The notes beneath the pieces were generated by a model that made no database searches, was not told where the DNA came from, and saw only the letters and a list, made by a program, of their open reading frames with translations. Made by a program: the position numbers and the translations under genes. Source: Alphaproteobacteria bacterium (lineage in GTDB: Bacteria; Pseudomonadota; Alphaproteobacteria; CAAHEQ01; UBA3637). Taken from it: DNA of 35,083 nt. The DNA lies in contig JAZUQR010000022.1 in NCBI GenBank assembly GCA_045605805.1, positions 1 through 35,083 on the forward strand. The letters are read 5' to 3'. Below are positions 1-35,083 of the stretch, in pieces. How positions within the stretch are numbered: the first letter of the stretch is position 1; the number at the start of each line of letters is the position of its first letter.

Positions 1-148
1 TTTTACAGGTTTATTTTTTTGAGGGTGGGGTGGTATTGCAAAAAGAGTGATTTTTGTTCATAAGAGTCTCCTTTTCTTTCAAAAGAAGCTAACATACAAA
101 AAGAAATAATGCAAGATTTTTTTTGATAAGAGAGAGGGGCAGGCTTAT

Positions 149-784
149 CTATTGACTGACCCAAACCACCCGAGCCATCCAACAAATATCTTCGGGCAAT
201 AAAGAAATCATGGCGTGTTCGGTGTTTAAGGATTTTAATTCAATTTTTTTGGCACTTTTATGGTGCAATTCCTTTACCATTACCTCACCTGTGGTCAATT
301 TGACAACGATTCGGTCGTTGATACGCACTTCCGAATCAGGTTGCACAATCAATTTATCGCCTTCACGATACACAGGTTCCATGCTGTTGCCTGAAACTTC
401 CAAAGCATAAACCCCTTTTGCCACTTGGATGGGAAACTCAATACCATCCCATTCGTCCAAAGATAAAGGATGCCCGTCTGAATCAAAAAAGCCTTCACGG
501 CCTGCCTTGGCCAGCCCTAATAAGGGGATAGTATATTTTGGGGCAGGAATAGATTGTCCGGCAAACTCCATAAACTCAAAAACAGTGGTGTTTGTGGCTT
601 TTAACACCTTATTCATACTTTCTGTGGAAGGCCACCTTTTGCGCCCATCAGCCCCGATTCGTTTTGATTTGTTAAAGCTGGTAGGGTCTAAACCGGCTTT
701 TTGGGCCAAGGCCGATAAAGAAAGTCCTTTTGCATGTGCAAGATTTTCTAAACCAACCCAGATTTCTTGATATGACAGATGCAT
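149..784 (-). CDS. LexA/CI-like transcriptional repressor (N-terminal HTH + S24 autopeptidase domain)
   Basis: N-terminal HTH-like segment (GLSLSALAQKAGLDPTSFNKSKR...RWPSTES), candidate Ala-Gly cleavage site (LAKAGREG), S24 catalytic Ser (SGNSMEP) and Lys (VMVKEL). ATG at 784 follows GAAAGGA, so it is preferred over the GTG at 799. Confidence 0.9.
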   Translation of the reverse strand: MHLSYQEIWVGLENLAHAKGLSLSALAQKAGLDPTSFNKSKRIGADGRKRWPSTESMNKVLKATNTTVFEFMEFAGQSIPAPKYTIPLLGLAKAGREGFFDSDGHPLSLDEWDGIEFPIQVAKGVYALEVSGNSMEPVYREGDKLIVQPDSEVRINDRIVVKLTTGEVMVKELHHKSAKKIELKSLNTEHAMISLLPEDICWMARVVWVSQ

Positions 785-816
785 GATAAATCCTTTCACT
801 TTTTAGTTGTGGCTAT

Positions 817-845
817 TTTATAGCATATTATTTTTGAAATGTCAA
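817..845 (-). promoter_or_regulatory. sigma70-type promoter of the repressor gene
   Basis: Minus strand reads TTGACA (845-840), 17 nt, TATAAA (822-817), with an extended -10 TG. Confidence 0.75.
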
Positions 846-861
846 TAGGATTTTTTTCTTA
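846..861. promoter_or_regulatory. putative repressor operator 1 (TAGGA-N6-TCTTA)
   Basis: Imperfect palindrome between two back-to-back -35 hexamers; a matching palindrome occurs at 1695-1710. Confidence 0.55.
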
Positions 862-869
862 TTTTACTC

Positions 870-898
870 TTGACAAAACATAAAAAATGAATTATGTT
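870..898 (+). promoter_or_regulatory. sigma70-type promoter of the 938-1712 operon
   Basis: TTGACA (870-875), 17 nt, TATGTT (893-898). Confidence 0.7.
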
Positions 899-910
899 CT
901 GGTTTTGTTC
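896..910 (+). promoter_or_regulatory. alphaproteobacterial LexA (SOS) box GTTC-N7-GTTC
   Basis: GTTC tggtttt GTTC is an exact match to the known alphaproteobacterial LexA direct repeat and overlaps the -10 element and expected start site. Confidence 0.75.
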
Positions 911-937
911 TCATATTTTTAAGGAAAGGGGGTAAAA

Positions 938-1294
938 ATGAGGAATAAATACCTATCATTTGAAGAAGGTCGGGAAGTATTGACATTTAATTCGGCCGAA
1001 GAAGCATGGTTTTGGTATTGTTTATGTGAACAAATGGAACGGCATAAAGGAAAAAAATCTGCTTCGTCTGTTGTGCGTCCGTGTGAGGCTTCGGATATCG
1101 TTATTGCGGTTAAACGATTGGCTCAAACAGGGCAATTAAAAGCCAAACATATCAAGGTGTTGTCTAAATACGGTTTTTGTCAAGTGCCGCCTCATCCTCA
1201 TTTTGGGGATAGTCTAAAAATTTGCGAATTGTGGAAAGAAGCCTTGGGCTTTTTGGGGGATATTTTGAAGAAAAAGGGAATTGTGACAGCATAA
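938..1294 (+). CDS. hypothetical protein, candidate activator/antiterminator of the virion operon
   Basis: 118 aa with a good RBS (AAGGAAAGGGGG); motifs FNSAEEAWFW, RPCE and LWKEAL...LKKKGIV. Function is inferred from context only. Confidence 0.6.
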   Translation: MRNKYLSFEEGREVLTFNSAEEAWFWYCLCEQMERHKGKKSASSVVRPCEASDIVIAVKRLAQTGQLKAKHIKVLSKYGFCQVPPHPHFGDSLKICELWKEALGFLGDILKKKGIVTA

Positions 1295-1313
1295 AAAAAA
1301 CAAAGGAAATCAA

Positions 1314-1712
1314 ATGATTAAAAGTTTTTTATCCGTAGGTTATCGGCCAGCATTTGCTTATGTCGCTTTTGGTGGAGAAGTTTCGCATTGGTGGACAAAG
1401 TTTTTGAAAAAAGGCTTTTACCATTGTTTTCTAATTTTTGGAAACGGGCGAGAATGGTATATCATTGATCCGTTGATTCATTTTACGGATTTGATAATTG
1501 TAAAAACACAAAATATAGAACATTTTTTCAAGGAAAAAGGCTATATTTTAGTGCGGACAACGCCCACTGTTCCCAATAAAATAAAACTGAGTTTGCGCCC
1601 CTGCACATGTGTGGAAACAGTGCGCCGTTTTTTGGGGGTTCAAGACAAAAAAATATGGACACCGTATCAACTTTTTTGCTTTTTAATGAAAAAAAAGGAA
1701 AATAATCCTTGA
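1314..1712 (+). CDS. putative circularly permuted papain-like (NlpC/P60-type) protein
   Basis: His motif (GFYHCFL) precedes a Cys motif (CTCVETVRRFLG) and a terminal TPYQL, the order seen in permuted papain folds; RBS AAAGGA. Confidence 0.5.
   Translation: MIKSFLSVGYRPAFAYVAFGGEVSHWWTKFLKKGFYHCFLIFGNGREWYIIDPLIHFTDLIIVKTQNIEHFFKEKGYILVRTTPTVPNKIKLSLRPCTCVETVRRFLGVQDKKIWTPYQLFCFLMKKKENNP
1695..1710. promoter_or_regulatory. putative repressor operator 2 (AAGGA-N6-TCCTT)
   Basis: Palindrome with perfect 5-bp arms, overlapping the first two bases of the -35 hexamer at 1709. Confidence 0.6.
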
Positions 1713-1737
1713 CATTTTCAAAAAAATATGCTATACT
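1709..1737 (+). promoter_or_regulatory. near-consensus sigma70 promoter upstream of the virion operon
   Basis: TTGACA (1709-1714), 17 nt, TATACT (1732-1737), with an extended -10 TG. Confidence 0.8.
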
Positions 1738-1775
1738 GTGTTCCAGTTAAAGGGGATAAGTGTATCCGATAACAA

Positions 1776-1805
1776 AAAACCACTCTCTGTGTGAGGGTGG
1801 TTTTT
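1776..1805 (+). terminator. intrinsic terminator in the leader of the portal gene
   Basis: AAAAACCACTCTC-TGTGT-GAGGGTGGTTTTT hairpin (one G-U pair) with a T run; it ends 26 nt before the portal ATG. Confidence 0.75.
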
Positions 1806-1831
1806 CTATTTACAATTGAAAGGGAGACAAA

Positions 1832-3325
1832 ATGACAGACATAACACTGTTATATAATACATATAAAAAAGCCTTAAATGAAAGAAGTTTTTGGGAAAGC
1901 ACATGGCAAGAATGCTATGAATATGCATTTCCGCAACACGAATCGGTGTTTTCAAATGTGACCAGCAAAACGAATCGCTTGTTTGACGGCACAGCACCAG
2001 ATGCGGTTGATCAGTTAGGCGCAACCATGTTGTCACAATTGACACCACCATGGACAAAGTGGTTTTCTTTAACAGCCGGTTCAGACTTGACCCAAGAAGA
2101 ACAAGCCAAAGTTGCGCCTCTTTTAGAGCAAATCACCCAAAGCCTTCAAAATAATCTGGACAGAAGTAATTTTGCCATGGAAGTGCATCAATGTTATTTG
2201 GATTTAATCACAGCTGGCACAGCTTGTTTGATGTTTGAGGAAGCACCGTATGGCTGTGGTTCTGCATTTCATTTTACGGCTATACCCTTGTCGCAACTGT
2301 GTCTTGCAGAAGGACCAACCGGACGCTTAAATCATATTTTCCGAACAATTGATTTGGATTATGACAGCTTTGTGGAAAAGTTTCCTCTGGCTCATCTGAA
2401 CAAAGAAACAGAACAAAAAGCCAAAAAAGAAAAAGTTGTTTTGCAAGTTATAGAGTGTGTCCAGCCGAATGCACATGGCACCTATGATTACACAGCCTTT
2501 TTGAATCCTGATTGCCAACAAGTCACCAATAGCGGCGAGATGGTATGCTTAAAAGAAAGCACATACGAAACCTCACCGTTTATTGCATTCCGTTGGCTGA
2601 AAGCACCAGGGGAGGTGTATGGCCGTTCTCCTGTGATGAAAGCGTTGCCGGATATTAAAACGGCAAACAAGGTGGTAGAATTGATTTTGAAAAACGCCAC
2701 CATCGCTGTGACAGGAATCTGGTTGGCCGAAGATGACGGGGTGTTAAACCCTGCCAATATCCAGCTGACCCCTGGTGCGATTATTCCAAAAGCGGTTGGC
2801 TCAAAAGGCTTGACGGCTTTGGAATCCCCAGGCAAGTTTGATGTATCACAGTTGGTGATTAAAGATTTGCGTGAACATATTCGTCATGCCTTATTGGGTG
2901 ATAAGTTGGGGCAATTGGACAGCTCTGCCAAAATGACAGCCACCGAAGTGAAGGAACGCACAGACGATATGTTGCTTGTTTTGGGGGCCACCTATGGGCG
3001 ACTTCAAACAGAATTGTTGATGCCTTTAATTGAACGGGCAACGGCTTTGTTGCGCAAAAGGGGTGAAATCCCTGATTTGTTCATTGATGGGCGTTATTTG
3101 AAAATAACCTATCAATCTGGTCGCAGTGAAAAACAAGCCGAAAAAGAAGCCGCAAACGCTTTAACATGGTTGGGTGAAATTGCAAAATTGGGTGAAAATG
3201 CCTTGGCAGAAATTGATGTACCAGCCTTTGTCAAATGGTTGGGCGAAAAATTAAACATTCCAACGGCATTGTTCAAATCAAGCGAAACAAAAGCCCCATT
3301 CATTCCACTATCACAAACACTTTAA
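1832..3325 (+). CDS. phage portal / head-to-tail connector protein, T7 gp8-like podoviral type
   Basis: 497 aa with LFDGTA, LTPPWTKWF, RWLKAPGEVYGRSP, ALPDIK and MTATEV motifs typical of podoviral connectors. Confidence 0.92.
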   Translation: MTDITLLYNTYKKALNERSFWESTWQECYEYAFPQHESVFSNVTSKTNRLFDGTAPDAVDQLGATMLSQLTPPWTKWFSLTAGSDLTQEEQAKVAPLLEQITQSLQNNLDRSNFAMEVHQCYLDLITAGTACLMFEEAPYGCGSAFHFTAIPLSQLCLAEGPTGRLNHIFRTIDLDYDSFVEKFPLAHLNKETEQKAKKEKVVLQVIECVQPNAHGTYDYTAFLNPDCQQVTNSGEMVCLKESTYETSPFIAFRWLKAPGEVYGRSPVMKALPDIKTANKVVELILKNATIAVTGIWLAEDDGVLNPANIQLTPGAIIPKAVGSKGLTALESPGKFDVSQLVIKDLREHIRHALLGDKLGQLDSSAKMTATEVKERTDDMLLVLGATYGRLQTELLMPLIERATALLRKRGEIPDLFIDGRYLKITYQSGRSEKQAEKEAANALTWLGEIAKLGENALAEIDVPAFVKWLGEKLNIPTALFKSSETKAPFIPLSQTL

Positions 3326-3338
3326 CAAGGAGAAAAAA

Positions 3339-3998
3339 ATGACACAAGAAATTGAACAAAAAGAAAACACACCCAAAGTTCCAGAAAAGTTTTTGGATGA
3401 AAATGGTGAATTAAAAACCAATGAATTGTTAAAATCATACCTGACATTAGAAAAAAAGATGTCGGAACCAAAAGCAAGCGAAAAACAAATACCAAAATCA
3501 TCTGCCGATTATCAAATCACAATCAAAAATAATCTGATAGAGGCCGACCCACAGGTGAACGAAATACTGTTTCAACATGGATTCACAAACGAACAGGCCC
3601 AAGTGGTGTATGATTTGGCCACAGACCGTATTTTACCCATGATGCAGGCCATGATGGAAGATGTGGCGGCAGACCGTGAGTTGCAAAAGTTGGAAGAAGC
3701 CTTTGGAGGTTTGGAACAATTCAACACAATTGCCCGACAAATCTCGGCATGGGCAGAAAAAAATCTGTCTCCAGAAACATTCAACGCATTGGCAAAATCA
3801 AAAGACGGCATTATGACAATGTATCAAATGATGCAGACCAATTCGGAATCTCCCTTGATTCAAGGAAAAGGCCATTTGCCCGAAAAAGATGATGAAGCCA
3901 GTTTGAAAAAATTGATGCAAAATCCAAAGTACTGGCGAGACCAAGATCCGGAGTTGTTAAAACGAGTGGAAGCCGGATTCAAACGCCTGTACGGGTAA
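3339..3998 (+). CDS. capsid assembly scaffolding protein
   Basis: Lies between portal and capsid genes; VPEKF...LLKSYLTLEKK N-terminus and C-terminal PKYWRDQDP...V...FKRLYG as in podoviral scaffolds. Confidence 0.8.
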   Translation: MTQEIEQKENTPKVPEKFLDENGELKTNELLKSYLTLEKKMSEPKASEKQIPKSSADYQITIKNNLIEADPQVNEILFQHGFTNEQAQVVYDLATDRILPMMQAMMEDVAADRELQKLEEAFGGLEQFNTIARQISAWAEKNLSPETFNALAKSKDGIMTMYQMMQTNSESPLIQGKGHLPEKDDEASLKKLMQNPKYWRDQDPELLKRVEAGFKRLYG

Positions 3999-4001
3999 AA
4001 G

Positions 4002-4063
4002 TTTTATGGACAAGTTGAAAAACCCCATAAAAATCAAAAAAGGCGAAGGAAACTTCATAACCT
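4002..4063 (+). ncRNA. putative cis-regulatory two-hairpin RNA element in the capsid leader
   Basis: TTTTATGG-ACAA-GTT-GAAA-AAC-C-CCATAAAA and AGG-C-GAAG-GAAA-CTTC-ATAA-CCT; both have GAAA tetraloops and a C/AYAA internal loop. Confidence 0.5.
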
Positions 4064-4104
4064 GAAAAAACTAAAAAAAAACAAATATAACAGAAAGGAA
4101 AAAA

Positions 4105-4959
4105 ATGACAACAAATACAAAAGGCATTGATGCCTCTTTTATTAAACATTTTGAAGCAGAAGTTCATACCGCTTATCAACAACAAGGATCTAAATTGAAA
4201 AAAACAGTTCGTTTCAAAGACGGTATCACAGGGGCCAGCACCACTTTCCAAGTGATTGGCGCCCAAAGTGCCAACCAAAAAACGGGCCGCAACGAACAAT
4301 TGACACCGTCGTCTGTCACGCATGAACCAGTGGAATGTGTTTTGTCCGATTGGTATGCCGGCCAATGGGTGGATAAATTGGATGAATTGAAAGTTGGGCA
4401 TGATGAACGCAAAGTGTTGGCCACAGCGGGAGCCTATGCATTGGGTCGTAAAACAGACGAATTGATTATTGGGGCTTTATCGGCCGCTACTCAAGAAGCA
4501 GGCGATGCCACACAAGCATTGACAAAAGAACGCATCTTAAAGGCCTTCCAAATGCTGAACACAAATAATGTGCCAGATGATGGGGAACGCTATGCATTGG
4601 TTGGGCCTGCCCAATGGAATCAATTATTGAATTTGGAAGAGTTTTCCAATGCCAACTATGTGGGCGAAGAACATCCGTTTATCGCTGGCTCTGAATCCAG
4701 AAAATGGATGGGCATCAATTGGATTATGCATACAGGCTTGCCTGCGTCGGGAGCCGAGGCTGAGGATACAACAACCTGTTTCATCTATCATAAATCCGCA
4801 GTAGGATTGGCTGCTGGTCAGGAAATTGTCACCGACATCACATGGCATGGCGATTATGCAGCCCATTATGTGAATAATATGATGAGCCAAGGGGCATGTT
4901 TAATTGACAACCAAGGTGTTGTAAAAATGGTTTGCATCAACAACGAATCCAATGCTTAA
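4105..4959 (+). CDS. major capsid protein
   Basis: 284 aa; FIKHFEAEVHTAYQQQGSKL, DKLDELK, AYALGRKTDELII and C-terminal GACLIDNQGVV resemble podoviral capsid proteins; strong RBS and a downstream terminator. Confidence 0.88.
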   Translation: MTTNTKGIDASFIKHFEAEVHTAYQQQGSKLKKTVRFKDGITGASTTFQVIGAQSANQKTGRNEQLTPSSVTHEPVECVLSDWYAGQWVDKLDELKVGHDERKVLATAGAYALGRKTDELIIGALSAATQEAGDATQALTKERILKAFQMLNTNNVPDDGERYALVGPAQWNQLLNLEEFSNANYVGEEHPFIAGSESRKWMGINWIMHTGLPASGAEAEDTTTCFIYHKSAVGLAAGQEIVTDITWHGDYAAHYVNNMMSQGACLIDNQGVVKMVCINNESNA

Positions 4960-4970
4960 ACAAAAAAACG

Positions 4971-5006
4971 AAAAGGTCCTCCTGTAAAAACAGGGGGACT
5001 TTTTTT
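4971..5006 (+). terminator. intrinsic terminator after the capsid gene
   Basis: GTCCTCCTGT-AAAA-ACAGGGGGAC stem-loop followed by TTTTTTT. Confidence 0.85.
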
Positions 5007-5026
5007 ATAACAGAAAGGAAACCAAA

Positions 5027-5596
5027 ATGACTTATACAAAAATAGATTTATGCGCACGGGCATTGGTAAAATTGGGCGCAAGCGCAATTGCCTCGTTTGA
5101 GGAAGAAACAGCCGAAGCCCAAGTATGCGCCCAACTGTATGAACCAACTTTGGAAAGCCTTTTGGCCGCCTATCCATGGCGGTTTGCATTGAAAAAGACA
5201 ACTCTTGCCCGATTGATTGACAAACCCTCTGCTGATTATCAATACGCTTTTCAAGTACCAAACGATTGCGTGCGGGTATTATCGGCCGGAAATGGTTTCA
5301 AAAGTCAAGGGATTGATTATAAAATCGTTGGCAAGACCTTGCATACAAATGCAAACAAAGTAATCATTTCATACATTTCAAAATTGGATGAATCAAACTT
5401 TCCTGTGTTTTTCTGTAATGCATTGATTGCAAAATTGGCGGCAGAAATGTGTTTGCCTTTAACAGAAAGTACAAGCCGAACGGAATATATGTATAAACGA
5501 TTTGAAGAAGAATTGAAAACGGCAAAATTGACCGACAGTCAACAAGATATTGCGCCTTGTTTTCAAGATTTTTCGTTGATTGAGGTGCGCCAATGA
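5027..5596 (+). CDS. tail tubular protein A / head-tail adaptor (T7 gp11-like)
   Basis: 189 aa; IDLCARALVKLG, YPWRFA and YQYAFQVPNDCVRV motifs; position directly after the capsid gene. Confidence 0.8.
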   Translation: MTYTKIDLCARALVKLGASAIASFEEETAEAQVCAQLYEPTLESLLAAYPWRFALKKTTLARLIDKPSADYQYAFQVPNDCVRVLSAGNGFKSQGIDYKIVGKTLHTNANKVIISYISKLDESNFPVFFCNALIAKLAAEMCLPLTESTSRTEYMYKRFEEELKTAKLTDSQQDIAPCFQDFSLIEVRQ

Positions 5597-7518
5597 CAAA
5601 TATCTTTTCAAGTAAAACTAATTTTTCTGCGGGAGAAATCTCCTCGGATTTGTTGGGGCGAGTGGATTTAAGCGCATATGCCAACGGGGCCTGTTGTTTG
5701 AAAAATGTGTTTTTGGAACCCACAGGCGGCATTCATCGGCGCAGCGGTTTGCGCTATATTGCCAACACAGGGAAAACTGGTCGCTTGATTGCCTTTGAAC
5801 AAAAAGCAGAAGAACGCTTTTTGTTTGTTATTCAAGCAGGGGAAACAAAAATCTATCAACACGATATTTTGATGCAAACCCTTGAAACACCGTGGCAGGA
5901 AAATCAATTATCCCAACTCAATTGGTGTCAAGTGTCGGACGGCATTTTAATTGTTCATCCCAAAACAAAACCATATAAAATAAAATATCAAAATGAAAGA
6001 TGGGTATTGGAGGCATTTTCATTTTTAACCGAACAAGAATGTATCCGTCAACCCTATGTCCGTTTTTGTAAGGATGAAGTGACAATGTCGTCGTCGGGGT
6101 GTGACGGTGAAGTCACTCTTACAGCAAGCAGTGATGTTTTTGAACAAAGGCATATCAATGAACAATTCAAATTGGCCTCTGGCTATGTGCAAATCAAAAG
6201 CGTGGATAGCCCAACCCAAGCCAGAGCAATCGTGAAAAAGAAATTGCTGGAAGGCGAGAATATCGGTGCCAGCACAAAGTTGGAAGCAACCCGAAGTTGG
6301 GGAGAACCCGCTTTTTGTGAGGAAAAAGGATGGCCACAAACGGTGTGTACTTATCAATCCCGTTTGGTTTTTGGGGGAAGTCCGTCATTGCCCAGCACAT
6401 TGTGGTTCAGCCAAACCGGTGATGTGACAAACTTTGAACAAGGGTCTGGTTATGATGCGCAAGCCATAGAATTCAAAATCTTGTCAAACCAATCCGACCA
6501 TATTGTAGCCCTTTTTGCGAATCGACATTTGCAGGTTTTTACCACCAGTGCAGAATGGATGGTTTCGGGCGATCCTTTAACCCCAAGCGATATTCAGTTA
6601 AAGCGTCAAACCCAAGTTGGCAGCAGGTCGGATATCTTTGTGCCACCGTTAGGGATTGATGGGGCAACCATCTTTGCGGCCATCAATGGGCGTGAAATTC
6701 GTGAGTTTTTATTTTCGGATTTGGAAGGAATGTATCAAGCAACGGATATTTCTTTGTTGGCAAGGCATTTGATTCAAACCCCCATAGATATGGCCTATGA
6801 TAAATATGAACGCCAAGCCTATATTGTGATGCAAAATGGGGCGTTGGCGGTTCTAACAAGTTTTCGGTCAGAAAATCTTCAAAGTTGGACACAACAACAA
6901 ACAAAAGGGCGTTTTTTGTCCGTCGCAATTTTGGGACAGAGGGCCTATTTTCTTATCAATCGGGATGGGCAATATATACTGGAATGTTTTGATAAAAACC
7001 TGAATACAGACAGCGGTGTGCTTGCCTTGTTTGACACAGAGCAACAAGAAATATCAGGCTTGACACATCTGGAATCAAAACAGGTGGTTTTAACATCAGA
7101 CGGTGTGGTGCTGGATAAACAAACGGTTCAAAATGGCAAATGTGATTTAAGTATTGCCGGTAAGAAAATTGAAGTCGGCTTACCCTTTGAACATCAAGTG
7201 ACACCTCTGCCACCTGTTGCCGGTGCAAGCAACGGCAATGCGTTGGTGTCCAGTTGTCGTTTGGTGCGTCTTGTCTTGCGCTTGATAGATACACAATCGT
7301 TGGAAATAGACACTGGCGCAGGCATACATCAGGAATTGGTGCCAAAGTTGTTGGACTGCCACCTCAACAAGCCAATCCTAAGCCAAACAAAAGATGTTGT
7401 GTTAAGGTGTTTAGGATGGGTCAGAACACCAACCCAGCCTTTGTGGGAAATCAAAGGGTCAAATCCGCAACCGTTTCGGTTGGTTTCTTTAACAAGTGAT
7501 ATAAAATTAGGAGGTTAA
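5593..7518 (+). CDS. tail tubular protein B / nozzle (T7 gp12-like)
   Basis: 641 aa; N-terminal NFSAGEIS..L.GRVD, GGIHRRSG, GWP...YQSRLVFGG and WFSQTGD motifs of podoviral nozzle proteins; ATGA overlap with the adaptor gene. Confidence 0.82.
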   Translation: MTNIFSSKTNFSAGEISSDLLGRVDLSAYANGACCLKNVFLEPTGGIHRRSGLRYIANTGKTGRLIAFEQKAEERFLFVIQAGETKIYQHDILMQTLETPWQENQLSQLNWCQVSDGILIVHPKTKPYKIKYQNERWVLEAFSFLTEQECIRQPYVRFCKDEVTMSSSGCDGEVTLTASSDVFEQRHINEQFKLASGYVQIKSVDSPTQARAIVKKKLLEGENIGASTKLEATRSWGEPAFCEEKGWPQTVCTYQSRLVFGGSPSLPSTLWFSQTGDVTNFEQGSGYDAQAIEFKILSNQSDHIVALFANRHLQVFTTSAEWMVSGDPLTPSDIQLKRQTQVGSRSDIFVPPLGIDGATIFAAINGREIREFLFSDLEGMYQATDISLLARHLIQTPIDMAYDKYERQAYIVMQNGALAVLTSFRSENLQSWTQQQTKGRFLSVAILGQRAYFLINRDGQYILECFDKNLNTDSGVLALFDTEQQEISGLTHLESKQVVLTSDGVVLDKQTVQNGKCDLSIAGKKIEVGLPFEHQVTPLPPVAGASNGNALVSSCRLVRLVLRLIDTQSLEIDTGAGIHQELVPKLLDCHLNKPILSQTKDVVLRCLGWVRTPTQPLWEIKGSNPQPFRLVSLTSDIKLGG

Positions 7519-7519
7519 A

Positions 7520-8014
7520 ATGGGCGCAACAACAGCCGCAGTTGTGACAGTTGCAGCCGTTTTGGGGTCAGCTTATTTTCAGCATGAACAAATTCAAGCA
7601 GAAAAAAAAGCCACGAAACGAGCAAATGCATTGGCACACGAACAAAATAAAATAGAACAGGAAAATCAACAGGCAATTTTGCAAGAAGAATTGCGTAAAA
7701 ATAGAAATCTTTTGGCTCAGCAACAATCAGCCTATAAAGCTAAATTGGGAGCCAGCGGACTCAGCACCACATCCGGTTCAGGTCAAGTGGTTTTGGATAC
7801 CATGCAAAAAGAAGCGGATATGGAAGAAAAATACTTAAAACAGCAAAATGATTATACATTGAAGCGGTTAAACACAAACCTGAAACAAACAAATAACAGA
7901 AATTTGCTGAATTTAGAAAAGTTGAAATTGAATACGCAAGGAAATCTGTTTAATGCCACAGTACAATCCATCAAAACCGGTGCAGGCAGCAATCAATCTG
8001 CTCAGATAAAATAA
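7520..8014 (+). CDS. putative small internal virion (ejection) protein
   Basis: Hydrophobic Ala/Val N-terminus, Q-rich helical region and GASG...SGS motif; position after the nozzle as for T7 gp14-like proteins. Confidence 0.55.
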   Translation: MGATTAAVVTVAAVLGSAYFQHEQIQAEKKATKRANALAHEQNKIEQENQQAILQEELRKNRNLLAQQQSAYKAKLGASGLSTTSGSGQVVLDTMQKEADMEEKYLKQQNDYTLKRLNTNLKQTNNRNLLNLEKLKLNTQGNLFNATVQSIKTGAGSNQSAQIK

Positions 8015-8024
8015 AGGAGAAAAA

Positions 8025-8306
8025 ATGCCCGATAAAGAAAATAATTTATCCGAGGCATGGTCTGATGATTTAGAAAGTGCGCTGAACGATTACCATGCGT
8101 TTCGTACGCAAGAAACACCGTTGGAAGCCAAAGATTTTACCGCCTATCATAACGCCTGTAAAGCCGTTTTGGCCCACATTTTAATGATAAAAAAAATGAT
8201 GAACCCAATGACCCAGCAAAATCCTGAAACGGATTTTTTGAATTTATTGGAACAAGCACGAAAGGCAAACCATGAAGAAAATGATGAAAACGATTCCTTT
8301 GATTGA
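8025..8306 (+). CDS. hypothetical protein, candidate terminase small subunit
   Basis: 93 aa, helical-looking, RBS AAGGAG, overlaps the start of the large terminase; assigned by position only. Confidence 0.5.
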   Translation: MPDKENNLSEAWSDDLESALNDYHAFRTQETPLEAKDFTAYHNACKAVLAHILMIKKMMNPMTQQNPETDFLNLLEQARKANHEENDENDSFD

Positions 8307-9699
8307 TTTTGTCTGGATTTGGAATCATCAACTGAATCTGAATCTGCCTCGTCATCACAAAGCCATTTGTCGTTTTTTGGAACGCATTTGGAACCATGAT
8401 AAACGGGGATTGTTGATGGCGTTTCGGGCTTGTGGTAAATCCACATTGGTGGGACTTTTTTGTGTATGGTTGTTGCGCCATAATCCGGAATTACAGATTT
8501 TGATTGTGTCGGCTGATCATTCGTTGGCAAAAAAAATGACACAACATATCAAACGGATTGTGGAATTGCATCCGTTGTGTAAAGATATGAAACCATTGCA
8601 TCCGGAAGAATGGGCATCTGATTGTCTGTCGGTTCAAAGGCAAAGCACGGGCCGTGATCCGTCTGTATTAGCCCGAGGATTGAACGCCAATTTAACAGGC
8701 TGTCGGGCGGATGTGATTATTTGTGATGATGTGGAAGTGCCAAAAACATGTGACACAGGTCCAAAACGCCAAGAGCTGAAACGCAAATTGGAAGAACTGG
8801 AATATGTTTTAACACCCAAAGGGGCTTTAATCTATATCGGCACGCCTCATACACAAGATACTCTGTATAATACGCAGGATGGATTTTTGAAAAATTGGCC
8901 ACTTTTACGCATTCCTATTTTGAATCAAAAAGGGGAATCTAATTGGCCGGAAAAATATCCTGTGGATAAAATTATGTTGATGAAAAGCCGAACGGGAAAA
9001 ACAAAGTTTCAAAGCCAAATGATGTTAAAAGCCGTCAAGCCAAACGAAGCCCGATTGGATGTCAGGCGTTTGCTGTTCTATACAGACGAGCTGAATTATC
9101 ACGAAGCCAACGATTCGGCCACCTTAAAAATCGGCAATATACCCATGGTATCTGTGTCGTGTTGGTGGGATCCGGCCTTTGGTTCGGCCAAAGGCGATCA
9201 CAGTGTGGTGGCCTGCGTTTTTTCTGATGCCAATGGTCATTATTATTTGCATCGTGTGAAAATGTTAAAAGTGCCACCACAAACCGAAGCTGCCGGCTAT
9301 CAGTGTCGGGAAGTGGTCAATTTTATTCGGGAAAATCATTTGCCGGCCATCCATTTGGAAACAAATGGGATTGGCAAGTTTTTGCCCGCCCTGTTGCGTC
9401 AGGAATTGAACCGAGCAAAATTGGGCTGTGCTGTGATAGAAGAAATTGCCCGTACACGCAAGCAAAACAGGATTTTATCTGCCTTTGAGGTGCCACTTAT
9501 GAATGGCGCATTATCTGTGCATACAAGCGTCAAAAAAACAACTTTTGTGGATGAATTACAGGATTTTAATCCCTTTGCCCCAAAAGGACATGACGATGTG
9601 CTGGATTCTGTGGCAGGCTGTTTGTTGGCCGAACCTGTTCGCTTGAAACGCAATGCCTTTGTGCGCTTAAATCGCCCCAAATGGCAAGGAAATTATTAA
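8272..9699 (+). CDS. terminase large subunit (T7 gp19-like)
   Basis: Walker A AFRACGKST, Walker B VIICDDVE, coupling motif IGTP, nuclease acidic residues in WDPA and HDDVLD. The start could be 8272, 8281 or 8284. Confidence 0.92.
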   Translation: MKKMMKTIPLIDFVWIWNHQLNLNLPRHHKAICRFLERIWNHDKRGLLMAFRACGKSTLVGLFCVWLLRHNPELQILIVSADHSLAKKMTQHIKRIVELHPLCKDMKPLHPEEWASDCLSVQRQSTGRDPSVLARGLNANLTGCRADVIICDDVEVPKTCDTGPKRQELKRKLEELEYVLTPKGALIYIGTPHTQDTLYNTQDGFLKNWPLLRIPILNQKGESNWPEKYPVDKIMLMKSRTGKTKFQSQMMLKAVKPNEARLDVRRLLFYTDELNYHEANDSATLKIGNIPMVSVSCWWDPAFGSAKGDHSVVACVFSDANGHYYLHRVKMLKVPPQTEAAGYQCREVVNFIRENHLPAIHLETNGIGKFLPALLRQELNRAKLGCAVIEEIARTRKQNRILSAFEVPLMNGALSVHTSVKKTTFVDELQDFNPFAPKGHDDVLDSVAGCLLAEPVRLKRNAFVRLNRPKWQGNY

Positions 9700-9718
9700 A
9701 AAAAGAAAGGATAAAACG

Positions 9719-10126
9719 ATGACAGAATTAGAGATTTTTGCAAAAACTGTTTTTGGTGAAGCCCGTGGCGAAAAATTGTCTGGCATGGAAGCGGTGGCTA
9801 ATGTCATCCTCAATCGTGTCAAACATGCCCAAAGAATTGGCAGCTATTGGTGGGGCAAAACAATTGAAGAAGTATGCTTGAAACCATTTCAATTTTCGTG
9901 TTGGAATAAAAATGATGTCAATTTTGCACTTTTACAACAAGATTTGAAAGACAATAAAGTGTATCAAATCTGTGAAAGAATTGCCAAACGGGCGTTAGCT
10001 GGCTTTTTGCCGGATAACACCAAAGGGGCCACGCATTACCATGCAGATTCAATAAATCCTTCGTGGGCAAGATGTGCCGTTCCATGCGCCCAAATTGGCC
10101 GTCATGTGTTTTATGCTTTGTATTGA
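9719..10126 (+). CDS. cell wall hydrolase, SleB/Hydrolase_2 family (putative endolysin)
   Basis: GEARGE (catalytic Glu), VANVILNRV, QFSCWN, GATHYHA and IGRHVFY. Confidence 0.9.
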   Translation: MTELEIFAKTVFGEARGEKLSGMEAVANVILNRVKHAQRIGSYWWGKTIEEVCLKPFQFSCWNKNDVNFALLQQDLKDNKVYQICERIAKRALAGFLPDNTKGATHYHADSINPSWARCAVPCAQIGRHVFYALY

Positions 10127-10137
10127 AAGGAAAAAAA

Positions 10138-10449
10138 ATGCCAAGTCAAAATCTTACAATGGAAACCGGCAAGTTGATGGCAACGGTGTCCAACCTACAA
10201 AATGAACTCGGCCATATCAAAAAAGAAATGCATACATTGAATAATCAAGTGATGAAAGTGCATGATGATTTGATTGGTTTTATGGGCACAGTTCAAACAA
10301 AAGGCAGTTGTGAACATATCCAACGGATTTTGAAATCAGACTATGTCCAACGCAGTGAATTGGCCCCCTTCAAAGCAATTTTGGGGGCTGTTTCTTTAAC
10401 AACGGTCACAGCCATCACTGTGGCCATCTTAAACCTTATTTTGAAATGA
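10138..10449 (+). CDS. coiled-coil protein with C-terminal transmembrane helix (putative lysis accessory protein)
   Basis: ATG 10138 follows GAAAGGA; heptad-like N-terminal half and hydrophobic C-terminus (ILGAVSLTTVTAITVAILNLIL). Confidence 0.55.
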   Translation: MPSQNLTMETGKLMATVSNLQNELGHIKKEMHTLNNQVMKVHDDLIGFMGTVQTKGSCEHIQRILKSDYVQRSELAPFKAILGAVSLTTVTAITVAILNLILK

Positions 10450-10646
10450 AAGGAAAGAAAATGATTCAATTTATTATGACTTATTTTAATGATATTTTGG
10501 GTGCCATTACATCCATTATTGCTGGGGCCAGTGCCTTATCAGCCATCACGCCAACAACAAAAGACGATACCGTTTTGAAAAAAGTGAAAAACTGTTTAGA
10601 TATAGTGGCCCTAAATATAGGCAATGCCAAAACGGCAACAGCCTAA
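10446..10646 (+). CDS. small holin-like membrane protein
   Basis: One hydrophobic helix followed by TPTTKDD..L.K...LDIVALN, a pattern seen in small phage membrane proteins; starts possible at 10446 and 10461. Confidence 0.55.
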   Translation: MKGKKMIQFIMTYFNDILGAITSIIAGASALSAITPTTKDDTVLKKVKNCLDIVALNIGNAKTATA

Positions 10647-11137
10647 ACAAGTGACCGGCGGCGGGCTTTTTTCGGGCCAAAAGTGTGCCAAGATTCTCCT
10701 TCATCAAGTAAAAGCACAACCCCGTCTGCCGGTTGTAATTTATACACAGGTTCGGATTGGGAAATATAAGAAATAAACTCGGTCAACCCTGGTAATTCGC
10801 CCACAATCATCACACAAAATAAAATGTCGTCCAGCTTATGAATCATCTCTAAAATCCGATAATCCGGTGCATCATATAACGAATCTTTGTACAGAATATC
10901 CGATTTTCCCAAAACTTCGTCCAACAAATCCAAAGTTTGATGCACATACAAAGTTGGCGAACATAAAATTAAATCAGGCATTAAAATGGGATTTTCTTTT
11001 AATTCTTCCAACAAAGTTAAAACATCGTTGATGCCCTTTTTGGAAAGTGGTCGTTTTAATTCATTCAAAACGGGTGCTGTTTCATCAGGCGACCCAGCCG
11101 CCACAACATAAAGAATCCTATTTTTCTGTTGATGCAT
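10643..11137 (-). CDS. SixA-like histidine phosphatase fold protein with substituted catalytic residues
   Basis: RPLSKKG, PDLILCSP...QT, LYDA and MIVG.P match SixA, but the RH motif reads AA and GHxP reads GELP. ATG 11137 has RBS AAGGGGAG. Confidence 0.65.
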   Translation of the reverse strand: MHQQKNRILYVVAAGSPDETAPVLNELKRPLSKKGINDVLTLLEELKENPILMPDLILCSPTLYVHQTLDLLDEVLGKSDILYKDSLYDAPDYRILEMIHKLDDILFCVMIVGELPGLTEFISYISQSEPVYKLQPADGVVLLLDEGESWHTFGPKKARRRSLV

Positions 11138-11194
11138 AAAATCTCCCCTTGTATTGTTCAAAAGATATAGGAAGATTTTGTCAAAATTGCAATC

Positions 11195-11452
11195 TTATTG
11201 AACGATGTGCGTGTTTTTTTGTGAATCCGCAAGCTGTTCCTGAGTCACCGCATTTATTGGCAACTCTTGCAAACGATTTTGTCCCGTAATAATCCGCCAA
11301 CTTTCAGAAAAGAAATAGGCTGTTTTCGTAATGCTTGTTTGCGGCTTGATACCCCAAATGGCCCACAGCAAAGTAAAACCAATTCCTGTCAACACGATGG
11401 TGTTGATAATAAGGTTCAAAGTAAACTTTATACACTTTAATAATTTTTCCAT
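11195..11452 (-). CDS. small hypothetical membrane protein
   Basis: 85 aa from ATG 11452 with one TM segment (LIINTIVLTGIGFTLLWAIWGI). Confidence 0.55.
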   Translation of the reverse strand: MEKLLKCIKFTLNLIINTIVLTGIGFTLLWAIWGIKPQTSITKTAYFFSESWRIITGQNRLQELPINAVTQEQLADSQKNTHIVQ

Positions 11453-11502
11453 TGAAAAAAACCTCTCTTTTATTATATACTTTTTAACAAAAGAGAAGAA
11501 AA

Positions 11503-12177
11503 ATGTCAAGCGAAGAAATAATTAAAATTGAAGAATATGAAGTGCATCTTGTCAAAAGCAAGCGGGCAAGGTCGGTTTTTTTGAAGCAAAACTTAAAAGG
11601 GCAAATTGTTTTAGTCTGTCCTACTCTGTGTCATAAACTGGTGGCCATTACCTTTGCTGAAACACAAATAGAATGGATAAAAGCTCATATTGAAAACGGG
11701 CCAAAAGAACACAGATTCCAACCCAATGATGAGGTGATGATATTGGGTAAAGTCTATACATTAAAAAGAGGTAAAAGAACAGAAGTTTTGAAAAATGAAT
11801 GGATGATATCGGGCGAAGAAAGGTTTTTTCACAGGCGGGTATGTTCGTTGGCGCAAAAGCAATTGCTCAGCCATATCCAAAACAAAGTAAAAGAATTGAC
11901 GCAAGTTTTGCAAGTGAAAGTGAAACGCATTACTTTGCGTAATACCTCATCCCGATGGGGCAGTTGTTCGTCCGAGAAAAATCTCAGTTTTTGCTGGAAA
12001 ATTGCCTTTGCGCCCATGGAAGTGATAGACTATCTTGTGGCGCATGAGGTGGCCCATCTGGTTCAAATGAACCACAGCCAAAAGTTTTGGAAATTGGTGG
12101 ATACATTGACAAATCATCGGGAATATGCCGAAAAATGGTTAAAGGAAAACGGCCGTTTCTTGCAAAGCATCCAATAA
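11503..12177 (+). CDS. YgjP/DUF45-like zinc metalloprotein (often annotated M48/SprT family)
   Basis: SRWGSCS, IDYLVAHEVAHL (HExxH) and MNHSQKFW. Confidence 0.88.
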   Translation: MSSEEIIKIEEYEVHLVKSKRARSVFLKQNLKGQIVLVCPTLCHKLVAITFAETQIEWIKAHIENGPKEHRFQPNDEVMILGKVYTLKRGKRTEVLKNEWMISGEERFFHRRVCSLAQKQLLSHIQNKVKELTQVLQVKVKRITLRNTSSRWGSCSSEKNLSFCWKIAFAPMEVIDYLVAHEVAHLVQMNHSQKFWKLVDTLTNHREYAEKWLKENGRFLQSIQ

Positions 12178-12219
12178 AAATACATAAAATATCATTTCTT
12201 GCTTGCTTTTTATGAAAAG

Positions 12220-12234
12220 TTAATATATGGTTAA
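12220..12234. promoter_or_regulatory. CtrA binding box TTAA-N7-TTAA upstream of ctrA
   Basis: TTAA tatatgg TTAA, 17 nt upstream of the ctrA start codon. Confidence 0.7.
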
Positions 12235-12251
12235 AGAAAAAGGAGGCAATC

Positions 12252-12935
12252 GTGCATATTTTGTTGATAGAAGATGATAAAGCAATGAACCAAACAATTT
12301 CCACTTTGTTAAAGCGTTCAGGGATGACGGTGGAATCTGCGTTGAAAGCCAAAGAGGGGTTGGAACTTCTTAAAATATATGAATATGACTTGATTATCTT
12401 GGACTTGATGTTGCCGGATATGACAGGGGCAGATGTCCTGCGCAGTGTGCGTGCCTTGAATATAGCCACCCCCGTTTTGGTGCTGTCTGCCATTGAATTG
12501 GCCCAAAAGAAAGTGGAATGTCTGGCCCTGGGCGCAGACGATTATGTGAATAAACCTTTTAATGGTGAAGAATTAATTGCTCGGGTCAATGCTATTGTGC
12601 GGCGCAGCAAGGGTCATGCCGAAGCGGTGGTCAAAGTTGGAAAAATGTCCATTGACCTGAATACAAAAGTCGTCACAGTGGCGGATAAAATCTTGCCTTT
12701 AACAGGAAAAGAATATGCGCTGATTGAATTGTTGGCGTTAAAAAAAGGTTCAACGGTAAGTAAAGAACAATTTTTGAATCATCTGTATAATGGCATGGAT
12801 GAACCGGAAGTAAAAATCATAGATGTGTTTTTCTGTAAAATAAGGTCAAAAATTAAAGAATTGTCTGATGGGGAAGATTATATCACAACCGTTTGGGGGC
12901 GGGGTTATATTCTTCAAGAATCTCCACTGAACTAA
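12252..12935 (+). CDS. ctrA: cell cycle response regulator CtrA
   Basis: Asp51 in YDLIILDLMLPD; AIVRRSKGHA, LTGKEY, FLNHLYNGMDEPEVKIIDVF and TVWGRGY are CtrA-specific. Confidence 0.92.
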   Translation: MHILLIEDDKAMNQTISTLLKRSGMTVESALKAKEGLELLKIYEYDLIILDLMLPDMTGADVLRSVRALNIATPVLVLSAIELAQKKVECLALGADDYVNKPFNGEELIARVNAIVRRSKGHAEAVVKVGKMSIDLNTKVVTVADKILPLTGKEYALIELLALKKGSTVSKEQFLNHLYNGMDEPEVKIIDVFFCKIRSKIKELSDGEDYITTVWGRGYILQESPLN

Positions 12936-12942
12936 AATCCAC

Positions 12943-12975
12943 AAAAAAAAGACCCCGAGAAATCGGGGCTTTTTT
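12943..12975. terminator. bidirectional intrinsic terminator between ctrA and rpmG
   Basis: A run, CCCCGA-GAAA-TCGGGG hairpin, T run, between convergent genes. Confidence 0.85.
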
Positions 12976-12992
12976 GTGAAAGGAAAACCAAA

Positions 12993-13163
12993 TTATTTAA
13001 TTGGTTTTTCTGTAAACTCAACATGCTTACGAGCCTTGCGGTCGTATTTGCGCACTTTCATCTTTTCAGTATGTGTTTTTGGGTTCTTTTTTGTAATGTA
13101 AAAATACCCAGTACCTTCTGTACTGACAAGACGAATTTCATTTTTAACAGTCTTTTTTGCCAT
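12993..13163 (-). CDS. rpmG: 50S ribosomal protein L33 (absent from the ORF track)
   Basis: Manual translation: [56 protein letters not shown]. Confidence 0.95.
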
Positions 13164-13223
13164 AGTTATTGCCTTTGCTTGAAGTTAAAACTGGCGTTAT
13201 TCTAACCTTTTTTTTTGTGCTTG

Positions 13224-13700
13224 TCAAGAAGATTTTTTGTTTTTCAAAACTTTCTTTACCCACAAAGCCAGATGTTGTGTCAACAAAGCACGGTGAACAG
13301 GGGATTTAAGTTTCACTAAATAAGGGGCAAAAGCAATTTGATAGGCTTCATGTTTCGTTAAACAATCCGATACCCGATTTTGTAAATAATGTTGCCAGCT
13401 GTCCCCGCTTAAAAGGGCAATTTTTTTGCGTCCGTCCGCTAAAATAGCCACCCTTTTTAATAAAACGGATAAGGCTTTTAAGTAAGGGATATCATCTGGA
13501 TAAAGGGTATCAAAATCGTTGATTTTGCGAATCGCATACCTATCTGGCCGATTGTGCCACATCCGATAAAGAAAAATGCCCAACAAAAAAATAAGCAAAA
13601 TAAGCCCAAACAAAATCCACCAACCATAGGCAAGGGGCCAAAAATCCGGCTTATCCATCAAGTGAATATCTCGCAATCCGGATAAATCAATCTCACCCAT
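13224..13700 (-). CDS. DUF4381-like membrane protein of the MoxR operon
   Basis: LRDIHL...FWPLAYGWW, TM helix, LLKRVA and LSGDSW; located after DUF58. Confidence 0.8.
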   Translation of the reverse strand: MGEIDLSGLRDIHLMDKPDFWPLAYGWWILFGLILLIFLLGIFLYRMWHNRPDRYAIRKINDFDTLYPDDIPYLKALSVLLKRVAILADGRKKIALLSGDSWQHYLQNRVSDCLTKHEAYQIAFAPYLVKLKSPVHRALLTQHLALWVKKVLKNKKSS

Positions 13701-14604
13701 GAACGCCCCCTTTCCCAAAGCAAAAACGAATCAGTTCATTCAAATAATCCGAATCGGTTGGAATGGGTAAATAGCCCCAACCGTATTTTTGGGCCGCCTT
13801 TTGAATGACAGCCTGTTGATTTTGCCATTGTGCATGAAACTTTTGACGCATCTTGTCATTCAAAGCCGATACAACTAAATTGGATTTTCCGTCTGAAAAA
13901 GGCAGAGTATCTTGTGGTAAATTGGCCTCTAATTGATCATAGATAGAACAAAATAAAAAAGTATTTTTTTCGCTGAAACGGGATAAAAGCACAAGGTGCT
14001 GATCGGTCAAGTCGTGAAAATCGCTGAAAAAAAACAAAAAAGAACCAGCCGGAATCATCTGCCCCAATAAGCGCATAGCCTTATCCAATCCGCCCGCAGT
14101 GGCCTTAAATTTGTCAGGATTGGCCATCTGATTCAATAAAGGCATTAAAGCATTGGTATCACAATCACCACTTGTTAAAAGACCGTTATCAGTCAGCAAA
14201 AGAGAACCGATTTTGTCATGTTGATGTTCGGCAATAAAAGCCATAAAAGCCGTCAATCTGGCCGCAATCACAGCCTTAAAAGCGCCATGCGTGGCAAAGA
14301 ACATAGAAGGGCGCAAATCCACAACAAAAAAAACAGTGCGTTCTTTTTCTTCTGTGTATAGTTTTGTAAAGGGTTTACCATATTTGGCAGTCACATGCCA
14401 GTCAATCTGCCGAATATCATCCCCAGGTTGATACACCCGCACCTCTTGGAAATCAAGGCCTCTGGACTTAAAGGGGGAAAAAGTGTTTCCCGAACCAGTG
14501 AAAGACTTTTTGCCGGTTTCAGGCAACAAAAACAAATCAGCTTTTTTGCGTAAAGCCACCAAATCTTTCAAAAGAATCTGTGTGGGATGAAAATGGGCCG
14601 TCAC
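13693..14604 (-). CDS. DUF58 (VWA-related) protein
   Basis: GLDFQEVRVYQPGDDIRQIDWHVTA, VDLRPSM and FSDF. Confidence 0.9.
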   Translation of the reverse strand: MTAHFHPTQILLKDLVALRKKADLFLLPETGKKSFTGSGNTFSPFKSRGLDFQEVRVYQPGDDIRQIDWHVTAKYGKPFTKLYTEEKERTVFFVVDLRPSMFFATHGAFKAVIAARLTAFMAFIAEHQHDKIGSLLLTDNGLLTSGDCDTNALMPLLNQMANPDKFKATAGGLDKAMRLLGQMIPAGSFLFFFSDFHDLTDQHLVLLSRFSEKNTFLFCSIYDQLEANLPQDTLPFSDGKSNLVVSALNDKMRQKFHAQWQNQQAVIQKAAQKYGWGYLPIPTDSDYLNELIRFCFGKGGVHG

Positions 14605-14614
14605 TTGTGCCTCC

Positions 14615-15577
14615 CTATGGCATTGGAACTCGTTCTATAAGCATATCTAACACTTCATCAGGCGTAATATGTTCGGATTTAGCATCAAAGGATAAAATAA
14701 TACGATGACGCAACACATCATGAATCAAATCCGTCACATCCGAAGGGAAAACTGCTTCATGTCCGTTTAACCAAGCATTCGCTCTGGCACAAATATCCAA
14801 AGCAATTGTGCCACGAGGACTGGCCCCATAGCGCAAAAGACGGGCAACATCGCTGTCATAACGATTCGGTTCCCGAGTGGCCATAATAAATTGAACGATA
14901 TATTCTTCCAATTCGGGGGCCATAGGAATGTTCAACACTTCCTGTCTGGCACTGAAAATAACAGATTCTTTAATTTTTTTGAATGGAGGAGGGGGAAACT
15001 TTTTTTCTTCGCCTTGAACCAATTTCAAAATCTTGCGTTCGGCTTCAATATCCGGATGATGAATAATCACATACATTAAAAAGCGGTCCAGTTGAGCCTC
15101 AGGCAAACGATAAGTCCCTTCGTTTTCAATGGGGTTTTGGGTGGCCATCACAGTAAATAAATCAGGCAAACGATAGGTTGTGTTGCCAATGGTCACTTGT
15201 CTTTCCCCCATAGCTTCCAACAGGGCCGATTGAACTTTTGCAGGTGCCCGATTGATTTCATCAGCCAAAATCAAATTGTGAAAAATAGGCCCCTTTTGAA
15301 AATAAAACGAACCGTTTTCAGGCCGATAAACATCACTGCCGGTCACATCCGAAGGTAATAAATCAGGTGTAAATTGAATGCGATGCGCTTTGGATTCAAT
15401 AGTTTGAGATAAAATCTTCACAGCCTTCGTCTTGGCCAAGCCCGGTGCGCCTTCAACCAATAAATGCCCATCACACAGTAAGGCCAATAAAAGCCGATCC
15501 ACAAGGGATGCTTGTCCAATAATTTGGCTGTTGATATAAGTGCGTAAGTTTTGAAAAATTGTTTGTAGTTCTGTCAT
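14615..15577 (-). CDS. moxR: MoxR-family AAA+ ATPase
   Basis: GAPGLAKT, RIQFTPDLLPSD, LADEINRAPAKVQSALLEAM, ATQNPIE and LPEAQLDRF; ATG 15577 has RBS AAAGGGG. Confidence 0.93.
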   Translation of the reverse strand: MTELQTIFQNLRTYINSQIIGQASLVDRLLLALLCDGHLLVEGAPGLAKTKAVKILSQTIESKAHRIQFTPDLLPSDVTGSDVYRPENGSFYFQKGPIFHNLILADEINRAPAKVQSALLEAMGERQVTIGNTTYRLPDLFTVMATQNPIENEGTYRLPEAQLDRFLMYVIIHHPDIEAERKILKLVQGEEKKFPPPPFKKIKESVIFSARQEVLNIPMAPELEEYIVQFIMATREPNRYDSDVARLLRYGASPRGTIALDICARANAWLNGHEAVFPSDVTDLIHDVLRHRIILSFDAKSEHITPDEVLDMLIERVPMP

Positions 15578-15723
15578 GGGACCCCTTTCTTTTATAACTT
15601 TAATATAACGCATTTGAAATAAAAAGCAAACTATTTTGAAAAAAAGACTTGACTTGTACAACTGTTAAACGATATATATTTTCAAAGTTCGTGTTTTAAT
15701 TGTATTTTTTTGAAGGAGAGGAA

Positions 15724-15939
15724 ATGAAAAAGACACATCTGATTCGGCCGGCTGATGCCAAAGAATATATTGGTTTTCAATTTCAAGGTTTGGTTGAAAC
15801 ATTGGAATTGTTTGACTACCAAGGGGTAGCTCGGGTTGTTCGTGCAACACAAAGTATGTTTGATGAAAGTATGCCGGAAGTCCATAAAGAGCCAAGCCCA
15901 GATTGTATTTTGTTAGAAGGAAAATATCACTCAAGATAG
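15724..15939 (+). CDS. small hypothetical protein (71 aa)
   Basis: Strong RBS GAAGGAGAGG before ATG 15724; fills the intergenic gap divergent from moxR. Confidence 0.6.
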   Translation: MKKTHLIRPADAKEYIGFQFQGLVETLELFDYQGVARVVRATQSMFDESMPEVHKEPSPDCILLEGKYHSR

Positions 15940-15956
15940 GGGCTTTCTGTCACAAA

Positions 15957-15985
15957 TTGCATTTTATTATTTTTTGTGCTATACT
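15957..15985 (+). promoter_or_regulatory. sigma70 promoter of mtaB, probably giving a leaderless mRNA
   Basis: TTGCAT, 17 nt, TATACT (extended TG); only 7 nt separate the -10 from ATG 15993, and there is no SD. Confidence 0.6.
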
Positions 15986-15992
15986 GATTAGC

Positions 15993-17186
15993 ATGAAAAT
16001 ACTCACTTTCGGTTGCAGAATGAATGCCTTTGAATCGGCGGTGATGTCCCGCCTTGCAAAGGATATCCCCGATAATGTGGTGGTGATAAACACCTGTGCG
16101 GTCACAGGCGAAGCCGAACGCCAATGTCGGCAAGCCATCCGTAAAATCAAGCGAGAAAACCCCGATGCCATTGTGGTGGTCACAGGATGTGCCGCCCAAT
16201 TACATCCCAATGAATATGCCGAAATGCCCGAAGTGGATAGGGTTCTGGGCAATCATGAAAAACTGAATGCAGCTTTGTTGAAGGCCTCGCCAAAAGTGGT
16301 CGTAGGAGATATAGAACAACCCTTTGATTTGCCGATTGTCACCGATTTTGAAGGCAGAAACAGGGCATTTTTACAAATCCAGCAAGGATGTAATCATCAA
16401 TGCACTTTCTGTGTGGTGCGTTTTGCTCGTGGTAAGAATAAAGGTCTGCCGCCTCAAAAGGTGATAGAGCAAGCCAAAGCCTTTGCCAAAGCTGGTTTCC
16501 AAGAAATTGTTTTAACGGGGGCAGATGTGGCCTCATATCCTGATGGGCTTGTGGCTATCACAAAACAGATTTTGACAGAGGTGCCACAAATACAGCGGTT
16601 GCGCTATGGTTCGTTAGATCCGGCAGCATTAAAGGATGACTTTGTCCAAATGGTGCAAGAATGCCCAAAGGTGATGCCGCATTTTCATCTGTCCATTCAG
16701 GCGGGCGATAATCTGGTGTTAAAAAGAATGGGGCGTCGTCACACTTTTGAAGGGGTGCTTGCCTTGATAAATAAATTAAAATGTGTGCGCCCGAATGTGG
16801 TTTTTGGGGCCGATTTTATCACAGGTTTCCCAACCGAAACAGACGAACAGTTTGAACAAACCATGCGTTTGGTGGAACAGGCAAACCTAACCCATTTACA
16901 TGTGTTTCCATATTCGGCACGACCGGGAACACCGGCAGCCAAGATGCCCCAAGTTTCCCTGATAAAACGCAAAGAACGAGCCGCTACCTTGCGGGCATTG
17001 GGGCAACAAAAGCAAAGGGCTTTGCTTCAAAAAATGGTGGGCAAGAAAGTGCCGGTTCTGGTGGAAACAAACCAAACCGGCTGGACAGAAAATTATTTAC
17101 ATGTTATATTGAACGACAAATACCCATCGGGGCAAATCGTTGAAGTGTTGATAAAAGGAGTGAAAGACAATGCGTTGGTTGGATAA
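15993..17186 (+). CDS. mtaB: tRNA t6A37 methylthiotransferase (radical SAM)
   Basis: TFGCRMN, NTCAVT, VTGCAAQ, CNHQCTFC (CxxxCxxC) and HVFPYSARPGT. Confidence 0.9.
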   Translation: MKILTFGCRMNAFESAVMSRLAKDIPDNVVVINTCAVTGEAERQCRQAIRKIKRENPDAIVVVTGCAAQLHPNEYAEMPEVDRVLGNHEKLNAALLKASPKVVVGDIEQPFDLPIVTDFEGRNRAFLQIQQGCNHQCTFCVVRFARGKNKGLPPQKVIEQAKAFAKAGFQEIVLTGADVASYPDGLVAITKQILTEVPQIQRLRYGSLDPAALKDDFVQMVQECPKVMPHFHLSIQAGDNLVLKRMGRRHTFEGVLALINKLKCVRPNVVFGADFITGFPTETDEQFEQTMRLVEQANLTHLHVFPYSARPGTPAAKMPQVSLIKRKERAATLRALGQQKQRALLQKMVGKKVPVLVETNQTGWTENYLHVILNDKYPSGQIVEVLIKGVKDNALVG

Positions 17187-18036
17187 ATTAAAACAAGGCT
17201 TAAAGCGCACCGCAAATGTTTTAAGTTTTTCTTCTGTGGATACCGAAGAATTGGAAGAAGCCTTGATTATGGCGGATATGGGGGTGGACACAGCCACAAA
17301 ATTGGTTCAAAAAGTACACTCACAAAAGCCCGAAACGCCCGCCCAAATGCGCCAGATTTTGAAGCAGGAGTTGCTTGAAAAAATTGAAAAAGTGGCCCGT
17401 CCGTTGATATTGCCAAACACAAAACCGGCAGTTGTTTTAATGATTGGGGTCAATGGGGCTGGTAAAACAACAACCATCGGCAAATTGGCCGAAAAATATA
17501 CAAGCGAAGGGAAATCGGTTGCCCTTGTAGCAGGCGATACTTTCCGTGCCGGAGCAGTTGAACAGCTTCAAAAATGGGCAAATAAAACCGGTTCTGATTT
17601 TTATGCTGGCAGCCCAAATTGTGATGCGGCAGGCCTTATTTTTGATGCCATCAAATCGGCCAAAGAAAAAGGCACAGATATTGTATTTGTGGATACAGCC
17701 GGTCGGCTTCAAAACAGAACGGATTTAATGGACGAGCTTAAAAAAATTGTGCGTGTTATCCAAAAAGCTGATGCCGCTATGCCCCACGAAACCATTTTGG
17801 TTTTGGATGCAACGGTGGGACAAAATGCCTTGTCACAAGTGAAAACATTTCATGAAATGTGTTCTCTGACGGGTTTGATTATGACAAAACTGGACGGCAC
17901 AGCCAAAGGCGGTGTGTTGGTGGCATTAAGTGAAACGAATCTGCCGATATATGCCGTTGGCGTGGGGGAACAAGCGGATGATTTGAATGCATTTTCCGCC
18001 CAAGAATATGTGGAATCCTTGCTGGGGGAAGAATGA
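17170..18036 (+). CDS. ftsY: signal recognition particle receptor FtsY
   Basis: GVNGAGKTTT, DTFRAGA, DTAGR and TKLDGTAKGG. Confidence 0.95.
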   Translation: MRWLDKLKQGLKRTANVLSFSSVDTEELEEALIMADMGVDTATKLVQKVHSQKPETPAQMRQILKQELLEKIEKVARPLILPNTKPAVVLMIGVNGAGKTTTIGKLAEKYTSEGKSVALVAGDTFRAGAVEQLQKWANKTGSDFYAGSPNCDAAGLIFDAIKSAKEKGTDIVFVDTAGRLQNRTDLMDELKKIVRVIQKADAAMPHETILVLDATVGQNALSQVKTFHEMCSLTGLIMTKLDGTAKGGVLVALSETNLPIYAVGVGEQADDLNAFSAQEYVESLLGEE

Positions 18037-20810
18037 AAACACTGTTGCACATTATTGCAAGGTTAAAAAGATTGGATTGGCCAGAACTGGGACAATTGAT
18101 GTTGTTGGCTTTAACAGCATTTATTTTGGCTGTCTCTTTAAGTTTCATTGATTTGGCAAGCACGGCAAATCTTCTTGTCAAACAAGGTGTGCTGGGCATA
18201 GGCTTTAACTATTTAATGGCGGGTATCCTGCTTGTACCGGCCGGCTATGTCTGTTTGAAATTGGAACGCAGGAAAGGCTATGGAGCCTCTGTGACCATGT
18301 TATGTCTGTTTTTTGTATGGATAGCAGGGGATGTGTTATCACAGCATATGGCCTTGATAGGCATTGAAAATGTGATGTTTTCAGTCAAGTATATCACACT
18401 ATTTGTGGCCAATGTTGCGTTTTGGTGTTTGGTTAAACGCATGATTCGTCAATCCATTTCCTCGCTCAGATATTTGGGTGTTTTGGCGTTTGAATTGTTG
18501 GGGGGATTGATGGGCTGTTGGATGGCCATAAAAGTAGGGACTGAACAAATTCAATGGTGGGGAACATTTGGCCTTTTGATAACCGCACTTTCATTAAAAG
18601 TTTTAAGCATTTTGATGCCAGTTAGCAAAGAAACCTTCATCAAAAAAATTGGGGGTGTTCAAACCCAAAAAGAACGCCTGATGATGCATGTCATCTTGAT
18701 GTTGAGTTTTGCATGGATGTTATCCAAATTATTGTCGGAATATCTGGTCTATGAAAACATTGTAAGCCACCAAGAACCTGTTTTGGAAACCTTGTCAAAA
18801 ATAGGGATGAGTACAGCTGTTGTGACTTTAATCAGTGTGAGCTTGTTGTGTCGTACAAAGTTTTTATACACCACAATCTGGGGGCTGTTGTTGGGAGCAG
18901 TATCTGTTGGCGTTTGTGGATTAGGGGCGTGGAAACAAGAAGGCCTTATAATCTATACGGCAGCAGTGATATTTGAAGTTATAAGCCGATTGTATATGAA
19001 ACGCTATCTGTCGTTGTTGCCCCGTCCGCTGGCAGTTGGCACAGGGGTACGATTAAAACAGTTAAGATGGTGTGCCTGTGTACCGCTGGCGTTTATTTTA
19101 ACGGGATCTTTACTGTTATCAGAACAAAAAGAAACAATTATGGTGTGGTTGATAAGTATGGCGGGCGTGTTGATTATTTTATTCTGGTTGTCCAGCTATA
19201 TGTACGGGCGCTATCTGATAAAAATATGTTCATTAAGAATATGGCGAGGCGGGCCGCTTTTACTGTCCTATCCGCCATTGAAGCAAATGATAAAACAAGG
19301 GCTGAGCAAACCAAATCCGGCAGAATCCATTTATTTTTTGAACATTTTGGAAGAAGGTCATATTTCAAATTACAAAGGGCAATTGATGAAATTATTATCC
19401 CATCCGGCCATCACAGTGCGTCTGGCTGTCTTGAAAAAAATGAATAAATGGCCACTCAACAAAAAAGAACAAAATAAAATCCATCGGTTGATGGTTCAAG
19501 ATGAATGTGAGGAAGTACGCAATATGGCATTGGCATTATTGATTAAAAGTGCCATAGAAGAAAATGCCACAAAGGCATGGAAAGAGTACAAACATTATTT
19601 GGAAGAAAAAGAATGGCAATGGGGGGCGTGTATTGGCTTTTTGTCAGGCAAGGGAGCTTGGTTGGAAAAAGTAATTGCCTTAGTTCGTAAATGGGCAGAT
19701 TCTCCAAAAACAAAAAACAACCTAATGGCGTTGTCCGTTATGAATACTTGTCCGAAAAACGAATGGACGCAATGTGTGAATCAATTATTAAATAAACAGG
19801 ATATTAAAATAACGAAACAGGCTGTGTTGGTGGCCGGCAAAATAAAATCTCCGCTTTTGGTGAACAGATTGTTGCCTATGTTGGATGAAATCCGATGGCG
19901 TGAGCATGTGTTGGAAGCACTCAGCCAATATGGCAAGCGAGCCTTTCCAGCCATAGAAAAAATGCTGTTGAACGAAACGGTTCCTTTGGACAGAAAAAAA
20001 GAATTGATTTTGTTTTTGGGCCGGTTGCCAAGTGGTGAAGGAAAACAGATTTTGTTGCGTTCCTTATTTGGGGCAAATCGGCTTTTAAGGCCAGCCATCA
20101 TTGAAAGTTTAAGTGATTCGGAAATTGTGTGGATAGATAAAAGCAGAAAAAGGGTTCTGAAAAAAGCCTTATATGAAGCCGTATCAGAATGGACACAAAT
20201 GCACAAAATGTGTGTGGTTGCACATAATTTGGAGGCACAAGAGCTGATTGAAGTAAAATCTTTGTTTCAAGAAGCAATTAAAGAAGAAATGTACCGAACT
20301 CGGATGTTGATTTTGAATCAGCTTGCCTTGTATGTTGTGATGCCTCTGGCCCAAAAAGCCATTCAAACATTAAAAGAAAATGATTTGAATAAATATGCCG
20401 GAGCGGTCAGTTTTTTACAAGATGTTTTACCCAAAAGAATCCACAAAATGGTGGCTCCTGTGTTGCTTTATCCAACACTGAATATGCCCCCAAAAAATAT
20501 GGAAGAAGAAACGCCACAAACTTTTTTGAACAGCTTTATCTTAAATCCGTTTAGGTGGAGCAATAAATGGATGCGGGCGTTGGCCTTATATGGTTGGAAA
20601 AAATTGGGTGATAGAGAAGGGATGACAGCCGTTATGGAAGGGTTAAAGTCGCCCGATTGGATTGTGTTGGAAGGGGCCTTGTCTGCGTTAGCAAAATTGG
20701 AACCAGACAAAAACAAAGTGCGTGAATTAGCCTTGAATATCCCAACTCATTATTTGTTGCAACAGGATTTTGAAAGTTTGTTGGAGGAAAAAAATGTTGG
20801 TCACAATTGA
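18033..20810 (+). CDS. multi-pass membrane protein with C-terminal HEAT-like repeats (divergent NTT/TLC-HEAT type)
   Basis: About 390 aa of successive hydrophobic helices, then a helical repeat region (LLSHPAITVRLAVL, DECEEVRNMAL, EGLKSPDWIVLEGAL). Confidence 0.6.
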   Translation: MKTLLHIIARLKRLDWPELGQLMLLALTAFILAVSLSFIDLASTANLLVKQGVLGIGFNYLMAGILLVPAGYVCLKLERRKGYGASVTMLCLFFVWIAGDVLSQHMALIGIENVMFSVKYITLFVANVAFWCLVKRMIRQSISSLRYLGVLAFELLGGLMGCWMAIKVGTEQIQWWGTFGLLITALSLKVLSILMPVSKETFIKKIGGVQTQKERLMMHVILMLSFAWMLSKLLSEYLVYENIVSHQEPVLETLSKIGMSTAVVTLISVSLLCRTKFLYTTIWGLLLGAVSVGVCGLGAWKQEGLIIYTAAVIFEVISRLYMKRYLSLLPRPLAVGTGVRLKQLRWCACVPLAFILTGSLLLSEQKETIMVWLISMAGVLIILFWLSSYMYGRYLIKICSLRIWRGGPLLLSYPPLKQMIKQGLSKPNPAESIYFLNILEEGHISNYKGQLMKLLSHPAITVRLAVLKKMNKWPLNKKEQNKIHRLMVQDECEEVRNMALALLIKSAIEENATKAWKEYKHYLEEKEWQWGACIGFLSGKGAWLEKVIALVRKWADSPKTKNNLMALSVMNTCPKNEWTQCVNQLLNKQDIKITKQAVLVAGKIKSPLLVNRLLPMLDEIRWREHVLEALSQYGKRAFPAIEKMLLNETVPLDRKKELILFLGRLPSGEGKQILLRSLFGANRLLRPAIIESLSDSEIVWIDKSRKRVLKKALYEAVSEWTQMHKMCVVAHNLEAQELIEVKSLFQEAIKEEMYRTRMLILNQLALYVVMPLAQKAIQTLKENDLNKYAGAVSFLQDVLPKRIHKMVAPVLLYPTLNMPPKNMEEETPQTFLNSFILNPFRWSNKWMRALALYGWKKLGDREGMTAVMEGLKSPDWIVLEGALSALAKLEPDKNKVRELALNIPTHYLLQQDFESLLEEKNVGHN

Positions 20811-21198
20811 AAAAGTTTTGGAATTAAAACAAATGACACAATTCAAAAGTGTGTCCAATTTGGCGTTATCTGATTTAATGGCAGTTTCGGAAGAATCTGT
20901 TTTGAAAAAAGGCGAAGTGATTATTCAATCGGAAGAAGCCAATCATTATCTGTACTTTTTGTTAGATGGGGTGTTGGAAGAAGAAAACGAAAAAGGCGAA
21001 AAGAAAATAATTCAAGCGCAATCTGTTGTGGGATTGGATACCGTTTTTTTAATGGCCCCAGCTGGCAAAACGGTGCGTGTGAAACAAAATGCCGTTGTGT
21101 TGAAAGTTGAACACGATAAAATCTATCGTATGATGGCCTTGCATCCATCATTATTCAGTGCGTTGTTGCATGAACTGTCCCTTTTAACACAAAAATAA
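20794..21198 (+). CDS. cyclic nucleotide-binding domain protein
   Basis: MLVTIEKVLELK...F, GEVIIQSEE...LYFLLDG; RBS GGAGG; overlaps the upstream gene. Confidence 0.75.
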   Translation: MLVTIEKVLELKQMTQFKSVSNLALSDLMAVSEESVLKKGEVIIQSEEANHYLYFLLDGVLEEENEKGEKKIIQAQSVVGLDTVFLMAPAGKTVRVKQNAVVLKVEHDKIYRMMALHPSLFSALLHELSLLTQK

Positions 21199-21257
21199 AA
21201 AGAGTTGATTTTTTCAAAAAAAGAGTCTAAGATATAAAAAACAACAAAGGGGGAACA

Positions 21258-22205
21258 ATGAAAACAAAAAAACAAGCAACAGCAAAATCGGAACAACCAA
21301 AAAATACCACCACCAAAAAACGCTTTGTCTTGGGTTTATTTCTGTTGGTTTTTGATTTTTGTGTGTGGTCATATTTTTCTTATCAAGTGGGTATGTTCTT
21401 GGAAGGGCATGCCTATCAAACTCGGTGTAACATCCAACGGATAAGGATGGCTGCAAAACAGCATAAAAAACACAAGGTGGCAGATGCCGTTGCTTATGTG
21501 GATGGTACACCGATTACCATGACTCAACTAAAAGAAATGGTTCAAAATATGCCACAATTATCGGAAATGCCGTTTGAACAGGTCTATCCGAATCTGTTGG
21601 AAATGATTGTGAATAATCAGGTGATTATGCAAGGCGCTGAAAAAGCCGGTCTAATGAAGCGTCCGGATATTCAACAACAACTGCGCTTGGCAAAAGAACA
21701 AATTGTCGGGCAAACCTATTTGGATGAATTGCTTGCGGCCGAAGTGACACCCGAAGAAGTGCAGGCTCTGTATGATAAGGAAATTCAAAACTTCCGCCGT
21801 GAAGAAGAAATCCACGCCCGCCACATTTTGGTTAAAACGGAAAAAGAAGCCAAAGATATTTTGGTTCAGTTAAAAGCAGGGGCAGACTTTGCCCAACTGG
21901 CCGATAAAAAATCGTTGGATGAAAACACCGAAGGGGGGGATTTGGGATATTTTACAAAACCAATGATGATTCCCGAATTTGGTGATGCAGTGTTTGATAT
22001 GAAAAAAGGCCAATTATCTGACCCAATCAAAACACCATTCGGGTGGCATATCGTGATTGTTGAAGATAAACGCTTGGCCAATCCGCCTGCCATTGAGGAA
22101 GTGTATGACGAAATGAAGCGCGCCTTGATGGAAACAAAATTAAAAACAGTGCTGGAAAAAGAACGGACAAAATTAAATGTTCAAATCTTAAAACCAACAT
22201 TGTAA
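21258..22205 (+). CDS. PpiC/parvulin-type peptidylprolyl isomerase
   Basis: HARHILV, DFAQLA, GGDLGYF and PIKTPFGWHIV; N-terminal membrane anchor. Confidence 0.9.
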   Translation: MKTKKQATAKSEQPKNTTTKKRFVLGLFLLVFDFCVWSYFSYQVGMFLEGHAYQTRCNIQRIRMAAKQHKKHKVADAVAYVDGTPITMTQLKEMVQNMPQLSEMPFEQVYPNLLEMIVNNQVIMQGAEKAGLMKRPDIQQQLRLAKEQIVGQTYLDELLAAEVTPEEVQALYDKEIQNFRREEEIHARHILVKTEKEAKDILVQLKAGADFAQLADKKSLDENTEGGDLGYFTKPMMIPEFGDAVFDMKKGQLSDPIKTPFGWHIVIVEDKRLANPPAIEEVYDEMKRALMETKLKTVLEKERTKLNVQILKPTL

Positions 22206-22225
22206 TAAACGAGCTTCTCCTGAAA

Positions 22226-22251
22226 AAAAGCCCCGATAAAAAGGGGCTTTT
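22226..22251 (+). terminator. intrinsic terminator
   Basis: AAAAGCCCC-GATAAAAA-GGGGCTTTT. Confidence 0.75.
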
Positions 22252-22325
22252 GTAATAAAATAAATGCTTGTGTTTCGTGAAAAAAAACAGTAAAATATCA
22301 CCTGATTTTAACAAAGGGAAAAGAA

Positions 22326-24707
22326 ATGCGTTTTTTATCCACATTAGTCAGCTTATTTTTCTTCGGTTCATTGGTTGTGGCTGTGGCAGCCTTTTTGGTT
22401 GTATTGCATTTTTCAATCGGTTTGCCGGATTATCATCAATTGGAAAATTATGAACCACCCATCACAACACGCTTGTATGCCAAAGATGGTTCATTATTGA
22501 TGGAGTATGCTACCGAAAAACGCACTTTTGTTCCTGTGGAAAAAATACCGGAACGCTTGAAGCAGGCATTTTTATCGGCCGAAGATAAAACCTTCTATGA
22601 ACATGGCGGTATTGATTTAAGCGGTCTGGCTCGGGCGGTGTTGGTGAACATTAAAAATCTTGGGAAAAATAAGCGTATGGTGGGTGCGTCCACTATTACA
22701 CAACAGGTGGCCAAAAACTTTTTGCTGACCTCTGACCGCACGATTTCTCGCAAAATTAAAGAGGCATTACTGGCTCGTAAAATTGAAAAAACATTCACAA
22801 AAGACCATATTTTGGAATTGTACCTGAACGAAATCTATTTAGGGCAAGGTTCTTATGGTGTGGCCAGTGCGGCCTTGAATTATTTTAATAAATCAATGAA
22901 TGAATTGACATTGGGGGAAATGGCGTATCTGGCTGCCCTGCCCAAAGCCCCAAATAACTATCATCCGGAACGCAACAAAAAAGCCGCCATTGAAAGACGC
23001 AACTATGTGTTGCAGCAAATGTATCTGAACGGATATATTACTGTCAGTGAAATAGCCGAAGCCATGCGTGAACCGATTACCATGCATAAACGGCAAAAAA
23101 AGCTGACAAAGGACGGGCAATACTATGCGGAAGAGGTACGCCGCTTTGTGGTGAAAGAACTGGGGGAAGAATCCATCTATTTGGGCGGTTTGTCCATTCG
23201 CACAGCATTGGACCCAACCTTGCAAAACTATGCTGTGGAAGCCCTGCAAAACGGTTTAATTACGCATGATAGGAAACACGGATGGCGTGGTCCTGTGGCG
23301 CATATAGACCCCAAAAATGTCTCAGTGTTGGAAAAATATCAAAAGCAATACCGGCCCAAAGATTGGCTGTATGCGTTGGTGGAATCTGTTTCCGATGAAC
23401 AAGCCAGTATCATACTTGAAAATGGCGAAAAGGGTGTCATACCACTTGCCGAAATGACTTGGGCAAAACAGGCTTTGGAAAAAGGCCGTATCAGCACAAC
23501 GCCTGTTCAAAAAGCAACGGATGTCTTGCAAGTGGGCGACATTATTTTAACAAGCCAAACCAAACAAGGGCATTATGGGTTAAATCAAATGCCGAATGTA
23601 GAAGGCGCATTGGTGGCCATTGACCCACATACAGGGCGAGTGTTGGCCATGCAAGGCGGTTTTGCCTTTGAAAGGAATCAGTTTAACCGAGCAGTTCAAG
23701 CCGAGCGCCAACCGGGGTCGTCTTTCAAGCCGTTTGTGTACACAGCCGCCTTGGACTCGGGCTATATGCCGTCCAGCCTGATATTGGATGCCCCAATTGT
23801 GATGGAAAACGAAGACGGAACCAAATGGAAACCGGAAAACTATTCCAAGCAATTCTATGGCCCAACCACTTTGCGTGTTGGTATAGAAAAATCACGCAAC
23901 CTAATGACCATTCGTTTGGCTCAGGCCATCGGGATGCGAAAAATCTTAAACTACGGTAAAAAGTTTAATATATCGGATAAGATGGAGCCGAATCTGGCCA
24001 CAGCTTTGGGGGCCAGTGAAACCACTTTGTTGCGTTTAACCACAGCCTATGGCATGTTGGTGAACGGAGGCAAAAAAATAAGCCCGATATTTATTGACCG
24101 TATCCAAGACCGAGAAGGAAAAACAATTTATAAAACAGACACGCGCATCTGTGAAAATTGTGCAGGAGACACTTCCTCCAGCCTTCTTCAACCGCAATTG
24201 CCCGATATCAGGGAACAGATTCAAGATCCGGCCAGTGCCTATCAAATGGTGAATATTCTGACAGGCGTGATTCAACGGGGAACAGGTTCGGCCGTGCGTT
24301 CCTTAAAGCGCAACTTAGGGGCAAAATCCGGCACAAGTAATGACAACATAGACGCATGGTTTATCGGCTTTTCGCCCGATTTGGTGGTGGGTGTTTGGGT
24401 TGGAAAAGATAATCCGGAACCGTTGGGACCAAAAGATACCGGAGGCGTTGTGGCAGCCCCCATTTTCCGTGATTTTATGAAAAAAGCCTTGGCCAATACA
24501 ACCGATATCCCTTTCCGAGTGCCGGACAGTGTGAAATTGGTGCGTGTGAATGCCACAACGGGAAAACCCGCAAATGCTGGTGATACAAATGTGATAATGG
24601 AAGCCTTTCGTTTGGAAGATGATTTAACAAAACCCGAAAAAATAATCGGCAAAAATATCACGCTGCAAGCGGATGATACAATGCCCGATTTGGGTGGGAT
24701 TTATTAA
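22326..24707 (+). CDS. mrcA: penicillin-binding protein 1A
   Basis: Transglycosylase motifs EDKTFYEH, GASTITQQ and RKIKE; transpeptidase motifs SSFK, SRN and KSG. Confidence 0.93.
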   Translation: MRFLSTLVSLFFFGSLVVAVAAFLVVLHFSIGLPDYHQLENYEPPITTRLYAKDGSLLMEYATEKRTFVPVEKIPERLKQAFLSAEDKTFYEHGGIDLSGLARAVLVNIKNLGKNKRMVGASTITQQVAKNFLLTSDRTISRKIKEALLARKIEKTFTKDHILELYLNEIYLGQGSYGVASAALNYFNKSMNELTLGEMAYLAALPKAPNNYHPERNKKAAIERRNYVLQQMYLNGYITVSEIAEAMREPITMHKRQKKLTKDGQYYAEEVRRFVVKELGEESIYLGGLSIRTALDPTLQNYAVEALQNGLITHDRKHGWRGPVAHIDPKNVSVLEKYQKQYRPKDWLYALVESVSDEQASIILENGEKGVIPLAEMTWAKQALEKGRISTTPVQKATDVLQVGDIILTSQTKQGHYGLNQMPNVEGALVAIDPHTGRVLAMQGGFAFERNQFNRAVQAERQPGSSFKPFVYTAALDSGYMPSSLILDAPIVMENEDGTKWKPENYSKQFYGPTTLRVGIEKSRNLMTIRLAQAIGMRKILNYGKKFNISDKMEPNLATALGASETTLLRLTTAYGMLVNGGKKISPIFIDRIQDREGKTIYKTDTRICENCAGDTSSSLLQPQLPDIREQIQDPASAYQMVNILTGVIQRGTGSAVRSLKRNLGAKSGTSNDNIDAWFIGFSPDLVVGVWVGKDNPEPLGPKDTGGVVAAPIFRDFMKKALANTTDIPFRVPDSVKLVRVNATTGKPANAGDTNVIMEAFRLEDDLTKPEKIIGKNITLQADDTMPDLGGIY

Positions 24708-24718
24708 AGGAGAAAAAT

Positions 24719-25826
24719 ATGAAAGCGGAAATGATTACTTTGAAAGAAAAATACGACAGCATTTTGATGCTTGTCAAGGAGCGTCTTTGACTGGGATAAG
24801 GCCCATATCAGATTAAAAGAACTAGACGATTTAACGGCCGATTCAAATCTGTGGGATAATCAGGAACGGGCGCAAAAGTTGATGAGTGAGCGCACCTTGC
24901 TGTCCAACCAAATCCAACGGGTGCAAACTTTGCTGTCCACCATCCAAGATGGCTATGAGATGATTGCCTTGGCCGAAGCCGAAGGCGATGAAGGTTTGTT
25001 GGCCGATGCCGAAAAAGCCTTTGCCGATATGGAAGCCGATATGGATAAATTGGAATTGGAATCTTTATTGTGTCAAGAAGGGGATGCCAATGATGCGTTC
25101 TTGGAAATCCATTCCGGTGCGGGTGGCACAGAAGCACAAGATTGGGCCAGTATGATTTTGCGAATGTATCAACATTGGGCCGAAAACGCAGGCTATAAAA
25201 CGGAAATTATGGAATTGTCCGATGGGGAAGAAGCCGGCATCAAATCGGCCACCTTAAAGGTGATTGGGACAAACGCCTATGGGTGGTTAAAGTTTGAATC
25301 GGGTGTGCATCGTCTGGTGCGCATTTCTCCCTTTGATTCCAACGCCAGACGCCACACAAGTTTTTGTTCAGTGTGGGTTTATCCTGTGGTGGATGAAAGC
25401 GTGCAAATTGATATCAATCCGGCCGATTGCCGCATAGATGTTTATCGGTCCAGCGGGGCCGGTGGCCAGCATGTGAATAAAACAGAAAGTGCTGTTCGTA
25501 TTACACACATACCAACCGGCATTGTGGCCGCCTGTCAAACCCAACGCAGCCAGTTTGCCAATCGTGATGAAGCATGGCGTATGTTGCGGGCAAGATTATA
25601 CGAGCTGGAACTTCAAAAAAGGCGTCAAGCACAAGGGGCAATAGAAGCCCAAAAAGGTGATAACGGTTGGGGCAACCAAATCCGTTCTTATGTGTTGCAA
25701 CCCTATCAAATGGTGAAAGACTTGCGTACAGGCCACGAAACATCCGATACGGGCGGTGTTTTGGATGGGGATTTAGACGATTTTATGCGGGCCAGTTTGG
25801 CCAGCTTGGCAAAAAAAGGGGGATAA
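24719..25826 (+). CDS. prfB: peptide chain release factor 2, translated via a programmed +1 frameshift
   Basis: ATG 24719 (RBS AAGGAG) opens 23 codons ending CTT TGA C (24785-24791); the +1 frame carries the SPF and GGQ motifs. Confidence 0.95.
24777..24791 (+). promoter_or_regulatory. prfB +1 frameshift cassette
   Basis: Internal SD-like AGGAG, 3 nt, then CTTTGAC. Confidence 0.92.
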
Positions 25827-25827
25827 A

Positions 25828-26484
25828 ATGATAAAACAGATTTCTTTTTTTAAGCGTGCCAAAGAATTGGAAAAAAAGTTCAATGACTTTTTGTTAAATA
25901 TCACCACAGCCGGTGCAATCTTTAATCAAGCCATAGAGGTTTATTTGACAAAACAGGCCAATACAAAGTTTTTGGATTTGAAAGAAAAAATAAGCACTTT
26001 GGAGGCCGAAAACGATATGTTGCGGCGCAACATTGAAACAGATTTATATCGCCAAATGATTCTCCCCGGTATGCGGTCGGAGATTTTGGAATTGATGGAA
26101 GCATGTGACCATGTTATCAATCAATATGAACGGGCTGTGATAGATTGGTCCATTGAAAAAATAAAAACGCCCACAGATTTGTTTGAAAATGTGATGTTGA
26201 TTTCACAAACAACATCTGATTGTGTGGGGGCATTGGTCACAGGTGTCAAAGCCTTTTTTGATGGGGCAACGGATGTGGATGAGGAAGTGCAGCAATGCTA
26301 TTATTTGGAACATGTGGTGGATCAAATGGCTTTGGCAGTCAAGTCCAAAATCTTCAAAAAGAAAATATCTCTTGCCCAACAATTACAATTGAAATCCTTT
26401 ATCGCTTCATTGGAAAAGATTTCAGATTTGGCCGAAGATGCGGCGGATAAACTTAAAATAATTTCGGTGAAACACGCATTATGA
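25828..26484 (+). CDS. DUF47/PhoU-like phosphate transport regulator
   Basis: LEAENDMLRRNIE, LEHVVD and ISDLAEDAADKL; directly upstream of a PiT gene. Confidence 0.85.
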   Translation: MIKQISFFKRAKELEKKFNDFLLNITTAGAIFNQAIEVYLTKQANTKFLDLKEKISTLEAENDMLRRNIETDLYRQMILPGMRSEILELMEACDHVINQYERAVIDWSIEKIKTPTDLFENVMLISQTTSDCVGALVTGVKAFFDGATDVDEEVQQCYYLEHVVDQMALAVKSKIFKKKISLAQQLQLKSFIASLEKISDLAEDAADKLKIISVKHAL

Positions 26485-27479
26485 TTTATTTATTTGTATT
26501 GGGCGGTTTGTTTTTAAGTTGGTCATTTGGGCGGAACAATTTAAGTAATGTGTTCGGCACCGCCATTGGCACACGCATGGTGCCATTCAAGTTGGCGGCT
26601 TTTTTAACAGGAATCAGTGTGTTTTTTGGGGCCTTATTGTCAGGAACACATACAACAACTGCGGTTCATGAAATTGGGGTTGTTCATTCAGGGATGGGGG
26701 CGTTTATCCTCAGTATCAGTGTGGCACTCACCATTTTAATCAACACACAAAAAGGCATTCCTGTGTCCATTGCCCAAAGCGTGGTGGGGGCATTGGTTGG
26801 GTGGAATCTGTTTTTTGAATTACCCACGAATATACCCATATTAAAAGAAATGCTTGGGGCATGGTTTTATGGGCCGATAATGGCGTGTGTCATAGCCATG
26901 GTATGTTTTATGGTGGCTCGTTGGGGGTTAAAAAAAATGCACATTCCTATTCTGTATCAAGATATGTGGATTCGCCTGCTGTTGATTTTATGTGGCACCT
27001 TTGCGGCCTATTTTTTGGGGGCAAATAATATGTCTGTGATTGTGGGGATTTACGCACATGTACCGCAAATCAACCAAGAATATGTGTTAGGATTATGTGG
27101 GTTGTGCGTTGCCTTGGGCGCATGGATGGCCGATAAAAAAGTGATTACAAACATAAGCCGTGGGCTGTATCCTTTGTCGCCCATGGAAGCATTGGTGGTT
27201 GTGTTTGCGTGTGGGGTAACCTTGTATTGTTTTTCTGGCACAGGGCTTCAAACACTGTTAAACAGCTTGAACTTGCCGTCCGTACCATTGGTGCCATTAC
27301 CTACCTCTGGTGTATTGATTGGAACAATAACGGGTGTAGGCTTGGCCAAAGGGCATAAAGCTATCAAATGGGAATCATTGGGTAAGGTGGCGTTGTCGTG
27401 GATATTTGTACCAATTCTTTCGGGCTTGATTTGTTGGAGTCTTTTAGCTATTCTGATAGAGGGAGGACAAATCTGGTGA
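26481..27479 (+). CDS. PiT/PHO4-family inorganic anion transporter
   Basis: Two signature-like repeats (FGRNNLSNVFGT, LGANNMS), PVSIAQSVVGA and PLPTS; hydrophobic throughout. Confidence 0.82.
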   Translation: MIYLFVLGGLFLSWSFGRNNLSNVFGTAIGTRMVPFKLAAFLTGISVFFGALLSGTHTTTAVHEIGVVHSGMGAFILSISVALTILINTQKGIPVSIAQSVVGALVGWNLFFELPTNIPILKEMLGAWFYGPIMACVIAMVCFMVARWGLKKMHIPILYQDMWIRLLLILCGTFAAYFLGANNMSVIVGIYAHVPQINQEYVLGLCGLCVALGAWMADKKVITNISRGLYPLSPMEALVVVFACGVTLYCFSGTGLQTLLNSLNLPSVPLVPLPTSGVLIGTITGVGLAKGHKAIKWESLGKVALSWIFVPILSGLICWSLLAILIEGGQIW

Positions 27480-30400
27480 GAAAAAAAGTATGGCATTTTT
27501 CAAAAAGAACAACCGTTTGGCTTTATCGTTTTGTGGAAGCCATCGTGGCCTTGTTTATCGTCATTTTCTCTATCGCCTTTTGGAAATTATATACAGAACC
27601 GATGGATGCCAAGTTTATGTTGCCAACCTTGTCGGAACAGTTGCTGCCAAAAGAATCACAATACACCCTTCAAGTGGGATCGGCTGTTTTAAGCGCAGAT
27701 TTCAAAGAAGGTGGCTTGTTTCATTTGGAAATGAAAGATTTGCAATTGGTGCGGCCGGATAAAACAGTTGCCATCAATTTGCCATCAGTAAGCCTGTCTT
27801 ACGGCGTATGGCACATACTCACCTTAAATTATATGCCGAATAAGCTGGTTGTCTCAGAACCGGATATCGCCATGGTGATAAATAAAAATGGTGTCTGGCA
27901 TTTTCAAAATGTGACACAAAAGCAACCAACCGACTCCAAGCCACACACAGAAATAGATGCAAGGCGTATCTTGAAGCACAGTTTGTCTTTTGATGATATA
28001 GAAATAACGAACGGTGTGATGATAATAGAAGATTTAGAAAAAGGAAAAACTTTAAGTTTGCCAAACTTTGCCCTGCGATTACATAAAAGTTTTGGGGGCT
28101 TGCGTCATATAGCCCACTTGAATGCCGTTGCCCGAGTGGATGACCATTTAACAGATATCAAAGCCAAAGCCACCTATGGACGGATTACCAAAAACCTTGA
28201 AATAGATATAGGCATCACACCGGTTTATGTTTCTCGTTATGGCAGATTTATCCCGATTTTAGGGGGGATAGATGTGCCTGTAACAATTTCTGTCTCCACA
28301 TTATTCAATACAAAAAAAGTACATAAAAACTTTTTGGAAAATCTGAAAAGTGCCAAGTTTCAAGTCAAGGCAGTTCAATCGGGCGTTGTGCGTTTGCCAT
28401 CCCCCATTGAAAACACCTATCACCTTGAAACAGCTGAAATCAATGGAGCAGTATCACAAGGTATGAAAACAATCAAAATTGCCGAGTCTGAAATAACACT
28501 TGAACATGGGATTCAAGCTGATTTAGAGGTGGCTGTGAAAGGAATGGATAAGTTTATTGCGCATAAAAATGTCAATGACTTACATACCACCTTAAACGCA
28601 TGGGTGAAAAATGTACCCATGTCCGAAGTGACAAAAGTATGGCCGGCCGAACAAGGCACTTCTGCACACACTTGGGTCAAAAATCATTTAAGGGATGGGC
28701 TGGTGCCGTTGGCCTCGTTCCGTTTGGATTTTGATGGAGGCGATTTGTCGGATGTATATGGCGAGGTGGACACACAAGGGGTGACGGTGGATTATCTGCC
28801 CGATATGCCCGCCATCAAGGATGTGGCGGCAAAAGTTATCCTAACACCAACAAAGGTTTCTATTTTGGCCGATAAAGGCCAAGCGGGCAATGTCAAGTTG
28901 ATAAATGCTGACCTGTTGTTTGCACCCTTGGATGCCGAAATAACAGATTTATCTATGGTGTTGGATTTAACTGGCCCGATAAATGAAATGTTGTTGGCCA
29001 TCAATCAAAAGCCGTTGGAATTGTTGGATGGGCTTGATTTTGATTGGAAACAAATCAAAGGAAATGCCGAAGCAGAAGTACAACTGTCTTTTCCATTGGA
29101 TGAAGAAATATTGACGCAACAGTTGCAGGTGCTGGTGACAGCAAAAACAACAAACGCTGGGCTTGTGATGAATCATTTTCCGCTTGAAATCCACGCTGCG
29201 AATGCCGAAGCGATGATTGATAACAAAGGCATCAAGTTGCAAGGCACAGCTCAATTCAAAAATCAAACTTTGAATGTGGTCTGGCAAGAAAGATTTAATC
29301 CGTCCAATGAACCATCTGGTGAATATGATGTATCAGGCATATTACAAGCCGCTAGCTTGGCACAAATCATACCGGATGTGGAACAATATGTCAGTGGTGA
29401 AATGCCCCTGCACATCAATTTGAAACGCTTTTCACCCAATCAACAATGGCAAGCCAAAGCAACGGTAGATTTGAAAAACACAAAAACCGTGATTCATGCG
29501 CTTTCAGTGGTGAAAGAAAAACAGAATCCGCTGTCATTGGAAATAGATTTAACAAATGCCAATTTGGATTTTTCTTCTGGCTCAGCCCGTTTTGTATTGA
29601 ATGGTAAAGCCCAAGAAGAACCGTTGCAGGTGAAAGGTTCGGCTCAATGGGGGCAAGAATGGCAAGTTGTGTTGGATACAGTGAAAACAAAAGGGAATGA
29701 TTTTTCTGGGCAAATTGGTACTTTGAATCAAACTTTAACCATGATTGCAAAAGGCCAAAGGGTAAATCTGTCCCAAATCAAACAAATGCCTTTTTTGAAG
29801 CAGGACTTGCCCGAAGATGCCCCCCCCTTGAAAATGCCGCCAAACATTTTATTTGATATAAAGTTGAACGAGGTAATTTTGAATCAAAAAATGCCAATTC
29901 AAAAGGTAATTGTGGTGGGAAAACGAGAAAATAAATTGTGGAAATACTTTCAATCAGAGGCAACCACCGAAGAACCGTTTGTGGTTGTTTATAATCCGGA
30001 TAACAAACAGTTTCAAGGCACATTTGAAAACTTGGGCACTTTGTTGCTGTATGCAGGCATTTCTGACAGATTTTCAAGTGGTAAGCTGAAAATGATTTCC
30101 ACACAACAAGAATCCGGCCTTATCAAAGGAAAAGTGTTGATAAAAGATGCCGAGCTAAACGAAACCAGCTTTTTATTACAGGCTGCCTCTATTTTGGGCA
30201 TAGTGGATGCGTTCCGTGGTAAAAACATCGTTTTTAATGAAATCCATATCCCATTTCAAATCTCACCGGAAGGAGAAATTACTTTGACAGATGCCTATGC
30301 GGCAAGTGCCAATATCGGCATCACCGTTAAAGGCACAATCAACTTGGATCGCCTGAATCTGGAAGGCGGAGTCATTCCAGCCTATGCCGTGAATAGTCTG

Positions 30401-30559
30401 CCGGGGAAAATCCCCTTGATTGGCGGGCTGTTTCGGGAAGGAGCAGGCGGTGGTTTAATCAGCTTAAAATACGCCCTTAAAGGGAGATTGGCCAATCCGG
30501 AAGTAGAGTTTTTTCCCTTGTCGTCTATGGCTCCCGGGGCATTGGGATACATTTTTTAA
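27476..30559 (+). CDS. AsmA-like/DUF3971 (YhdP-type) envelope protein
   Basis: N-terminal TM, long beta-rich body, VWP...AHTWV motif and C-terminal GGVIPAYAVNSLPGKIPLIG...NPEV...PLSSMAPG; GTG start in a GTGA overlap with RBS GGAGG. Confidence 0.8.
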   Translation: MRKKVWHFSKRTTVWLYRFVEAIVALFIVIFSIAFWKLYTEPMDAKFMLPTLSEQLLPKESQYTLQVGSAVLSADFKEGGLFHLEMKDLQLVRPDKTVAINLPSVSLSYGVWHILTLNYMPNKLVVSEPDIAMVINKNGVWHFQNVTQKQPTDSKPHTEIDARRILKHSLSFDDIEITNGVMIIEDLEKGKTLSLPNFALRLHKSFGGLRHIAHLNAVARVDDHLTDIKAKATYGRITKNLEIDIGITPVYVSRYGRFIPILGGIDVPVTISVSTLFNTKKVHKNFLENLKSAKFQVKAVQSGVVRLPSPIENTYHLETAEINGAVSQGMKTIKIAESEITLEHGIQADLEVAVKGMDKFIAHKNVNDLHTTLNAWVKNVPMSEVTKVWPAEQGTSAHTWVKNHLRDGLVPLASFRLDFDGGDLSDVYGEVDTQGVTVDYLPDMPAIKDVAAKVILTPTKVSILADKGQAGNVKLINADLLFAPLDAEITDLSMVLDLTGPINEMLLAINQKPLELLDGLDFDWKQIKGNAEAEVQLSFPLDEEILTQQLQVLVTAKTTNAGLVMNHFPLEIHAANAEAMIDNKGIKLQGTAQFKNQTLNVVWQERFNPSNEPSGEYDVSGILQAASLAQIIPDVEQYVSGEMPLHINLKRFSPNQQWQAKATVDLKNTKTVIHALSVVKEKQNPLSLEIDLTNANLDFSSGSARFVLNGKAQEEPLQVKGSAQWGQEWQVVLDTVKTKGNDFSGQIGTLNQTLTMIAKGQRVNLSQIKQMPFLKQDLPEDAPPLKMPPNILFDIKLNEVILNQKMPIQKVIVVGKRENKLWKYFQSEATTEEPFVVVYNPDNKQFQGTFENLGTLLLYAGISDRFSSGKLKMISTQQESGLIKGKVLIKDAELNETSFLLQAASILGIVDAFRGKNIVFNEIHIPFQISPEGEITLTDAYAASANIGITVKGTINLDRLNLEGGVIPAYAVNSLPGKIPLIGGLFREGAGGGLISLKYALKGRLANPEVEFFPLSSMAPGALGYIF

Positions 30560-30576
30560 CAGAAAGGAATAAAAAT

Positions 30577-31767
30577 ATGTCAAATATAAAAGAAATATCA
30601 AAAAACCTGTTTTGGGTGGGTGCAAATGACAAACGCTTGGCCCTGTTTGAAAATATCTATCCGTTACCAAACGGAGTGTCATACAACAGCTATGTTCTGA
30701 TGGATGAAAAAACCGCCCTTTTGGATACAGTAGATGCCTCGGTTGCGGATGTGTTTTTTGATAATTTACAAACGGTATTACAAGGCCGTCCATTGGATTA
30801 TGTGGTGGTTCATCATATGGAACCCGATCATTCAGCCACATTAAGGTGTTTGATAAAAAAATATCCAGAAATCACAGTGGTGTGCAACGCCAAAACACAA
30901 AATATGATACATCAGTTTTTTGGGGCAGACTTGGCTTTTAAGACCCTTTTGGTTCAAGAAGGCGATACATTGTCGCTTGGCAAACATACATTCACATTTG
31001 TGATGGCCCCCATGGTGCATTGGCCCGAAGTGATGATGACCTATGAGCAAACGGAAAAAGTGTTGTTTTCGGCTGATGCGTTTGGGACATTTGGCACATT
31101 GGATGGGGCAATTTTTGCGGATGAAGTCAATTTTGAAAAGGATTATCTGGCCGAAGCGCGTCGCTATTATGCCAACATTGTTGGCAAATACGGTATGCCC
31201 GTTCAAACAGTGTTGAAGAAAGCCGCAGGGCTTGATATCCAAATGATTTGTCCGTTGCACGGTTTTGTCTGGCGCAAAGATTTGGGATATTTTGTGGATA
31301 AATATCAACATTGGTCCACCTATCAACCGGAAGAAAAAGCAGCCATAGTGGCTTATGCCTCCATCTATGGCAACACAGCCAAAGCCGCCGAAAAAATGGC
31401 CTCTGCTTTGGTGGAAAAAGGGATGCCTGTAAAAGTGTATGATTTGTCCAAAACAGGCACAGATGTGGTTCTAGGCGAAGTGTTCCGTGCATCACATTTG
31501 GTGTTGGCTTCGGCCACGCATGATGGCGGTATTTTTGAACCAATGGACTATCTGTTGCACGCAATGTTGGCTCATAATGTGCAAGGCAGAAAAGTGTTGT
31601 TGATGGAAAATGGCTCATGGGCGCCCATGGCCGGCAAGCAAATGAAAACGCTGGTGGAATCTATGAAAGAAATGACCATTATGGAACAAATCATCACCAT
31701 CAAATCGGCTTTAACCCCCGAACAAGAAAAGACTTTTGCCGAATTGGCAGAAGACTTTGTGAAATAG
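30577..31767 (+). CDS. fprA: flavodiiron protein (A-type flavoprotein)
   Basis: GVSYNSY, HHMEPDHS, PMVHWPE, SADAFG and CPLHG, followed by a flavodoxin domain (YASIYGNT). Confidence 0.93.
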   Translation: MSNIKEISKNLFWVGANDKRLALFENIYPLPNGVSYNSYVLMDEKTALLDTVDASVADVFFDNLQTVLQGRPLDYVVVHHMEPDHSATLRCLIKKYPEITVVCNAKTQNMIHQFFGADLAFKTLLVQEGDTLSLGKHTFTFVMAPMVHWPEVMMTYEQTEKVLFSADAFGTFGTLDGAIFADEVNFEKDYLAEARRYYANIVGKYGMPVQTVLKKAAGLDIQMICPLHGFVWRKDLGYFVDKYQHWSTYQPEEKAAIVAYASIYGNTAKAAEKMASALVEKGMPVKVYDLSKTGTDVVLGEVFRASHLVLASATHDGGIFEPMDYLLHAMLAHNVQGRKVLLMENGSWAPMAGKQMKTLVESMKEMTIMEQIITIKSALTPEQEKTFAELAEDFVK

Positions 31768-31790
31768 GTCATAGTACCTGTAAATAAAAG

Positions 31791-31817
31791 AAAAAGCCCT
31801 CACCAATGTGGGGGCTT
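31791..31817 (-). terminator. terminator downstream of tRNA-Gly (between convergent fprA and tRNA)
   Basis: AAGCCCTCAC-CAAT-GTGGGGGCTT hairpin with a T run on the minus strand. Confidence 0.7.
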
Positions 31818-31823
31818 AAAAAT

Positions 31824-31897
<74 letters not shown>

Positions 31898-31923
31898 AAT
31901 GTTCTTCCTGTTGATGTGAATGC

Positions 31924-31951
31924 AATATATCATTGTTTCTGGATATTGCAA
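31924..31951 (-). promoter_or_regulatory. putative promoter of tRNA-Gly
   Basis: TTGCAA, 16 nt, TATATT with an extended TG on the minus strand. Confidence 0.55.
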
Positions 31952-32031
31952 GGGCAAAAGTATAAAAAAAACGCTTTTTTTTTACACTTTCCCCCATGCA
32001 GAATAAAAAATCATACCGGGTTTCTGTCAAA

Positions 32032-33129
32032 TCAACGGTTGCAGCCCCGTAAAGCGATCGGCCAGCAATCCAGAACGTTCTCCCCTCTCACCACATAAAT
32101 TTCATCAAACAGATTGATGGTGGGATCACAATGGGAAACAATCAGTTCAAGACGGTCTCCCGCTTTGAGACTTTCTTCAGACGGAAAAGTCAACCGTCCG
32201 TGTTCATCTCCGAAGGACCAGTCATATTCCCACCCCGGCCGTATTTTGTTCCCGTCGATCACACGGGGCGGAGCCCCCGGAGTCACATACAAAGATTTGG
32301 TCCCGGCATCCAAAGTGGCCATGCCCGGATAATGACTGCTGATTACGGAAGTGATCATCCGCAAGGCCGCCGCATAACGGGGACCGCCGTGTTCCACCGC
32401 CAGATATTCCGAATCCATCACACAATAAGACCCCACCTGAATATCGGTGACTTCCGCAATACCCAGATCCGCCGGAGAGGTCCCCGTCCCCGTCCCTGTA
32501 AAGATCCGGCAGGATCCAAAACGGTCACGCAAACTCCGGAAGACTTCCGCCCCCCGGTTCATCAGACGCAGATTTTCCTTTTTCCGTTCCTCATAGGAAA
32601 CAATATGCTGCAAATGCCCTGTATAACACTGCACCCCCACTAATTTCAAGGTTGGAAATGATGTTATAAAAGCCCCGAACTCTTCCGCCTCCGCAAAAGG
32701 GACCCCGGTCCGGCCCATTTCCGGATCCACATCCAGAACCACCCGCAGGGGATTTTCCTCCCGGCACAGAGCGGCAAGAACCCGGACCTGATCGGGGTCA
32801 TCCACGGTCAGGATCAGTTCGGAACATTTTCCGTGCAGATCCACCGCCCTTTTCATTTTTTCCGGAGCCGTTACCGGAGAAGTGATCAGGATCTGACCGA
32901 TCCCGTATTTCGCCAGTCCTTCCGCTTCCGATAATTTTGCCGCACACACTCCGGCACAATTCCCGCAGGCCAGCTGCCGCCGGACAATTTCAGGGCACTT
33001 ATGGGTTTTGGCATGGGGACGCAATTTCTTCCCTTTGGATGCGGCAAAATCACGCATGACCACAAGATTCTTTTCAAACAGATCCAGATCCAGGATCAGG
33101 GAAGGTGTATCCAGTTGATTTTTATACAT
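32032..33129 (-). CDS. DSD1-family PLP enzyme (D-threonine aldolase / D-serine dehydratase-like)
   Basis: LDTPSLILD, RPHAKTHK (PLP lysine), GRTGV, GSYCVMD, DAGTKS, DEHG and HCDPTINL. Confidence 0.9.
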   Translation of the reverse strand: MYKNQLDTPSLILDLDLFEKNLVVMRDFAASKGKKLRPHAKTHKCPEIVRRQLACGNCAGVCAAKLSEAEGLAKYGIGQILITSPVTAPEKMKRAVDLHGKCSELILTVDDPDQVRVLAALCREENPLRVVLDVDPEMGRTGVPFAEAEEFGAFITSFPTLKLVGVQCYTGHLQHIVSYEERKKENLRLMNRGAEVFRSLRDRFGSCRIFTGTGTGTSPADLGIAEVTDIQVGSYCVMDSEYLAVEHGGPRYAAALRMITSVISSHYPGMATLDAGTKSLYVTPGAPPRVIDGNKIRPGWEYDWSFGDEHGRLTFPSEESLKAGDRLELIVSHCDPTINLFDEIYVVRGENVLDCWPIALRGCNR

Positions 33130-33144
33130 TTCTTTTCTCCGTAT

Positions 33145-34416
33145 TCACTTTTCATATTGGATAGCCGGGGGAACCGGATCGTAGCGGGGGTGTTCACACT
33201 CCGGAACACGCATTCCGCCGGTCCGGTAGAGGGCTGGCGCAGAACTGCACTCAAAACGCAGCACCGGAGCAAAATGTTTTTCAAGTTCATCCGGCAGATC
33301 CACCACCACTTTAATGCCGTTCTGTGTAAAATTCAATTCCATCTTTCCGCAGGCAAACACCTTCTGCACCGCACATTGAAGTCCCGTCAGGGTCAGTTTA
33401 TTGCCGGGAAAATATTTCAGGGTCATAAAAAGAGTGTTGCCGGAAACCGTGAAACGCCCCTGGGGATCCCAATCGCCCCGATCGGAACTTTGAGGACGAA
33501 CCGGACTGAACGAGAAATTTTCACAATTGCCGATGGCTTCGAAGCCCCCCTCCTCTTTCAGCCAGCGCCCCACCTGACGGATGATCCGCACCGACTCTTC
33601 CGGAATGGATCCATCCCCCCGGGGACCGATATTCAAAAGCAGATTTCCGTGCCCGGAACCGCAGGTCAAAAGCATATTGACCACTTCCAGAGGATCCTTC
33701 CAATGCTGATCCCCTGCATGATATCCCCAATGATCGTTCAGGGTCACACAAGCCTCCCAGGGACGCCAGGGATCGGGGGCGGTCAAATGCTGTTCCGGAG
33801 TTCCGAAATCCCCGGGCAAACCGTTGCGTCCGTTGAAAAGAAGGTGACTCTGGATCCGGCGCATTTCTTCATTCATTTCCAGAGCCTTCCACCCCTCCCG
33901 GTTGAAAGGCCACCAGCCGTCATACCAGAGGATATCAATGGGATCGAACAGTGTCACAAGTTCCTTCAACCGCGCAAAGGTGTTTCCGATAAAACATTCA
34001 TACGCATTTTTATCTTCCAATGCCTCCACGGCATCCGGTTGATCAAACCAGTTGTTCAAACTGTGATACAAACCGATTTTCAATCCCCGTTTCCGGGCGG
34101 CGCAGACCATTTCTTTCACCAGATCCCTTCCCCAGTATTTCATGGCATTGAAATCGGATAACGCACTGTCATACAACCGGAATCCTTCGTGGTGCATGGT
34201 GGTAAAAACGATATAGCGCATCCCCCCTTCCACAGCCAGGTCACAAATGGCTTCAGCATCAAATTTCTCCGGACGGAAGGAAGCGGGGACCGTTCTCATC
34301 TCCTGCGGAGCAATCTGTTCCCGGTTCATCACCCACTCCCCCCGGGCCAGGGAACTGTACAGCCCATAATGGATAAACATGCCGTACTGCAATGCGGAAA
34401 ATTCTTCCACTTTCAT
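33145..34416 (-). CDS. GH29 alpha-L-fucosidase
   Basis: GMFIHYGLYS, TTMHHEGF, ILWYDG (nucleophile Asp), WEACVT..DHWGY and NLLLNIGP; ATG 34416 has RBS GGAGG. Confidence 0.9.
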   Translation of the reverse strand: MKVEEFSALQYGMFIHYGLYSSLARGEWVMNREQIAPQEMRTVPASFRPEKFDAEAICDLAVEGGMRYIVFTTMHHEGFRLYDSALSDFNAMKYWGRDLVKEMVCAARKRGLKIGLYHSLNNWFDQPDAVEALEDKNAYECFIGNTFARLKELVTLFDPIDILWYDGWWPFNREGWKALEMNEEMRRIQSHLLFNGRNGLPGDFGTPEQHLTAPDPWRPWEACVTLNDHWGYHAGDQHWKDPLEVVNMLLTCGSGHGNLLLNIGPRGDGSIPEESVRIIRQVGRWLKEEGGFEAIGNCENFSFSPVRPQSSDRGDWDPQGRFTVSGNTLFMTLKYFPGNKLTLTGLQCAVQKVFACGKMELNFTQNGIKVVVDLPDELEKHFAPVLRFECSSAPALYRTGGMRVPECEHPRYDPVPPAIQYEK

Positions 34417-34465
34417 AAAAAACCTCCTGAAAAAACCTCTGTGTGAGGTAATTGCCTCGTATACC

Positions 34466-34553
34466 AATATAAACAGGATTCTTTTTTTTGTCAAGACACA
34501 TTCCGTAAAAGCATGAAATATTCTGTTGACAATCCTTAAATACAGAGTATATT
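34466..34553. promoter_or_regulatory. divergent sigma70 promoters of the fucosidase and EamA genes
   Basis: Minus strand: TTGACA (34494-34489), 17 nt, TATATT. Plus strand: TTGACA (34526-34531), 16 nt, TATATT. Confidence 0.65.
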
Positions 34554-34594
34554 AAATGCCCGTTGCTTCAATAAAAATAAGAGAAAGAGTTTTT

Positions 34595-35083
34595 ATGACC
34601 TGGCCGGCTTTTATTCTGATCGTCCTTTCCGCAGGATTGCATGCCTCCTGGAATCTGGTGGCAAAAAAGAACCGTATATCACTGCCGTTTTATGCACTGA
34701 TCTGTTCGGTGGGGGCGATTTGCTGTTTCAATATCCACTTCTGGACGCCGGTCCCTGTGGAAAAACTGCCTTTGAAATTCTGGGGAAGTGTCCTGGGCAG
34801 CACCTGGTCGGATATTTTCTATTGTCTCGGACTGGTCTATTGTTACCGGAAACTGGAAATGGCAAGCGCCTATCCGGTGATGCGGGCTCTGCCCATTATT
34901 CTGACCGCGGTGGTGGCAACAATATTCGGCTTGGGAAAAAGTCTGTCACTTTCCACCATTCCCGGATTTCTCATTGTATTTGCAGGTGCTTTGATGATGC
35001 CGCTGGAGCGTTTCCGGGATTTTAAGCTGTCCACCTATCTGAATCCTTCGCTGCTTTTTATTCTGGCAGTGGCGTGCGGAACC
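34595..35083 (+). CDS. EamA/DMT family transporter, truncated by the window end (absent from the ORF track)
   Basis: Manual translation MTWPAFILIVLSAGLHASWNLVAKK...YRKLEMASAYPVMRALP; the frame appears open to the end of the window. Confidence 0.85.
   Translation, partial: MTWPAFILIVLSAGLHASWNLVAKKNRISLPFYALICSVGAICCFNIHFWTPVPVEKLPLKFWGSVLGSTWSDIFYCLGLVYCYRKLEMASAYPVMRALPIILTAVVATIFGLGKSLSLSTIPGFLIVFAGALMMPLERFRDFKLSTYLNPSLLFILAVACGT

Follow-up and report, generated by a model that had tools for sequence, protein, structure and literature searches.

A chromosomal T7-like virion cassette of a gut alphaproteobacterium as a candidate podovirus-type gene transfer agent

In this study, which was based on a single contig of a gut alphaproteobacterium (genome G000) and its comparison with relatives, we describe a 14-gene phage-derived cassette whose gene content and inheritance make it a strong candidate for a gene transfer agent (GTA) of a new kind. 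Our preferred reading, which we hold with moderate confidence, is that the cassette forms the principal locus of a T7-like short-tailed particle system that is fixed in the chromosome and inherited vertically, i.e., a podovirus-type viriform that resembles a GTA. Several of the features that define GTAs were found: a chromosomal, phage-derived cluster of structural and packaging genes that has no genes for replication, integration or excision, vertical descent under purifying selection and a distribution over several loci. Three features of the system are new, namely a fibre gene on another contig, a palindrome-bearing promoter common to the portal operon, the fibre gene and two MuF-domain effector genes, and leader terminators 3' of each of these promoters. 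A point against the GTA reading is that the element has its own CI-like repressor, as prophages do, unlike RcGTA with its control by host regulators. The original prediction had placed the cassette under host regulators, which was not borne out; nothing ties the neighbouring OmpR-type regulator to the cassette, and the S24 repressor is the element's own.

Gene content of the cassette

The window, i.e., the whole stretch of 35,083 nucleotides that was analysed, is the entire contig C22 of G000, and the cassette occupies its positions 149-10646, beginning 148 bases from the contig end at position 1. A contiguous virion cassette had been predicted, and Pfam and PHROG scans confirmed its contiguity and most of its labels. 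The gene of a CI/LexA-like S24 repressor on the minus strand (149-799; Peptidase_S24 PF00717, E 9e-21; phrog_4, E 5e-28) is followed, on the plus strand, by two small early genes that had no match in Pfam or PHROG, orf118 (938-1294) and orf132 (1314-1712). The genes behind them, all on the plus strand, encode a T7-type portal, the gp8-like head-to-tail connector (1832-3325; PF12236, E 3e-122), a T7-type, gp9-like scaffolding (capsid assembly) protein (3339-3998; PF05396, E 3e-11), the major capsid protein (4105-4959; PF19821, E 1e-69; phrog_3437), the gp11-like tail tubular protein A or adaptor (5027-5596; phrog_394, E 6e-53), the gp12-like tail tubular protein B or nozzle (5593-7518; phrog_376, E 2e-121), a T7 gp19-like TerL (8272-9699; phrog_38, E 2e-81; PF22530 at 26.5 bits, just under the 27-bit cut-off) and a SleB-type cell-wall hydrolase, or endolysin (9719-10126; PF07486 Hydrolase_2, E 2e-23; phrog_938). 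The remaining labels proved to be weaker. The small internal virion protein (7520-8014) is weakly gp14-like, at 19 bits to PF24072, below the 27-bit cut-off, and E 2e-4 to phrog_418. The putative TerS, orf93 (8025-8306), matches just phrog_31793, a PHROG of no assigned function (E 1.5e-9), and is possibly the small terminase subunit by its size and position. The two holin-like genes (10063-10449 and 10446-10646) each encode one hydrophobic segment according to hydropathy, the second also matching phrog_9685 (E 3e-14); they are probable lysis accessory or holin-like proteins, and in the relative L079 a gene in the small-membrane-protein position matches PF11351 (GTA_holin_3TM). The predicted preservation of catalytic motifs is true of TerL, in which GKST, CDDVE, GTPH, WDP and DD.LD, which cover the ATPase and the nuclease, are each at least 95% conserved among 64 homologues.

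Between gp12 and TerL, the cassette has only genes of 164 and 93 aa. No gp15/gp16 core/ejection proteins were found in the cassette, and the relatives add just a fibre gene between gp12 and TerL; a tail fibre gene is likewise absent from the cassette. Both absences had been overlooked in the original prediction. The co-opted nanocompartment that it offered as an alternative is at odds with the portal, terminase, tail and lysis genes and was rejected. A tailocin, which has a tail only and neither capsid nor terminase, was rejected as well, since the capsid, portal and TerL are all present and conserved.

Chromosomal setting and descent

No assembled DNA precedes position 1 in G000, and this side was read from relatives whose left flank extends over 8 kb, in which host genes lie directly beside the repressor gene. 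The stated absence of integrase and replication genes beside the cassette was not derivable from the window, which starts only 148 bases before the cassette, but it does hold through the relatives. The order from the repressor to gp12 was kept in all 15 fetched relatives, with the 14-gene cassette between host genes, and TerL and SleB came next in 14 of them, the fifteenth contig ending earlier. The flanking genes in relatives belong to the host and have homologues in other parts of G000; in the relatives G009 and G005, the repressor gene directly adjoins a SpoU methylase gene, and on a complete 2.1 Mb chromosome, lysK, GGDEF/EAL, PHB regulators and thiolase make up the left flank. A scan of 47 loci covered 137 ORFs to the left of the repressor gene; each of the 25 most frequent families among them was cellular, and none was an integrase or a polymerase. 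Att-like repeats beside the cassette did not exceed chance in any of 13 relatives. The six integrase-family genes of G000 are all on contigs other than C22, and its one family-A DNA polymerase is a 951-aa host gene (PolA). Phage RNA polymerase, DNA polymerase and primase-helicase were absent from the cassette and from the flanks of the relatives; the T7-type RNA polymerase profile PF00940 gave no match in a search whose positive control was silent too. Two checks that had been proposed, on a conserved gene order without replication genes and on flanking att sites, came out in favour of domestication. An Autographiviridae virus was rejected, given that there was no gp15/gp16, no replication genes of its own and no single-subunit RNA polymerase, the last by the same PF00940 search with its silent control.

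The neighbours of the cassette differ between species groups within the genus, which could reflect rearrangement or past mobility, and an extra 491-aa gene is found at the probable left junction in G000 compared with G009 and G005. These flanks also bear on the cargo. If processive filling of heads by the terminase began from a fixed pac-like site within or next to the locus, one chromosomal region would be favoured over random fragments, as in lateral transduction. Such packaging would suit an element that, having no integrase and no att repeats, cannot excise, and in related loci the TerS-sized orf93 is always immediately 5' of TerL, permuted gene order included; moreover, T7-type terminases normally work at specific sequences. 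However, no pac site was identified, and the variation of the flanking genes among species groups means that no fixed cargo is conserved. Contig depths, although a poor measure, were alike across the cassette and flanks in three DNA runs, and we consider this explanation unlikely.

Further analysis showed that the portal gene is present in all 20 other species of the genus, once per species and with 61-79% identity, and in 22 of 24 genomes of the family, while the capsid is 79-85% identical across the genus. In 20 of the 21 genus genomes, no on-contig cassette gene has an internal stop; in the exception, the low-quality genome G006 (59% complete), gp12 is interrupted by an internal stop and the portal gene contains a TGA. 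The cassette tree has 12 of 16 splits in common with the RpoB+PBP1A tree, the four conflicting splits being weakly supported, and the patristic distances of the two correlated with r=0.94, which was reached by none of 2000 permutations. The dN/dS of the 14 cassette genes was 0.02-0.27 overall, far below 1 in every case, with dS saturated in most genome pairs; in the unsaturated pair G003/G004, it was 0.00-0.13 for 13 genes and 0.27 for a 66-aa gene, compared with 0.03 for rpoB. Additionally, 18 of the 19 listed within-species variants of the capsid gene in other samples were at third codon positions. Within the genus, the cassette is inherited vertically with its host and is under purifying selection. 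The original prediction had named congruence with the species tree and dN/dS well below 1 as support, and patchy presence and pseudogenes in relatives as grounds against it; on all four, universal presence in the genus included, the findings align well with it. The cassette has relatives in at least 579 species genomes, cultured Magnetospirillum among them; beyond the genus, the portal tree groups only broadly by taxonomy.

This pattern bears on two further explanations. A helper-dependent phage satellite or mobile defective prophage with its own capsid, for which another phage would supply the missing functions, could also have a capsid and packaging module without replication genes and a CI-like repressor; G000 has prophage-like regions on contigs C12 and C16, and at least 505 relatives are found as viral contigs in IMG/VR. 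Known satellites are patchy and mobile, whereas this element is present as one copy in each of the 20 other species, with a tree that follows the host tree. It encodes its own tail, its fibre gene is unlinked among host genes, and no recurring integrase, att repeats or replication initiator lies alongside. We regard a satellite as quite improbable, and the PICI/cfPICI-like class, which combines integrase, att sites, replication initiator and patchiness, was rejected. An ordinary temperate T7-like phage, with its replication module on the unassembled DNA, or a decaying remnant might be suspected in a window that starts so close to the repressor gene. The relatives with 8 kb of left flank, where host genes stand in that place, and the purifying selection on all of the genes across a genus with saturated synonymous sites make this highly improbable, and a fixed, vertically inherited particle system is the reading that we carry forward.

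Control elements and unlinked genes

In the repressor, the N-terminal DNA-binding region is conserved, and the C-terminal part is a self-cleaving peptidase domain of the S24 type. Of 94 homologues, 82 retain Ser139 and 85 retain Lys176, by analogy with the S24 family presumably the catalytic residues, and 82 retain Ala99 and 84 Gly100, presumably the cleavage site. A second S24 gene of G000 (C21:10465-10806) is distinct from it. Positions 800-937 appear to form a divergent control region, in which a consensus scan and motif search placed a promoter-like site facing the repressor (845-820, minus strand), similar to the late promoter, and an early promoter-like site facing orf118 (870-898). The latter gene is found in 69 of 80 related loci with a dN/dS of 0.03-0.14; a PDB profile search was empty, and in the ESM Atlas there was a weak structural resemblance to proteins of the antiterminator Q and sigma region 4 types (TM 0.56). 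We infer that orf118 is a candidate late-gene activator or antiterminator. The second early gene, orf132, is found in 71 of the 80 loci with a dN/dS of 0.05-0.21, and its nearest ESM Atlas clusters are mostly viral, a papain-like amidase lead scoring only 0.80.

The late promoter and leader (1696-1831, plus strand) comprise a palindrome (1696-1709), a -35 element (1709-1714), an extended -10 element (1727-1737), 3' of it a conserved GTTAA motif (1744-1752), GTGTATCC (1760-1767) and a terminator hairpin (1780-1800) and its T-run. A hairpin with a T-run was found in 22 of 22 portal leaders, with differing stem sequences and dG of -8.4 to -18.1, and of 16 fibre loci, 14 have the palindrome together with the promoter and the hairpins. 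A terminator that separates the late genes from their promoter is a feature of Q-type antitermination. The fibre gene of G000 (C25:1429-2433) lies among host genes, away from the cassette contig; its product matches the N-domain of the relatives' in-cassette fibres (E 1.7e-48) and passes the PF03906 cut-off. This separation is found in 17 of the 21 genus genomes. The promoter motif occurs at six sites in G000 compared with 1.2 in shuffles, and four of the six are at the portal, fibre and MuF loci, so that unlinked loci such as the portal operon and the fibre gene may be co-regulated. The leader terminators behind each shared promoter suggest that the portal operon, fibre and MuF genes are under antitermination control.

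It is feasible that the element, which is probably damage-inducible, works as follows. DNA damage would cause self-cleavage of the S24 repressor, and orf118 and orf132 would then be expressed. Acting at the shared late promoter, orf118 would let RNA polymerase read through the terminators before the portal operon, the fibre and the MuF genes. Procapsids would form on the scaffold, TerL would fill the heads with whatever DNA is available, and the SleB-type hydrolase and the two small membrane proteins would lyse the producing cell. Because the element neither excises nor replicates, the packaged DNA would, within this scheme, have to be chromosomal. G000 has genes for ComEC and DprA, which are widespread among bacteria (10 of 14 controls).

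The two effector genes with a MuF domain, which targets proteins to the head, are a feature of this subclade (C2:583-1431 and C23:1794-2237); they lie singly among host genes and are tied to the cassette solely by the promoter and leader that they have in common with it. They are predicted to encode a peptidoglycan hydrolase and a polymorphic-toxin-like protein; full-length MuF proteins are encoded in the other prophage-like regions on C12 and C16. Their N-termini pass the Phage_Mu_F cut-off (36 and 51 bits against 29.6) in a match that covers only the last ~50 profile positions, and they have in common an N-domain of 52 aa with 75% identity, beyond which their C-termini are unrelated. The C23 gene has small membrane ORFs and an orphan C-terminal fragment 3' of it, as in toxin-immunity arrays. 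Known MuF-fused polymorphic toxins of temperate phages, as described in PMC5576092, likewise have an N-terminal Phage_Mu_F match, a C-terminal domain that varies and small ORFs downstream; the genes in G000 differ from them in the partial match and in standing alone. All of this, including the late control that they have in common with the portal operon, would suit a particle that mainly delivers effectors or toxins or kills competitors, with MuF-tagged proteins loaded into the head and injected into nearby cells and DNA only pressurising the head. The lack of gp15/gp16 also points that way, since another ejected wall-degrading protein would be needed. However, strong MuF matches were found in just four of the 21 genus genomes and the N-domain in none of 184 cassette-bearing loci at E<=1e-3, and genes this rare cannot account for the conservation of the cassette in the genus and beyond. 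Moreover, the C23 copy has an in-frame TGA, the profile match is short, and head loading is putative. Effector delivery as the main function therefore appears fairly unlikely, and a GTA-like particle is still preferred.

Comparison with known systems

The RcGTA-type GTAs are siphovirus-like, with an HK97-type portal, prohead protease and tape measure, are controlled by host regulators, are released by lysis and have fibres at separate loci. The element in G000 resembles them in that its head, tail and packaging genes are phage-derived, are clustered in the chromosome and have no genes for replication or integration with them, in its vertical descent under purifying selection, in having extra parts such as the fibre at separate loci and in its predicted lysis release. 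It differs in its T7-type portal, scaffold, capsid, gp11 and gp12 and its own S24 repressor; the DNA content of the RcGTA particle is established, whereas this element is known from its genes alone.

GTAs are described in PMC12946183 as several dispersed operons that cannot replicate. In CcGTA of Caulobacter, GafZ bypasses terminators, i.e., control is by antitermination (PMC11150451), and in BaGTA of Bartonella, the Q21-like antiterminator BrrG requires a -10-like element and binds close to the promoter (bioRxiv 10.1101/2024.11.20.624540). As far as these accounts go, the likeness is a promoter followed by a leader and a terminator to be bypassed, here in all of the portal leaders and with the conserved GTTAA after the -10 element. 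However, orf118 is unrelated in sequence to their regulators as far as tested, with a role that is predicted, and the structural genes are of other phage ancestry. FpGTA of the Gram-positive gut bacterium Faecalibacterium prausnitzii has two operons and a proposed podovirus-like morphology, and experiments indicate that it encapsidates host DNA; it was called the first GTA-like element of podovirus-like morphology (PMC12946183), and therefore this morphology alone would be no first for the element in G000. The two are likened by that description only, having a gut host and a podovirus-like particle, which is predicted for the element in G000, in common.

Compared with T7-like phages (Autographiviridae) and HTVC010P-type pelagiphages, the element has no DNA polymerase, primase-helicase or gp15/gp16, nor an RNA polymerase as far as a search without a positive control can tell, its fibre gene is unlinked and it is fixed in the chromosome. 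Its portal, scaffold, capsid, gp11, gp12, fibre N-domain and TerL are homologous to theirs and stand in T7 order, and the best match among complete phages is Pelagibacter phage EXVC031P, with 35% portal identity.

Gene content and chromosomal setting of the cassette

The 14-gene cassette at 149-10646 is probably a host-maintained, T7-like particle system that resembles a gene transfer agent (GTA); the original prediction had proposed a podovirus-type GTA. The genome that carries it, G000 (GCA_045605805.1), comprises 1.21 Mb in 31 contigs and is 98.85% complete, with the window representing the whole of contig C22. Pfam and PHROG scans identified a CI/LexA-like repressor with a full Peptidase_S24 domain on the minus strand (149-799), a T7 portal (1832-3325, E 3e-122), a T7 scaffold (3339-3998), a major capsid protein (4105-4959, E 1e-69), gp11-like (5027-5596) and gp12-like (5593-7518) tail proteins, a weakly gp14-like protein whose match falls under the Pfam cut-off (7520-8014), TerL (8272-9699) and a SleB-type hydrolase (9719-10126), and therefore the gene list that had been read from the sequence was correct. 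Two small genes between the repressor and the portal, orf118 (938-1294) and orf132 (1314-1712), had no family match in these scans, a 93-aa ORF that is TerS-like by its place in the cassette (8025-8306) matched a PHROG family without a known function, and two small proteins at the end (10063-10646) have one hydrophobic segment apiece according to their hydropathy. The ATPase and nuclease motifs of TerL were kept in 64 homologues. Among 94 homologues of the repressor, Ser139 was found in 82, Lys176 in 85, Ala99 in 82 and Gly100 in 84; these are the residues that we take, by analogy with the S24 family, to be catalytic (Ser139, Lys176) or to form the cleavage site (Ala99-Gly100). A particle that packages a single chromosomal region in a site-directed manner would have the same anatomy and differ in mechanism, and we regard it as improbable. 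The alternative of a co-opted nanocompartment was rejected because portal, terminase, tail and lysis genes are present. A T7 virion also requires a tail fibre and the gp15/gp16 core proteins, all of which are absent from the cassette.

The GC content of the cassette (0.37-0.45) is like that of the rest of the genome, and from 11.5 kb on the window holds cellular genes, among them those encoding a YgjP-like peptidase, an OmpR-type regulator, MoxR/DUF58, MiaB, FtsY, PBP1A and RF-2. Regulation by the host had also been suggested, but the OmpR-type gene (12252-12935) is a neighbour of the cassette in the closest species alone and was thus not counted as a part of the system. The cassette is separated from the YgjP-like gene by two minus-strand genes without an assigned family (10643-11509), which encode proteins of 172 aa and 104 aa, the latter with a hydrophobic segment; conservation of this pair at that place is confined to the closest species (G002, G005, G008 and G009). 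In a relative with a closed 2.1 Mb chromosome, the endolysin region is followed by a gene matching PF11351, "Holin of 3TMs, for gene-transfer release" (L079:20618-21169, E 4e-12), whose counterpart in the window was below the threshold.

The cassette starts 148 bases from the contig end, which makes the window itself uninformative about the left flank, and the possibility of an ordinary prophage that was cut by the contig end, or of a decaying remnant, was weighed using the relatives. We regard it as very unlikely. When 20 kb was fetched around each of 15 portal-bearing relatives, the ORFs in their flanks matched host genes that lie on other G000 contigs, and neither integrase nor replication genes were found beside the cassette, where the original prediction would have expected them in a prophage. 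In the complete 2.1 Mb chromosome, the cassette is bordered on the left by lysK and by genes for a GGDEF/EAL protein, PHB regulators and a thiolase. A scan of the three ORFs nearest to the repressor in 47 loci covered 137 of the 274 ORFs that were found in 52 loci; the 25 families matched by most of these 137 ORFs were all cellular, with no integrase, polymerase or primase among them, and a lone integrase is possible among the single-ORF families, which this list does not include. Direct repeats at the two cassette boundaries, another prophage trait that had been named, did not rise above shuffled controls in any of 13 relatives. All six integrase-family genes of G000 are on contigs other than C22, and its sole family-A polymerase is a 951-aa host-type gene. 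The T7-type RNA polymerase family PF00940 was unmatched in G000, but likewise in all 14 control genomes, and the result thus carries no information. A satellite that depends on a helper would share this anatomy, and we consider it quite improbable.

In G009 and G005, which are the closest relatives, the repressor is abutted by a homologue of the SpoU methylase encoded at C10:1601-2320 in G000, and therefore the left end of C22 probably joins the start of contig C10. At the place where the methylase gene directly adjoins the repressor in these two genomes, G000 has an extra gene (C10:56-1531), probably an insertion or a gene of a repeat family that broke the assembly at this junction; its 491-aa product is rich in cysteine, has a hydrophobic N-terminus like that of pilins and shows a short FGE-sulfatase-like match (E 9e-10).

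Conservation, descent and selection

Of 41 related genomes, 27 had the portal; among them were every one of the other 20 species in the genus and 22 of the family's 24 genomes, with a single match per genus genome at 61-79% identity. The cassette is thus not patchy but fixed across a whole genus of reduced-genome gut bacteria. The order from the repressor through orf118, orf132, portal, scaffold, capsid and gp11 to gp12 was the same in 15/15 fetched loci, and TerL and SleB came next in 14 of them, while the remaining contig stops before these genes. Across 25 genomes, each cassette gene was found wherever the contig extends far enough. The absence of pseudogenes, which the original prediction implied, held for all of these genomes except G006 (59% complete), whose gp12 is broken by an internal stop and whose portal gene contains a TGA; the other apparent stops were alignment ends only.

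A comparison of trees for 19 genomes, one based on portal, scaffold, capsid, gp11, gp12 and TerL and the other on RpoB and PBP1A, aligned well with the expected descent with the host: 12 of 16 splits were in common, and the four conflicting splits had support values of 18-87. Within the genus, the patristic distances of the cassette and the host correlated with r=0.94, a value that was reached by none of 2000 permutations, and the cassette evolved at about 1.4 times the rate of RpoB/PBP1A. The dN/dS ratios (Nei-Gojobori) were well below 1, as had been anticipated. For G003/G004, the only unsaturated pair (dS ~0.2), they were 0.00-0.13 for 13 genes and 0.27 for a 66-aa gene, compared with 0.03 for rpoB; for seven further pairs, in which dS was mostly saturated, the computable values were 0.01-0.29, with 0.04-0.06 for PBP1A. 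In the metagenomes of three other studies, 18 of the 19 listed variants of the capsid gene fell on third codon positions. An RNA-library run yielded short contigs on gp12, TerL and SleB as well as on adjoining host genes; because DNA may be present in RNA libraries, these are no proof of transcription, the uncovered parts of the cassette carry no meaning, and contig depth can neither rank genes nor reveal amplification.

Dispersed loci and the shared late control element

Relatives with larger genomes (M. molischianum, G033 and the closed chromosome) have the TerS-like gene separated from gp12 by a gene that encodes a T7 fibre N-domain. In G000, the profile of this domain matched exactly one ORF, C25:1429-2433 (E 1.7e-48), which clears the PF03906 cut-off and has a GNAT acetyltransferase, an inositol monophosphatase and a PfkB kinase as its neighbours. 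The fibre gene was found in 17 of 21 genus genomes, always apart from the cassette, and the four genomes missing it are 78-91% complete. Its product has a conserved N-terminus and a C-terminus of variable length. The system therefore occupies two or more separate loci.

Between orf132 and the portal lies a late control element that is kept across the genus and in the related genome G022, and consists, in order, of the palindrome AGGAAAATAATCCT, a -35 box TTGACA, an extended -10, a GTTAA motif, GTGTATCC and a hairpin with a T-run, which in the window is located 31 bases ahead of the portal start. When each portal leader was folded singly, the hairpin was present in 22/22, with a dG of -8.4 to -18.1 kcal/mol, and lay 57-63 bases downstream of the -10 element in the 21 genus genomes and 36 in G022. 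The many differing stem sequences signify that the structure is conserved and the sequence is not; RNAalifold on a plain MAFFT alignment of these leaders gave zero consensus pairs because hairpins of differing sequence and length were misaligned. Of 16 fibre loci with sufficient upstream sequence, 14 also had the palindrome and promoter ahead of the gene, followed by two hairpins in 11 and by one in three. In G000, an 18-base motif (up to three changes allowed) occurred six times, compared with 1.2 in shuffles, and four of these sites, at the portal, the fibre gene and one gene each on contigs C2 and C23, had the full promoter and leader. A fifth, degenerate copy with four changes in the palindrome/-35 motif (C26:39456-39486) has no obvious gene downstream on its strand and is about 6 kb from an integrase-family gene (C26:33008-33505).

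A terminator between the promoter and the genes suggests control by antitermination. We propose that orf118 would act as the antiterminator for the late leaders, since it is the first gene freed by the repressor and its product weakly resembles antiterminator Q and sigma region 4 proteins in structure; when 64 homologues of orf118 were combined into a profile, the PDB gave no significant match. Antitermination is described for CcGTA (PMC11150451) and for BaGTA, whose authors propose its generality for alphaproteobacterial GTAs (bioRxiv 10.1101/2024.11.20.624540). The cassette may add a third case to this emerging rule, and the shared element offers a sequence handle for locating more parts of the system.

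The C2 and C23 proteins are 75% identical over 52 N-terminal residues, and both clear the Phage_Mu_F (MuF) cut-off with matches limited to the last ~50 profile positions. In the C2 protein this N-terminus is followed by a lysozyme-like domain; the C-terminus of the C23 protein is unrelated and broken by an in-frame TGA, with small membrane ORFs and an orphan C-terminal fragment downstream, like a polymorphic toxin array. These genes are neighboured by host genes (Hsp70-like, Hsp20 and NUDIX). They may substitute for a lost wall-degrading ejection protein or encode injected toxins, and a particle for effector delivery or killing would have the anatomy described here and another purpose. Yet strong matches were limited to 4/21 genus genomes and a screen of 184 cassette-bearing loci did not detect the N-domain at E<=1e-3, so that the MuF genes cannot account for the conservation of the cassette; we consider this purpose unlikely, see no support for a physical linkage and treat the genes as a subclade-specific addition. 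Two full-length MuF (SPP1 gp7-like) proteins of ~480 aa with differing C-terminal extensions, C12:8375-9835 (+) and C16:4592-6028 (-), point to further prophage-like regions in G000. One contig of sequencing run X2 exits the window at 10464 (10446-10464), and from there its sequence is the same as the beginning of the C2 gene. It could come from a strain whose lysis module contains the MuF gene, or reflect only the ~20 bases that both places have in common around the start codon, and this short stretch makes the two indistinguishable.

Relation to known agents and range of the relatives

To our knowledge, all characterised alphaproteobacterial GTAs are siphovirus-like, and Alphaproteobacteria of the Rhodospirillales type are largely without RcGTA. 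The cassette departs from a textbook GTA in that it has its own damage-type repressor and its chromosomal neighbours vary among the species groups of the genus. ComEC and DprA are present in G000 and are too common in bacteria to weigh as evidence. A host-maintained T7-type viriform would represent an independent domestication event, bringing a new particle architecture to GTA biology and extending it to gut and rumen communities. A bolder version, which we consider improbable, is that an ancient domestication of a T7-like phage in Rhodospirillales-type Alphaproteobacteria founded a second independent alphaproteobacterial GTA lineage, whose gut form would have been reduced to ~10.5 kb plus satellite loci. 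In that form, MuF-tagged, head-loaded wall-degrading or toxic effectors would have taken the place of the lost gp15/gp16 ejection apparatus, and a single particle would deliver host DNA together with polymorphic effectors, which would couple gene transfer to kin discrimination. Public records label the cassette proteins generically, such as "phage capsid protein" or "hypothetical protein", and no description of the element was found in the literature outside supplementary files and subscription journals, where a prior mention is possible. In its available sections, the study of M. gryphiswaldense streamlining (PMC7860042) has seven predicted prophage regions and no description of this cassette. 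A podovirus-like precedent is the GTA-like element reported in Faecalibacterium (PMC12946183); new here are the T7 ancestry, the alphaproteobacterial range, the fibre gene at a separate locus and the regulon defined by the common promoter and terminators.

A scan with the portal profile, using one genome per species, gave at least 579 relatives, of which the best 80 belong to gut and rumen Alphaproteobacteria, Magnetospirillum, Paramagnetospirillum, Phaeospirillum, Telmatospirillum, Caenispirillum, Roseospira, Micavibrio and Candidatus Scatocola. The carriers include strains in culture from Magnetospirillum, Caenispirillum and Telmatospirillum, which makes the idea directly testable at the bench; M. 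molischianum DSM 120, M. fulvum and Caenispirillum salinarum AK4 are non-pathogenic examples of cultured carriers. Of 401 genomes drawn evenly from the class, 83 had a portal match at E<=1e-60. IMG/VR held at least 505 relatives, mostly fragments of 4-25 kb, and the portal of the nearest complete phage was only 35% identical. The module of repressor, orf118, orf132 and portal is kept in most of the best 80 loci, with orf118 in 69 of them. A permuted subgroup of ten loci (L086, L092-L094, L097, L108, L110, L111, L117 and L118), which includes Candidatus Scatocola, has the order repressor, orf118, orf132, TerS-like, TerL and SleB, then portal to gp12, and its repressor is only 27-36% identical to that of the window. 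Relatives with large genomes have 2-8 kb of additional genes inserted between scaffold and capsid (L067, L061, L064 and L071-L073); in M. molischianum, this insert consists of two minus-strand ORFs without a PHROG match (L067:12518-14028). The portal tree grouped broadly by taxonomy. Three cassette contigs filed under Lactobacillales (L053), Solirubrobacterales (L081) and Bacteroidota (L088) MAGs were nested in alphaproteobacterial portal clades and are probably mis-binned.

Follow-up and report, generated by a model that had tools for sequence, protein, structure and literature searches.

Does RNA polymerase that starts in front of a chromosomal set of virion genes reach those genes unaided, or must it first be modified? 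The question is raised by a locus in the window, that is, the whole stretch of 35,083 nucleotides that was analyzed, which corresponds to contig C22 of a genome of 1.21 Mb with 98.85% completeness. The named relatives of its proteins are from alphaproteobacterial MAGs, and its virion genes are of the T7 or short-tailed type by Pfam and PHROG matches.

1832..10646, + strand: virion operon for portal, scaffold, major capsid, two tail tube proteins, internal protein, terminase and endolysin, with small genes (Pfam, PHROG)

As in gene transfer agents (GTAs), the particle genes are conserved and single copy (the portal gene in each of 20 further genomes of the genus) and accessory genes are unlinked, since the main particle cluster has no fibre gene and a tail-fibre gene lies elsewhere in 28 genomes. 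An earlier note on this DNA had proposed that a short RNA is made here by default and that the virion genes need an antiterminator, with ORF938 as the candidate. We consider it likely that Q-type antitermination gates a domesticated short-tailed particle together with a probable toxin cargo. Three elements that the earlier note had missed, an operator, a LexA box and a regulon, are part of this proposal.

The late promoter and its operator

Direct reading of the window gives TTGACA at 1709-1714, a 17-bp spacer, TG at 1729-1730 and TATACT at 1732-1737, which confirms the near-consensus promoter previously placed upstream of the portal gene. With a score of 11/12 it is tied for best among the 53 promoter-like sites in positions 1-18000, and it is the only 11/12 site with a TG in that interval. 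The TGA within its -35 TTGACA is the stop codon of ORF1314.

1709..1737, + strand: σ70 promoter TTGACA-17-TGn-TATACT, start predicted at 1745
1695..1710, no strand: operator-like palindrome, core GGAA-N4-ATCC at 1697-1708, adjoining the -35 box (column conservation)
1821..1826, + strand: ribosome binding site of the portal gene (read from the sequence)

All 53 family genomes that bear the cluster, which span 10 genera, were read in the region 3' of ORF1314, duplicate loci L023 and L060 being excluded. These genomes are kin, so that the counts below are not independent trials. TTGAC and the 17-bp spacer are present in 53/53 and the TG in 52/53 of these late promoters; the final T of the -10 box is missing in 9/53, and the majority of alphaproteobacterial promoters are described as lacking this T at -7 (PMC8407463). 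The earlier expectation of a start near 1744 holds for the neighborhood, and A1745 is the more likely base because an A occupies that position in 43 of the 53 relatives. As the portal ATG is at 1832, the predicted leader has 87 nt. A CtrA half-site, TTAA at +3, was dropped as a candidate element, since its A at +6 occurs in just 32/53.

The sequence GGAA-N4-(A/T)TCC lies directly at the -35 box in 52 of the 53 loci, and apart from a variable center the operator columns are kept in 52-53 of them. RogA of Caulobacter, an HTH-S24 protein, binds GGAA-N4-TTCC (PMC9632790); the operator in the window matches this site at 7 of 8 positions, with a T at the mismatched position in 13/53 loci. The operator center is near -42 relative to the late promoter start, where a CI-like protein could alternatively activate transcription, but repression is the more likely role because the site overlaps a consensus -35 box.

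Terminators in the leader and past the capsid gene

A full intrinsic terminator had been reported between this promoter and the portal gene, and it stands.

1774..1808, + strand: intrinsic terminator, A tract 1774-1779, stem 1780-1800, T run 1801-1805 (fold and script)
4976..5006, + strand: second strong terminator, between the capsid and tail genes (-22.9 kcal/mol, 0/200 shuffles as good)

The T run of the first terminator ends 26 nt 5' of the portal ATG, and positions 1770-1810 fold at -18.1 kcal/mol (z -5.5), with none of 200 shuffles as good. Its U tract is broken here, with CUA after five U, which may allow a degree of constitutive read-through. A consensus terminator scan missed this terminator, which we ascribe to pairing of the A tract with the U tract, and a stricter script detects it.

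By script a hairpin plus U tract ends by +75 in 52/53 family leaders and is visible by eye in the 53rd, compared with 2/53 upstream control windows and 11/265 shuffles; in the same genome, 2 of 16 other near-consensus promoters are followed by a weak hairpin. (A loose terminator finder also flagged 4/6 chance sites.) The order of regulator gene, promoter, terminator and late genes is likewise found in 52/53 loci by script and in the 53rd by eye. Stem sequences are wholly different between clades, so what is kept is the pairing.

These comparisons bear on two other readings of the leader. The earlier note had allowed that the hairpin ends the upstream operon, and that an activator-dependent promoter uses the TACAAT present at 1811-1816. 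With TAnAAT within 25 nt past the stem in just 2/53 leaders, TACAAT at the same offset in 1/53 and an invariant promoter upstream, this can be given very little credence. It is also conceivable, if quite improbable, that the 60-nt RNA is itself the product, as a small RNA, or that the leader is a riboswitch-type attenuator. A unit with its own promoter and terminator would suit this reading, as would the pairing of the 5' end with post-terminator sequence in several genera, but that helix needs sequence made after read-through and is weak here (rank 42/51). Moreover, Rfam gave no family at cut-off, no antiterminator pairing was found (the leader's own 5' part beat those from other genera in 18/48 and 22/48 for the two stem arms), and an ATG occurs in just 13/53 leaders, which argues against a conserved leader peptide.

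The pairing itself joins the leader 5' end (1744-1759) to 1805-1818, just past the terminator. It is weak in the window (-3.5 kcal/mol) and clearer in L036, L038, L055 and L057, with matching changes between genera: own sequences gave -13.1 versus -6.5 kcal/mol in genus g3 and -14.2 versus -6.4 kcal/mol in g25, and the pairing is absent in g5. The helix could form only after read-through, and its role may be that of a protective 5' stem or of a site for RNase III.

A conserved leader motif and a predicted pause

Between promoter and terminator lies a short conserved sequence.

1748..1767, + strand: conserved leader motif, TA at +4/+5, GG at 1753-1754, then TGT|A; it spans the weak hairpin at 1754-1767

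The motif was found 50-52 bases past the start of the -35 box in all 53 family leaders, with a search pattern that fixed some columns and left the position free over about 8 bases. It reads GG-N8-Y|R, with the bar at the pause, over the whole GC range, and this form fits the consensus G-11/G-10, Y-1, G+1 of the elemental pause, the signal that sets the pause where the Q proteins of lambda and phage 82 load (PMC5001585). The pause signal consists of several parts, as is confirmed by PMC6336406, which prints no sequence. In the window G1753, G1754, T1763 and A1764 fit the strict signal, and a pause is therefore predicted at 1763 (+19).

A strict pause score, restricted to the positions named in PMC5001585 at offset 51-54 from the -35 box and defined post hoc, after the motif was noticed, finds this form in 19/53 portal leaders (at most 6 at other offsets), 45/51 accessory leaders (at most 9), 37/43 IMG/VR leaders (at most 8) and 23/73 distant promoters (at most 5), and in 2/52 family ORF938 promoters, which served as a control. 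A looser form is unspecific (40/53 versus 37 in another window), and a separate six-position score includes two positions beyond those named in PMC5001585. At the portal, G-10 is present in only 20/53 leaders and the +1 base is A, not G, in 50/53. Bases past the predicted pause are likewise conserved, and the motif may thus serve as a binding site too. It persists over a range of about 40% to >70% GC, and its TA is missing in GC-rich lineages.

At lambda's register the strict NANNNT pause hexamer is not kept across the 53 leaders (T in 51, A in 44, last base G in 39 and T in 2); the reported lack of a -7 T in alphaproteobacterial promoters may excuse the missing T (PMC8407463). NANNNT at +14 to +19 had been a candidate for a σ pause hexamer, as it held in 22/22 of the first loci, and was given up when it failed in other genera and GC-rich lineages.

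The small hairpin GGATA-AGTG-TATCC at 1754-1767, to which the earlier note had drawn attention, is present and overlaps the conserved pause-like sequence, but it is weak (-4.4 kcal/mol), and as a conserved structure at the portal it was rejected, with just 8/53 leaders at or below -4 kcal/mol. Copies of the cassette in front of accessory genes have a strong early hairpin at the pause motif in 41/47 cases.

Q21, AlpA and GafZ are reported to bind in the promoter spacer (PMC7969949, PMC6606751, PMC11150451). No conserved binding element was found in the 99 family spacers compared, which share only AT richness and TRTG, and the spacers of GC-rich late promoters look unrelated.

ORF938, a candidate antiterminator

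The gene proposed earlier for the antiterminator lies two genes upstream of the portal gene, and its predicted fold supports that role.

938..1294, + strand: ORF938, 118 aa, unnamed family, candidate Q21/AlpA-like antiterminator (predicted fold)

The Q21 fold has an N-terminal helix, a flexible ring loop and a σ4-like helix-turn-helix. In the ORF938 model (pLDDT 86) a helix is followed by a flexible loop of 15 residues and then by three helices. Compared with 48,161 chains it matches Q21 first (Z 6.2, rmsd 4.1, 89 residues aligned, residues 16-114), followed by a σL chain (Z 5.6) and AlpA (Z 5.5), all under the tool's bar of Z 8. The model of an Azospirillum homologue, 34% identical to ORF938, also matches Q21 first (Z 6.3, rmsd 4.0, 89 aligned) and then AlpA (Z 5.9), again under Z 8, with all other chains at Z 4.8 or less. 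Q21 is aligned along almost the entire chain in both models, AlpA ranking third for ORF938 and second for the homologue; the two models are not independent, because the second was built on a largely shared alignment. In an atlas comparison the fold reached TM 0.56 to a Q cluster, below the atlas naming bar, and Foldseek returned nothing at E 0.001 for ORF938-type models in PDB or viral models, the highest probability (0.35, in one non-significant search) being that of Q21 chains. With Z under 8 and Foldseek not significant, the Q21/AlpA-like fold is a consistent lead, not proof.

By sequence ORF938 is unlike known Q proteins. It has no Pfam, PHROG or NCBIfam match and no PDB sequence match at E 10, tblastn gave no match in annotated phages, and 0 of 133 family members match a Q family in Pfam (including Phage_antitermQ) or PHROGs. 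As this sequence test and the hexamer test both fail, ORF938 is not to be filed in a Q family; AlpA has the Q21 fold without sequence similarity (PMC9371919). There are 331 ORF938 relatives at the 50% cluster level, and a relative is encoded at 494 of 546 pattern matches in GTDB genomes.

The fold comparison also admits a different division of labor, in which read-through is regulated but ORF938 is a σ4-like activator or something else, and antitermination is the work of a host or unlinked factor or of an RNA-binding protein that recognizes the leader motif. Chains of σ region 4 come within 1 Z of Q21 for the ORF938 model (Z 4.5-5.6), the spacer element was not found, and the leader motif exceeds a minimal pause signal and lies inside a hairpin in accessory leaders. 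However, the alignments of Q21 and AlpA take in the N-terminal helix, from residue 16-19 of ORF938, while those of most σ chains start only at residue 28-49; with the second model, Z 5 is reached by Q21 and AlpA alone; a consensus promoter scarcely needs an activator; and no fixed RNA fold is kept, because the pairing register of the hairpin varies. We regard such a division of labor as unlikely, and ORF938 is retained as the candidate antiterminator.

In the flap-tip helix of RpoB (L231:2725-3054) all family RpoBs seen have Thr in place of the usual Ala. This residue does not track ORF938, as it also occurs in genera without the cluster (L216, L219).

Predicted control upstream of ORF938

The region 5' of the virion operon contains a divergent pair of promoters, with predicted sites for two repressors.

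149..799, - strand: HTH-S24 repressor gene, RogA/CI-like architecture (Pfam S24 E 9e-21; PHROG repressor E 5e-28)
817..845, - strand: predicted repressor promoter TTGACA-17-TATAAA (sequence reading; matrix scan)
846..861, no strand: operator-like imperfect palindrome between the divergent promoters (similar site in most family and distant loci)
870..898, + strand: predicted ORF938-ORF1314 promoter TTGACA-17-TATGTT (10/12)
896..910, no strand: LexA box GTTC-N7-GTTC, overlying the ORF938 promoter at its -10 box and start (sequence match)
1314..1712, + strand: ORF1314, 132 aa, stop codon inside the -35 box of the late promoter (no family)

It is likely that the HTH-S24 protein binds the operator-like sites. 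Its catalytic Ser and Lys align with those of the LexA encoded in the same genome (a weak alignment, E 0.001), so this repressor may cleave itself after DNA damage. GTTC-N7-GTTC is the LexA consensus in Caulobacter (PMC12907096), and the exact box is present in 41/52 family ORF938 promoters and in none of the late cassettes. Of 80 family genomes, the 53 with the particle cluster are also those with relatives of ORF938 and of ORF1314; for ORF1314 there is a weak lead to an NlpC/P60-like fold.

Two further observations concern regulation. A gene at 12252-12935, 1.6 kb past the cluster, encodes a CtrA-like response regulator (310 bits with NCBIfam, against a cut-off of 350); in Rhodobacter the GTA is under CtrA control. 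Elsewhere in the genome, at C26:39446 on the + strand (locus L148), an operator accompanies an extended -10 box with a weak -35 box and a different leader, and this site may be bound by the repressor without belonging to the read-through regulon.

Copies of the cassette mark a regulon

The combined operator-promoter pattern occurs four times in this genome: at the portal gene, at a T7-type tail-fibre gene and at two MuF genes.

G000 C25:2588 (L147:1122-2602), - strand: cassette copy before a T7-type tail-fibre gene (334 aa, Pfam E 5e-6) and a gene of 101 aa
G000 C2:1554 (L145), - strand: cassette copy before the gene of a MuF protein, 283 aa with a lysozyme-like part
G000 C23:2344 (L146), - strand: cassette copy before the gene of a MuF protein, 143 aa, C-terminal part without family

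A matrix trained on relatives gives scores of 85, 66 and 50 for the portal, tail-fibre and C2 copies, where shuffled sequence reaches at most 6; the low score of the C23 copy is due to its 16-bp spacer. Among 80 family genomes the pattern is present in 54, comprising 53/53 with the cluster and 1/27 without it, and the reversed pattern gave one match in all. In G043, which has the cluster, and in the lone genome without it, the match is a chance site that has no -10 box.

The 57 non-portal copies that were read (three in this genome and, with two at contig ends set aside, 54 of the 56 in relatives) include 51 with a -10 box and 6 without. They lie before T7-type tail-fibre genes in 29 cases (28 genomes), before MuF genes in 3, at a contig edge in 1 and before other genes in 18. 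Scanning 17 of these 18 genes gave five lysozyme/pesticin-like products (weak matches), four Tlde1-like, two dual-OB, one each of GH108, peptidoglycan-binding and serum-amyloid-A-like type, and three without family. Accessory copies mostly have the early hairpin followed by a U run, and often a second terminator.

The presence of one cassette before unlinked fibre, MuF, lysozyme-like and Tlde1-like genes indicates that it marks a regulon. From this shared regulation and the MuF literature (PMC5576092) we infer that these proteins are particle cargo, and the MuF, lysozyme-like and Tlde1-like products are predicted cell-wall toxins and a probable antibacterial cargo. The unlinked copies and the conserved order also support the earlier proposal that the default product would be a short RNA and that the virion genes would need an antiterminator.

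The copies also bear on an account without any dedicated antiterminator, in which the operator alone does the switching, and the terminator acts as a leaky attenuator and at the same time as the end of the ORF938-ORF1314 transcript. The overlap of the operator with a near-consensus promoter suits this account, the hairpin would indeed end the upstream transcript, the U tract is broken in this genus, and the terminator past the capsid gene could set protein ratios through leakage, as terminators do in T7. However, accessory copies keep the same order, often with two hairpins, and the gene upstream of the C2 copy is divergent, so that its terminator has no upstream operon to end and can only stop its own promoter. 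Repression alone would in addition leave the pause-like motif without a role over its whole GC range, and would not explain the fold of ORF938 or its strict co-occurrence with the cluster. We consider it unlikely, and the regulon is discussed below as one controlled by read-through.

Three small hydrophobic ORFs lie after the MuF gene of C23 and could encode immunity proteins. In genus g5 (L162, L164) a cassette copy precedes a 57-aa hydrophobic gene without Pfam family, possibly a holin.

The cassette in distant lineages

Among IMG/VR loci a CTTGAC promoter stands at the place of the late promoter in 46 of 77 examined, up to 76% GC, and of these 46 the leader motif is present in 45 and the terminator in 28 by a strict script. 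The 80 named GTDB loci share this gene order, and no cassette or promoter was found in them 3' of ORF1314 or ORF938 (74 and 79 loci examined); of the GTDB loci, only L061 and L062, two class-level loci added to these, have the cassette.

In the distant loci the operator, the LexA box and the pause motif are instead found at the promoter of the ORF938 homologue (LexA box in 62/73 such promoters of L063-L142). In these loci, which include Micavibrio-labelled MAGs, Azospirillum, Inquilinus and others, the genes from the ORF938 homologue to the portal look like one operon, so the regulator may boost its own operon. Terminators lie within the operon between scaffold and capsid genes in 37/48 and after the capsid gene in 26/40, and the gaps around these distant capsid genes often hold inserted genes, maybe with promoters of their own. 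The pause motif thus appears to accompany whichever promoter drives the virion genes, as expected of a loading site.

A gene of ~60-80 codons ending in an LLG motif lies between leader and portal in L046-L059 and most distant loci, and is missing in this genus and four others.

Relation to known systems

The earlier note had likened the control to that of lambda Q and Caulobacter GafZ. Antitermination of that kind is retained, and the closer models are Q of phage 21 and AlpA of Pseudomonas, not GafZ.

The lambdoid pR'-pause-tR' region, including that of phage 21, has the same succession of regulator, promoter, pause, terminator and virion genes (10.1101/651190; PMC6606751; PMC5001585), and the TA and GG of the leader motif stand at the same distance from the predicted pause as the hexamer and G run of lambda (PMC5001585). 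The locus differs in having no T at the sixth hexamer position and an operator that overlaps the late promoter, and in being chromosomal and single copy, with several unlinked targets and T7-type structural genes; the predicted fold of ORF938 is closest to that of Q21, whereas sequence similarity and a spacer element were not found.

AlpR-AlpA of Pseudomonas aeruginosa is likewise chromosomal, with a DNA-damage-linked repressor, a Q21-like antiterminator and more than one operon (PMC7969949; PMC9371919), and terminators of AlpA targets begin at +54 and +26 (PMC7969949). AlpA depends on a spacer element together with a NANNNT hexamer, and its targets are lysis genes (PMC7969949), whereas here a full particle set would be the target and LexA is also implicated.

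The Caulobacter GTA shares the HTH-S24 repressor with a GGAA-N4-TTCC-type site, antitermination of the particle operon, as proposed here, and unlinked accessory genes (PMC9632790; PMC11150451). Its promoter, in contrast, has a weak -35 box and needs GafY and IHF, where TTGAC is present here in 53/53; its terminator consists of three 150-bp repeats after the first gene, not a simple hairpin before it; and GafZ has one target, not several (PMC11150451). RogA lacks the S24 catalytic residues, whereas the repressor described here keeps Ser and Lys, by the weak LexA alignment (PMC9632790).

BrrG of the Bartonella BaGTA, compared by description, is a Q21-like protein of an alphaproteobacterium with a near-consensus TTGACA-17 promoter and a leader terminator before the capsid genes, but it needs NANNNT 5 bp past the promoter and has an 864-bp leader, against 87 nt here (10.1101/2024.11.20.624540). 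Also by description, the FpGTA of Faecalibacterium resembles the particle in its ~10.5-kb head and packaging operon, its probable short-tailed type and a tail fibre in a second locus; its host is a Firmicute, and no comparable regulation was found in the passages covered (PMC12946183). MuF polymorphic toxins combine a MuF domain with a variable C-terminal part and have been proposed to travel in phage heads; those are described as products of temperate phages, with toxins in Firmicutes, whereas the putative toxins here are scattered chromosomal genes, each with a cassette copy (PMC5576092).

A proposed two-lock switch for a possibly toxin-armed particle

The most likely mechanism, by analogy, is an antitermination switch that acts on a promoter-pause-terminator cassette like those of Q21, AlpA and BrrG. 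It probably has two locks, namely repression of ORF938 and the late promoters, followed by ORF938-dependent read-through. At rest, the HTH-S24 repressor would occupy the operator and LexA would silence ORF938, and any RNA begun at 1745 would stop after about 60 nt. DNA damage would lift both repressors. RNA polymerase would then pause at about +19, where ORF938 would load and, in the manner of Q21 and AlpA, keep the hairpin from folding in the RNA exit channel, and the modified polymerase would pass both the leader terminator and the terminator after the capsid gene. The same read-through at the accessory copies would let head, tail, fibre and probable antibacterial cargo be made together.

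A more tentative proposal, which we hold to be possible rather than probable, is that ORF938 represents a new nozzle-type antiterminator family (~500 places in GTDB genomes), loaded at an elemental pause without a spacer element, that runs a DNA-damage regulon of scattered genes for a domesticated T7-like particle with interchangeable cell-wall toxins, be it a host-owned capsid weapon or a toxin-armed GTA.

Antitermination control of domesticated particles is already known (PMC11150451; 10.1101/2024.11.20.624540; PMC7969949; 10.1101/651190; PMC6606751); what appears to be new is the family of ORF938, together with the compact form of the cassette and a regulon of scattered fibre and probable toxin genes. 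No account of this system was found in the largely open-access literature covered. ORF938 would enlarge the small set of known Q-like antiterminators by a new sequence family, and it provides a testable switch, in the form of one small gene, for a widespread and uncharacterized particle system: its expression should induce particles in culturable carriers such as Azospirillum or Inquilinus. The cassette also serves as a search key, as it finds the fibre missing from the cluster and ties MuF, lysozyme-like and Tlde1-like genes to the particle; if the proposal is true, the missing parts of a toxin-armed particle can be found in this way. The linked cargo raises the question of whether the particles move genes, kill competitors, or both.

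Another feature of the window

Positions 32001-34500 of the window have a GC content of 0.52-0.54, compared with about 0.41 elsewhere, and were possibly acquired; they carry an alanine-racemase-like gene and an α-L-fucosidase gene.
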